IMG/VR virus record: IMGVR_UViG_3300045988_038600
Location: 1-36,809 of that record
Strand: one strand, 5' to 3'
Source: a virus
DNA: 36,809 bases
Shown: one piece after another, positions 1-36,809 of the stretch
Layout: every line of letters starts with the position of its first letter
How positions within the stretch are numbered: the stretch's first letter is position 1
Notes under the pieces: generated by a model
Database searches by the model: none
The model's input: the letters and a program-made list of their open reading frames with translations, nothing else
Told to the model about the DNA's origin: nothing
Translations under genes and position numbers: made by a program

Positions 1-99
1 GTTTTTTTTGAGAAAAGTTTTGGTAGTTCATAATTAAGCCGTATCTTTGAAATGTCAAAAGGAAATAACCACTTAAAAATTAAAGATATGAAGAGTCAA
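1..99. repeat. Terminal overlap copy 1, identical to 36711-36809. Indicates a circularly closed assembly with a 36,710-bp unit.
   Basis: Direct comparison shows 99/99 identical bases at the two window ends, and the flanks diverge. Confidence 0.95.
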
Positions 100-109
100 T
101 TTATAGAAT
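18..109 (+). repeat. 92-bp perfect direct repeat, copy 1 (promoter plus the first 19 codons of the leader gene)
   Basis: 18-109 is identical to 2487-2578 by base-by-base reading. Confidence 0.9.
19..49 (+). promoter_or_regulatory. Bacteroidota-type promoter P1 (-33 TTTG at 19-22, -7 TAtcTTTG at 42-49, 19-nt spacer)
   Basis: Matches the Bacteroides primary-sigma consensus TTTG / TAnnTTTG. The same element recurs at 2488-2518 and, diverged, at 29103-29132 with both boxes conserved. Confidence 0.7.
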
Positions 110-315
110 TAACAAGAAGAACCGCTCTAGAAGATGTAATAATCAGAAATGACAATTCTGAAAAGTCAAAGATGATCCAGGAAAAACAAAGAGCACTTGA
201 AAATGCTAAAGAAAACGCCGAGTATTACAGGTCCATAGGGCAAAATGAATTTGCAGATAATGAAGCTAGCAGGGCGCGTTTATTGGAAAGACAAATCAAA
301 TTATTAAAAAATTAA
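52..315 (+). CDS. Hypothetical early protein, predicted coiled-coil. The true start may be the Met at 88.
   Basis: ORF track. It is the first gene after P1 and ends in tandem TAA TAA stops. The ATG at 52 lies only 2 nt after the -7 box. Confidence 0.6.
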   Translation: MSKGNNHLKIKDMKSQFIELTRRTALEDVIIRNDNSEKSKMIQEKQRALENAKENAEYYRSIGQNEFADNEASRARLLERQIKLLKN

Positions 316-321
316 TAACCT

Positions 322-339
322 GGCGGGGTAGCACCCGCC
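322..339 (+). promoter_or_regulatory. Conserved intercistronic hairpin, copy 1 (GGCGGG / loop GTAGCA / CCCGCC)
   Basis: 6-bp GC stem with no U-tract. The homolog at 2822-2839 has two compensatory pair swaps and conserved flanks (AATAACC ... ACAACA). Confidence 0.6.
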
Positions 340-355
340 ACAACACTAAAAGGAT

Positions 356-637
356 ATGAAACAGAATATAGGAGAACTAAGCGAGGCGGATTTAAAAGCC
401 CGCCGCCGCTTCTGGAACAAAAAAGGATTTTTCGGAGAACCTACAAAGAAACAGATCGAACGGGATTCAATGAAAATGCAGAAACTAGTTAAGGCGCTGA
501 AAGCCCGTTCATTTGAAAGAGTTATGAAAATACGTACCTCTACATGGACGAACAATCTTTCCCCCGAAGCACTCCTGATACTGAACGCTAGCGAATCAGA
601 TTTAAATCACGCAATATCAACCTTTAAAATATTTTAG
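356..637 (+). CDS. Hypothetical early protein. It has an Arg-rich N-terminal patch (KARRRFWNKK), and its C-terminal half is paralogous to 2521-2811.
   Basis: ORF track. Nucleotide homology links 458-515 and 581-630 to 2608-2665 and 2758-2807. Confidence 0.65.
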   Translation: MKQNIGELSEADLKARRRFWNKKGFFGEPTKKQIERDSMKMQKLVKALKARSFERVMKIRTSTWTNNLSPEALLILNASESDLNHAISTFKIF

Positions 638-640
638 ATC

Positions 641-727
641 ATGAAACAGTTTGTAGTTTACACGTTTTGGGCGATTCTATTTGTATTATTCATTTTGTTG
701 TGCTGTGAGCCAACAACTAATATTTAA
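641..727 (+). CDS. Possible 28-aa hydrophobic peptide (MKQFVVYTFWAILFVLFILLCCEPTTNI)
   Basis: Hand translation. It starts 3 nt after the previous stop and ends 4 nt before the next ATG. It falls below the ORF-track length cut-off. Confidence 0.35.
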   Translation: MKQFVVYTFWAILFVLFILLCCEPTTNI

Positions 728-731
728 CGGT

Positions 732-923
732 ATGGTGCAGATATTAAGAGTTAATATAGTAACCACAGCGGGAACTATTGTAAGAGACTACACAGAAGTA
801 GCGGACGAACTAGGGGTCTACGTTGTAGAGGATATAGAGGCGGAACGCCAATACATCGCCGACTGTTACACCTCACAGGGGTACATTGTGGAGCGTGTTA
901 ATTTAATGTACGTAACGAAATGA
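732..923 (+). CDS. Hypothetical protein (63 aa from the ATG at 732; the track starts it at TTG 681)
   Basis: ORF track frame. The ATG at 732 follows the small ORF, and the stop overlaps the next start (ATGA at 920). Confidence 0.55.
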   Translation: MVQILRVNIVTTAGTIVRDYTEVADELGVYVVEDIEAERQYIADCYTSQGYIVERVNLMYVTK

Positions 924-1891
924 TTTTATGTATTATCTTAGCGGCGGTACTTATCGCGATCGCCGCATATTATCCAATTAAACTTATAAAATTTTATTGT
1001 ATGGAAAGTTTTGAACAAGGCCTGAAGGCCAAAATTACACGGGACTTAAGAGAAGGAAGAGTTTCTACTAACCTTATTTTGCTGACGCTTGGCGCGGGCG
1101 GTTTGCGTCTCACACGTAACCAATTAGATGTTATTTTCGAATGGATGTTACAGAATACGAACGCGTGGCGCGTGCACACGTACGCAGACAAAAAGGTAGC
1201 AGTGGTGTTTGCGCGCTCTCCATTCCACCCGGAAGAGTGGGATAATTACAAGGACTACAAACACGTGATGCTCCAAATGTTCGGCGGGTTCGGAACTTAT
1301 GACTTTCTAACCGCCCGCACCACCGAGGTCGAATCATACCGGATTAAGAAAAACCTAGAAATTTCATTAAAAGAACTAGCCATTATTGACAACCCTATAA
1401 AACTGTATGACTACGTTACGTTTGACTACAATGGGGTGCCTACTCTGGGAATGGTAACAGGTAATGGTGTAAGGGACGGAATTTATTCTGTGAAAATATT
1501 ATCCGGGGAATTGCGCGGACAACGTGCAACACTTGGAAAAGGGAACAGAATAGCTAAAATAGAACCGGATGAAGCGGTTAAGGAACTGGCCCGGCAAAAG
1601 GAGGAGTGGAAGAACAAGAAGCTCGAGGAAACCATAGTGGAACGGAGAGAAACGTTTAGAGAGAAGTATGGCAACATTGTACGCGGATCATATTTGAAGA
1701 GCGGGATTTCCCTTTATATAGTCGAATCCGTAGACATGGTAGAAGAAAAAGCTACGGCGATTAGACTATTATGTTCTTTTATCAAACAACCCGCGGGTGA
1801 AAAGTGCATACTTCCCTTAGAAAATGGATTTAAATTAATAACAGCTGAAGAAGCAGCAGAAATTTTATTAAAAGAATACAGCAATGAGTAA
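920..1891 (+). CDS. Hypothetical protein, 323 aa, with a hydrophobic N-terminus
   Basis: ORF track. ATGA start/stop coupling with the upstream gene. Confidence 0.7.
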   Translation: MILCIILAAVLIAIAAYYPIKLIKFYCMESFEQGLKAKITRDLREGRVSTNLILLTLGAGGLRLTRNQLDVIFEWMLQNTNAWRVHTYADKKVAVVFARSPFHPEEWDNYKDYKHVMLQMFGGFGTYDFLTARTTEVESYRIKKNLEISLKELAIIDNPIKLYDYVTFDYNGVPTLGMVTGNGVRDGIYSVKILSGELRGQRATLGKGNRIAKIEPDEAVKELARQKEEWKNKKLEETIVERRETFREKYGNIVRGSYLKSGISLYIVESVDMVEEKATAIRLLCSFIKQPAGEKCILPLENGFKLITAEEAAEILLKEYSNE

Positions 1892-2153
1892 CAAGAAAAA
1901 ATTAAAATCACGCGATGGCGCAACGCGCATAACACCGGACAAAAGTACAGGAGACTTTTGCGGACTGTATAAGTTACAAACGTATAACGATCGCCGCGGA
2001 GTATGGGAGAACTTGAAAGGGTGTACCAACATCACCTGGGGCAAAGCCGTAATAGCCCGGAAAAATTTCGTAGCTCTACGAAGGGCGTGCAAAGTGGCAA
2101 ACGGCGCAAGCCTGCATATTAACGTACCAACATATGAGGGCAACGGAAACTAG
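1884..2153 (+). CDS. Hypothetical protein, 89 aa
   Basis: ORF track. Short overlaps with both neighbours. Confidence 0.6.
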   Translation: MSNKKKLKSRDGATRITPDKSTGDFCGLYKLQTYNDRRGVWENLKGCTNITWGKAVIARKNFVALRRACKVANGASLHINVPTYEGNGN

Positions 2154-2442
2154 TGAAAAGGTATTCGAGCGTACTATGTCTAAGTACGTAGAGAATAAAG
2201 GAGGGATGGCAGTTAAGCTGCTATCCCAATTTATTAACGGGCTCCCGGATCGGCTGTACTTGTTACCGGGTGGGACGGTTATCTTTGTTGAGTTCAAGTC
2301 TACGGGCTGCAAGCCTAGACCGATACAGCGCGTTATACTCGACCGGATCGCCGCGCTAGACTTTAATGTACGTGTAGTATCGAACCCTGACGAGTACAAC
2401 GATTTGAAGGAATTGATAGACTTTTATGTTAACGGGCGTTAA
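2134..2442 (+). CDS. VRR-NUC domain nuclease
   Basis: The segment GLPDRLYLLPGGTVIFVEFKSTGCKPRPIQ...VRVV fits the VRR-NUC (PD-(D/E)XK) core pattern G.PD...E.K...Q. Confidence 0.8.
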   Translation: MRATETSEKVFERTMSKYVENKGGMAVKLLSQFINGLPDRLYLLPGGTVIFVEFKSTGCKPRPIQRVILDRIAALDFNVRVVSNPDEYNDLKELIDFYVNGR

Positions 2443-2486
2443 CTAGGAGCGTTTAATGCAAATCAAAGTTAAGAGTTTACCCTATA

Positions 2487-2578
2487 TTTTGGTAGTTCAT
2501 AATTAAGCCGTATCTTTGAAATGTCAAAAGGAAATAACCACTTAAAAATTAAAGATATGAAGAGTCAATTTATAGAAT
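2487..2578 (+). repeat. 92-bp perfect direct repeat, copy 2
   Basis: Identical to 18-109, with an offset of 2469 bp. Confidence 0.9.
2488..2518 (+). promoter_or_regulatory. Promoter P2, an identical copy of P1 (-33 TTTG at 2488-2491, -7 TAtcTTTG at 2511-2518)
   Basis: Lies within the 92-bp perfect repeat. It lacks the CTAAAGTTTTTT..GAGAAAAG upstream segment found at P1 and PB. Confidence 0.65.
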
Positions 2579-2811
2579 GTTTTGTAGAACTTACGGAGGA
2601 AGAATTAGAACGCAGTTCGATGAAAATGCAGGAGTTAGTTAAGGCGTTGAAAACCTTTACCCCCGAAGAAGTTAAGAAAATACGCTCTACAAAATCTCTC
2701 CCTCCTTATTTCGCTAAACTAGAGATAAAAGAGTTTACCGCCGATATGCTCACAGTGCTAAACGCTAGCGAATCAGATTTTAATCACGCAATAGCAACCT
2801 TTAAAATTTAA
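2521..2811 (+). CDS. Mosaic hypothetical protein. The N-terminal 19 aa are identical to the 52-315 product, and the C-terminal ~70 aa are paralogous to the 356-637 product.
   Basis: ORF track plus the nucleotide alignments described in the findings. Confidence 0.65.
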   Translation: MSKGNNHLKIKDMKSQFIECFVELTEEELERSSMKMQELVKALKTFTPEEVKKIRSTKSLPPYFAKLEIKEFTADMLTVLNASESDFNHAIATFKI

Positions 2812-2821
2812 ATAATAACCC

Positions 2822-2839
2822 GGGCGGGTAACACCGCCC
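2822..2839 (+). promoter_or_regulatory. Conserved intercistronic hairpin, copy 2 (GGGCGG / loop GTAACA / CCGCCC)
   Basis: Same length, position and flanks as 322-339. Pairs 3 and 4 are swapped C:G->G:C and G:C->C:G. Confidence 0.6.
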
Positions 2840-2855
2840 ACAACATCCAAAAGAT

Positions 2856-3083
2856 ACGAAAGAAAAAATTTTAATTATTGGAAGACCTGGAACAGGTAAA
2901 ACAAATTTAGGAAATGTGTTATCCGAGTTAATGAATTATGATTTAGTGGATGAAGTTCCTTCTGCGCAGTGGCTATTCGTAAATGCCGAACCGAGAACGG
3001 TATATGTGTCAAACAGTATAACGAAGGCAGAAGCCACCCTGTATCTAAGGAATTTCACGGTAATCACAGTATCAAACTTATAA
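2856..3083 (+). pseudogene. P-loop NTPase-like ORF (..KEKILIIGRPGTGKTNLG.., 75 codons) with no ATG/GTG/TTG before the Walker A motif. ACG sits at the position homologous to the ATG at 356.
   Basis: Hand translation gives an open frame from 2832 to the TAA at 3081-3083. An ungapped alignment of 340-371 with 2840-2871 places ATG(356) over ACG(2856). Confidence 0.45.
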
Positions 3084-3094
3084 AAATTAGAATC

Positions 3095-3526
3095 ATGAAA
3101 AAATTAATCAGTATTTTAGCAGTAGTTTTGTTATCAGTTAGCGCAATGGCGCAAGTATCATCCGCATCAGGCAGCCTAAAGACGCTTAAGTCTTTCCGTC
3201 TAGGGACTTGTAAGATCGTAGAAGTAACGAAGGGCGACGCAGTAACCTATCAGATCACCGGACAGCTAGCCGGAACAAGTTCCCTAGAGATGGACATCGA
3301 TCTAGGCGACGCGGACGCGGCGGTTAAGACGCTCTTAAGTCTGGCCGAGTACAAGCCTTCAAGTAGAAATGAGATAGTACACCTTAACAACCCTGCGGGA
3401 CATACCGCACGTTTCCCGAAGATGGCGGGCGTGTGGCAGATATTCAGCCCGGGCAATCAGTTCACCGTTAACATCTCACGTAACGAGCTTAAGAAGATGG
3501 CGGAAGTAATAACCAATAATAAATAA
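3095..3526 (+). CDS. Secreted protein with a signal peptide (MKKLISILAVVLLSVSAMA/QV), 143 aa
   Basis: The frame is that of track ORF 2969-3526. The ATG at 3095 gives a classical n-h-c signal peptide, so the GTG-started extension is likely spurious. Confidence 0.7.
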   Translation: MKKLISILAVVLLSVSAMAQVSSASGSLKTLKSFRLGTCKIVEVTKGDAVTYQITGQLAGTSSLEMDIDLGDADAAVKTLLSLAEYKPSSRNEIVHLNNPAGHTARFPKMAGVWQIFSPGNQFTVNISRNELKKMAEVITNNK

Positions 3527-3533
3527 GATCATC

Positions 3534-3947
3534 ATGGAAGTATATAGAAACAACAACGGGCAATTACTCAAAGTAACAAAAGCCCAAAACGGGCGGATCG
3601 TAGCAAAGTGTGGAAATAAAACGAAGAGTTTCGAGAACGAAAAGCAATTTAACGTGCACCTGTATAACAAAGGTTTTCACCTTGCAATGACAGACCGTGC
3701 CACAATATTCGCGCGTCGATTCGAAGAATACGGGAACTTATCAGCGTTTATTGATATGATCCCCAACAAAGATTTAGCCTTTCAGAAAGACGGAGCGATT
3801 TACACATGTTGGTTTTTGGAGTTCAAACCTAACGGAATGGTAGAGGTTAAGGCTAATACGGACTTCTCATATACGAACGAACTAGGATATAAATCCGTGA
3901 CATTGAACATATCAGATTTAATTGTAATTCAAGGAGGGATAGAATAA
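3534..3947 (+). CDS. Hypothetical protein, 137 aa
   Basis: ORF track. TAATG coupling to the next gene. Confidence 0.65.
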   Translation: MEVYRNNNGQLLKVTKAQNGRIVAKCGNKTKSFENEKQFNVHLYNKGFHLAMTDRATIFARRFEEYGNLSAFIDMIPNKDLAFQKDGAIYTCWFLEFKPNGMVEVKANTDFSYTNELGYKSVTLNISDLIVIQGGIE

Positions 3948-4375
3948 TGGTAGACTTCAATAAGAAACTAAAGGTAGACCGTATCAATCTATTTTGTGAT
4001 GTGGTTACGAAGATGGCGAACGGAACGCCCGCCGAGGGCTACGCGATCGGGGACGCTATCAAGCAATTACCCGAGAACCTGCAACAGTTTTTAATATCAG
4101 AAGTACCGGACGTGATACTACGCAGGGAGTACGGCCGCCGGGAACTACACAAGGGTGACAACGTAGCGTTCGAAGGGGCCGACACGATAGCCGAGGTTTA
4201 CAAGGAAGAAGTGTTTAACGCCAATAAGGCGGAAGCCCTGAAAGACTTGCTAGGTATCAAATCAAAGTTCCCCGATATACTGGACGTTGTAGCGGAAGTC
4301 CTTAAGTGTTTCCCGGAACGGTACACGCTAGATGATATTTTCGACATGTTGTACAAAAAGGATTTAGGGCTATGA
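3947..4375 (+). CDS. Hypothetical protein, 142 aa
   Basis: ORF track. Abuts the next start (TGAATG). Confidence 0.65.
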   Translation: MVDFNKKLKVDRINLFCDVVTKMANGTPAEGYAIGDAIKQLPENLQQFLISEVPDVILRREYGRRELHKGDNVAFEGADTIAEVYKEEVFNANKAEALKDLLGIKSKFPDILDVVAEVLKCFPERYTLDDIFDMLYKKDLGL

Positions 4376-4852
4376 ATGAGGGATTCAAAAAAATCTAGTT
4401 CATACTCTGATGAGTGGTACACGCCCAAATTCATCATAGACAGTTTAGGCAAATTTGATTTAGACCCGTGCGCACCGAGCGTACCACTATTCAAAACCGC
4501 CGAAGTGATGTATAATGAATTCGACGACGGACTAGCGCAAAAATGGGAGGGGCGCGTGTGGCTTAACCCGCCTTATTCCCGTCCGCTGATAAACAAGTTT
4601 ATGCGCCGGATGACAGAACACAACCGAGGGACGGCCCTAATCTTTTCGAGGACTGACACGGAACTGTTTCACACGGAAGTGTTCGGCAAGGCAACCGCGG
4701 TTAAGTTCTTGAAAGGTAGAATTAAGTTTCTAAGGCCGGACGGAAGCGAAGCCGGGACACCCGGATGTGGTAGCGTGTTAATCGCGTACGGTGAAGAGGA
4801 TGCGAATATGTTAGAATGTAATGAACTAGAAGGAAAATTTATAAGGTTATGA
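4376..4852 (+). CDS. Phage Dam-type DNA N6-adenine methyltransferase
   Basis: The motifs SDEWYTP...DLDPCA...VWLNPPYS are typical of the small phage N6-adenine methyltransferase family (NPPY catalytic motif). Confidence 0.8.
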   Translation: MRDSKKSSSYSDEWYTPKFIIDSLGKFDLDPCAPSVPLFKTAEVMYNEFDDGLAQKWEGRVWLNPPYSRPLINKFMRRMTEHNRGTALIFSRTDTELFHTEVFGKATAVKFLKGRIKFLRPDGSEAGTPGCGSVLIAYGEEDANMLECNELEGKFIRL

Positions 4853-5001
4853 AATGTATATACGGATATAATAAGGAATACACCGGAACTATAATACAGT
4901 TCGTAGTGGTGGGGGCTGATGTAAGAGCCATTGTAATGAATTCAATTAGCAAACGGGTTAGTGTCGAGCCACTACATGTATTAATAATAACGAAATTATG
5001 A
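4849..5001 (+). CDS. Small hypothetical protein, 50 aa (not in the ORF track)
   Basis: Hand translation with no internal stop. ATGA overlaps occur at both ends (4849-4852 and 4998-5001), suggesting translational coupling. Confidence 0.5.
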   Translation: MKCIYGYNKEYTGTIIQFVVVGADVRAIVMNSISKRVSVEPLHVLIITKL

Positions 5002-5216
5002 AAACAATTAGAGTAGGCGGGCATACATACGCCGCGGTGGAAGTAGATGAAAACACAGCGTGCAAAGGCTGCATATTTTATACGGTCGGGTGGGACATGA
5101 ATACACCGAGGTGCACCGCGGTTGATATCCCCGAGCTTCAGTGCGACGCGGATAACAGGGAGGACGGAAAGAACGTTATATTTAAATTAATGGCTAACAA
5201 TGTTACAGAGGAGTAA
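4998..5216 (+). CDS. Small Cys-rich protein (G.TY.A.E...C.GC.F motif), paralog of 6806-6970
   Basis: ORF track. It shares GHTYAAVEVDENTACKGCIF with GVTYVAELQAKGGLCAGCAF in the paralog. Confidence 0.6.
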   Translation: MKTIRVGGHTYAAVEVDENTACKGCIFYTVGWDMNTPRCTAVDIPELQCDADNREDGKNVIFKLMANNVTEE

Positions 5217-6573
5217 TTTACATGGTTATCAGCGTACCGCCGTCCAGCACATCAAGGAACACCCGGACGCGGCTCTATTCCTTGATATGGGACTGGGAAA
5301 GACGGTGAGCACGCTAACGGCCGTAGCCGATCTAATAAACGAGTTCGAAGTCACTAAGGTGTTGATAGTAGCCCCCAAGCGTGTAGCCGAAATGACGTGG
5401 GGCGATGAGATCGAGAACTGGGCGCATATCCGCCACCTTCGTTTGTCAGTCATTAAAGGCACGGCGAAGCAACGCGAGATCGCAGCACGGGCTGACGCGG
5501 ACGTTTACACAGTGAGCCGGGACAACCTTGTTTGGCTTCTGCAAATGTGGGGAGGGTCTAAAGTACCGTACGATATGTTGGTACTGGACGAGTTGTCCTC
5601 TTTCAAAAACCATCAGTCTAAACGCTTTAAAGCCGCAAAGATTATCCGGAGAAGTGTTAGCCGGGTGGTGGGTCTGACGGGTACGCCGGCACCGAACGGA
5701 CTAATAGACCTATGGGCGCAAATGTATTTAGTCGATGGAGGGCAAAGGTTGGGAAAGACGATCACCGATTACAGGGCCAACTACTTCAGACCGGGCGCGC
5801 AGAACGGAGGTATAGTGTACGAGTACAAACCGCTTGCAACAACCGAGGCGGTATTAGGCGAGAAAATAGCCGACATCACATTATCAATGAAAGCCCTAGA
5901 CTTCCTAGATATGCCGGAACTTACATACCTAAACAACTACGTAGAGTTATCGCCAAAGGTGAAGAAGCAGTACGATAAGTTTGAAGAGGATCAAGTACTC
6001 CAGCTTATGCAAGAGGAAGAGATCACAGCGTTAAGCGCGGCGGCCCTATCAAACAAACTCTTACAGTTCGCGGGCGGTGCGATCTATGACGCGGACCGGA
6101 ACATACACACCGTGCATGATGAGAAGCTAGAGACGTTGGTAGAGATGATAGAAGCCGCGAACGGATCTCCAGTACTGGTTGCTTACAACTTCCAGCACGA
6201 GAAAGCACGCATACTGGAAGCCCTGAAAGGTTTTGGCGCGGAAGCCCTTGAAGGTGTGGATAGCGTACGCCGGTGGAACGAGGGAAAGATACCCGTCTTA
6301 GTGACGCACCCGGCTAGCGCGGGGCATGGCCTCAACATGCAGAAGGGCGGCAACCGGATAATATGGTACGGTACTACCTGGAGCCTGGAACTATACCAGC
6401 AGTTCAACGCCCGCTTATGGAGACAGGGACAAAAGAATAGCGTGTTTGTCCATCACATTATTACGCGGGGTACAATTGACGAGCGGGTTATTGGAGCATT
6501 GACCGGGAAAGCGGACACGCAAAACGGTTTAATGAATATGGTTAAAGAACTAATTAAAAAATATAGAGTATGA
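5200..6573 (+). CDS. SNF2-family helicase/ATPase
   Basis: Motif I LDMGLGKT, motif II LVLDELSSF, C-terminal helicase motifs (HPASAGHGLNMQ), and QGQ near the end. Confidence 0.9.
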   Translation: MLQRSNLHGYQRTAVQHIKEHPDAALFLDMGLGKTVSTLTAVADLINEFEVTKVLIVAPKRVAEMTWGDEIENWAHIRHLRLSVIKGTAKQREIAARADADVYTVSRDNLVWLLQMWGGSKVPYDMLVLDELSSFKNHQSKRFKAAKIIRRSVSRVVGLTGTPAPNGLIDLWAQMYLVDGGQRLGKTITDYRANYFRPGAQNGGIVYEYKPLATTEAVLGEKIADITLSMKALDFLDMPELTYLNNYVELSPKVKKQYDKFEEDQVLQLMQEEEITALSAAALSNKLLQFAGGAIYDADRNIHTVHDEKLETLVEMIEAANGSPVLVAYNFQHEKARILEALKGFGAEALEGVDSVRRWNEGKIPVLVTHPASAGHGLNMQKGGNRIIWYGTTWSLELYQQFNARLWRQGQKNSVFVHHIITRGTIDERVIGALTGKADTQNGLMNMVKELIKKYRV

Positions 6574-6809
6574 AAAGAGTAAGTTACAAAGTGGGTGATA
6601 TTGTAGAACTGGCAGACGGTGTGCAATACGTGTATCGCGGACAGAATAGGAAACTAAGAAGCTATGTGTACGATCCGGTATTACCGAACCGGTTACCGAT
6701 ATTCTTCGCCTTGACGGATGAAGAGTGTGTAAAGTATGGTTATAATATAGGTGCGGTTCCGTTTTCTTGGAAAGTGGACGTAAGCGTTGTAGTGCTTAAA
6801 GGGGTATGA
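6570..6809 (+). CDS. Hypothetical protein, 79 aa
   Basis: ORF track. ATGA coupling at both ends. Confidence 0.6.
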   Translation: MKRVSYKVGDIVELADGVQYVYRGQNRKLRSYVYDPVLPNRLPIFFALTDEECVKYGYNIGAVPFSWKVDVSVVVLKGV

Positions 6810-6970
6810 AAAAAGTGAAGCTTATATTTTTCGAGCCGGGGCAGAAGGCCGAGCACGAAGGCGTGACGTACGTAGCGGAGTTACAAGCGAAAGGCGGGCT
6901 ATGCGCCGGGTGCGCGTTCAGCAAGCGCGGCGAGCCGTGCATGTGTCCTAGGGGCTGGGTGTGTGTGTAG
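6806..6970 (+). CDS. Small Cys-rich protein, 54 aa (not in the ORF track), paralog of 4998-5216
   Basis: Hand translation: MKKVKLIFFEPGQKAEHEGVTYVAELQAKGGLCAGCAFSKRGEPCMCPRGWVCV. ATGA overlap with the upstream stop. Confidence 0.5.
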   Translation: MKKVKLIFFEPGQKAEHEGVTYVAELQAKGGLCAGCAFSKRGEPCMCPRGWVCV

Positions 6971-7007
6971 ATGTAATAGACAGTAGTAATATAATATTTA
7001 AGAAGGT

Positions 7008-7268
7008 ATGAAAAAGTTAATCAATTGGTGGAAAGCGTCGAACCGCTGGAAGCATTTCTTATTTGCGATCCCGCTTGGTGCGGTGTGTGGCGCTCCGTTC
7101 ACTACGGGCGTAGGTTTGGGCATGGAGATAAAGGATCACTTATACGGCAACCGGGCTGACTTCGTAGATTTCCTTCTAACCGCTGTTGGCGGGGCGATCG
7201 GGCATGGCGTTATGCTGGCCGTTGGTCTGGACTATATGATAGGGTATTTAATCAGTTTAATATTTTAA
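7008..7268 (+). CDS. Small membrane protein, 86 aa
   Basis: ORF track. Two or three hydrophobic, Gly-rich helices. Confidence 0.6.
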   Translation: MKKLINWWKASNRWKHFLFAIPLGAVCGAPFTTGVGLGMEIKDHLYGNRADFVDFLLTAVGGAIGHGVMLAVGLDYMIGYLISLIF

Positions 7269-7271
7269 GTT

Positions 7272-7469
7272 ATGGAAAAAGCAATAATAGCACTTTTTGC
7301 GTTAATGGGCTTAAGTTTTATCAGTATGGCGGTGGCAATAGTTTTTGATAAGTCGCGCTTAATAGATTTTGATAAGTCGCGCTTAATAGATTTTTTCTGT
7401 CTGGCATGTATGGCGCTTGGAGGGGTGACCCTTGTGTTAAGTTTTGTAAACCTGTTATTAATAGTTTAA
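7272..7469 (+). CDS. Small membrane protein, 65 aa, containing an in-frame 8-aa duplication
   Basis: ORF track. Hydrophobic termini flank FDKSRLID FDKSRLID. Confidence 0.6.
   Translation: MEKAIIALFALMGLSFISMAVAIVFDKSRLIDFDKSRLIDFFCLACMALGGVTLVLSFVNLLLIV
7344..7391 (+). repeat. Perfect 24-bp tandem duplication (TTTGATAAGTCGCGCTTAATAGAT x2), in frame
   Basis: Read directly: 7344-7367 equals 7368-7391. Confidence 0.9.
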
Positions 7470-7472
7470 GTT

Positions 7473-7775
7473 ATGGAAAATATGGATCATTTATTCAGAA
7501 TGCAAGAGATAGAAGAGTTGCAAAAGGCAACGGGTAGAACATATGTTGGTGGCATGTTCAAGACCGCACTGTACCGCGCAGAGAAGGCGCAGTATAATAT
7601 GCGTGCCAAGATAGATAATCGTGTGTCGGTTTACGCCGAGCGCGTACCGCGTACGGCTAAAGAGATTACGACGATCACGATTTACCGGAAGAGCGAGCCG
7701 GAACGCCGGGTGGACTTATCGAGAATTGAGGCGTTGCGTTTGATCAGTGAACTTAAGGAGGCGTTGAAGCTATGA
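7473..7775 (+). CDS. Hypothetical protein, 100 aa
   Basis: ORF track. Confidence 0.6.
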   Translation: MENMDHLFRMQEIEELQKATGRTYVGGMFKTALYRAEKAQYNMRAKIDNRVSVYAERVPRTAKEITTITIYRKSEPERRVDLSRIEALRLISELKEALKL

Positions 7776-7873
7776 TGAAGAACGGATTGAAAATGCTAGG
7801 GCAAATGGTTCTGGCGATAGCGGCGGGGATCGCGCTTGGTTGTATTCTAGTATGTATCTTAAACAATTTATAG
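7772..7873 (+). CDS. Small single-pass membrane peptide, 33 aa (not in the ORF track)
   Basis: Hand translation: MMKNGLKMLGQMVLAIAAGIALGCILVCILNNL. ATGA overlap upstream, and the next ATG lies 1 nt after its stop. Confidence 0.45.
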   Translation: MMKNGLKMLGQMVLAIAAGIALGCILVCILNNL

Positions 7874-7874
7874 T

Positions 7875-8414
7875 ATGCCGACACCATATATTAAGAAGAA
7901 ACAAAGAAAAGTGTTGCTTATCGAAGATATGGCACGAGTTTATAATCTTCATGCGTTTTTCATTTTCAATTGGCTTGAAGCCAACGGTGTGAAGTACGCC
8001 AAGGTAAAAGGAAAGCCGTTTCACGCCGTAAATGCCGAGATATTCTGCGAGGCGATCCGGGACATAATGTATGCAGCCAGTAAGGTACGGGACGACAGGA
8101 ATACCCGAATCGACCCGGAACGCATACCGACAGTAGAGAATATGCTGTACCGTGACAAGGACAAGAAGCGGATAGGGCCTTATGAGAATGACGATATAGA
8201 GAGGCCGATCTACACGAGCAAAGACACCGAGACGAACAAATACGGCATAGAGGTTTCAATGCTGTACCGGGTCAATATGTATTGTGACGGCAGCAGGACG
8301 CTAGACAAATTGAACCACCGTACTTTGAGATGGGAAAACATAGAAAGGGCGGAGAAATGGAAATGTAAAGAAATTTTGGACGACTGGAAGGTTTTATACG
8401 GGTTGGTTATATAA
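7875..8414 (+). CDS. Hypothetical protein, 179 aa, with a possible N-terminal HTH_17/excisionase-like segment. It is the last gene before terminator T1.
   Basis: ORF track. LLIEDMARVYNLHAFFIFNWLEANGVKYAKVKGKPF resembles the short MerR/Xis-type HTH pattern, but the match is weak. Confidence 0.6.
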   Translation: MPTPYIKKKQRKVLLIEDMARVYNLHAFFIFNWLEANGVKYAKVKGKPFHAVNAEIFCEAIRDIMYAASKVRDDRNTRIDPERIPTVENMLYRDKDKKRIGPYENDDIERPIYTSKDTETNKYGIEVSMLYRVNMYCDGSRTLDKLNHRTLRWENIERAEKWKCKEILDDWKVLYGLVI

Positions 8415-8421
8415 GGATTGA

Positions 8422-8454
8422 GGGGTTAATGTATAAAAACGTTAACCCCTTTTT
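8422..8454 (+). terminator. Intrinsic terminator T1 (GGGGTTAA / 12-nt loop / TTAACCCC followed by TTTTT)
   Basis: 8-bp perfect stem at 8422-8429 and 8442-8449, with a T-run at 8450-8454, lying 7 nt after the stop of the last early gene. Confidence 0.8.
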
Positions 8455-8672
8455 GTGTTAAAATCGTGTTAACGCTTTTGGCGCACTTCTACAAAAACTT
8501 TGTGCGAGAAAACTTTTTAGAGAGAAAAGTTGATTTTAACTGTATTTTAACTAAAAAGCCTGTTTTTGACAAAAAAGTAGCCAAAACGTCTTTTACAACT
8601 CAATTTCATGTTTTACACCTGACCGCACTCACAGGACGCAGAACGCATTTTTCAAGTTTTTGATGTAAAAGG

Positions 8673-8900
8673 TTAAAATTTGTTTCTTTTACACCTAAAT
8701 CGCTTATTTATAGTACTTTATCATATAATATAGTGTATTTGTAATAGATGTAAAGATGATTAGTAGTGGAGTACATATTAATAAGTAATAATATAGTTAA
8801 CATAAATATACTATTGTTATTTTAAATAATAAATATATGGTATTTTTTAAATATACTCTATAGGGAAACTACCTTTTCATCGTTTACATCATTTACATCG
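8673..8900 (+). repeat. AT-rich non-coding cassette A, homologous to cassette B at 28737-28953
   Basis: The 50-bp core 8673-8722 matches 28737-28786 at 45/50. GATGTAAAGAT is identically spaced in both. A second conserved block lies at 8846-8889. Confidence 0.8.
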
Positions 8901-8940
8901 GGCTGAAACCCCGATGAACAGGGCGTTTCAGGTGTAAACG
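8881..8940 (+). promoter_or_regulatory. Nested inverted-repeat / pseudoknot-like element upstream of terS
   Basis: The outer inverted repeat is CGTTTACA (8881-8888) with TGTAAACG (8933-8940). The inner hairpin is CATCGGG (8896-8902) with CCCGATG (8910-8916). Its loop CTGAAAC (8903-8909) is complementary to GTTTCAG (8925-8931). Confidence 0.5.
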
Positions 8941-9015
8941 ATAGTTTTGGTAGGTGTAAAGATGGCGATTTGGGCGGAAAAAGCGTATTTTTGTAGAGTT
9001 GTAAATAAAAATTAT

Positions 9016-9705
9016 ATGGCTACAAAGAAGAAAGAAATTATAGAAACGAAGGAAGCGGTACAGCTGCCGAAAGTCGAGAAGGTCAGGCCGGATTACGCGC
9101 ACTTCCAATTAGCTCCCACATACGCGACCACCAAGTATTTGGCGGATTCGTTCAATTACACCAAGTGCTACCAAGTCGCCACAGCGCACTATGGTATGAC
9201 GCCTATCTGGCAGGAGCCCCAAGAACTTTGGGAGGCGTACGCGATTTACTCGGCTTGGTGCGAGGCTACGCCCGTTATAACACAAGAGGCCGTCAAGTCC
9301 GGTAACATGGCCGGGACGCTCTATGAAGTGCCAAAGAAGCACCTTCAATCGGAGGGGGAGTTCTGTATGTTCCTTGGGGCAAATCCCGTGTACTTAAGCA
9401 ATAGACGCTCCACGTACGCCGAGAACCTCAAGGAGTTCGATCTGACGATATGCGCGGACTTCATAGCGGTGATCGACAGGATACGCGAAGCCATCGCACA
9501 GGAACTCGATCAAGGTGCGACGGTGGGACAGTTCGACGCCAACTATGTTCGTGCCTTACGGGGCATTAAAACGCAAATGGACTACACGTCTAACGGTGAA
9601 GCCATCAAGGGCGGTTTGACGGTCAACGTAACCGATCCGAAAGTACGTGCAAAGGTTAGCTCGATTAAGAACTTTAAAAAGAATCATAAGGAGGACGAGA
9701 AGTAA
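9016..9705 (+). CDS. terS: Putative terminase small subunit (ATG at 9016; the track ORF begins at 8947)
   Basis: Lies immediately upstream of and coupled (TAATG) to terL. The segment PQELWEAYAIYSAWCEATP...FCMFLG resembles gp3-type DNA-packaging/small terminase N-termini. Confidence 0.55.
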   Translation: MATKKKEIIETKEAVQLPKVEKVRPDYAHFQLAPTYATTKYLADSFNYTKCYQVATAHYGMTPIWQEPQELWEAYAIYSAWCEATPVITQEAVKSGNMAGTLYEVPKKHLQSEGEFCMFLGANPVYLSNRRSTYAENLKEFDLTICADFIAVIDRIREAIAQELDQGATVGQFDANYVRALRGIKTQMDYTSNGEAIKGGLTVNVTDPKVRAKVSSIKNFKKNHKEDEK

Positions 9706-10877
9706 TGAATTGCACCTATGTATTCAATAAGATGATAGAGCCGTTTTGTGACCCCTATATAAGAGGTATCGCGAGCAAAGGAGGTACACGTTCTTCCAAG
9801 ACGTGGAGCGTGTTACAGCTCCTCTATCTGGTCGCTAACGAAAGCACCGAGCCCCTTATGATCTCATGCGTTACCGACACGCTCCCGGCGGTCAAGCGCG
9901 GTATGTTCCGCGACTTTCAGAACATGCTGCTGGACGAAGGGGTGTGGGACGACAACGCCCTCAACAAGTCTGATTTGATCTACACGGTGAAGCCGGGCGT
10001 GTACATCGAGTTCTTCGGGTGCGACAACGCGTCGAAGGTACATGGCCCGGCCCGTGACATTCTTTTCATCAACGAGGCGCAACGCGTGCCCCGCGAGATA
10101 TTCAGGCAGCTGGACGTACGTACCACGATCAAGGTTATCATTGACTTCAACCCGGTGCGCCGCTTCTGGGGTGAGACGGACTTCACAGGCGACAAGTACG
10201 TAACGATCCATAGCACCTACAAGGATAACCCGTACCTAACCAAGCAACAAGTAGAGGCGATAGAGCGCAACGCTAAGGACGCTAATTGGTGGCGCGTCTA
10301 CGGTGAAGGACTGACGGGCGGGCTGGAAGGCCTCGTATATCCCCAAATCGAGACGATCGACGCTTTGCCGGAGGATTTAACAGGCGAGGACGTTAAGTTC
10401 GTCACAGGGCTTGATTTCGGCTTCCAGAACGACCCGACCGCTATTGTCAAAATCTACATGCGGGGCATGAACCTGTATATCGATGAGGTGTGTTACGAGA
10501 CGAAGATGCTTAACCGCACGATCGCCGAGCGTCTTAAGATGGAAAGACTGGACCGCACCATTACGGTATGTGACAACGCCGAGCAGAAGTCTATCATAGA
10601 ACTAAGGGGGCTAGGCTGCAACACGATCCCCTGCATAAAAGGAAAGGGATCAATCAGGGCGGGCATACAACAGGTGAAGCAGTTCAACCTGTTCGTGACG
10701 AAGCGGAGCACGAACGTACTGGACGAGGTAGACAATTATACATACGTCAAGGACAACCTAACCGACACGTACACCAACGAGCCGGTAGACGCTTACAACC
10801 ATGCATTGGATGCAGTACGTTACGGCGTTGACTATCTTATACGTAAATACCGGCCGAGATACGCAAATAATGATTAG
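9705..10877 (+). CDS. terL: Terminase large subunit
   Basis: Walker A-like KGGTRSSKTWS, an ATPase Walker B region (ILFINEAQ), and a C-terminal nuclease region (GLDFG...VCDNAEQKSIIEL...DAVRY). Confidence 0.85.
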   Translation: MNCTYVFNKMIEPFCDPYIRGIASKGGTRSSKTWSVLQLLYLVANESTEPLMISCVTDTLPAVKRGMFRDFQNMLLDEGVWDDNALNKSDLIYTVKPGVYIEFFGCDNASKVHGPARDILFINEAQRVPREIFRQLDVRTTIKVIIDFNPVRRFWGETDFTGDKYVTIHSTYKDNPYLTKQQVEAIERNAKDANWWRVYGEGLTGGLEGLVYPQIETIDALPEDLTGEDVKFVTGLDFGFQNDPTAIVKIYMRGMNLYIDEVCYETKMLNRTIAERLKMERLDRTITVCDNAEQKSIIELRGLGCNTIPCIKGKGSIRAGIQQVKQFNLFVTKRSTNVLDEVDNYTYVKDNLTDTYTNEPVDAYNHALDAVRYGVDYLIRKYRPRYANND

Positions 10878-10886
10878 ATTTGCAGC

Positions 10887-11045
10887 ATGAGAGTAGACGA
10901 TCGGGTACGCATTAAATACGATTATGCCGGGGACACCGGGACGGTTACGGAGACCGGTGTGTTAGGCGTGGTCGTGCAATGGGACGGATCGAACGTTGAG
11001 GAGTGGTATTATTACGAAGAACTAGAACTGATTGAATATGAGTAA
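10887..11045 (+). CDS. Small hypothetical protein, 52 aa (not in the ORF track)
   Basis: Hand translation: MRVDDRVRIKYDYAGDTGTVTETGVLGVVVQWDGSNVEEWYYYEELELIEYE. Its end overlaps the next ATG (11038). Confidence 0.45.
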   Translation: MRVDDRVRIKYDYAGDTGTVTETGVLGVVVQWDGSNVEEWYYYEELELIEYE

Positions 11046-11718
11046 AACAGCGTTTTATGGCGTGGAGTGGTTGATCCTGCAAGAGCAAACCAACTGGCAG
11101 GGAAAGATTAAAAACGCTTTCCGTCGCTTGTGGTGGAAAATTTGTGGGTATTACAACCGCAAACAATTGGAATATATTTGTAACTTGCATCCGAATTACA
11201 AGGGCGGCCTAACTTCTGACCAAGCAGCGACACTTAACGCGGTGGCAGAGTACGCTAAGGCCGACCCTTTTATTATAAAAGACAGGAAGCTCGTGTACCG
11301 TATACCCCGTATAGAGGACGTGACGCTATGGCAGGTTATCGAGGCGAGAAGGAGCGAGACAGCAACGGAGAAGGTTACTAAGTGGTGTACGCCTATCGAG
11401 CACAAGCCAGCCGAGTATGCGCCGGATAACGTCTACCATTTGCTATGCGCAACGAAGTACATCAAAGAGCAGATCGAAACGGCGGACGGACTAGAGAAAC
11501 GGTTGTTCCCTTTTGACGCAGGGAGCACGCCGGAAGATGATCCGATCAAGGAGGCAAAGAACGTGCTGACGCTCGTACAGGCTACAGCGGAATTATTCGC
11601 TTGTTCGTTCGAGGACGCGAAGCGGATCAACTATCTAGATGCGATGCTGGCGCTGTCCAAGCGGCACGAGGAGAACGAGAAACAGAAGGCAGAGATGAAG
11701 AAACATTATAAATCATAA
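11038..11718 (+). CDS. Hypothetical virion-module protein (226 aa from the ATG at 11038; the track gives TTG 11032)
   Basis: ORF track frame. Confidence 0.65.
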   Translation: MSKTAFYGVEWLILQEQTNWQGKIKNAFRRLWWKICGYYNRKQLEYICNLHPNYKGGLTSDQAATLNAVAEYAKADPFIIKDRKLVYRIPRIEDVTLWQVIEARRSETATEKVTKWCTPIEHKPAEYAPDNVYHLLCATKYIKEQIETADGLEKRLFPFDAGSTPEDDPIKEAKNVLTLVQATAELFACSFEDAKRINYLDAMLALSKRHEENEKQKAEMKKHYKS

Positions 11719-11722
11719 CGTT

Positions 11723-14086
11723 ATGGGTTTAAAAAAGTATGAGATTATTACAGTAGGGAGCGACAAGAGAGTACGCGCCCTTCGTTCGTGGGCGGTAGGC
11801 GACCGTTACGTCAATATTGGCGACGTGGGCGGTATCGTGTACGACGAGAAAACCTTATCACAGGACGGCGCTTGCTGGCTGTTTAGGGGCAACTTCGGTT
11901 TTCCCGGTGCACGCATTGGCGGGGATTCGATCGTAGACGTAGGCGAAGTGACATTACCCGATACAGGTACGCCTAACGTAGACATTCTAGGGTCTAGTGT
12001 CGTAGTGGGTAGTAAATTACGGTTCACGTCAGATCAAACAGTGGCGGACGCGGTGGTGCTGACGGCGGCTGACTTTGAACAAGGCGGCTTTAATCCACGG
12101 ATTGTGGGCAACCCGTTAACAGGTTCAGACAGCCCTATCTATATAAGGACTAAAAACCCTATATTTGCAGGCGGTAAAACCGTAACCCTTAAATGCGAAG
12201 TTCCGGGGTACTCGGTTCAAGCGTTTGTATTGGATCGTGACGGACTTGTTATAACGGGCACACTGACCACTGCAACGGGGGCGGGCGTAGCCATAACAGT
12301 ACCCGCCGGGCAGTACTTTAGTCTTATGATGACGAAAGCCCCGGCAGATGAAACAACCCCGGCAGACGCGACAGCCGCCCAAATCACGTTTACGGGCACT
12401 TATGAAACCAAGCTTTCCGTCATTGATTCACGTGTTGAGATCAACCCGGCAACCGCTACAGGCATGGCAATAATCAAACCGGGCGGCATATATGCGATCA
12501 GTCCCGGTGCGAAGTACCCGGAGGCGATCATAAGAAATTCCAATATGTCTATAATCGTTCCGGCGAGTGCTAATAGAATATTCCGTTTGATGGGGCAGGT
12601 GATCCGATCACCTGCAACGCTAGACGCCACGGCGGGCGAAGTTGCGATATCCGGGTCGTACAGCAATATCAAGAACCTAACGGCTTCAGGCATATTGCCC
12701 GTCGCCTTAGATGTAAGAGCATATAACATTATACAGGCTCACGACTGTGATAACTTCGTAGTATCACCTACGATCTTTCCCGGACTGGCAGCAGCCCAAA
12801 CGGCTAACATGCCTTTTATCTTCCAAGGATGTAACGTTCCGAACGGTATATTCTACCATCACGCACAAGTAGCCAACACTTATAAGAACATTGATTTCGC
12901 GAAGGCTCAAGCTGATTTGGGCAAAGCTATTGCGTCCGGTGAAATACTTGCTAGTTCAGAAGTTGAAGGGATGTACCGTGCGTATTCAGTATCGGGGACT
13001 GTTTTTGGCGGTCTAGTTGAGGGTTACGATAGTGTCAAGTCCCTGAACATGGCGGGCACAGCAAGCTCTTATGGCACTACGATCTATAAGGACGCATATT
13101 TCACCGGACTGTTTGACTTCGCGGGTACGAACGTATTTGGTAATAAAGTTCGCAGCCATCAATTGGCACAGGTTCTGAACGTTCAACCGCGTGCGGTACA
13201 AGGTGAGTTCAATACGAGGACAACCGGACAAACCGTTACGGGTGTTGCACCTAGTACTTCCGTAGTTTCAATTGCGACCCCGTTCCGGGTGGCTGGGGGT
13301 AAGGGTCTTACAGTTCTGACACCCCCCGCAGGTTTGCGGGTTTTAGTGTTATTAACAGACATTAATAATAAAGTCATTACAAACACCGGGTGGGTAAGCG
13401 TAGAAACAAACCTTTCGCCCGTCGCGGTCTCTACATCTTATTACGCGTATATATCAGTAAGAAAGACCGCATTAACCGATCTAAACCCTTCTGACGTGGC
13501 AGGTACTCAAATAGTAACATACAACGGTTGTAAGATCGTGAACACAGGAGAAACGGCGGTTAACATGAAGGGTAATATCCGTGTAGAAGATAACGCTACA
13601 CTCGTCGATGCTAGCGTAGTTGGGTCGGGCTACTTCGGAGGAAACGCTGATGTGTCGGGCGTGACTGTTGAAGGGTGCGCCTACGTGAAGGATAACGCCG
13701 TAATCGTAGTACCGGCCGGATCAGCAACTATTCGTAGCTTGAAAATGACCGAAAACGCGTACGCCGCACCGGCAGCTCTTACTTTGAACGGCCATATATG
13801 GTTGTCGGGCAATTCAAAGTTTATCCCCGCAGCTGCCGCGTCAGGTAACGGTGATCTATTTATGCAGGATAACGCGGTTATATCGGGGTCGGTGTCCGTG
13901 AGCGGGTCACTCACCATGAAAGACAACGCTAAGGTGAGCGCGGGTACATTAAGCGTATACGGAGATATAACCGTTTGCGGTTCGTACAATCAAACTGTAA
14001 GTAAATTGTGGACGGGTAAACGCGTGATTGACAACGAGAACGCGCCGGGATACGATAATAACGTAAAAACTCAATATGACTTTTAA
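11723..14086 (+). CDS. Putative tail fibre / receptor-binding protein, 787 aa, with beta-helix-like repeats at both ends and two internal copies of a ~110-aa module
   Basis: Gly/Val/Asn-rich short repeats occur at the N-terminus (GDVGGIVYDE..GDSIVDVGEV) and C-terminus (GNADVSGVTVEGCAYVKDNAVI...QDNAVISGSVSVSGSLTMKDNAKVS). It lies in the structural block. Confidence 0.6.
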   Translation: MGLKKYEIITVGSDKRVRALRSWAVGDRYVNIGDVGGIVYDEKTLSQDGACWLFRGNFGFPGARIGGDSIVDVGEVTLPDTGTPNVDILGSSVVVGSKLRFTSDQTVADAVVLTAADFEQGGFNPRIVGNPLTGSDSPIYIRTKNPIFAGGKTVTLKCEVPGYSVQAFVLDRDGLVITGTLTTATGAGVAITVPAGQYFSLMMTKAPADETTPADATAAQITFTGTYETKLSVIDSRVEINPATATGMAIIKPGGIYAISPGAKYPEAIIRNSNMSIIVPASANRIFRLMGQVIRSPATLDATAGEVAISGSYSNIKNLTASGILPVALDVRAYNIIQAHDCDNFVVSPTIFPGLAAAQTANMPFIFQGCNVPNGIFYHHAQVANTYKNIDFAKAQADLGKAIASGEILASSEVEGMYRAYSVSGTVFGGLVEGYDSVKSLNMAGTASSYGTTIYKDAYFTGLFDFAGTNVFGNKVRSHQLAQVLNVQPRAVQGEFNTRTTGQTVTGVAPSTSVVSIATPFRVAGGKGLTVLTPPAGLRVLVLLTDINNKVITNTGWVSVETNLSPVAVSTSYYAYISVRKTALTDLNPSDVAGTQIVTYNGCKIVNTGETAVNMKGNIRVEDNATLVDASVVGSGYFGGNADVSGVTVEGCAYVKDNAVIVVPAGSATIRSLKMTENAYAAPAALTLNGHIWLSGNSKFIPAAAASGNGDLFMQDNAVISGSVSVSGSLTMKDNAKVSAGTLSVYGDITVCGSYNQTVSKLWTGKRVIDNENAPGYDNNVKTQYDF

Positions 14087-14474
14087 AGGGATATTAGATC
14101 AGGTTGGAACATGGGGGGCGCAACATGCGCTTCCCGTATTCTTTGGAGATGAGGCCACACGTAATCGACTGGCAAACGATATAACGGGTGATTTTATCTT
14201 TGTTGATGTGCCCGGAGGGAGGCAGGACTATAATGACTACGCCGCCGAGACGTTCGCGATCACGGTGCTTATACAGGTACTGGGGACTTCACACTACGAA
14301 AGTGACAGCTCTTCCGAGATCGATGTACTGGATCGGACGTTTACAGTAATAACCGACATAGCGAAGAAGGCGGTTTGCCTCTACGAATCCGAGGGCGCGG
14401 CGGTAACCAAGCGCCAAAACATTTACGACAGTCCTAAATCGGGCTGGGAGATAACTCTTAATCTATCTGAATAA
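14076..14474 (+). CDS. Hypothetical virion protein, 132 aa
   Basis: ORF track. Overlaps or couples with its neighbours. Confidence 0.65.
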   Translation: MTFKGILDQVGTWGAQHALPVFFGDEATRNRLANDITGDFIFVDVPGGRQDYNDYAAETFAITVLIQVLGTSHYESDSSSEIDVLDRTFTVITDIAKKAVCLYESEGAAVTKRQNIYDSPKSGWEITLNLSE

Positions 14475-14920
14475 TGGCACGTAACGCGATGTTGGAAATA
14501 GAGGTCCTGTTAACCAAGCTACGGGACGACATAGAAGCGTCTTACAAGGCTAAAGGGCTGATGGCATCCGGTAACTTTGCCAAAGAGCTTAAGTTGGTTG
14601 TAGGCGGCAACAATGCTAAGATAACCGCACCGCGCTATGTGGGTGCGATGGAAGGCGGAAGGATCGCAGGTAAACGCCCCCCGCTTTGGATCATACGTAA
14701 ATGGATCGAGGACAAGAACAGGCAAGGCGCGAACATACCGTTAACCGCGGCTTATCCGATCGCGAAAGCTATCGGAGAGTTCGGGATCAAAGTACCCAAC
14801 AGCCACAACCCCGGCGGCGTAGTATCGGACGTTCTCAACCCTGCAAGGGTATTGAAGTTACAAAACGAGATAGTAACTATAATTAAATATGCTATTATTG
14901 ACACTTTAAATATTAAATAA
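14474..14920 (+). CDS. Hypothetical virion protein, 148 aa
   Basis: ORF track. TAATG coupling at both ends. Confidence 0.65.
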   Translation: MARNAMLEIEVLLTKLRDDIEASYKAKGLMASGNFAKELKLVVGGNNAKITAPRYVGAMEGGRIAGKRPPLWIIRKWIEDKNRQGANIPLTAAYPIAKAIGEFGIKVPNSHNPGGVVSDVLNPARVLKLQNEIVTIIKYAIIDTLNIK

Positions 14921-17142
14921 TGAATATATACATACCGATAGCAGATGTGACACTAACCGACGGCCAGACCTATGACGGGCAGTTACCCGTGTGGGCTACA
15001 CGCCCGCTAATGGTGAAGGTGACAACGGGCACGAACGAGCCTGTTAATATTACTGTGAGGAACAGCGGATTGGCGGTTAAAACCATAACTTTGCCATATC
15101 AGCAGTACGGGATGGACGTTGACCTATCCTTCGCTGCCCCTTTGCTTAAGCGCGCCGACCGTAACAAGTCGCAGGGTACGCCGTGGTTTATGCAACAGGA
15201 GCTATTGTTCTGGGTATCCGACCCGACGGACTATATAACTATTCCGGTATTCCATTGCGATCTCACATACTGGGACACGCTAGGAGTAGATGCGGCTCTT
15301 CCCCAACCGCCGAAACCGCGTATACCGGGGCATACACTAGACATATTCTTCCCCTATGTTATACACCCGTCTGACGCGTTTTTCCTTGAGGTTGAACCCG
15401 TGACAGGCGCGCCCGGTAATGTTATATTTCCCGCTACCTATGTACTGGGAAACACTATTGATATCACGTATATCAAAAAGTTGACAATTAAAAACGTGTG
15501 GGGTAACGGGCTGGATCAAGTGATTAACTATGAAGATCGCCTAATGTCTGACGCTGTCTATGATACCGGGCTTCAATGCGCTTTGCGCGCCAGATGGAAC
15601 ATGCGCAACGGGCAATGGTTTTGGGCTGCATTTAAAGATTACTTTTGGTCTAACAAGTTCACACCGATCCGAGGACGTGGAGGCGTAACGGAACAAGCGG
15701 AGATCACTATAAACCTAGAGTACGGCGAAGAGTATTATAACGTGTACCAAGAGTTGTTGGTATCTTCAAACGTAGTGTTCGAGTTGAACCTTCCGGGCAT
15801 AAACCAATATCAATCGAAACGCTTTAGGGCGGAAGTTTCAGGCGACACCGGCGCGCGCTGGTCTAACAGTACCAAGACGTACAGGCAGCAAGTAAGGTTC
15901 AAGACCACGAAACTACAAGACAACTACATGTTCCCGTTAGCACCGGATCAACCGCCTGCACCGTCGATCGTGTTTACAGCACAGAAAAACCCGTGGACGA
16001 TCGTCGCGGCCTACGCGGAAGGACTGGTTAACAGCATATACAGTAACACGACATGGCAAGTACAGAGCGAACCGAGCTGGCTTACTGTGACTAACGGCAC
16101 GACGCTATTAACGCCCGGCATGTTCGAGCAGGGCAGCATATTGTTTAGCGCGGGCCTGACCTGGGAACAAGCAAAAGTGGGAAGCTCGTATAACATAAGA
16201 CTAAAAAAACCCTTCACGGAAATAGATAACAATGCGTACCGTATTATAGCAAATGATCCAGCGTACGAATGTGTATTTGACTATTTAGATGAATACGGGA
16301 AGCTTGTTACAAATTCCGGATGGCGTTCCATGGGGGCTATAATAAACACAGGTAGGAGTCCACAAGTGGCTTTACGTATCAAAAAATCGGACGGTACCGC
16401 GATCACGCCCGCAGACATCACATCGATAAACGCCTATTGGGGGAAACGTTATCACCAATTCCCGGCGGGTACGTCTAATCTCACCGCAACGGTAGCCGCC
16501 AACACTGGTGAACCGAGAACGGGTAACATAGTCCTAGAGAATATAGTGGGGTCTACTACCTATACAATACCAATCAGGCAGGCGGGCGCAACGGGCAATA
16601 TATCGGTAGACACACCGACGTTTAACATAGGCTATCTAACACACCCGGTAACTGTGAACGTTACATCATTTGGTAACTGGTCTGTATCGGCCCGCGATAC
16701 GTGGATCACACCAAATAGGTATGTAGGACCAAACGGAACAACCGCCGTAACGTTAACGATCGGGGATAACTTGCCGGCAGGCGCGTCCGCTAGAACCGGA
16801 ATAATAACGTTCTATAACGACTTAACCGGGAATATAGCAGTAGTTACGGTTAATCAGGGAGGCGCGCCAACTTCGATCAAAATATTACCGTCGCGTGTGT
16901 CAGGCCCTAAAGCCGGAGGAAACCAAATCGTGCTCGCGGCGGCAGCATCCGAAAATAGCTGGACTATGGGTAGCGCGCCTAGCTGGGTATCCATTACACC
17001 TACGTCGGGAGGGTCCGGGCAAACCGCCATAGCTGTTAAATACGATACGGCGAATCCCGGAGCAGCGCGGACAGGGCAATTGAGAATCGAGAATATGACT
17101 ACGCACGAGATTGCGATTTGTTTAATCACACAGGAGGGATAA
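14920..17142 (+). CDS. Tail protein, 740 aa, with C-terminal BACON-like repeats
   Basis: Repeated pattern W..(S/T)....W(L/I/V)(T/S)..P..G.G......(V/L)....N....R.G.I.....: SEPSWLTVTNG, ARDTWITPNRYVGPNGTTAVTLTIGDN..ARTGIITF, and SAPSWVSITPTSGGSGQTAIAVKYDTANPGAARTGQLRIEN. Confidence 0.65.
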   Translation: MNIYIPIADVTLTDGQTYDGQLPVWATRPLMVKVTTGTNEPVNITVRNSGLAVKTITLPYQQYGMDVDLSFAAPLLKRADRNKSQGTPWFMQQELLFWVSDPTDYITIPVFHCDLTYWDTLGVDAALPQPPKPRIPGHTLDIFFPYVIHPSDAFFLEVEPVTGAPGNVIFPATYVLGNTIDITYIKKLTIKNVWGNGLDQVINYEDRLMSDAVYDTGLQCALRARWNMRNGQWFWAAFKDYFWSNKFTPIRGRGGVTEQAEITINLEYGEEYYNVYQELLVSSNVVFELNLPGINQYQSKRFRAEVSGDTGARWSNSTKTYRQQVRFKTTKLQDNYMFPLAPDQPPAPSIVFTAQKNPWTIVAAYAEGLVNSIYSNTTWQVQSEPSWLTVTNGTTLLTPGMFEQGSILFSAGLTWEQAKVGSSYNIRLKKPFTEIDNNAYRIIANDPAYECVFDYLDEYGKLVTNSGWRSMGAIINTGRSPQVALRIKKSDGTAITPADITSINAYWGKRYHQFPAGTSNLTATVAANTGEPRTGNIVLENIVGSTTYTIPIRQAGATGNISVDTPTFNIGYLTHPVTVNVTSFGNWSVSARDTWITPNRYVGPNGTTAVTLTIGDNLPAGASARTGIITFYNDLTGNIAVVTVNQGGAPTSIKILPSRVSGPKAGGNQIVLAAAASENSWTMGSAPSWVSITPTSGGSGQTAIAVKYDTANPGAARTGQLRIENMTTHEIAICLITQEG

Positions 17143-17143
17143 G

Positions 17144-18877
17144 ATGAAAATAGTATCATTAAGAGTTAACGGTTACGACATAGACGGTTTAGATAACGCA
17201 ACGGTCAAGATCACATTAAACAACATTTCCCCGGTTACTATGACCGGGGACAGTGTAGCGTTCAGTGCTACGGTAAAAGTGCCGAGAACGCCCAACAATG
17301 ACCGGACGTTCATAGGGCTAAACAAAGGTTTGCTTAACTGTGAGTATTACGTAGCCGAGGTGCTGATAGCGTCTATACCGTTCAAGTATTACGCTTATGT
17401 GTCTGACGAGCCTACGCCGTTCTACGCCAAGGTATCAGCGTCTCAAACGGAGTACACGATCAACCTTATTGAGAGTACGGACAAGTGGGCCGACGTTAGT
17501 TTACCTATATCCGCGCCGCCCGTTTACGGTACGGTGCAGGATGGAGCGCTACCCATCAGCGCGGCAGACCTTTCCGAGCTAGTAAGACGCTACGTCACGT
17601 TCCCGCAAATCACGTTCCCGGCGATCAACCCGGAATACAGCACAGGTATGGCCGTGCCGGACGCGTTATCGCAGCAGGCCTCTATCATTGTGAAACGGCG
17701 CGATCTTACATGGCAGGGAGACGTAGCGACGGGATCGACAAAGTTAGTGCCGCAGAACTACACGAAGGGGCGCGGAGGGTACGTATATCCCAAAAAAGCT
17801 ACAATCGTAATGGATAACACTAGTATATATGTGAACGCCTCTTATTTTGGGAACGGCACGGGGGGCATAACTCCTGGCTTCCTACTATCGGCAGGGCAAG
17901 GCCGACAGATTGTAATGATCATAGAGTATGTTGGCGCGTCTATTCCGACCAGCAAACCGCCGATACAGTTACGGGGGGTGGCATCGGGTTTGGGTAGATC
18001 ATTGGCATATTCGGGGCAAATATCGGACCGGATTTGGATTTACACGTCCGCTCTAAACGTTAATATGACTATGTACCCGAAAACGGATTCCTACATGAAA
18101 CTATCCGCAACTATCAGGGGAGTGACCCGGGACGACTATTTTAAGTTTCCCGACGGTTACTCGCCGGAAGAGGTTATAAATTGCGGGGACGGTAAAATAA
18201 TATATGATTTGGAAATTGCGCCCGCGTCTCAAACTGTTTACTCTCAACCCGCGGATTTCCCCTACAATGACGTGAAAAAGCTAGTTGATGATATGTGTAC
18301 GGCATGGCATTGGCGGAAGATTTACCGAAACGGTACGTTACGTGTAGAACCAATAGTAGATGCAGACCTTCGGGACGGTACGTCGGACGCGTGGTCGCAT
18401 ATACACGATTGGAGCGACAAATTACGTAGCGTCGAGACGGTAGATGTGCCGGACGAGTTCGCGGATCAATACGTGTGCAGTCTGGACGCTACGCAATTCA
18501 GTTACAGCAACGGCGCGGGCACCGTTACGCCTGTTAAGGACGCGTATAAGTCCGGCGTTAAGTTCACATACGATCGTATGATCTTTCCGAAACTGGGACT
18601 TACCAGTGTATTCACCACTCCATCACCGAGTTTGCCATTTATTTATGTAGGGAGCATTTATTATTCGTATATAAACCGACATTTCGGTATGTTCAGATCA
18701 CGGGTACAGGTGAAAATAAAGGCGCAATTAGAGTATGCAGACGTTGAAAACCTACGATTAGGGGATGCTTACTACTTTTCGCAGCTGAATAGCTGTTTCT
18801 ACATTAAATCTTTAGGCGAATATGACGTAGCAACCGGGAATTGTAAGCTATCTTTGTACAAAATGGATTTAAAGTAA
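17144..18877 (+). CDS. Hypothetical tail/baseplate-module protein, 577 aa
   Basis: ORF track. Lies between the BACON protein and the tape-measure-like gene. Confidence 0.6.
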   Translation: MKIVSLRVNGYDIDGLDNATVKITLNNISPVTMTGDSVAFSATVKVPRTPNNDRTFIGLNKGLLNCEYYVAEVLIASIPFKYYAYVSDEPTPFYAKVSASQTEYTINLIESTDKWADVSLPISAPPVYGTVQDGALPISAADLSELVRRYVTFPQITFPAINPEYSTGMAVPDALSQQASIIVKRRDLTWQGDVATGSTKLVPQNYTKGRGGYVYPKKATIVMDNTSIYVNASYFGNGTGGITPGFLLSAGQGRQIVMIIEYVGASIPTSKPPIQLRGVASGLGRSLAYSGQISDRIWIYTSALNVNMTMYPKTDSYMKLSATIRGVTRDDYFKFPDGYSPEEVINCGDGKIIYDLEIAPASQTVYSQPADFPYNDVKKLVDDMCTAWHWRKIYRNGTLRVEPIVDADLRDGTSDAWSHIHDWSDKLRSVETVDVPDEFADQYVCSLDATQFSYSNGAGTVTPVKDAYKSGVKFTYDRMIFPKLGLTSVFTTPSPSLPFIYVGSIYYSYINRHFGMFRSRVQVKIKAQLEYADVENLRLGDAYYFSQLNSCFYIKSLGEYDVATGNCKLSLYKMDLK

Positions 18878-18883
18878 ATTAAT

Positions 18884-21397
18884 ATGGCGGATCAAGTAAC
18901 ATTATTAGACCTTAATTTTGGCACGTCTGAAGCCGAGAAGGGGCTAGACGCGTTAATAGCTAAGAGTATGGCCCTTGCAAAGACTAAAAAGGATTTGCAA
19001 GCGGCGTACGCTTCCGAGAAGAAGGAGCTAGACGCGCTAAATCAGAACTACGCGGACGGACTTGTACAGCAAGACAAGTACGACGCAACTGTTAAGAAGC
19101 TGAATAAGTCTCTGATCGAGACGCAAAAGGCGATCCTAGACAACAAGGAAGCCAACAAACAGAATAATGCCGAGATCAAGAGTACGAAAACGCTCCTAGA
19201 CAATGAAGCCACGAGCGTCAACGCTTTGCGTGCACAGTTAGCGCAGAACACCTCGGAGCTGAACAAGATGAGCGAGGCGCAACGGACTACCAGCAAGGAG
19301 GGGCAGGACTTGACCGAGCAGACTAAAGCGTTATCGGACAAACTTAAGGAGCTGGAAAAGTCGGTAGGCGACAACCGCCGTAATGTCGGTAATTACGCCG
19401 AGAGCGTTAAAGACGGCATATTACAGACACAGGGACTAACCGGAGGCACTGGCGCGCTAGTGGGACAGATGAAAGGCGGCATAGCCGGGGTGCAGGCGTT
19501 CAACGCAGCATTAAAGGCGAACCCTATTATATTTGTCGTGTCTATTGTGTTAACACTTATCGGTACCATCGAGAAGCTGATGAAACGCAACAGTGAGTTA
19601 GCGACTAGCCTGCAAGCGGCGTTCGCCCCGTTTAAGGTGATTTTCGGGCGTTTGCTGGACTGGATAACCGGATTGTTTGAGGGCGTAGCGTTCTTGCTTG
19701 AAAACCTTGCTAAGGGCGTTACACGGCTTCTAGACAAATTAGGGCTTATCAGTGAAGAGACGAAGAGGGCAGCAGCGGAAGGCGCGAAGCTAGCAACCCA
19801 AACGCAGAAGATTTACCAAGCCGAAACGGCGGCACTCGTACCGATGGCACAGATGCGGCGCGAGATGGAAGAGTTTAAGACCCTTGCAGCGGACCAAAAC
19901 AAGTCAGCGGCGGAACGTACTAAACTGCTAGAACAAGCTAGGGAAAAGTTGCATGCTATCCGTGATATGGAGTTGTCCGTACTGGACGCGAAATATAAGC
20001 AAATCAAAGCCGAGAACCAATTAGGCTACACTAGTGACGAGGACGCCCGTAAAGAACAGGAAGCACTTGCGGCACTGGAGGCAGCTAGAGCAAGTTACGC
20101 TACACAAGAGAAAGAAATGGCGGGGCAGGTGTCCGGCTTTATCAAACAGGAGCGTGACAAGCAGGCACAAGCGGCACAAGCCGCGGCGGCGAGGTCAGCG
20201 AAGGCGGCGGAAGATGCGGCGAAGCGAGAAGCAGAAGCGCAGAAGAAAGCGCAGGACGCTATTAAGGCCGCGCAGGAAGCACAGCTCAAGAAATACTCGG
20301 AAGCAGTTACCGCAATGCAGCTGGACATAGCCCAACGGGAAATTGAAGGGGCTCAAATCTCATTGCAAGAACTGCAAGCGGTCAACGATCAGAAGATCGA
20401 GATAGAGACGTACAGACGCGCACAAGGTCTTATAGGTGAGCAAGAATACATTAACAACGTTCGCCAACTCGAGTTGGAATACGCCGCAGAAGTCAAGGCC
20501 CGGAAGGACGAGGAAGACCAGCAGGAGCGAGACCGTCAAGCGCTCAACATGGAGAACGACCGCGCGCTAGCTGACATGAAAATGGGCAACGATTTGGAAA
20601 GCCAGCTGGCTCGGCTGGACGCACAGAAGGCTGCCGAGATCGCTAACGCGGAAGCGATCGGAGCGGAAACAACCGCGATAACCGAACGTTTCGAAAAAAT
20701 GAAGGACGAGACAAAGAGGAAGTACTATAACGCGCAATTGGAGATGGCAGCGGGCACAGCCGGACAGCTCTCTAGCTTACTGGGAGAAGAGAGCGCAGCG
20801 GGCAAAGCGTTTGCCACGGCACAGGCTATTATCAACACGTACCTAGGTGCGTCTAAAGCAATCGCGCAGGGTGGTATATGGGGTATCGCACAGGCGGCTA
20901 TTGTAGTGGCGGCCGGTATGAAGAACGTTATGAGCATTAACAAGACCAAAGAGCCGGACACCAAGATCAACACAAGCGTTCGCAAATACGCGAAGGGCGG
21001 ACAAATATACGGAGCCAGTCATGCGGCCGGGGGCGTAACGTTCACCGGGTCAAATGGGCAGCAGTTCGAAGCCGAAGGCGGTGAGAACATGTATATTTTG
21101 AACCGTAAAGCGTCCGGCGCGATCAACGCGTTATCAGCTCTTAATATGGAGTACGGCGGGCGTTCGTTCGGTTCGTCTGGCGTGTACCGATACGCTAACG
21201 GTGGGAAGATCGACGTAGGTGGCGGTGCGAGCATGCAGTTACCTAGTAATTTCAGCTTGTCAAATGATAGTTTGCAAAAATTAGCGGCGATCATGTACGA
21301 TTCAGTGGCTAGCGTTCCCGCTCCACGTGTGGTGGTTACCGACATAGACGAGGGTCAACAACAATATAATAGTGTACAGGTAGCGGCTAGCCTATAA
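18884..21397 (+). CDS. Tape-measure-like protein, 837 aa (or internal/ejection protein)
   Basis: Long A/E/K/Q-rich coiled coils, two hydrophobic segments (PIIFVVSIVLTLIGTI and GIWGIAQAAIVVAAGM) and a Gly-rich C-terminus, which is typical TMP architecture. Confidence 0.65.
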   Translation: MADQVTLLDLNFGTSEAEKGLDALIAKSMALAKTKKDLQAAYASEKKELDALNQNYADGLVQQDKYDATVKKLNKSLIETQKAILDNKEANKQNNAEIKSTKTLLDNEATSVNALRAQLAQNTSELNKMSEAQRTTSKEGQDLTEQTKALSDKLKELEKSVGDNRRNVGNYAESVKDGILQTQGLTGGTGALVGQMKGGIAGVQAFNAALKANPIIFVVSIVLTLIGTIEKLMKRNSELATSLQAAFAPFKVIFGRLLDWITGLFEGVAFLLENLAKGVTRLLDKLGLISEETKRAAAEGAKLATQTQKIYQAETAALVPMAQMRREMEEFKTLAADQNKSAAERTKLLEQAREKLHAIRDMELSVLDAKYKQIKAENQLGYTSDEDARKEQEALAALEAARASYATQEKEMAGQVSGFIKQERDKQAQAAQAAAARSAKAAEDAAKREAEAQKKAQDAIKAAQEAQLKKYSEAVTAMQLDIAQREIEGAQISLQELQAVNDQKIEIETYRRAQGLIGEQEYINNVRQLELEYAAEVKARKDEEDQQERDRQALNMENDRALADMKMGNDLESQLARLDAQKAAEIANAEAIGAETTAITERFEKMKDETKRKYYNAQLEMAAGTAGQLSSLLGEESAAGKAFATAQAIINTYLGASKAIAQGGIWGIAQAAIVVAAGMKNVMSINKTKEPDTKINTSVRKYAKGGQIYGASHAAGGVTFTGSNGQQFEAEGGENMYILNRKASGAINALSALNMEYGGRSFGSSGVYRYANGGKIDVGGGASMQLPSNFSLSNDSLQKLAAIMYDSVASVPAPRVVVTDIDEGQQQYNSVQVAASL

Positions 21398-21464
21398 ATC
21401 ATAGGCAAAGCCGCGGCTTCGTGCCGTAAAATACTATATCTTTGTACCAATAATACAGTAATAT

Positions 21465-22484
21465 ATGAAAATATTTGAAAAGTTACGCATTATAGAAGCC
21501 GGGGAAACCGCAAACTACTATGAAGAAGGGGGAAAGGCTTATAAATTAGTCATCTCTGCTAGTGCTTTCCCGTCTCTAGTGGCCTTAGGTAATTCCCGGC
21601 CTATTCACGCACGCCGCACTCATAACGGCACGGACTTGCTAGACGGGTACATAGGACACTTCGCTAACTTCACACACGACGAAAACGCCGTTTACGCTGA
21701 TCTGGTTATGTCTGAAGCTTTGGAAAGCGCGTATCCTAGCGAATATAATTTTATGGTTGCTATGATCGAGAAAGAGCCGGAGCTATTGGGCGTATCGGTT
21801 AATCAGTCTGATGTTAAGCAGTTGGACGAAGAAGCGCAAACCGCAACCGTAACAGAAGTAAGAGAATTATTTAGTGCCGATTTGGTGGGACTTCCCGCGG
21901 CTACTAGTTCTTTATTTAATAACAATTTAAACAACTTATCAATGAGCAAATTTTGGACAAAATTAGCAGAGCTAGTTAAATCAACTAAGCTAGCTAGGGA
22001 AACCGTCACAACCAAAGAAGGAAAGGAGCTTGTTATTATCGCTCAAGGCGAACAAGCTGCATTGGGTGACGAAGTACAGGACGCCGAAGGCAAACCCGTA
22101 GAGGATGGCGATTATTACATTTCGATTGGCGAAGGCGAGGACATGATCATATCAGTCGTAGCCGGGAAGATTTCCGACGTGAAGGAAGTGGAAAGCGAAG
22201 CTAAGCCCGAGGAAGAAAAGCCGGAAGAGTTAGCAACCGAGGAAGAAAAGCCGGAAGAGGAAGAGAAGAAAACCCCTACACCGGAAGAACTTTCAGCGAT
22301 CCGCAAAGAAGTTACCGAGCTGAAGAAAACCGTAACTGAACTCAAAACACAGTTAAGCAAACGTACTGGTGCACCGGCAGCGGCTAAAACAGAGCTGAAG
22401 ACCGAAACTAAGACCGGAACAAAATTGAGCCGTGAAGAGGTTCAGAAGGCCGCGGCAGAAATGCGCAAAAAATTCAAATTCTAA
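21465..22484 (+). CDS. Putative prohead protease-scaffold fusion, 339 aa
   Basis: Lies directly upstream of the MCP gene. The N-terminal RRTHNGTDLLDGYIGHF..DENAVYADL...LLGVSVNQ resembles HK97-type S78 protease motifs. The C-terminus is an acidic EEKPEE repeat plus coiled coil, as in scaffolds. Confidence 0.5.
   Translation: MKIFEKLRIIEAGETANYYEEGGKAYKLVISASAFPSLVALGNSRPIHARRTHNGTDLLDGYIGHFANFTHDENAVYADLVMSEALESAYPSEYNFMVAMIEKEPELLGVSVNQSDVKQLDEEAQTATVTEVRELFSADLVGLPAATSSLFNNNLNNLSMSKFWTKLAELVKSTKLARETVTTKEGKELVIIAQGEQAALGDEVQDAEGKPVEDGDYYISIGEGEDMIISVVAGKISDVKEVESEAKPEEEKPEELATEEEKPEEEEKKTPTPEELSAIRKEVTELKKTVTELKTQLSKRTGAPAAAKTELKTETKTGTKLSREEVQKAAAEMRKKFKF
22207..22259 (+). repeat. 23-bp direct repeat CCGAGGAAGAAAAGCCGGAAGAG x2 with a 30-bp period (in frame, encoding EEEKPEE)
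   Basis: Read directly: 22207-22229 equals 22237-22259. Confidence 0.8.
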
Positions 22485-22504
22485 TCTACTAAAACATTAA
22501 AATT

Positions 22505-23461
22505 ATGGCATTTACATTTAGCGATTTAAACAAATTGAATATCGACAGCCTGGCCGATGTTATTTCTTTGACACTGGGTTTGGAGGGCGAACTTTCCAAC
22601 GGTGTAACCGTGTTAGCAGGCATTGAGAAGGGTAAACCTATCTTGACTTTCACCGCAACAGACAAGGCGGTAAGACGTTCCGCGGGTTGTGATAGTGAAT
22701 ACAAGTATAGTTCTCTTAACGATAAGGTTAAATATTACGATCATGCACAGATTGAGTTGCCTATCGTGGTTTGTCTGCAAGACTTGTGGGGCAAAATGGT
22801 TGCAAAAGGTGTTCACCTTTCAGCTGATTTCGACCAAACACAATTGGCGGCGTTCATGCAGAACGAAATTCTGAAAGTTCTTGAAGCTGATATGTTACGT
22901 CTCGTATGGTTGGATGGTCTGAAAACAACTGATACAGCGGGTGAGTACACAGTGTTTAAAAACGGTGGTATCATCAAGCAAATGCAGGCATCAACCGAGT
23001 CAATTAAGGCTCTTGTACCTTCTGGCGCAGACGCAAACGTTTTGGAATGCTTAAAGTGGTGTATCGACAACCAACGCCCGGATCAATTGGACGATTCAGA
23101 GTTCTACGTAACTAGCAACATTATGCGTGCTTACAAGGACTTAGTTGAAGCTAAAGATAATCATTTGGCACAGGCTAACATGGAGAATGGCAAACCCGCA
23201 TACTACTTCGAAGGTTACAAGGTGAACGAGTTGAGACACGTATCTAACAGTGCTAAGGGTGACGCTTTGACAGTTCAGTCTTTCATTGCTTTCTCACCGA
23301 AAACTAACATTCAGTTGGCGCTTGAAGACGCGAGTCTGACTATTGATCCGTTCATCCGCGATGCTAAGGATCGTAAGTATTACAGTACAACCGTATTTGC
23401 GGCTGATGCTATGCTTGCAGTTCCTCAATACTTGAAATTGTGCACCGCAGCAGGTGTTTAA
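22505..23461 (+). CDS. Major capsid protein (HK97-fold size class), 318 aa
   Basis: Position after the scaffold, size, and a visibly different T/A-ending codon style typical of highly expressed genes. No signature motif could be checked by eye. Confidence 0.65.
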   Translation: MAFTFSDLNKLNIDSLADVISLTLGLEGELSNGVTVLAGIEKGKPILTFTATDKAVRRSAGCDSEYKYSSLNDKVKYYDHAQIELPIVVCLQDLWGKMVAKGVHLSADFDQTQLAAFMQNEILKVLEADMLRLVWLDGLKTTDTAGEYTVFKNGGIIKQMQASTESIKALVPSGADANVLECLKWCIDNQRPDQLDDSEFYVTSNIMRAYKDLVEAKDNHLAQANMENGKPAYYFEGYKVNELRHVSNSAKGDALTVQSFIAFSPKTNIQLALEDASLTIDPFIRDAKDRKYYSTTVFAADAMLAVPQYLKLCTAAGV

Positions 23462-23480
23462 TAATTAAAACAAAGTTTAA

Positions 23481-24014
23481 ATGGCTTGTATAAAGACATT
23501 AAATAAAGCAATTACCTACGACTGCCAACCCGGTAGCGTAGGTATCGCTGAAATGTATCTGATTAACTTTGACGACGTAACAGGCGCAACCGTTGATGTT
23601 AACAATTACATCACGGCGGTAACACTAAAAAGCGGGGCAAAAACTGTCCCCGTAGAGTGTTACAAGAATGGCGCGAAGTTTACGGAGGCGCTGAAGTTAT
23701 CAGACGTTTCGGCAGGTTTGGATCAGTCTATCATGTTTACCTTATATGATAAGTCCGCAAATGGTCGGATGATTATTAGGGCACTAATGAATGGGCGTTT
23801 TATGGCAGCGGTTAAGCTGAACGATATTAATGCCGAGCCTTTATTGGTTGGTTACAAATGCGGGCTTGAAATTTCTCAAGCTGATACGGATTCTAGCGCA
23901 GCAGGCGGTTTTACTACGGTAACTATTAAAACGCCGGACGATGCTAGAGGAGAAAATAGAATAACAATGGCTTCGGCAGTGTGGGCAGCAATCGCAGCCG
24001 CAAAAATAGCTTAA
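23481..24014 (+). CDS. Structural paralog 1 of 3 (putative tail tube / major tail-like protein), 177 aa
   Basis: Shares M(A/G)C(I/L)..L......DC..G, (I/V)AEM.LINF.D, NG.F.A.VK and GGFTTVT(I/L) with 24018-24551. Confidence 0.6.
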   Translation: MACIKTLNKAITYDCQPGSVGIAEMYLINFDDVTGATVDVNNYITAVTLKSGAKTVPVECYKNGAKFTEALKLSDVSAGLDQSIMFTLYDKSANGRMIIRALMNGRFMAAVKLNDINAEPLLVGYKCGLEISQADTDSSAAGGFTTVTIKTPDDARGENRITMASAVWAAIAAAKIA

Positions 24015-24017
24015 AAT

Positions 24018-24551
24018 ATGGGATGTTTAAATAAACTGGATAAAGCGATCTTAGTTGATTGCGACGGAGGGGCAACAGGCGTAGCCGAGATGCTTCTTAT
24101 CAACTTTGCGGATATTGCTACAAAGAGCGTAGCGGATGGCATTGCCACTATAACGCTAGCCACTAACGCTAAGGCCGTGCTGGTTGAGAGTAACAAGAAG
24201 GGTGTAAACGCTACGGAAGAAGTCAAGCAGAACGACAATGCGCCAACAGCGTTAACGCAGGCGGTTACGTTCACGCTGTATCAAGGTGACGTAAACGGAA
24301 CTCTGATAGTGAATCAGATTTTAAACGGTACGTTTTTAGCGCTTGTCAAGACTAAGGCGGGAAGAATTCGGGCATACGGGTATAATTACGGTTTGAGCGC
24401 AACCGCTATTTCGGAGGACTTGAACGCTAACGGCGGTTTTACTACCGTCACGTTATCGACATCAGAAAATGTTATCGGCGAGGCGCGTGTAAGCTTCGCA
24501 GATGCTAGTTATAACACGTTGAGAGCCGCGGCTATCGTAACAGAATCATAA
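24018..24551 (+). CDS. Structural paralog 2 of 3, 177 aa
   Basis: See paralog 1. Same length and colinear motifs. Confidence 0.6.
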   Translation: MGCLNKLDKAILVDCDGGATGVAEMLLINFADIATKSVADGIATITLATNAKAVLVESNKKGVNATEEVKQNDNAPTALTQAVTFTLYQGDVNGTLIVNQILNGTFLALVKTKAGRIRAYGYNYGLSATAISEDLNANGGFTTVTLSTSENVIGEARVSFADASYNTLRAAAIVTES

Positions 24552-24564
24552 AGGAGGATATTAT

Positions 24565-25104
24565 ATGGCATGTTTAAAAAAATTAGGTGTGGATATTACG
24601 TATGATTGCTCGGACTTGGGAGTACTAGGCGGAACAGGTGAAATAGATGAAGCGATTGTTATCAACTCATCGGACATTTCCACCGTATCAGAAACCGGAG
24701 GGGTCGGTACTATAACTATGTTAACAGGGAAAAAGGGATACGTAGTTAACTCCGTAAACAACTCCGTGATGTATCAGGAAGCAATTAAAGCGAATGATAC
24801 CGTACCCGCAGCAGAGGATCAGAGCGTAGTGATTAAGATGTTGTCCTCTATGGATAAAACTTTATACCGGGGTGCGATACGTGGTTTGCTTGGTGGTAAC
24901 TTCCGGGTAGCATTCAGAACTAAAGCAGGTAACTATTATTTGGCAGGTGCGTTTTGTGGTTTAGAAGCCTCCGACCTTGCAACCGATTCAAGCAACGGTG
25001 GTATATCAACCATCACACTTAAAACGCCGGAAGCGTCAACAGGCGACCAACTTCTAAATATTACTAAGGCCACGTACGACGGTCTGAAGATACCGAAAGT
25101 TTAA
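24565..25104 (+). CDS. Structural paralog 3 of 3 (most diverged), 179 aa
   Basis: MACLKKL..ITYDC, GNFRVAFRTKAGNYY.AG..CGLE and GGISTITLKTPE are colinear with paralogs 1 and 2. Confidence 0.6.
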   Translation: MACLKKLGVDITYDCSDLGVLGGTGEIDEAIVINSSDISTVSETGGVGTITMLTGKKGYVVNSVNNSVMYQEAIKANDTVPAAEDQSVVIKMLSSMDKTLYRGAIRGLLGGNFRVAFRTKAGNYYLAGAFCGLEASDLATDSSNGGISTITLKTPEASTGDQLLNITKATYDGLKIPKV

Positions 25105-25125
25105 TAAATTAAAACAGTTTAAAAG

Positions 25126-25635
25126 ATGGAAAAAATTACAGATATAGGACAGATAGTTTCATTGTGCCAAACAATGACTAATCTAAAATTGGATATTACG
25201 TGCGGAGCGGATCGCCTGTTTGCGCAACGCTGGTATGATGAACGCTATTTAACCGGCCAGCACACCCGCTACGTAATGAAGCCGGGACTGTTCATCAACT
25301 CGATTGAAGATGGACGAGTATACCGTGCTTTCAACACAAGCGACGAGAAGGCCGTGGAGTTCATGGAAGCCGCCGAGGAATACAAGGACTATTTTATAGA
25401 CCTGCAAGCAGAACCGGAGGCGCCCGTAGAAGGTGAACCGGAAGCGCCCGTAGAAGGTGAACCAGAAACAGATGCCGTTCAAGTAAGGGCGGCAGAAGAG
25501 CCGGAACTATCGGAGGAAGAGATCGCGGCAGCAAAACGCAGCGAAGCGGCTAAAAAGGCAGCGGCTACTAGAGCAGCAAACAAGGCAGCAGCAGAAGCGG
25601 AAGCCGCCGAGGGCCTTAAGGAGTTCGAAGAATAA
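25126..25635 (+). CDS. Hypothetical virion-module protein, 169 aa, with an acidic/Ala-rich C-terminal tail
   Basis: ORF track. Confidence 0.6.
   Translation: MEKITDIGQIVSLCQTMTNLKLDITCGADRLFAQRWYDERYLTGQHTRYVMKPGLFINSIEDGRVYRAFNTSDEKAVEFMEAAEEYKDYFIDLQAEPEAPVEGEPEAPVEGEPETDAVQVRAAEEPELSEEEIAAAKRSEAAKKAAATRAANKAAAEAEAAEGLKEFEE
25411..25467 (+). repeat. 24-bp tandem repeat, ~2.4 copies (GAACCGGA(G/A)GCGCCCGTAGAAGGT; encodes EPEAPVEG)
   Basis: Read directly. There is one mismatch between the full copies. Confidence 0.85.
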
Positions 25636-25654
25636 TATTTAAAAAGGTAAATCA

Positions 25655-26803
25655 ATGATCGCAGCAAAGAAAATAGAGTTAATAGTACGTAGGGCACTGA
25701 ATTTAGTGCCCCGTACTTCGGAAGGGGTGGTTAGCTATGATGTAGACAACTTGTACCCACAACGTATCGCAAATCTTATCGACGCTAGCAAGACCGCTAC
25801 GGCGTGTTGTGACAAGGCGAAAGAGAACATTATTTGCGAAGGGTTCGTTAACGAAGAATTTGCAGCGAGAACCAACGAGCACGGCCAGGATATGAACGAC
25901 GTTTTGGAGTTCGTGGCTGACGAGATACCAAGATATAGAGGTTACGCGTTAATAGTACAATACGGCGGCGATGGTCGCCCTTTGTACTGTTATCCCGTGC
26001 CGTTCGGTTACGTTCGTGCCGTTCTTAACGAGGACTACAAACGGGATTCGATCGTGCGGAAATGGCGTGTATTCGACAACTGGGAACGCGAGATGCTGAA
26101 GGACACGAACGTGAAGACAGGCGTAGTTTATCCTAACTTCAACCCGAAGAACTTTTGGAAAGAATGTGAAGAGTACGGAGGTATTGAAAACCATCCGGGA
26201 CAATTATATTACGCTAACTTCTCAAACCGTAGACCCTATCCTATCAGCCCGTTTCACGCGGTACAGCCGGAAATGGGGGCAGAACACGGGAACGCCTTGT
26301 ACGTTGAGAACGTTCTAGCGCGCGGATTCCACGCCTGTAGCGTAGTTTCACACGGAATGTTTCAGAGCGATCAGGAGCAGAACGAGTTTCGGGACGCAAT
26401 TACCGAAATGATGGGAGTAGAAGGAACTGGCGCGGTACTCACGGTAAGAGACGAGAATGTAGGTATTACAGAGAAGCCCTTTATCCGGGTGGATCAAATC
26501 GGTACGCCTATTGATTCCGATCTGTATAAGTCATATTGCGAACCATTGCGGAAAGACATTGCAATTTCTTGCTTTACTATTCCGATCCCGCTTATTGATT
26601 CATCATTGATCAGCTTCTCGAACGCATCGGGTGAAGTGGTTAAGGAGATGCAGCGCGTTTACCGCCGTTCATTGTCACGTGTCCGTGATAAGATTTCCCG
26701 AGACCTGGCATATATATTCGACCTAGACCCGGAACTAACTAAGATTAAAAACGATTTGGAAGGCGACGCGGATATTGCGCCCGACCAAGTAATAACAGAT
26801 TAA
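25655..26803 (+). CDS. Putative portal protein, 382 aa
   Basis: Assigned by size and position in the head module, and because no other portal-sized candidate exists. No signature motif was verifiable by eye. Confidence 0.45.
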   Translation: MIAAKKIELIVRRALNLVPRTSEGVVSYDVDNLYPQRIANLIDASKTATACCDKAKENIICEGFVNEEFAARTNEHGQDMNDVLEFVADEIPRYRGYALIVQYGGDGRPLYCYPVPFGYVRAVLNEDYKRDSIVRKWRVFDNWEREMLKDTNVKTGVVYPNFNPKNFWKECEEYGGIENHPGQLYYANFSNRRPYPISPFHAVQPEMGAEHGNALYVENVLARGFHACSVVSHGMFQSDQEQNEFRDAITEMMGVEGTGAVLTVRDENVGITEKPFIRVDQIGTPIDSDLYKSYCEPLRKDIAISCFTIPIPLIDSSLISFSNASGEVVKEMQRVYRRSLSRVRDKISRDLAYIFDLDPELTKIKNDLEGDADIAPDQVITD

Positions 26804-26804
26804 T

Positions 26805-27242
26805 ATGGCATACCCGATCCAATTACTACGAGATTTGTTTACGATCGCGAAGGACGTTAAGGACAGCGACATCGAAAAAGCTTTTTACGAAGCCGATATG
26901 CTCGACATGTCGCCACAACTTCACCGATCGTATGAAGAGATACCGCCGGAATACTTAGTTGATACCCCGGCGCTTACAGGAGCTAATAAAGTATTATGCT
27001 ACTATGCCTTTGCCCGTTACTCGCAGACCAGCGAGCAGCAGAGCACGGCAAGCGGCCTAAAAATACAAAACTATGGCGGCAGCTACGTTCTAGCCGATGA
27101 CAACAAAGCGAGACGGTTTGAAGCCGAACGCGGAAAAGCTGATTTATTTATAGTCCCGTTAATCAAGGCGTTCAAGACCGCCGGACTGATTAAAGAGGAA
27201 TGTTCACACAGGGTACAATCTAGGATATGTTTGATAAAATAA
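26805..27242 (+). CDS. Hypothetical head/connector-module protein, 145 aa
   Basis: ORF track. Confidence 0.6.
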   Translation: MAYPIQLLRDLFTIAKDVKDSDIEKAFYEADMLDMSPQLHRSYEEIPPEYLVDTPALTGANKVLCYYAFARYSQTSEQQSTASGLKIQNYGGSYVLADDNKARRFEAERGKADLFIVPLIKAFKTAGLIKEECSHRVQSRICLIK

Positions 27243-27769
27243 TGGATGGAGTTTTTGATACGGTGCGTGTCGCGTCTCTGGCTTTCCTGCTAACAGTTAC
27301 TAACGATGTGATGACCTTCTTCGTCCTGATAATCTTATTCGGCACATTAAATTTTATAGTGGGACTTATTGCAGGCTTACGGGCTGGTGAGAAATACAGC
27401 CATAAAAAGGCTTTCCACGCCTTTTTCGAGTATGCAATCGCGGCAATCGTGATTCTGTTCACGGCGGCAGGCGCACGGCTTATTGAGCCGGAAGGGAACT
27501 ATACGGACTTATTACGATTACTCACAACGCTTTTCGCGCTGGTGTATTCCAAGAATATTATCCGTAACTTTAAAAAGATCCAACCGGATAATGAGTTTAT
27601 AGCGGTACTGGATATACTGATTAATACTAAATATTTGGACTTTATAAAAAATTTGAAAAATGCGAAACTTCACAATTCAAGAGCTGACCGCGTCAACGAC
27701 AGCGGCGGCGAAGAAGATCAACAACGATCCGACACCGGAAGCGGCGGAGAATCTGAAACTGTTAGTTGA
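27227..27769 (+). CDS. Putative holin (3-4 TM helices, charged C-terminus). An alternative start at 27242 would give TAATG coupling.
   Basis: Hydrophobic helices VASLAFLLTV..FFVLIILFGTLNFIVGLIAGL..AIAAIVILFTAAG. Lies immediately upstream of the endolysin. Confidence 0.6.
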   Translation: MFDKIMDGVFDTVRVASLAFLLTVTNDVMTFFVLIILFGTLNFIVGLIAGLRAGEKYSHKKAFHAFFEYAIAAIVILFTAAGARLIEPEGNYTDLLRLLTTLFALVYSKNIIRNFKKIQPDNEFIAVLDILINTKYLDFIKNLKNAKLHNSRADRVNDSGGEEDQQRSDTGSGGESETVS

Positions 27770-28058
27770 TAACGTGCTAGACCCGTTACGGGACGCGTAC
27801 GGCAAGCCGATCCGGGTTAATAGCGGATATAGATCGCCCGCCCTTAACAAGGCGGTGAAAGGCTCTAAAACGTCGCAGCACATGAAGGGACAAGCGGCGG
27901 ACATAACGGGAGGTAGCAAACAAGAGAATAAGAAACTCTTTGAACTGGCGCAAAAACTCAATTTGCCGTTTTGCCAGCTTATCGACGAGAAGAATTTTTC
28001 ATGGGTGCATATATCATACGATAAGAACAATGTGAAACGCCAAATACTTCATCTATGA
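27660..28058 (+). CDS. Endolysin, peptidase M15 (L-Ala-D-Glu / D-Ala-D-Ala peptidase family)
   Basis: SGYRSPALN...SQHMKGQAADI...WVHIS matches the M15 Zn-ligand pattern H..D..H. Confidence 0.85.
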   Translation: MRNFTIQELTASTTAAAKKINNDPTPEAAENLKLLVDNVLDPLRDAYGKPIRVNSGYRSPALNKAVKGSKTSQHMKGQAADITGGSKQENKKLFELAQKLNLPFCQLIDEKNFSWVHISYDKNNVKRQILHL

Positions 28059-28642
28059 AAATAACGCTTAATAAGATATTGGTGTGTTTAGCGGTCCTTC
28101 TAGCCATTTTGTTGTACGCGTCGTATAAGACAGTACAAAAACAGAGAAAAGAGCTAGAACGGCAGGAAAACAACCTCACCGCGCTTAACTCCGAGGCCGT
28201 AGCATTCAAGACTACGGCAGGCGATTATGCGGAACAGGCCAGGCAGTTAAAGCTAGAGAAGGACGAGCTAGAACTATATAACGCTGATCTATATAATAAG
28301 GTACGCGAGGCAGGTATAAAGATACGAGAGCTAAAGAACGCCACGAGGGCCGAGACAGTTACCAAGGTGGACACTGTGGTTAAGACAGAATACCGGGACG
28401 GGAACAGAGAAAACCGGCTAGCCCACTATTTCGACGGGTGGAATGATATACAAGTTGAATCAAAACCGGACACAACAATTATAAAATCTAGTAGTGTTGA
28501 CACGATCGATGTGATCGGATCAGTCAAACAAAAGCGGTTTTTATTCTTCCGGATCGGAAAACCGAAACAAACTATAACCGTATCGAATAAAAACCCGAAA
28601 TCTAAAATACACGTAGAATTCTCGGCAGAATTCGGCAAATAA
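28055..28642 (+). CDS. Spanin-like lysis accessory protein (N-terminal TM anchor plus coiled coil), 195 aa
   Basis: TM segment ILVCLAVLLAILLYASY followed by a heptad-rich segment. ATGA coupling to the endolysin. Confidence 0.5.
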   Translation: MKITLNKILVCLAVLLAILLYASYKTVQKQRKELERQENNLTALNSEAVAFKTTAGDYAEQARQLKLEKDELELYNADLYNKVREAGIKIRELKNATRAETVTKVDTVVKTEYRDGNRENRLAHYFDGWNDIQVESKPDTTIIKSSSVDTIDVIGSVKQKRFLFFRIGKPKQTITVSNKNPKSKIHVEFSAEFGK

Positions 28643-28692
28643 CACCTTTCATCTTTCATAAACGCCCTTTCATCATTTACATTTGAAAACTT

Positions 28693-28724
28693 AAAACGCT
28701 GATTCGTAACGAGTTGGCGTTTTT
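28693..28724 (+). terminator. Intrinsic terminator T2 (~14-bp stem including G:U pairs, 3-nt loop, T-run)
   Basis: AAAACGCTGATTCG TAA CGAGTTGGCGTTTT followed by T, lying 50 nt after the last late gene. Confidence 0.7.
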
Positions 28725-28736
28725 GCTTGTGAATGA

Positions 28737-28953
28737 TTAAAATTTGTATCTATTACACCTAACTTGCTTATTTATAATACTTTATCTATTGGTATATATC
28801 TAATGTAAAAGATGTAAAGATAATATATAGAGCTAAGAATGAAATAGTAATATAATATATAAAATATGTAAATATATGAATTAATATGTGAATGAATTTA
28901 TAGAAATATTTAAATATAAACTAATAGAGAAACTATCTCTTACCTTTTACATT
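28737..28953 (+). repeat. AT-rich non-coding cassette B, homologous to cassette A at 8673-8900
   Basis: See cassette A. It starts 13 bp after T2. Confidence 0.8.
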
Positions 28954-29102
28954 CCACCCGTTTTTGCCACTTAACTAGCTGATACGCAATTAGTTAAGGG
29001 CGTAAAGATCCGCTTAAAAAGGGCTATTTGTCATTTACACTGTTACTAAACCTTCAAAACCGTTAATCAGAGTTAAATTACTAAAGTTTTTTGGGAAATA
29101 GT

Positions 29103-29132
29103 TTTGTAGTTCAGAATAAAGCTGTACCTTTG
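29103..29132 (+). promoter_or_regulatory. Promoter PB, a diverged homolog of P1/P2 (-33 TTTG at 29103-29106, -7 TAccTTTG at 29125-29132)
   Basis: 29080-29145 aligns with 36705-36764 (ACTAAAGTTTTTT..G.GAAA.AGTTTTG.TAGTTCA.AAT.AAGC.GTA.CTTTG). Both consensus boxes are retained. Confidence 0.65.
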
Positions 29133-29208
29133 TAACATCGAAATGAAAAACCAACTAAATTTGTTGAACTATTCCGATAACGGAGAATCGTTTTAAACAT
29201 TACTAGAT

Positions 29209-29535
29209 ATGGCAATAGACATTTATAAATTAGAAGCGTTCTTTTATAAGATTATACGGGAGAAGATTAAAGCGTGCAAAACGATAGGCGAGGCTACAAT
29301 GCTATATGGCTATCCGGGCAACTCGAAAATGGTGTTCGATGATTTGCAACGAGAAGAAGAAGCCGGAAAAAAGTTTAAGTATAAAATCCGGGGCTTTATA
29401 ATTCCACACGCCAAACGTTACGAAACTATTTTCGAGCAGGCCCGGCGCGCCGCTTATTCCGATCACGTACAAACTTACCGAACGTCTGACAAATTGAATT
29501 TTAAATTTAACGAAAGAATGAAATGGAAAAAGTAG
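29209..29535 (+). CDS. Hypothetical protein, 108 aa, first gene of the replication block
   Basis: ORF track. Confidence 0.6.
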   Translation: MAIDIYKLEAFFYKIIREKIKACKTIGEATMLYGYPGNSKMVFDDLQREEEAGKKFKYKIRGFIIPHAKRYETIFEQARRAAYSDHVQTYRTSDKLNFKFNERMKWKK

Positions 29536-29702
29536 AACTTATCACAGTGGCGGAAGCCGCCCGGTTAGCGGAGTGCACCGAAAATGCCATACGCTACCAA
29601 CTCAACGCCGGAAAACTCACACGGTACGAGAACGGAACGGGCAAGATCAGAGTGAGCAAAAATGAGTTATTAGAAACAATTTTTAATTTTAAGAAAAAAT
29701 GA
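29523..29702 (+). CDS. HTH DNA-binding protein (excisionase/MerR-like HTH_17 type), 59 aa (not in the ORF track)
   Basis: Hand translation: MEKVELITVAEAARLAECTENAIRYQLNAGKLTRYENGTGKIRVSKNELLETIFNFKKK. This is the classic T..EAA..L.....I......G.L pattern, and the stop overlaps the next ATG. Confidence 0.6.
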   Translation: MEKVELITVAEAARLAECTENAIRYQLNAGKLTRYENGTGKIRVSKNELLETIFNFKKK

Positions 29703-30244
29703 AAGTAGTAATCGAATTAATCGGAAATGAGAGTAAACAGGATTTGTTGGCAACGTCTAATTATTTGCGCGAATTGGCGGGAGAAGCCGTACCAGAAGTA
29801 ACGGAACGTAAAACCGATCTTGACAAGTTAGCGGACGCAGTTGTAGAAGCAACAAAGGTGAAAAGTGATGGTGAAACGAAGATATTAACGGGTGAAAAAA
29901 CGCCTAAAACAGTGGCCGAGATGGTAGAATCTGAACGTGCCAAGACACGTGCTAGACGTGCCGTGAAACCTGCACCGGAAGAAGCGAAAGAAGAAGTTCC
30001 TGCACCTGCACCAGTGGAAGAAGCACCTGCACCAGTGGAAGAAGCACCTGCACCAGCCGAACCTAAAACGGATGCAGCATCTTATACTATCGACGATTGT
30101 AAGTCGTGGGCTATGAAGGCACTAAACGCAAAGAAACGCCCAATTGTACAAGAAGCTTTTGAAAGCGTAGGCGCATCTAGTTTCCCAACGTTGAAGGAAG
30201 AGATGTTTAACGATTTTGTTGCATACATTTCAAGCCGTCTATAA
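29699..30244 (+). CDS. Hypothetical protein, 181 aa, with a Pro/Glu/Ala repeat linker
   Basis: ORF track. Confidence 0.65.
   Translation: MKVVIELIGNESKQDLLATSNYLRELAGEAVPEVTERKTDLDKLADAVVEATKVKSDGETKILTGEKTPKTVAEMVESERAKTRARRAVKPAPEEAKEEVPAPAPVEEAPAPVEEAPAPAEPKTDAASYTIDDCKSWAMKALNAKKRPIVQEAFESVGASSFPTLKEEMFNDFVAYISSRL
29999..30056 (+). repeat. 21-bp tandem repeat (CCTGCACCAGTGGAAGAAGCA x2 plus partial copies; encodes PAPVEEA)
   Basis: 30005-30025 equals 30026-30046, with partial units on both sides. Confidence 0.85.
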
Positions 30245-31407
30245 TGGGACACGCAGATAGAGACCACGCGATTCTATCGCCGAGTAGCGCGAAACGATGG
30301 ATTCATTGTACTCCATCGGCGCTACTAGCGGAAGCCGCAGGCAGCAAGACAAGCGTTTACGCCGAAGAGGGCACACTAGCCCACGAAATAGCCGAACACG
30401 CTTTGACCCAATACCTAGAAGGCGTATATGATCCGATCGTTGATGAAGAGTTACCTGTCAACGATGAACACCTTAAAAACCCGCTGTTTAGTATTGATAT
30501 GGCGAATTATATTCGCGATTATTGCGAGTATGTTATCGGCGAAGGGTACGAGATGGCTAAGGCAGACGGTTTTTGCGAAATGTTCATAGAGCGTCGAGTA
30601 GACATTACAGACTACGCACCGGACTCGTTCGGATCGGTAGACGTAACGATTGAGTCAGACAAGACAATACACATTATCGATTTGAAGTACGGCGCAGGCG
30701 TTAAGGTGACCGCCGATCACAACGAACAAATGATGTTATACGCTTTGGGAGCTTTGAAGGCGGCGGTGTCGCAGAACATAACCAATATTCGAATGACAAT
30801 CGCACAAGTCAGATTAGACCACTACGACACGTTTGAGATGTCGAAGGGTGAATTACTCGACTGGGCGGAAAAAGTCCTGAAACCAGCCGCAAAAGCGGCA
30901 ATACAGGGCAAAGGGAAACAAGTTATCGGGAGTTGGTGCCAATTTTGCCCGGTTAAAGCCCGATGTAGAGCGCAACGTGACGCAGTACTTGCGGACTTCG
31001 ACGAAAAGCCCGAACCACTGTTATTGTCTGACGAAGAAGTAACCGACCTTATTGGTAAGATCGACACATACAAAAGCTGGATCGAATCAGTTAATAAGTA
31101 CGTTTACGATAGAGCGATACAGGGCCACAAATGGAACGGTTACAAGCTAGTAGCCGGACGGTCAAGCCGAGTTATCAAGGACGAGGCAAAGATACGGCAG
31201 GAGTTATTAAACGAGTTCCTAGAGGACGAAGTTTTAAACATCAAGCTAAAGGGTATCGGAGATCTCGAGAAGTTGTTAGGCAAAAAGGTATTTAGCGCGA
31301 GGTTTGGAGACGCGATTGAATCACGACCCGGCGCGCCTAAACTAGTACCGGAATCCGCTAAGGGTGTGGAATATAACCCGCTATGCGACTTCGACATCGA
31401 AGGCTAA
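30244..31407 (+). CDS. PD-(D/E)XK nuclease, DUF2800 / Cas4-like, with a 4-Cys cluster
   Basis: N-terminal HAILSPSSAKRWIHC, a core D...IIDLKYG ((D/E)xK), and C-terminal C-x2-C-x5-C (CQFCPVKARC) as in Cas4/AddB Fe-S nucleases. Confidence 0.75.
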   Translation: MGHADRDHAILSPSSAKRWIHCTPSALLAEAAGSKTSVYAEEGTLAHEIAEHALTQYLEGVYDPIVDEELPVNDEHLKNPLFSIDMANYIRDYCEYVIGEGYEMAKADGFCEMFIERRVDITDYAPDSFGSVDVTIESDKTIHIIDLKYGAGVKVTADHNEQMMLYALGALKAAVSQNITNIRMTIAQVRLDHYDTFEMSKGELLDWAEKVLKPAAKAAIQGKGKQVIGSWCQFCPVKARCRAQRDAVLADFDEKPEPLLLSDEEVTDLIGKIDTYKSWIESVNKYVYDRAIQGHKWNGYKLVAGRSSRVIKDEAKIRQELLNEFLEDEVLNIKLKGIGDLEKLLGKKVFSARFGDAIESRPGAPKLVPESAKGVEYNPLCDFDIEG

Positions 31408-31443
31408 CAGAAGTTAAAAAACAATTAAAGAATGTATAAATGG

Positions 31444-31473
31444 TTTGAAGTTTAAAATAAAGCAATATCTTTG
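31444..31473 (+). promoter_or_regulatory. Candidate internal promoter (-33 TTTG at 31444-31447, -7 TAtcTTTG at 31466-31473, 18-nt spacer)
   Basis: Consensus match in the 97-bp gap before the DUF2815 gene. Confidence 0.45.
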
Positions 31474-31504
31474 AACCGTGAAACAAATTAAAATCTTAAA
31501 AATT

Positions 31505-32071
31505 ATGAGTAGAAAATTGATCTTAAAAAACGTGCGTTTCTCTTATGTAAGAGTTTTCGAGGCAGAACAGTATCAAGGCGTAGGTGAATATCATTACAGT
31601 GTAACTCTGTTGATCCCCAAAACTGATACGGCTTTGATTAAGCAAATTAATGATGCGGTCAAGGCAGAAGCACAGGATTATTTTTCAAGGGACCCTAAAT
31701 TCAAGGGACAGGTACCAGCAAATTATAAGAGCCCGTTACGGGATGGAGACGCACCGGAGAAAGAAGGACAAGCCGGGTATGAAGGGTGTTACTACATCAC
31801 AGCGAAGCGCAAAGAGGAACATGGTAAACCGATCGTAATTGACAAAGGTAAGCGCCCGATCACAGTGAAGGAAGATATGTATTCCGGCTCTTGGGGCGTG
31901 GCTTCAATCTCAATCTACGGTTACAACATGAGCGCCGACAACCGCGGTATCACCGCCGGATTGAACGGAATACAGAAAGTAACCGATGATGATAGACTGG
32001 ACGGCGGATCAAGCGTCAACGACTTCGATGATTTGAGCGATGAAAACGACGGTCTGGCGGATTTCAACTAA
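31505..32071 (+). CDS. DUF2815-family ssDNA-binding-like protein (ATG at 31505; the track gives GTG 31478)
   Basis: LKNVRFSYVRVFE... N-terminus and an acidic C-terminal tail (DDLSDENDGLADFN). The usual partner of DUF2800 and PolA in phage replication modules. Confidence 0.65.
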   Translation: MSRKLILKNVRFSYVRVFEAEQYQGVGEYHYSVTLLIPKTDTALIKQINDAVKAEAQDYFSRDPKFKGQVPANYKSPLRDGDAPEKEGQAGYEGCYYITAKRKEEHGKPIVIDKGKRPITVKEDMYSGSWGVASISIYGYNMSADNRGITAGLNGIQKVTDDDRLDGGSSVNDFDDLSDENDGLADFN

Positions 32072-32152
32072 AACAATTATTTCAAGTATAAACAATTAAA
32101 TTAATTATTAATCAATCTCGTTAAAACAAGTGTAAAATGATTCTCAAAAGCC

Positions 32153-34198
32153 ATGCCGAGTAGAAGCGGTGTGGTTTTTAACTTTAAAACCCCTAAAGAC
32201 ATGAAACCAATTTATATAGATTTTGAAACATTTTCCGGTGAGGATATTAAGAGCGGCGGCGCGTACCGATATACGCAATCGCCGGACTTCGAGATACTTC
32301 TTATCGGTTACGCGATCGAAGACGGAGACGTTAATATTATTGATATGACTAGATCAGATGCCTACGAGCAGTTTACGGACTTCGTGAACTTGATACTAGA
32401 CAAGCAATATACGATCGTGGCACACAACGCGCAATTTGAGCGCCTATGTTTGAAGGCGTATAAGGTAGACATTCCTGCGGAACGTTTCCTGTGTACCGCA
32501 ACTATGGCGTTATATGCCGGATTCCCGGAGAGCCTGGGAAACCTATCCAAAGCCCTAGATCTTAAAGAAGGCAAGAAGGGCACAGGTCTAGCCCTTATAA
32601 AATTCTTCTGCCAACCACAGAAGCCGACTAAAGCAAACCCGGAAGAGTACCGGAACTATTCGAAAGACTTTCCCGATAAATGGGAGGAATTTATAGATTA
32701 CCTACGTTATGATATTCTTTCAGAACGTGAAGCACTGGAACGCCTAGACTATTGCAAGTTCCCACAGTCGGAAATAGACCTGTACAGGCTGGATCAGGAC
32801 ATTAACGACAACGGCATAGCCGTGGATATGGAACTAGCCGAACACGCGGACGCTCTGAACGAGGAGTTTTGCGAGGAGCTAAAGAACCGGATTAAGACGA
32901 AGTACGGCATATCTTCTTTAAAGTCCACAATGCAACTTAAGGACTTTGTAATGATCCAAACCGGAAAGTCTTTTGATTCATTCCGGAAAGAGGACATAGA
33001 GCAGATTATGCAGGAGTGCGACAACGAGCGGGTAGACGAGGTTTTGAACGCCCGGAAGATCATAAACAAGACTAGCAACGCCAAATATACCGCGATGCGC
33101 AATTGCGTGTGCTTTGACGGACGTGTACACGGTTTGTACCGTTTCTATGGCGCAGGCCGTACTGGAAGATGGGCGGGTAGACTAGTCCAAATGCAGAACT
33201 TGCCGCGTAACTACATACACGACCTTGACGGAGCACGCGATAATGTTAAACACATGTGTCTGGCGGACTTCGAAACGTTTTGGGGAAATGTACCTGACAC
33301 GTTATCACAGCTTATCAGAACAACGTTTGTAGCCCCAAAGGGAACTGTATTCCACGTTGCCGACTATTCGGCCATTGAAGCCCGTGTACTGGCGTGCCTG
33401 TGTCGTGAAGATTGGCGTATTGAAGCGTTCCGCAACGGGAAAGATATATATGTAGTGTCCGCAAGTATGACGTTCAGTTTGCCAGAGGATCAATGCGGCA
33501 AAGGCACTCATTACCGCCAACAGGGTAAAGTAACCGAGCTTGCTCTAGGCTATAGCGGTTGGGTGAATGCTATGGCTGCGATGGACTATGAAAAAGCTAT
33601 TGATCCGGCGTTATACAAGGATATTATTTTGAGATGGCGAGACGCTTCACCGCGGGTAGTTGAGTTTTGGGAGGCCCTAGATAGCCGGGCTAAACTCTGT
33701 ATTCGTAACAAGAAAGACGTGGAGGTTATCCGGTACGGCGTACACGTTTGTACATTTCAATGGTTTAAAGAAAACAATTCTCTAGCTATTTTATTACCTT
33801 CGGGCCGTCGTTTGTTTTACCCGTTTTGCCGAATCGCTACGAAAAGCGTGAACGGACGAGACAGGGAGGTTATAACATACAAGGGACAGACCAATGGAAT
33901 CTGGGTGGATCTAGACACGTACGGCGGAAAGCTAACCGAAAATATAACGCAAGCAGTCAGCCGTGACCTATTGGCATACGGTATGCAGGAAATTGTAAAA
34001 CGTTACCCGGCTGTTAAGATCGTGGGACATATCCACGACGAAACAGTAAACGAGGTACCCCTGGACGATTTCGGAGAGCCAACTGTTTCGCTAAATGAGA
34101 TTTGCGAAACTATGGCAGTTACACCAAAATGGGCGGACGCTTTCGGCATTCCGCTAAAGGCAGAAGGATTCACTAGTAAATATTATAAGAAAGATTAA
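32153..34198 (+). CDS. Family A DNA polymerase with a 3'-5' exonuclease domain (alternative start at 32201)
   Basis: Exo I IYIDFETFS, Exo II HNAQFE, motif A DYSAIEARVLA, motif B RQQGKVTELALGYSG, motif C GHIHDE. Confidence 0.9.
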   Translation: MPSRSGVVFNFKTPKDMKPIYIDFETFSGEDIKSGGAYRYTQSPDFEILLIGYAIEDGDVNIIDMTRSDAYEQFTDFVNLILDKQYTIVAHNAQFERLCLKAYKVDIPAERFLCTATMALYAGFPESLGNLSKALDLKEGKKGTGLALIKFFCQPQKPTKANPEEYRNYSKDFPDKWEEFIDYLRYDILSEREALERLDYCKFPQSEIDLYRLDQDINDNGIAVDMELAEHADALNEEFCEELKNRIKTKYGISSLKSTMQLKDFVMIQTGKSFDSFRKEDIEQIMQECDNERVDEVLNARKIINKTSNAKYTAMRNCVCFDGRVHGLYRFYGAGRTGRWAGRLVQMQNLPRNYIHDLDGARDNVKHMCLADFETFWGNVPDTLSQLIRTTFVAPKGTVFHVADYSAIEARVLACLCREDWRIEAFRNGKDIYVVSASMTFSLPEDQCGKGTHYRQQGKVTELALGYSGWVNAMAAMDYEKAIDPALYKDIILRWRDASPRVVEFWEALDSRAKLCIRNKKDVEVIRYGVHVCTFQWFKENNSLAILLPSGRRLFYPFCRIATKSVNGRDREVITYKGQTNGIWVDLDTYGGKLTENITQAVSRDLLAYGMQEIVKRYPAVKIVGHIHDETVNEVPLDDFGEPTVSLNEICETMAVTPKWADAFGIPLKAEGFTSKYYKKD

Positions 34199-34199
34199 C

Positions 34200-36590
34200 A
34201 TGGAAAAATACACCTTATCGCTTGCAGGTTCTTCGGCTTCATTGAAGTGGAAGTCCGTACGCATGACTTGGGAAGCGTTTTTGGAAAGACTAGGAACGCC
34301 TGTAATTACTAACGAAACGGTACGCGAGTACGATAAATTAGACAAGCCCGCTAAATCTTCATTAAAGGACGTAGGCGGATTTATGGCTGGCGAGCTTTCA
34401 GGCGCTCAACGCCTTAAGAAAGCGGTTATGTCCCGTTCGATGATTACACTAGATGTAGACTTCGGAGACGATCTTTTCCCGTTCGATTTTGCAGACCGTT
34501 TTCCGGGTGTGGCGGCAGCTATTTATACCACTAGATCAGACCGCCCCGGATCGCGCCGTTACCGTCTTATCATGCCGTTTAAGGAAGAGGTTACAGACGT
34601 GACTATGTACGAAGCCGCGGCGCGTAAAGTAGCCGAGTTGTTAGGTATCGATCTATTTGATAAAACAACCTTTCAACCGGAACGTATGATGTATTGGCAG
34701 TCGCTTTCCAAAGACCAAACCGGACTATTCGAAGTATTCGAAGGTGAGCCGATCAGCGCGGAATATCTAACGGGCTTGTACGGAGACAATGAAGAATGGC
34801 GCGACGTGCGCAAATGGGCGTTCCACTCCGATACGGAACGCGATACCCGTGCCGTTATTAGTAAAGAGATGGCGAAAGACCCCCGCGATAAAGAGGGCCT
34901 AGTAGGCGCGTTTTGCCGCTCGTACACGATACAGGCAGCAATAGACAAGTACCTATCAGACGTTTACACAGAAGCGGAAAACGGACGTTATACGTACGTT
35001 CTTGGATCGGGCGCTGCCGGGCTGGTAGTGTATGATGACGTGCTTTGTTTTTCTCACCACTCAACCGACCCAATAGGCGACGGACACGCATACAACGCTT
35101 ATGATTTGGTGCGTGTGCACAAGTTCGGGCATCTGGGTAAGGAAGACAGCACCCGCGAGATGAACAAGCTAATTTGCGCCGATAAAGAGTGCGTTAAAGA
35201 TATGGTAGCCGTGGACGACGATCTAGCCGACTTCGAGGAGTACACGGACGAGGTTAAGAGCGACGCGCAGACCGCAGAGGAACTGGTTTGGGACTTGGAT
35301 AGAAAGGGCGATAAATTGTGTACCGTTCGTAACTTCGTTAACGCTTTCAAGTGTGATCCGCTATTAAATGATTTATTAGCTTACGACTTGTTTCTTGATA
35401 CGATCGTGTACACCCGTACGCCGTTCTTCTCGAAAGACATAAAGAAAGGCGATATGTTGGACGATACCGCCGTAGCGATTATCCGTGGACGTATAGAGGA
35501 TTTGCACGGTATTTATAATGACAGCAAATTAAACGACGCGCTAGAAAAGGTTTGCAGTGAAAATGCTTTCCACCCTATCAAGAAGTACCTGGAGGCGCAA
35601 AGATGGGACGGCGTTAAACGTATTGATAATTTCTTGGTTGACTACATGGGAGCAGAGCCTAGCATATACGTTTCCGAGGCGTTCCGAAAAATGCTGGTTG
35701 CAGCCGTTACTAGAGTTTATGAGCCGGGCCGCAAATTCGATACGGCTTTGGTTATGTATTCGGGACAGGGCGCGGGAAAGTCCACGCTTATACAAGCCCT
35801 TTCTAAGGGGTGGTTTAATGATTCATTAACGGACGTGTCCGGGCAAAAAGCATACGAAGCGATACAACACGCCTGGATAGTGGAGCTAGCCGAGTTGTCA
35901 GCCCTTCGCCGTTCGGACGTGGAGGCTACTAAGAACTTCATAAGCAAACGCGAGGATACGTATCGTAGCGCGTACGCCCGCCGGGTAAAGACACACCGCC
36001 GACAATGTGTATTTTTCGGGTCTACTAACGACGACGAGTTTTTGAAGGACAAAACCGGAAACCGCCGTTTCTTTCCAATCGAGGTATGCGCCAACAAAAA
36101 CACGCACAAGCTGTTTGAAAAGTCTTTTGAGGCGGTAGTAGACCAACTTTGGGCGGAAGCAATGGAGTTGTATATGTTGGGTGAAAGCCTTGTTTTGTCT
36201 GACGAAGCCGAAGCGATCGCCAACGAGGGACGCGAGGAATTTACAGAAGAAAGCCCGCTGGTAGGTATTATAGAGAACTACGTAGATAGGCTTTTCCCGG
36301 CTGACTACGAAGAACGTACAGAACAACAACGCGCCGACTTTCTAGCCGGATCACTGGAAGAAGTGGGAACGGTTCAAAAAAATACGTTCTGTTTAATGGA
36401 ACTTTGGGTGAATGCATTGGGCCGCCGGAAAGAAGATTATTCAAGTGCGAAAGGGCGCGAACTGGCAGCAGCTATGAGACAGATAGGTGGATGGTACAAA
36501 GGAAAGTTAAATAGAACTAAATTATACGGCCGACAAGTAATTTATATCCGTAAAGGTAGCAAGGAAAGCCAAAAATTACTATCTTTGTAA
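34200..36590 (+). CDS. Primase-helicase, VirE (virulence-associated protein E) family
   Basis: Walker A SGQGAGKSTLIQAL followed by WFNDSL, which is typical of VirE/D5-like helicases. The N-terminal ITLDVDFGD acidic motif is consistent with a primase-polymerase domain. Confidence 0.8.
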   Translation: MEKYTLSLAGSSASLKWKSVRMTWEAFLERLGTPVITNETVREYDKLDKPAKSSLKDVGGFMAGELSGAQRLKKAVMSRSMITLDVDFGDDLFPFDFADRFPGVAAAIYTTRSDRPGSRRYRLIMPFKEEVTDVTMYEAAARKVAELLGIDLFDKTTFQPERMMYWQSLSKDQTGLFEVFEGEPISAEYLTGLYGDNEEWRDVRKWAFHSDTERDTRAVISKEMAKDPRDKEGLVGAFCRSYTIQAAIDKYLSDVYTEAENGRYTYVLGSGAAGLVVYDDVLCFSHHSTDPIGDGHAYNAYDLVRVHKFGHLGKEDSTREMNKLICADKECVKDMVAVDDDLADFEEYTDEVKSDAQTAEELVWDLDRKGDKLCTVRNFVNAFKCDPLLNDLLAYDLFLDTIVYTRTPFFSKDIKKGDMLDDTAVAIIRGRIEDLHGIYNDSKLNDALEKVCSENAFHPIKKYLEAQRWDGVKRIDNFLVDYMGAEPSIYVSEAFRKMLVAAVTRVYEPGRKFDTALVMYSGQGAGKSTLIQALSKGWFNDSLTDVSGQKAYEAIQHAWIVELAELSALRRSDVEATKNFISKREDTYRSAYARRVKTHRRQCVFFGSTNDDEFLKDKTGNRRFFPIEVCANKNTHKLFEKSFEAVVDQLWAEAMELYMLGESLVLSDEAEAIANEGREEFTEESPLVGIIENYVDRLFPADYEERTEQQRADFLAGSLEEVGTVQKNTFCLMELWVNALGRRKEDYSSAKGRELAAAMRQIGGWYKGKLNRTKLYGRQVIYIRKGSKESQKLLSL

Positions 36591-36660
36591 TATGGAATTA
36601 AAACAATACTTTCTTTTCTAATTTTTAAGGTTAATATTTTTAGGGTGGTTTTTCAGTTAA

Positions 36661-36696
36661 AAAGTCTTTCGTAGTGATACGCGAGACTTTATTTTT
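36661..36696 (+). terminator. Intrinsic terminator T3 (AAAGTCT...AGACTTT stem followed by ATTTTT)
   Basis: Imperfect ~8-10-bp stem at 36661-36690 followed by a T-run at 36692-36696, lying 70 nt after the primase-helicase stop and just upstream of P1. Confidence 0.6.
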
Positions 36697-36710
36697 GTTA
36701 ATATACTAAA

Positions 36711-36809
36711 GTTTTTTTTGAGAAAAGTTTTGGTAGTTCATAATTAAGCCGTATCTTTGAAATGTCAAAAGGAAATAACCACTTAAAAATTAAAGATATG
36801 AAGAGTCAA
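36711..36809. repeat. Terminal overlap copy 2, the same sequence as 1-99. It re-reads promoter P1 and the first codons of the 52-315 gene.
   Basis: Identical to 1-99. Confidence 0.95.
36729..36759 (+). promoter_or_regulatory. Promoter P1 re-read in the terminal overlap, here with its full upstream context (ACTAAAGTTTTTTTTGAGAAAAG from 36705)
   Basis: Same sequence as 19-49. Confidence 0.7.

Follow-up and report, generated by a model that had tools for sequence, protein, structure and literature searches.

The window analysed here, a stretch of viral DNA of 36,809 nucleotides, starts and ends with the same sequence (bases 1-99 are identical to 36711-36809) and is therefore a genome of about 36.7 kb that closes into a circle. 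Every long ORF lies on the + strand, and no tRNA or tmRNA genes were found in the window. The database entries most similar to it are lytic siphophages of Bacteroides from sewage, for instance the B. ovatus phage BK735P4, and the hosts of remoter relatives are B. caccae, B. thetaiotaomicron, B. fragilis and B. uniformis. When both strands of the genome were searched with the expression TTTG-N19-TAnnTTTG, promoters of the Bacteroides type appeared at 19, 2488, 29103 and 31444, all on the + strand and none on the - strand. Since the window ends overlap, the sequence of the promoter at 19 is found again at 36729-36759; a fifth match, at 29129, overlaps the 29103 promoter and was taken as spurious. 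A weaker hairpin with a T-run is located upstream of the promoter at 19.

The first two of these promoters, P1 and P2, drive early genes and are identical (19-49 = 2488-2518), as the initial annotation had claimed. Each is followed by a short first ORF and by a small hairpin situated about 270-300 nt 3' of the promoter, after which the next early gene begins (Table 1); an intrinsic terminator with a U-tract marks the end of the operon at 8420-8451. The first cistron after P1 probably starts at ATG 88 rather than at ATG 52, because ATG 52 lies only 2 nt past the end of the -7 box (49), at or before the probable transcription start, and because the frame from it is broken in relatives (for instance, by a stop in L042); ATG 88 is itself preceded by the leader sequence ...AAAGAU. 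This first early ORF has no Pfam or PHROG family, and searches of ten early proteins against Pfam and PHROGs were uninformative except for a VRR-NUC endonuclease and a P-loop. The first ORF after P2 shares 51% identity with ORF 356-637 by tblastn (repeat families D1, D3 and D5).

Table 1. Features of the two early promoter regions and their hairpins.
Feature	Coordinates	Strand	Remarks
Early promoter P1	19..49	+	Bacteroides type, TTTG at -33, TATCTTTG at -7; promoter expression, repeat families D1/D2
Leader of first cistron, AAAUGUCAAAAGGAAAUAACCACUUAAAAAUUAAAGAU	50..87	+	Holds the AAUAACC motif also found before the hairpins
First hypervariable early ORF	88..315	+	75 aa from ATG 88; ORF finder lists 52-315
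5' flank AAUAACC (UAACC core), copy 1	314..320	+	Kept whether or not UAA is the in-frame stop (alignments)
Hairpin copy 1 (allele A)	322..339	+	GGCGGG / GUAGCA / CCCGCC; extra seventh pair U321-A340
Spacer of 16 nt, ACAACACUAAAAGGAU	340..355	+	G-poor, A/C-rich; Shine-Dalgarno-less initiation region of the next gene
ORF of 93 aa after hairpin 1	356..637	+	Patch KARRRFWNKKG; not a consistent hairpin partner
Early promoter P2	2488..2518	+	Identical to P1 (repeat comparison, promoter expression)
First ORF after P2	2557..2811	+	Chimeric: 5' end identical to ORF1, C-terminal part paralogous to ORF 356-637
5' flank AAUAACC, copy 2	2814..2820	+	Conserved (pattern, alignment)
Hairpin copy 2 (allele B)	2822..2839	+	GGGCGG / GUAACA / CCGCCC
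Spacer of 16 nt, ACAACAUCCAAAAGAU	2840..2855	+	Sequence of copy 2
Small P-loop NTPase ORF	2856..3083	+	ACG start here; ATG at the same position in relatives

The two hairpin regions, AATAACCTGGCGGGGTAGCACCCGCCACAACA at 314-345 and AATAACCCGGGCGGGTAACACCGCCCACAACA at 2814-2845, align without gaps. Their stems pair 322-327 with 334-339 and 2822-2827 with 2834-2839, respectively, and from copy 1 to copy 2 the third pair changes from C:G to G:C and the fourth from G:C to C:G. The alignment, stems, loops and pair swaps described in the initial annotation are thus all present in the sequence, and its account of the surroundings is equally accurate: the stops at 313-315 and 2809-2811 precede the stems by 7 and 11 nt, within the claimed 7-11 nt, the next start position (ATG 356, ACG 2856) follows 16 nt after either stem, and neither copy is followed by a U-tract, the 3' flank being ACAACAC... 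A slippery-like A AAA AAU stands 5' of copy 1. Both hairpins are minimum-free-energy structures (-16.3 and -14.3 kcal/mol in 61-nt windows), with a folding z of about -3.1 against dinucleotide shuffles. Across the 36.7-kb genome they are the only all-G/C stems of 6 bp with loops of 4-6 nt, for a first-order Markov expectation of 0.44 such stems (P of two or more, about 0.045), and a degenerate pattern of the surrounding cassette matches these two sites alone, with 0 matches expected from 100 shuffles. A scan of the whole window at Rfam gathering thresholds gave no match, and a permissive scan of 1-3100 gave only two snoRNA matches at chance level (E>1).

For comparison, related loci were gathered from IMG/VR via the cassette pattern and via the primase-helicase gene 5' of P1, and GenBank genomes were added. 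A covariance model built from 33 distinct sequences detected 66 elements in 58 loci, always in the orientation of the flanking genes, and in about 70 related loci each genome carries one to three elements, invariably on the coding strand. In 47 distinct sequences, pair 3 is GC in 33, CG in 13 and otherwise in 1, pair 4 is CG in 33, GC in 13 and GU in 1, and the outermost pair is GC in 36, GU in 7 and otherwise in 4; the remaining three pairs of the stem are invariant. The covariation score of these sequences is 0.240 versus 0.078 in shuffles (0/500 reach 0.240), and slid registers give at most 0.074. Pairs 3 and 4 occur only as two compensated alleles, the sole mismatch at these positions being one A·G variant, GGAGGG, on a single contig. 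Including a few mismatches of the terminal pair, broken stems are rare and mild overall.

The two alleles differ in their distribution. Alignment with MAFFT and the model showed that a tetraloop class of hairpins, e.g. GGGCGGG-GAAA-CCCGCCU, corresponds to the allele-B stem with an extra G-C pair, which stands where G·A closes the hexaloop. Allele A is confined to the hexaloop class and shows partial linkage with a 3' flank of its own, AUAACACUAAAAAG. Many independent switches between the A and B stems had been considered, and this idea was dropped on the ground of the tetraloop alignment. The A/B double swap may represent one ancient event that created two paralogous cassette lineages, and covariation alone is therefore weaker than it appears. 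Thus, when the initial annotation read the paired substitutions as a signature of selection on structure, the selection on RNA structure is supported, whereas the two swaps may be one event and not two. Half-swapped stems, joining an arm of A with an arm of B, were not seen among these sequences, though stem allele and 3' flank recombine. G·U pairs occur at three stem positions versus one A·C. Moreover, loss of the outer pair is offset by an inner G-C pair in place of G·A, and the helix, by sliding or lengthening, keeps at least 6 bp. Since chimeric stems are absent, G·U variants are tolerated, helix length is kept and the loops are constrained, the comparison indicates that selection acts on the hairpin as a structure of the transcribed RNA strand.

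The constraint on the loops is strict. Tetraloops of the family are always GNRA (GAAA, GCAA, GCGA, GGAA or GAGA), and two loop-unbiased scans of IMG/VR returned GNRA in about 28/28 family matches; unrelated GC-rich matches of these scans have arbitrary loops. The hexaloops follow the form G-U[A/C][A/G]C-[A/G] (GUAACA, GUAGCA, GUCACA, GUCGCA and GUAACG), and their variation is limited to the positions equivalent to N, R and the closing position. To our knowledge, the opposite-strand versions of these loops, which are of UYNC type, have no known meaning. UMAC loops take a GNRA-like fold, and the phi21 boxB hexaloop CUAACC is the textbook case (PMC12550061). Such strictly GNRA-type loops could point to a partner that recognises them, instead of to stability alone.

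The hairpin forms the centre of a portable junction cassette of about 45-50 nt, which comprises the stop codon(s) and UAACC flank, the hairpin, a leader of 15-18 nt that is poor in G and rich in A/C, and AUG. Its consensus reads (stop) A-A/U-U-A-A-C-C, 0-1 nt, stem-loop, A-C/U-A-A-C-A-C-..-A-A-A-A-G-A-U, AUG-AAA; the stop codon or codons lie within or just ahead of the UAACC flank, and AUG is usually followed by AAA. Stem and start codon are 15-18 nt apart in 70/72 instances, with a mode of 16. In L067 and L008, an extra entire leader separates the hairpin from AUG (34-35 nt); the tight spacing is therefore not obligatory. The genes that follow belong to at least 12 different families, including a lipoprotein-like MKKLISILAV..., the P-loop NTPase MKEKILIIGRPG..., a small membrane protein MKQFVVYTFW... 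and MKQNIGEL....

The position relative to the promoter is equally regular. Among the 72 instances, 70 have a promoter inside the locus, and in 68 of these the hairpin lies at most 600 nt downstream of the TTTG/TAnnTTTG promoter, with a median of 270 nt; a relaxed recount placed 79/79 hairpins at most 700 nt downstream. Measured from the -7 box, the distance ranges from 27 to 670 nt, usually with an ORF between. In whole genomes, the hairpin is found only at the promoter after the primase-helicase gene and at duplicates of that promoter, and other promoters, e.g. those at 29103 and 31444 here, are without it. No significant hairpin accompanies the promoter and the ORF1 homologue of the B. uniformis phage BU2-2.

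The segment between promoter and hairpin is a slot of highly variable content, which in relatives holds unrelated ORFs or none, i.e. zero to two small ORFs. For instance, the ORF is cleanly absent from L001 and L062, where the hairpin lies in the 5' UTR and the junction falls at AAUAAC(C); the hairpin is therefore independent of the upstream ORF. A stimulator of frameshifting or readthrough for this ORF was accordingly rejected as a function, as relatives have unrelated upstream ORFs and ORF ends and retain the hairpin even without the ORF. In L067, a hairpin-less leader, AAUUAAUAACCCUUUAAAAYUAAAGAU-AUG, precedes each inserted ORF and occurs once more after the hairpin, and the covariance model also recognises such hairpin-less cassette copies in relatives. 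Deletion joints fall at AAUAAC(C), and duplications of the leader occur. Present once after each copy of the leftmost early promoter, the cassette closes the hypervariable ORF slot and opens the conserved early operon.

This association with module boundaries, where deletions and insertions join at AAUAAC(C), would also suit an element that acts as DNA, be it a palindrome at which recombination starts or stops, an inverted repeat bound by a protein or a hairpin of single-stranded DNA, maintained by gene conversion. A palindrome bound by a dimer would likewise change both half-sites symmetrically, and DNA mini-hairpins are also stabilised by GNRA-type loops (PMC13037366). However, G·U variants (G·T in DNA) and GNRA/UMAC loops are sensible only on the transcribed strand, and the orientation with respect to transcription is constant. 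Furthermore, the helix can slide or grow longer as the loop changes in size, which cannot be reconciled with a dimer site of fixed spacing. We consider an element of this kind very improbable.

Searches beyond the phage family showed that the cassette has look-alikes. No copy of the hexaloop form was found in 185,579 species genomes of bacteria and archaea, and the tetraloop pattern gave 10 matches in the same genomes, three of which (L135, L137 and L141) show the cassette architecture and are phage-like. L135 and L137 lie in contigs of Bacteroidales MAGs; L141 was binned to Candidatus Enterousia and matches a phage of the L121 type. The arrangement of a stop, AACC, GGGCGG-GCAA-CCGCCC, 15-18 nt and AUG recurs in other phage sequences associated with Bacteroidales, namely in a Porphyromonas-phage-like group (L106, L121, L127, L132 and L141), in a contig binned to Dysgonamonadaceae, where a -7 box is followed by two units of ORF plus hairpin, and in a contig binned to Prevotellaceae. 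These cassettes have different spacers and the same spacing of 15-18 nt. L141 carries, at an equivalent place and with a near-identical flank, a second hairpin with another stem, GGGGGC/GCCCCC. The loops of one group, L110, L115 and L133, are not of GNRA type (UCAA and UUAU). In unrelated GC-rich phages, we also observed GAAA-capped hairpins 20-25 nt before starts that consist of a Shine-Dalgarno sequence plus ATG.

The look-alikes recur across Bacteroidales phages and therefore point to host machinery or intrinsic properties of the RNA, and not to a lineage-specific phage protein. Since the spacing of 15-18 nt is kept over at least 12 gene families, with divergent spacers and in other Bacteroidales phage lineages, the hairpin might be a translational operator, bound by a repressor or activator, or an element that positions the ribosome from the 5' edge of the 30S footprint. 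The restriction of the loop to GNRA or UMAC shapes would suit such a role, as would the mode of initiation in Bacteroidetes, whose ribosomes do not use Shine-Dalgarno pairing and rely on an unstructured, A-rich region (PMC7797042). On the other hand, the spacing is 34-35 nt in L067 and L008, most genes of the same phages, even promoter-proximal ones, start without a hairpin, and the spacing can be explained by genome compaction together with a minimal unstructured initiation region. In addition, Pfam, PHROGs and the scan for Arg-rich segments yielded no candidate binding protein, and we regard an operator or positioning element as rather unlikely. A bolder proposal is that the GNRA-capped helix selects the start site: placed 15-18 nt before AUG, it would attach to the 30S platform or lie against it, take over the function of the SD-antiSD helix and drive strong internal initiation, and several Bacteroidales phage lineages would spread it as a portable cassette. 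We rate this as improbable.

The next set of possibilities concerns termination and processing. An intrinsic terminator was rejected, since the terminator-like match lies on the - strand only, which has no promoter, and the + strand lacks a U-tract. Sites of RNase III of the T7 or SP82 type need about 20 bp or more of double-stranded RNA, which may be interrupted, and they were likewise set aside, the helix here being 6-7 bp; no longer helix is predicted around the hairpins in windows of 61-96 nt. A subtler variant is an attenuator or pause site resembling the PeSL elements of T4-type phages, whereby partial termination after an immediate-early ORF would set the expression ratio or synchronise ribosome loading. 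The position right after the variable ORF fits this idea, and the PeSL stem-loops that flank ORFans reduce reporter expression like a strong terminator (PMC2839356). However, the hairpins have no U-tract, unlike the evident terminators of the phage, essential early genes lie downstream, and in L001 and L062 the hairpin stands between the promoter and its only genes. An attenuator thus seems a long shot. Evident terminators are also present in relatives infecting B. thetaiotaomicron and B. fragilis, as the hairpin CCACCCTAGCA...TGCTAGGGTGG-T6.

The initial annotation had proposed that the hairpins could be nut-like sites and the product of ORF 356-637 an N-type protein. In such a scheme, the hairpin of the growing transcript, alone or together with a phage protein, would render the host RNA polymerase resistant to termination. 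The order on which the proposal was built, in which the early promoter is followed by a short first cistron, the hairpin and a long operon, holds across the phage family and is laid out like nutR or putR. The confinement to P1-type promoters and the presence of two slightly differing copies per genome, comparable to nutL and nutR, point in the same direction. In structure, the stem of 6-7 bp with GNRA tetraloops or G-UMRC-A hexaloops resembles boxB, the UMAC hexaloop recalling CUAACC of phi21 boxB, which is a resemblance only. The likeness of the loops is real, and it is the sole defining feature of a nut site that is present. A boxA-like element of the CGCUCUUA type is absent, and the 5' flank reads (A)AUAACC or UUAACC throughout the lineages. 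No intrinsic terminator was detected on the + strand from the hairpins to the operon end at 8420-8451, except for a weak match inside an ORF, and an intrinsic-type scan of the early operon of BT638P3 did not give a convincing one either.

ORF 356-637 does contain the claimed Arg-rich patch with a Trp, which reads ...DLKARRRFWNKKG..., and the properties of its family argue against an N-like role. Its 730 relatives all belong to the same phage group and are often not adjacent to a hairpin, and among the 120 listed there is no Pfam domain and no functional name. The hairpin-bearing phages BF1-3 and BT566P1 have no detectable homologue. No more than three Arg are present in the patch, of which the middle one varies (T, C, H, L or Q), and in BT638P3 the Arg motif is lost (KALTKFWNQKS). 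A scan for Arg-rich segments found mostly short ORFs, many of which overlap longer genes, and detected no small Arg-rich protein that is conserved. Moreover, the N and R positions of the loop vary freely among near-identical phages, and unrelated Bacteroidales phages carry the same cassette at internal junctions. The nut/N reading is also unsupported because the distance of 15-18 nt to the start codon is kept, which is needless for a transcriptional nut site and would be left without explanation. A boxB/nut-like function of the hairpin therefore appears improbable, and the proposed partnership with ORF 356-637 is not supported.

We favour, with a probability of roughly 0.4, a function of the hairpin as a cis-acting stability and insulation element for Shine-Dalgarno-less starts that would require no dedicated phage protein. 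The hairpin would act post-transcriptionally and in cis, as a fast-folding and very stable helix. This helix would form a fixed 5' boundary of the Shine-Dalgarno-less initiation region in front of the first conserved gene and insulate that region from the variable RNA upstream. It could also be a barrier to exonucleolytic or 5'-end-dependent decay, or a processing point, and thereby stabilise the long early mRNA. At the DNA level, the cassette and the hairpin-less leader would serve as short homology patches for gaining, losing and swapping first-ORF modules. Several observations fit this proposal less well. The confinement of the hairpin to the P1-type promoter, with none at other intercistronic junctions, is not obviously explained by a stabiliser or insulator. 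BU2-2, which combines the same promoter and first ORF with no significant hairpin, and the loose spacing in L067 and L008 also speak against the proposal. In addition, 5' stabilisers are classically located within a few nt of the 5' end, and the stabiliser reading would therefore require a processing event.

The hairpin is a well-supported cis-RNA element outside Rfam, carried by a large family of gut Bacteroides phages and with look-alikes in other Bacteroidales phages. It sits where early expression is set up, in a non-Shine-Dalgarno host clade whose post-transcriptional control is poorly understood. The slot that it bounds shows how first-ORF modules are reshuffled and is a good place to seek anti-defence or host-takeover genes. 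If a role in stability, insulation or start-site selection is true, the cassette would provide a ready part of 45 nt for expression engineering in Bacteroides.

Several known systems share some of these features. Hyperstable hairpins with C(UUCG)G tetraloops were reportedly described in T4 intercistronic regions by Tuerk et al. in 1988. Like the hairpins examined here, these T4 hairpins, and 5' or intercistronic stabiliser hairpins of mRNAs in general, are small, very stable, capped by a tetraloop and located between phage cistrons, and they act in cis through their stability, as nuclease barriers or folding nuclei, which is the role proposed here; the elements described here differ from the UUCG hairpins by their GNRA/UMAC loops, their one defined location and their tight link to the start codon. 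The lambdoid nut sites of lambda, P22 and phi21 also follow an early promoter and a short cistron and form a short G/C stem capped by a GNRA-like loop. In particular, the boxB loop of phi21, C-UAAC-C (PMC12550061), resembles the hexaloop G-UAAC-A, and two slightly different copies are present per genome. By comparison, our cassette lacks boxA, a conserved N-like ARM protein and a downstream intrinsic terminator ahead of the operon end, keeps a fixed 15-18 nt to the start and has free N/R positions in the loop. The put sites of HK022 differ as well, having two larger stem-loops.

In Cluster K mycobacteriophages, SAS is a 13-bp motif that contains a Shine-Dalgarno sequence and is present in 11-19 copies, and the ESAS are 17-bp imperfect inverted repeats (PMC3203893). 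These repeats lie directly 5' of some phage start codons, an inverted repeat adjoins about half of them, and they are thought to concern translation initiation (PMC3203893). The present hairpins share this location, whereas they have no sequence relation to SAS/ESAS, occur in 1-3 copies, consist of a perfect G/C stem of 6-7 bp and belong to phages of a Shine-Dalgarno-less host. The PeSL cassettes of T4-type phages (PMC2839356) similarly combine a stop codon, an early promoter of host type, a G/C stem-loop and a start in a conserved cassette; both systems flank small ORFans in plastic regions, and recombination between copies shuffles modules. However, the PeSL stem-loop overlaps or abuts the promoter, terminates upstream transcription and is present in about 50 copies per genome, whereas here a variable ORF separates the promoter from the hairpin, there is no U-tract, the copies number 1-3 and the start lacks a Shine-Dalgarno sequence. 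Thus, of the PeSL hallmarks, the flanking by ORFans and the recombination joints are found, and a stem-loop within or adjacent to the promoter is not. In the literature on these phages or on early-promoter hairpins in Bacteroides phages, we found no description of the element. Early mRNAs of phages are already known to carry small hairpins with regulatory or stabilising roles, and the hairpin cassette is apparently an undescribed variant of these; what is unusual is that loops of the GNRA and UMAC types interchange in it, that it keeps a fixed distance to starts without a Shine-Dalgarno sequence and that it borders a hypervariable immediate-early slot in gut Bacteroides phages.

The first 99 nt of the window (1-99) are identical to its last 99 (36711-36809). 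This identity indicates that the assembly is either circularly closed or terminally redundant and represents a complete genome of ~36.7 kb.

The first cistron transcribed from the early promoter P1 probably does not start at ATG 52, which lies 2 nt downstream of the -7 box. In a clade at ~70% helicase identity, the frame opened by the upstream ATG meets a stop after 5 codons. ATG 88 is preceded by the leader AAAGAU-AUG, similar to the leader that follows the hairpins. The first ORF after P2, the second early promoter, is a chimera (2521-2811, compared with 52-108 and 424-630): its 5' end is identical to that of ORF1, the first ORF after P1, as are the promoter and leader, while its C-terminal two-thirds are paralogous to ORF 356-637, with 72-81% DNA identity. 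The chimera is a trace of recombination or duplication in the early region.

After hairpin 2, the start position of a small P-loop NTPase gene is occupied in the window by ACG (2856-2858); in relatives that carry this cassette, the gene begins with ATG (AAAAGATATGAAAGAAAAAATT...). The next in-frame start is GTG 2916, use of which would remove the Walker A motif. The ACG at 2856 could stem from a start-codon mutation or a sequencing error, mark the gene as a pseudogene, or be used for non-AUG initiation.

Between the primase-helicase gene and P1, a promoter-like box and a terminator-like hairpin (36581-36700) may delimit a small non-coding transcription unit. A clearer equivalent is found in phages of B. 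thetaiotaomicron and B. fragilis, composed of a promoter, ~180 nt and then CCACCCTAGCA...TGCTAGGGTGG-T6.

Two long non-coding regions, one upstream of the terminase and structural gene block and the other upstream of the replication block, are homologous to each other over ~300 nt (~8590-8900 and ~28650-28960). TTTACA(C/T) motifs recur in this segment, parts of which are very AT-rich. Both regions are candidate sites for an origin or for middle or late promoters. Separately, a 21-nt sequence (GCACCTGCACCAGTGGAAGAA) is repeated three times in tandem at 30002-30064, with two exact copies and a diverged third, within ORF 29699-30244, where it encodes a repeated APAPVEE heptapeptide.

Features in the window and in comparison loci or contigs (L-numbers)
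Feature	Position	Remark
-7-like box TATCTTTG	36581-36588	between primase-helicase gene and P1
Terminator-like hairpin with T-run	36664-36700	about 80-110 nt after -7-like box
Equivalent unit in relatives	L013 ~17100-17262; L015 equivalent position	
Loci with cassette layout	L135 6554-6968; L137 857; L141 ~1270-1620	also L121, L106, L127, L132

The cassette architecture extends outside the family: the same layout of stop, AACC, GGGCGG-GCAA-CCGCCC, 15-18 nt and ATG is observed in other phage-like sequences, namely in a Porphyromonas-phage-like group and in contigs assigned by binning to Dysgonamonadaceae and Prevotellaceae. One such locus, L141, carries an additional hairpin whose stem differs (GGGGGC-AUU-GCCCCC) but whose flank is nearly identical.

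Follow-up and report, generated by a model that had tools for sequence, protein, structure and literature searches.

The stretch of viral DNA analysed here (the window, 36,809 nucleotides) is a phage genome of about 36.7 kb assembled as a circle: a repeat search finds bases 1-99 identical to 36711-36809. Its plus strand carries all of the long open reading frames. We read the phage as a virulent-looking Bacteroides siphophage. Two intergenic segments, cassettes A and B, lie at the operon boundaries: A is upstream of terS (9016..9705), which matches the PHROG terminase small subunit, and B lies 3' of the last late gene (28055..28642) and 150 nt 5' of a canonical early promoter at 29103-29132. 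A preliminary description of this DNA had presented the cassettes as direct repeats at the early/late and late/replication junctions, each following an intrinsic terminator; both position and orientation hold, and terminator-like hairpins are present at 8420-8451 ahead of A and at 28693-28724 ahead of B. The features of the two loci, together with the replication gene discussed below, are as follows.

8420..8458, plus strand: terminator T1 at the end of the early operon, about 200 nt 5' of A (hairpin 8420-8451, then a T run)
8592..8617, minus strand: two outlying TGTAAA iterons (8592 and 8612) in the spacer before A (motif list)
8657..8900, plus strand: cassette A, paralogue of B (repeat search, alignment, motif list, GC content)
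8664 (plus strand) and 8688 (minus strand): A iterons s1 and s2 around a 13-nt spacer, followed by TAAAT and AT-rich tract 1
8740 and 8749, plus strand: tandem A iterons s3 and s4, followed by the 120-nt AT-rich tract 2 (GC about 15%)
8883 and 8892, minus strand: tandem A iterons s5 and s6, after AT-rich tract 2
8906..8934, no strand given: hairpin CTGAAAC-(15 nt)-GTTTCAG directly 3' of A
8933..8964, plus strand: iterons GGTGTAAACGAT (8933) and GGTGTAAAGATG (8955), between the hairpin and the terS promoter region
8969..8993, plus strand: candidate late promoter outside A, from reading of the sequence, with a perfect -7 box TATTTTTG at 8986-8993 and without a correctly spaced -33 element
28693..28724, plus strand: terminator T2 at the end of the late operon, its T run forming the first bases of B (sequence reading)
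28721..28953, plus strand: cassette B, with the layout of A (repeat search, alignment, motif list, GC content)
28728 (TGTGAA) and 28752 (TGTAAT, minus strand): degenerate inverted pair of B, followed by TAACT and AT-rich tract 1
28804 and 28813, plus strand: tandem B iterons, followed by the 120-nt AT-rich tract 2 (GC 12-15%)
28946, minus strand: single inverted B iteron after AT-rich tract 2
28970..29039, no strand given: hairpin CTTAACTA...TAGTTAAG (28970-28998), then iterons
29001 (CGTAAAGAT, plus strand) and 29034 (TTTACA, minus strand): iterons after the B hairpin
29103..29132, plus strand: canonical Bacteroides early promoter TTTG-N18-TACCTTTG, 3' of B and outside the cassette (consensus scan)
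34200..36590, plus strand: primase-helicase of 796 aa, a SaPI Rep1 homologue and the proposed iteron-binding initiator
36384-36551 (about aa 729-784): predicted C-terminal winged helix of the primase-helicase

Cassettes A and B are paralogous, non-coding and AT-rich. The ungapped identities counted earlier were reproduced exactly, with 69 of 90 positions between 8673-8762 and 28737-28826 and 45 of 50 in the 50-bp core; GATGTAAAGAT is found at the same offset in both (8747-8757 and 28811-28821, each 74 nt from the core start), and the quoted conserved 3' block was also recovered. A repeat search extends the core to 66 nt at 83% (8657-8722 versus 28721-28786) and gives 76% over 33 nt for the 3' block. 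Local alignment of 8657-8900 with 28721-28953 scores 136, and the comparison with shuffled controls proposed in the preliminary description places this far above expectation (z=22; mean 30.5, sd 4.8 and maximum 59 over 1000 dinucleotide shuffles). Other AT-rich intergenic regions of the window, used as a control, score 16-31, and a 26-nt core pattern matches only the two cassettes, even when three mismatches are permitted. The claims that the cassettes are unusually AT-rich and closed in all frames are borne out as well: the 100-nt intervals of lowest GC in the genome are the two cassettes, at 12-15%, and across the six frames the longest stop-free stretches reach 37 codons (A) and 44 codons (B).

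The hexamer TGTAAA occurs 33 times in the genome, with ten copies within 8580-9010 (the A zone) and six within 28660-29045 (the B zone), where dinucleotide shuffles give expectations of 0.98 and 0.57, respectively (P<0.001 each); relative to uniform placement the clustering has a binomial P of about 3e-18. The copies are arranged in both orientations around AT-rich tracts. In the 5' part of each cassette one site per strand flanks a 13-nt spacer; next come a pentamer, which reads TAAAT in the A copy of the window but TAACT in its B copy and in relatives, and a short AT tract; in the window's B this 5' iteron pair is degenerate. In the 3' part, two tandem sites 9 nt apart are followed by a 120-nt tract of about 15% GC and then by tandem sites on the opposite strand, two in A and one clear site in B, after which both cassettes have a hairpin and further iterons. 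Twenty-six A and 26 B copies have 115 conserved columns in common, and these are mostly the elements of this layout. Near-matches to DnaA boxes are not enriched (six versus 7.5 expected, none of them in the cassettes), and no iterons are present in 36591-36710 or 1-51, the segments after the primase-helicase gene. Compared with 30 of 31 relatives, the window has the interior of the hairpin at 8906..8934 in the opposite orientation.

Both cassettes are retained in 19 cultured phages of Bacteroides ovatus, kribbi and koreensis and in about 30 IMG/VR contigs of the window clade, which were recovered through the cassette-adjacent genes. Examination of relatives, a check suggested in the preliminary description, shows that at least four phage clades have the pair at these two junctions. 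Paralogous pairs with the same junctions and gene order are present in Bacteroides caccae phage BC679P1 (about 330 nt, score 320), Bacteroides uniformis phage EMB1 (about 220 nt, score 169) and the L210 clade (score 136). The BC679P1 cassettes do not align with those of the window (scores 29-37), and a score of 81 for the BC679P1 B copy against the window derives from the common early promoter and not from the cassette; a blastn search with the window cassettes matched no locus of the B. uniformis clade. What the cassettes of the distant clades share is the layout and the TAACT pentamer, and the iteron is specific to each clade. The element GGCGGAAAAAGCG, located upstream of the -7 box at 8986-8993, is also present in BC679P1.

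The EMB1 iteron is TGCACAG, and ten of its 12 genome copies lie within the two zones; the iteron of the BC679P1 clade is poorly defined, with seven of 52 loose matches in its two zones. Within the B. uniformis clade four iteron subtypes are seen (TGCACAG, T[TA]ACACAG, GACACAG and GACCAG), and the A and B sites of each genome are all of one subtype. The window clade likewise has two, TGTAAA or TGTCAA plus TGGAAA, and again A and B of one genome agree. This agreement is the pattern expected of a sequence-specific protein that co-evolves with its sites.

A literature search on related phages returned only genome announcements and no description of these cassettes. In the public records most cassettes carry no annotated feature or lie under short genes labelled 'hypothetical protein'. 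The start points of records and contigs were considered as physical DNA ends and rejected, as they cluster at tandem repeats within genes (near window positions 30000 and 25400) and resemble breaks in the assembly; record PQ571266 has a 141-nt terminal overlap that similarly looks like an assembly artefact.

The primase-helicase matches phage primase and helicase families along its full length, and contains a Pfam PF05272 VapE-like domain at aa 464-682 (E=4e-76). A phmmer search matches it to 7pds_A with E=5e-74, PDB 7PDS being the SaPI1 Rep1-DNA complex. A profile built from eight phage homologues reaches through the C-terminal domain, covering Rep1 residues 126-464 of 477 (E=6e-87), and a search with the C-terminal domain alone returned only seven fragments. 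The AF2 model of aa 560-796, made from a 60-sequence alignment, has a pLDDT of 93-97 over the C-terminal 100 residues (only 52 when the C-terminal domain was modelled from a six-sequence alignment), and its topology of strand, helix, helix and beta-hairpin is that of a winged helix. The best six Foldseek matches of this model are all 7pds chains (E from 1.5e-11 to 4.8e-9, over about 240 columns), and weaker matches are winged-helix DNA binders. By homology and modelled fold the primase-helicase is a VapE-type SF3 helicase related to SaPI Rep1, with a confidently predicted C-terminal winged helix.

To relate iterons to proteins, all early-region proteins and the flanking late genes were aligned and their variable columns ranked by normalised MI with iteron class, the classes having been set after inspection of the data. 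In the B. uniformis clade (42 genomes, 2119 variable columns) the top three columns are residues 793, 796 and 794 of the primase-helicase, in the numbering of the 812-aa protein of that clade, with MI values of 0.83, 0.70 and 0.64 and the next column at 0.51; none of 300 label permutations, which ignore shared ancestry, reached 0.83. In the window clade (34 genomes, 2076 columns) residue 778 of the primase-helicase ranks first at 0.84, with the next column at 0.59 and a permutation P of about 0.01 that again ignores kinship. Arginine occupies position 778 in all 12 phages with the second subtype (TGTCAA plus TGGAAA), and A, Q or V is found there in 21 of 22 phages with the first (TGTAAA); the sole exception is the window itself, which has R778 together with TGTAAA iterons. 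The best columns of other proteins reach 0.27 in terS, 0.23 in a small HTH protein and 0.22 in a 195-aa late protein, and because cassette-adjacent genes score so much lower, physical linkage is not the explanation. A fixed-difference test between GACCAG and CACAG phages identified only two positions in the primase-helicase, and, being too weak alone, gave way to the multi-class association scan. The model places residue 778 at the start of the second wing strand, and B. uniformis residues 793-796 align to the first, such that both fall in the predicted wing hairpin. Wing residues of the primase-helicase, as assigned by alignment and model, thus covary with iteron subtype in two clades independently.

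We propose that A and B are probably two copies of a SaPI-type replication-origin module, and the sequence comparisons indicate that the cassettes are very probably binding sites of the phage's predicted Rep-like initiator-helicase. Each module would consist of arrays of 6-nt iterons (TGTAAA here), opposed around AT-rich unwinding tracts. The product of 34200..36590 would bind the iterons through its C-terminal winged-helix domain, melt the AT-rich tract, load itself as a hexamer and prime synthesis for the phage PolA, and the upstream terminators would shield both sites from read-through transcription. We infer iteron binding, origin firing and a division of labour between A and B; by analogy, the two may both be active origins, or one may be an origin and the other an auxiliary or fork-arrest site, as proposed for oriR of SPP1. 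Initiator binding would also fit a regulatory or fork-barrier role. The phage also encodes a PD-(D/E)XK exonuclease (DUF2800) and an Enc34-type ssDNA-binding protein, and its relatives have, according to their public records, a VRR-NUC nuclease and an SNF2-type helicase, a set of functions that makes recombination-dependent restart plausible.

A further reading, which we consider possible but unlikely, is that A and B form an obligate coupled pair and not two independent origins. Bound at both cassettes, the helicase would either bridge or loop the genome, or else initiate at one cassette and stop the fork at the second, and this would set the theta-to-rolling-circle switch, partition the circle into an early/replication and a late domain, and place the early-to-late transcription switch under the control of the replication state. 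Such coupling would account for the constant placement of the pair on either side of the late operon in at least four diverged clades.

Transcription control offers a different account of the same positions, either with an iteron-bound protein shutting the early promoter after B and opening a late promoter at or after A, or with an activator-dependent promoter in each cassette. Both cassettes do lie between a terminator and the promoter of the next operon, the iterons reach to within 22 nt of the -7 box at 8986-8993, which has no proper -33, and the window's own A and B each contain a near-consensus -7 box. However, the activator-dependent promoter offered in the preliminary description (TAccTTTT with TTTA about 20 nt upstream) is not supported: among relatives the box together with TTT[AG] is present in only eight of 35 distinct A copies and six of 33 distinct B copies, and the supposed box overlaps the inverted iteron, cTTTTACAT being the reverse complement of ATGTAAAAg. 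With the Bacteroides primary-sigma consensus used here (-33 TTTG, -7 TAnnTTTG, spacing 17-23 nt), a scan of the window finds full TTTG-N17-23-TAnnTTTG matches only at 19, 2488, 29103 and 31444, none within the cassettes, and a sigma-70 promoter scan was uninformative, with four and seven matches barely exceeding the 3.1 and 4.3 of shuffles. The distance from iterons to promoter also varies among A, B and BC679P1, a shared architecture of 230-330 nt with long AT tracts exceeds the needs of an operator, and covariation singles out the initiator-helicase, and neither the HTH protein (best column 0.23) nor any of the small early proteins. The proteins scanned included neither a sigma factor nor an RNA polymerase. 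We regard transcription control as rather improbable; of the earlier interpretation the description of the cassettes stands, and of its readings the evidence favours the predicted origin over the promoter that it had put first. A separate candidate, TATAGGGAAAC in A as a T7/SP6-like promoter, was rejected, with no phage RNA polymerase among the large ORFs (PHROGs, Pfam) and the motif absent from the A copy of EMB1.

That the cassettes are small non-coding RNAs, or cis-acting leader RNAs similar to the nut or put sites at operon starts, is very unlikely. Conserved non-coding DNA in two copies at operon boundaries would suit such a role, and the minus strand of A folds somewhat better than shuffles (z=-3.0), although this structure arises from pairing of the inverted iterons. 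Neither strand of B folds more stably than its shuffles (z=+0.66 and +0.35), there is no Rfam family at gathering score and no tRNA, no promoter consensus is found in or upstream of the cassettes, and between clades it is the iteron layout that is kept and not the sequence.

We give equally little credence to the cassettes as module-boundary recombination sequences for exchange of the late block, or as sites at which a site-specific recombinase acts. The structural and lysis block lies exactly between them, A and B are closer to each other than to the copies that occupy the same position in other clades, and in four relatives the 3' flank and hairpin of A are of the B type, which shows that A and B do occasionally exchange sequence. 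This alternative had been raised in the preliminary description, but it finds little support in the identity of A and B, which within the window clade is 0.754 within a genome versus 0.750 between genomes. Moreover, no recombinase or integrase is present among the proteins scanned, recombinase action on direct repeats would cost the phage half its genome, and the covariation of the iterons with the helicase C-terminal domain is left unexplained. Least credible of all is packaging, with A as a pac or cos site for the small terminase and B as a secondary or pseudo site: A is directly 5' of terS, a frequent place for pac or cos, and repeats around an AT-rich tract resemble terminase binding sites, but terS does not track iteron type, which leaves a packaging role unsupported (none of its positions separates the iteron classes by a fixed difference, its identity among phages with the GACCAG iteron is only 70-87%, and its best column in the window clade reaches 0.27), packaging models have no place for a second full copy at a distance of 20 kb, and no record or contig end falls at a cassette.

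We know of no mapped replication origin in any gut Bacteroides phage. If paired SaPI-type origins are correct, a widespread group of human-gut Bacteroides siphophages gains a defined type of origin and an identified initiator, with a predicted recognition code that relates wing residues 778 and 793-796 to iteron bases. The SaPI Rep/iteron mechanism, so far known from Gram-positive (staphylococcal) satellites, would then extend to lytic Bacteroidota phages, and the genomes would provide a second, independent case of an SPP1-like dual-origin layout. An origin with its cognate initiator would also supply parts for Bacteroides vectors and phage engineering.

Several known systems resemble this arrangement in part. 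The alpha protein of satellite phage P4 combines primase, helicase and a C-terminal sequence-specific DNA-binding domain in one polypeptide, and binds one type of iteron at both ori and crr, which are several kb apart and both required for replication; crr consists of two 120-bp repeats 4.5 kb from ori. The cassettes are analogous to ori and crr, but crr is not a full second origin-like copy. Iteron-containing theta plasmids (RepA, pi, TrfA; PMC4980987) share the short direct repeats, the winged-helix initiator and the AT-rich unwinding element, but the plasmid Reps are not helicases and need DnaA and DnaB, whereas the phage cassettes show no enrichment of DnaA boxes.

Bacillus phage SPP1 has origins oriL and oriR about 13 kb apart on the circularised genome, with the same repeats and an AT-rich unwinding element, and gp38 binds to both (PMC6316719); in the model for SPP1 one site fires and the other stalls the fork, and it is the collision of a fork with gp38 at oriR that is proposed to set off the change from theta replication to the production of concatemers (PMC6316719, PMC3485210). 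The phages described here are similar in that a single siphophage genome contains two distant sites built alike from repeats and AT-rich DNA, and oriR is like the cassettes in being intergenic, in the late region and between transcription signals. The two systems differ in that gp38 requires a separate loader and a DnaB-type helicase (gp39 and gp40) and is not of the self-loading Rep type, and in that oriL lies within gene 38 whereas both of the phage copies are intergenic and surround the whole late operon.

The closest parallel is with the SaPI and PICI elements (PMC9371898; PDB 7PDS, 7OLA), in which a homologous VapE-type SF3 helicase is the initiator. The SaPI Reps load themselves and serve both as SF3 helicases and as initiators, reading penta- or hexanucleotide iterons through a C-terminal winged helix, and their origins have 6-12 iterons and a central AT-rich region, with at least two iterons on each side and those of the two sides in opposite orientation (PMC9371898). 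The phage protein has a primase fused to the helicase, as does SaPI PriRep5, together with a predicted C-terminal winged helix; the ten iterons of the A zone and six of the B zone are within the 6-12 per origin; and each element pairs an initiator with iterons of matching specificity, seen in the phages through covariation with the window as the exception. The arrangement of at least two iterons on each side of the AT tract, oppositely oriented between the sides, is present in full in A and in part in B, so that A fits the description of a SaPI ori on each point and B fits with one iteron fewer. There are also clear departures. The SaPI origin is immediately downstream of rep and occurs once, whereas each phage genome has two copies, 5.3 kb upstream and 8.8 kb downstream of the gene; the host element is a Bacteroides siphophage and not a Gram-positive satellite; and the phage cassettes have an additional 5' module, with its inverted iteron pair, TAACT and short AT tract, which is their best conserved part. 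Duplication of the module so that it brackets the late operon is new for this initiator family.

Cassette A, one of the two paralogous AT-rich non-coding segments (A and B) that bracket the late genes, is followed in the window by two features that precede the small terminase gene, terS:

8906-8934: hairpin CTGAAAC-CCCGATGAACAGGGC-GTTTCAG, 3' of cassette A
8969-8993 region: perfect -7 box TATTTTTG, 23 nt 5' of the terS start

The hairpin after cassette A reads CTGAAAC-GCCCTGTTCATCGGG-GTTTC in 30 of 31 relatives, and the 15-nt interior of the window's hairpin is the exact reverse complement of their version. This makes the interior a short inversion bounded by 7-nt inverted repeats, with template switching as a possible source. 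Four relatives (L007, L011, L012 and L096) have a B-type flank and hairpin (CTGATACGCAATTAGTTA...GGGCGTAAAAGATG) after cassette A, replacing the A-type hairpin, as seen by comparison with window positions 28955-29010, so sequence has passed between the A and B copies in some lineages.

The -7 box has no -33 element at the correct spacing. Upstream of it lies GGCGGAAAAAGCG, a counterpart of which is present in phage BC679P1 and reads GGCGGGAAAGCCGTATATTTG. This region, which is outside cassette A, is a candidate activator-dependent late promoter. The late block itself (9016-28642) has an unusual order, in which the major capsid protein, adaptors and portal come only after large tail-like proteins and the tape measure, which themselves follow terS and the large terminase gene terL. 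For most of these proteins, PHROG and Pfam gave no match.

The window's primase-helicase (34200-36590) has R778 (nucleotides 36531-36533), yet its own cassettes contain TGTAAA iterons; elsewhere R778 occurs only in phages with TGTCAA/TGGAAA iterons. The domain that contains R778 also has N737, S747 and I761, found only in the window's protein, and these may compensate.

Two tandem repeats in the window and two public gene calls in relatives are listed here:

Window 25406-25453: in-frame tandem repeat, two copies of 24 nt, inside a gene
Window 30002-30064: in-frame tandem repeat, three copies of 21 nt, inside a gene
BC422P2 (OP172643) 15265-15381: short 'hypothetical protein' gene BC422P2_00025, inside a cassette
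BC679P1 (OP172647) 1057-1359: short 'hypothetical protein' gene BC679P1_00003, inside a cassette

Among relatives, many metagenome contigs and GenBank records start or stop near the two tandem repeats. These points look to be breaks in the assembly, not the ends of genomes. The two public gene calls are probably spurious, lying within non-coding origin-like DNA.

The early genes include a partial duplication (52-637 and 2521-2811). On the basis of three repeat pairs (1-99 and 2470-2568, 87% match; 424-534 and 2574-2684, 72%; 558-630 and 2735-2807, 81%), ORF 2521..2811 looks either fused from or paralogous to segments of ORFs 52..315 and 356..637. The early region also contains:

4376-4852: phage-type N6-adenine DNA methyltransferase (Pfam Dam, E=1e-13)

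Methyltransferase sets at this position differ among relatives.

Promoters and an associated motif are found as follows:

19-49, 2488-2518, 29103-29132 and 31444-31473: canonical Bacteroides promoters, TTTG-N18-19-TAnnTTTG
1-20, 8508-8533 and 29084-29100: motif like TTTTTGAGAGAAAAGTTTT

The four promoters, probably the early ones, belong to a single repeat family whose members span 40-99 nt and continue into the 5' ends of the genes that follow. The motif, possibly an operator or UP-like element, lies immediately 5' of the early promoters and also in the spacer preceding cassette A; in BC679P1, about five copies occur upstream of its own cassette A.
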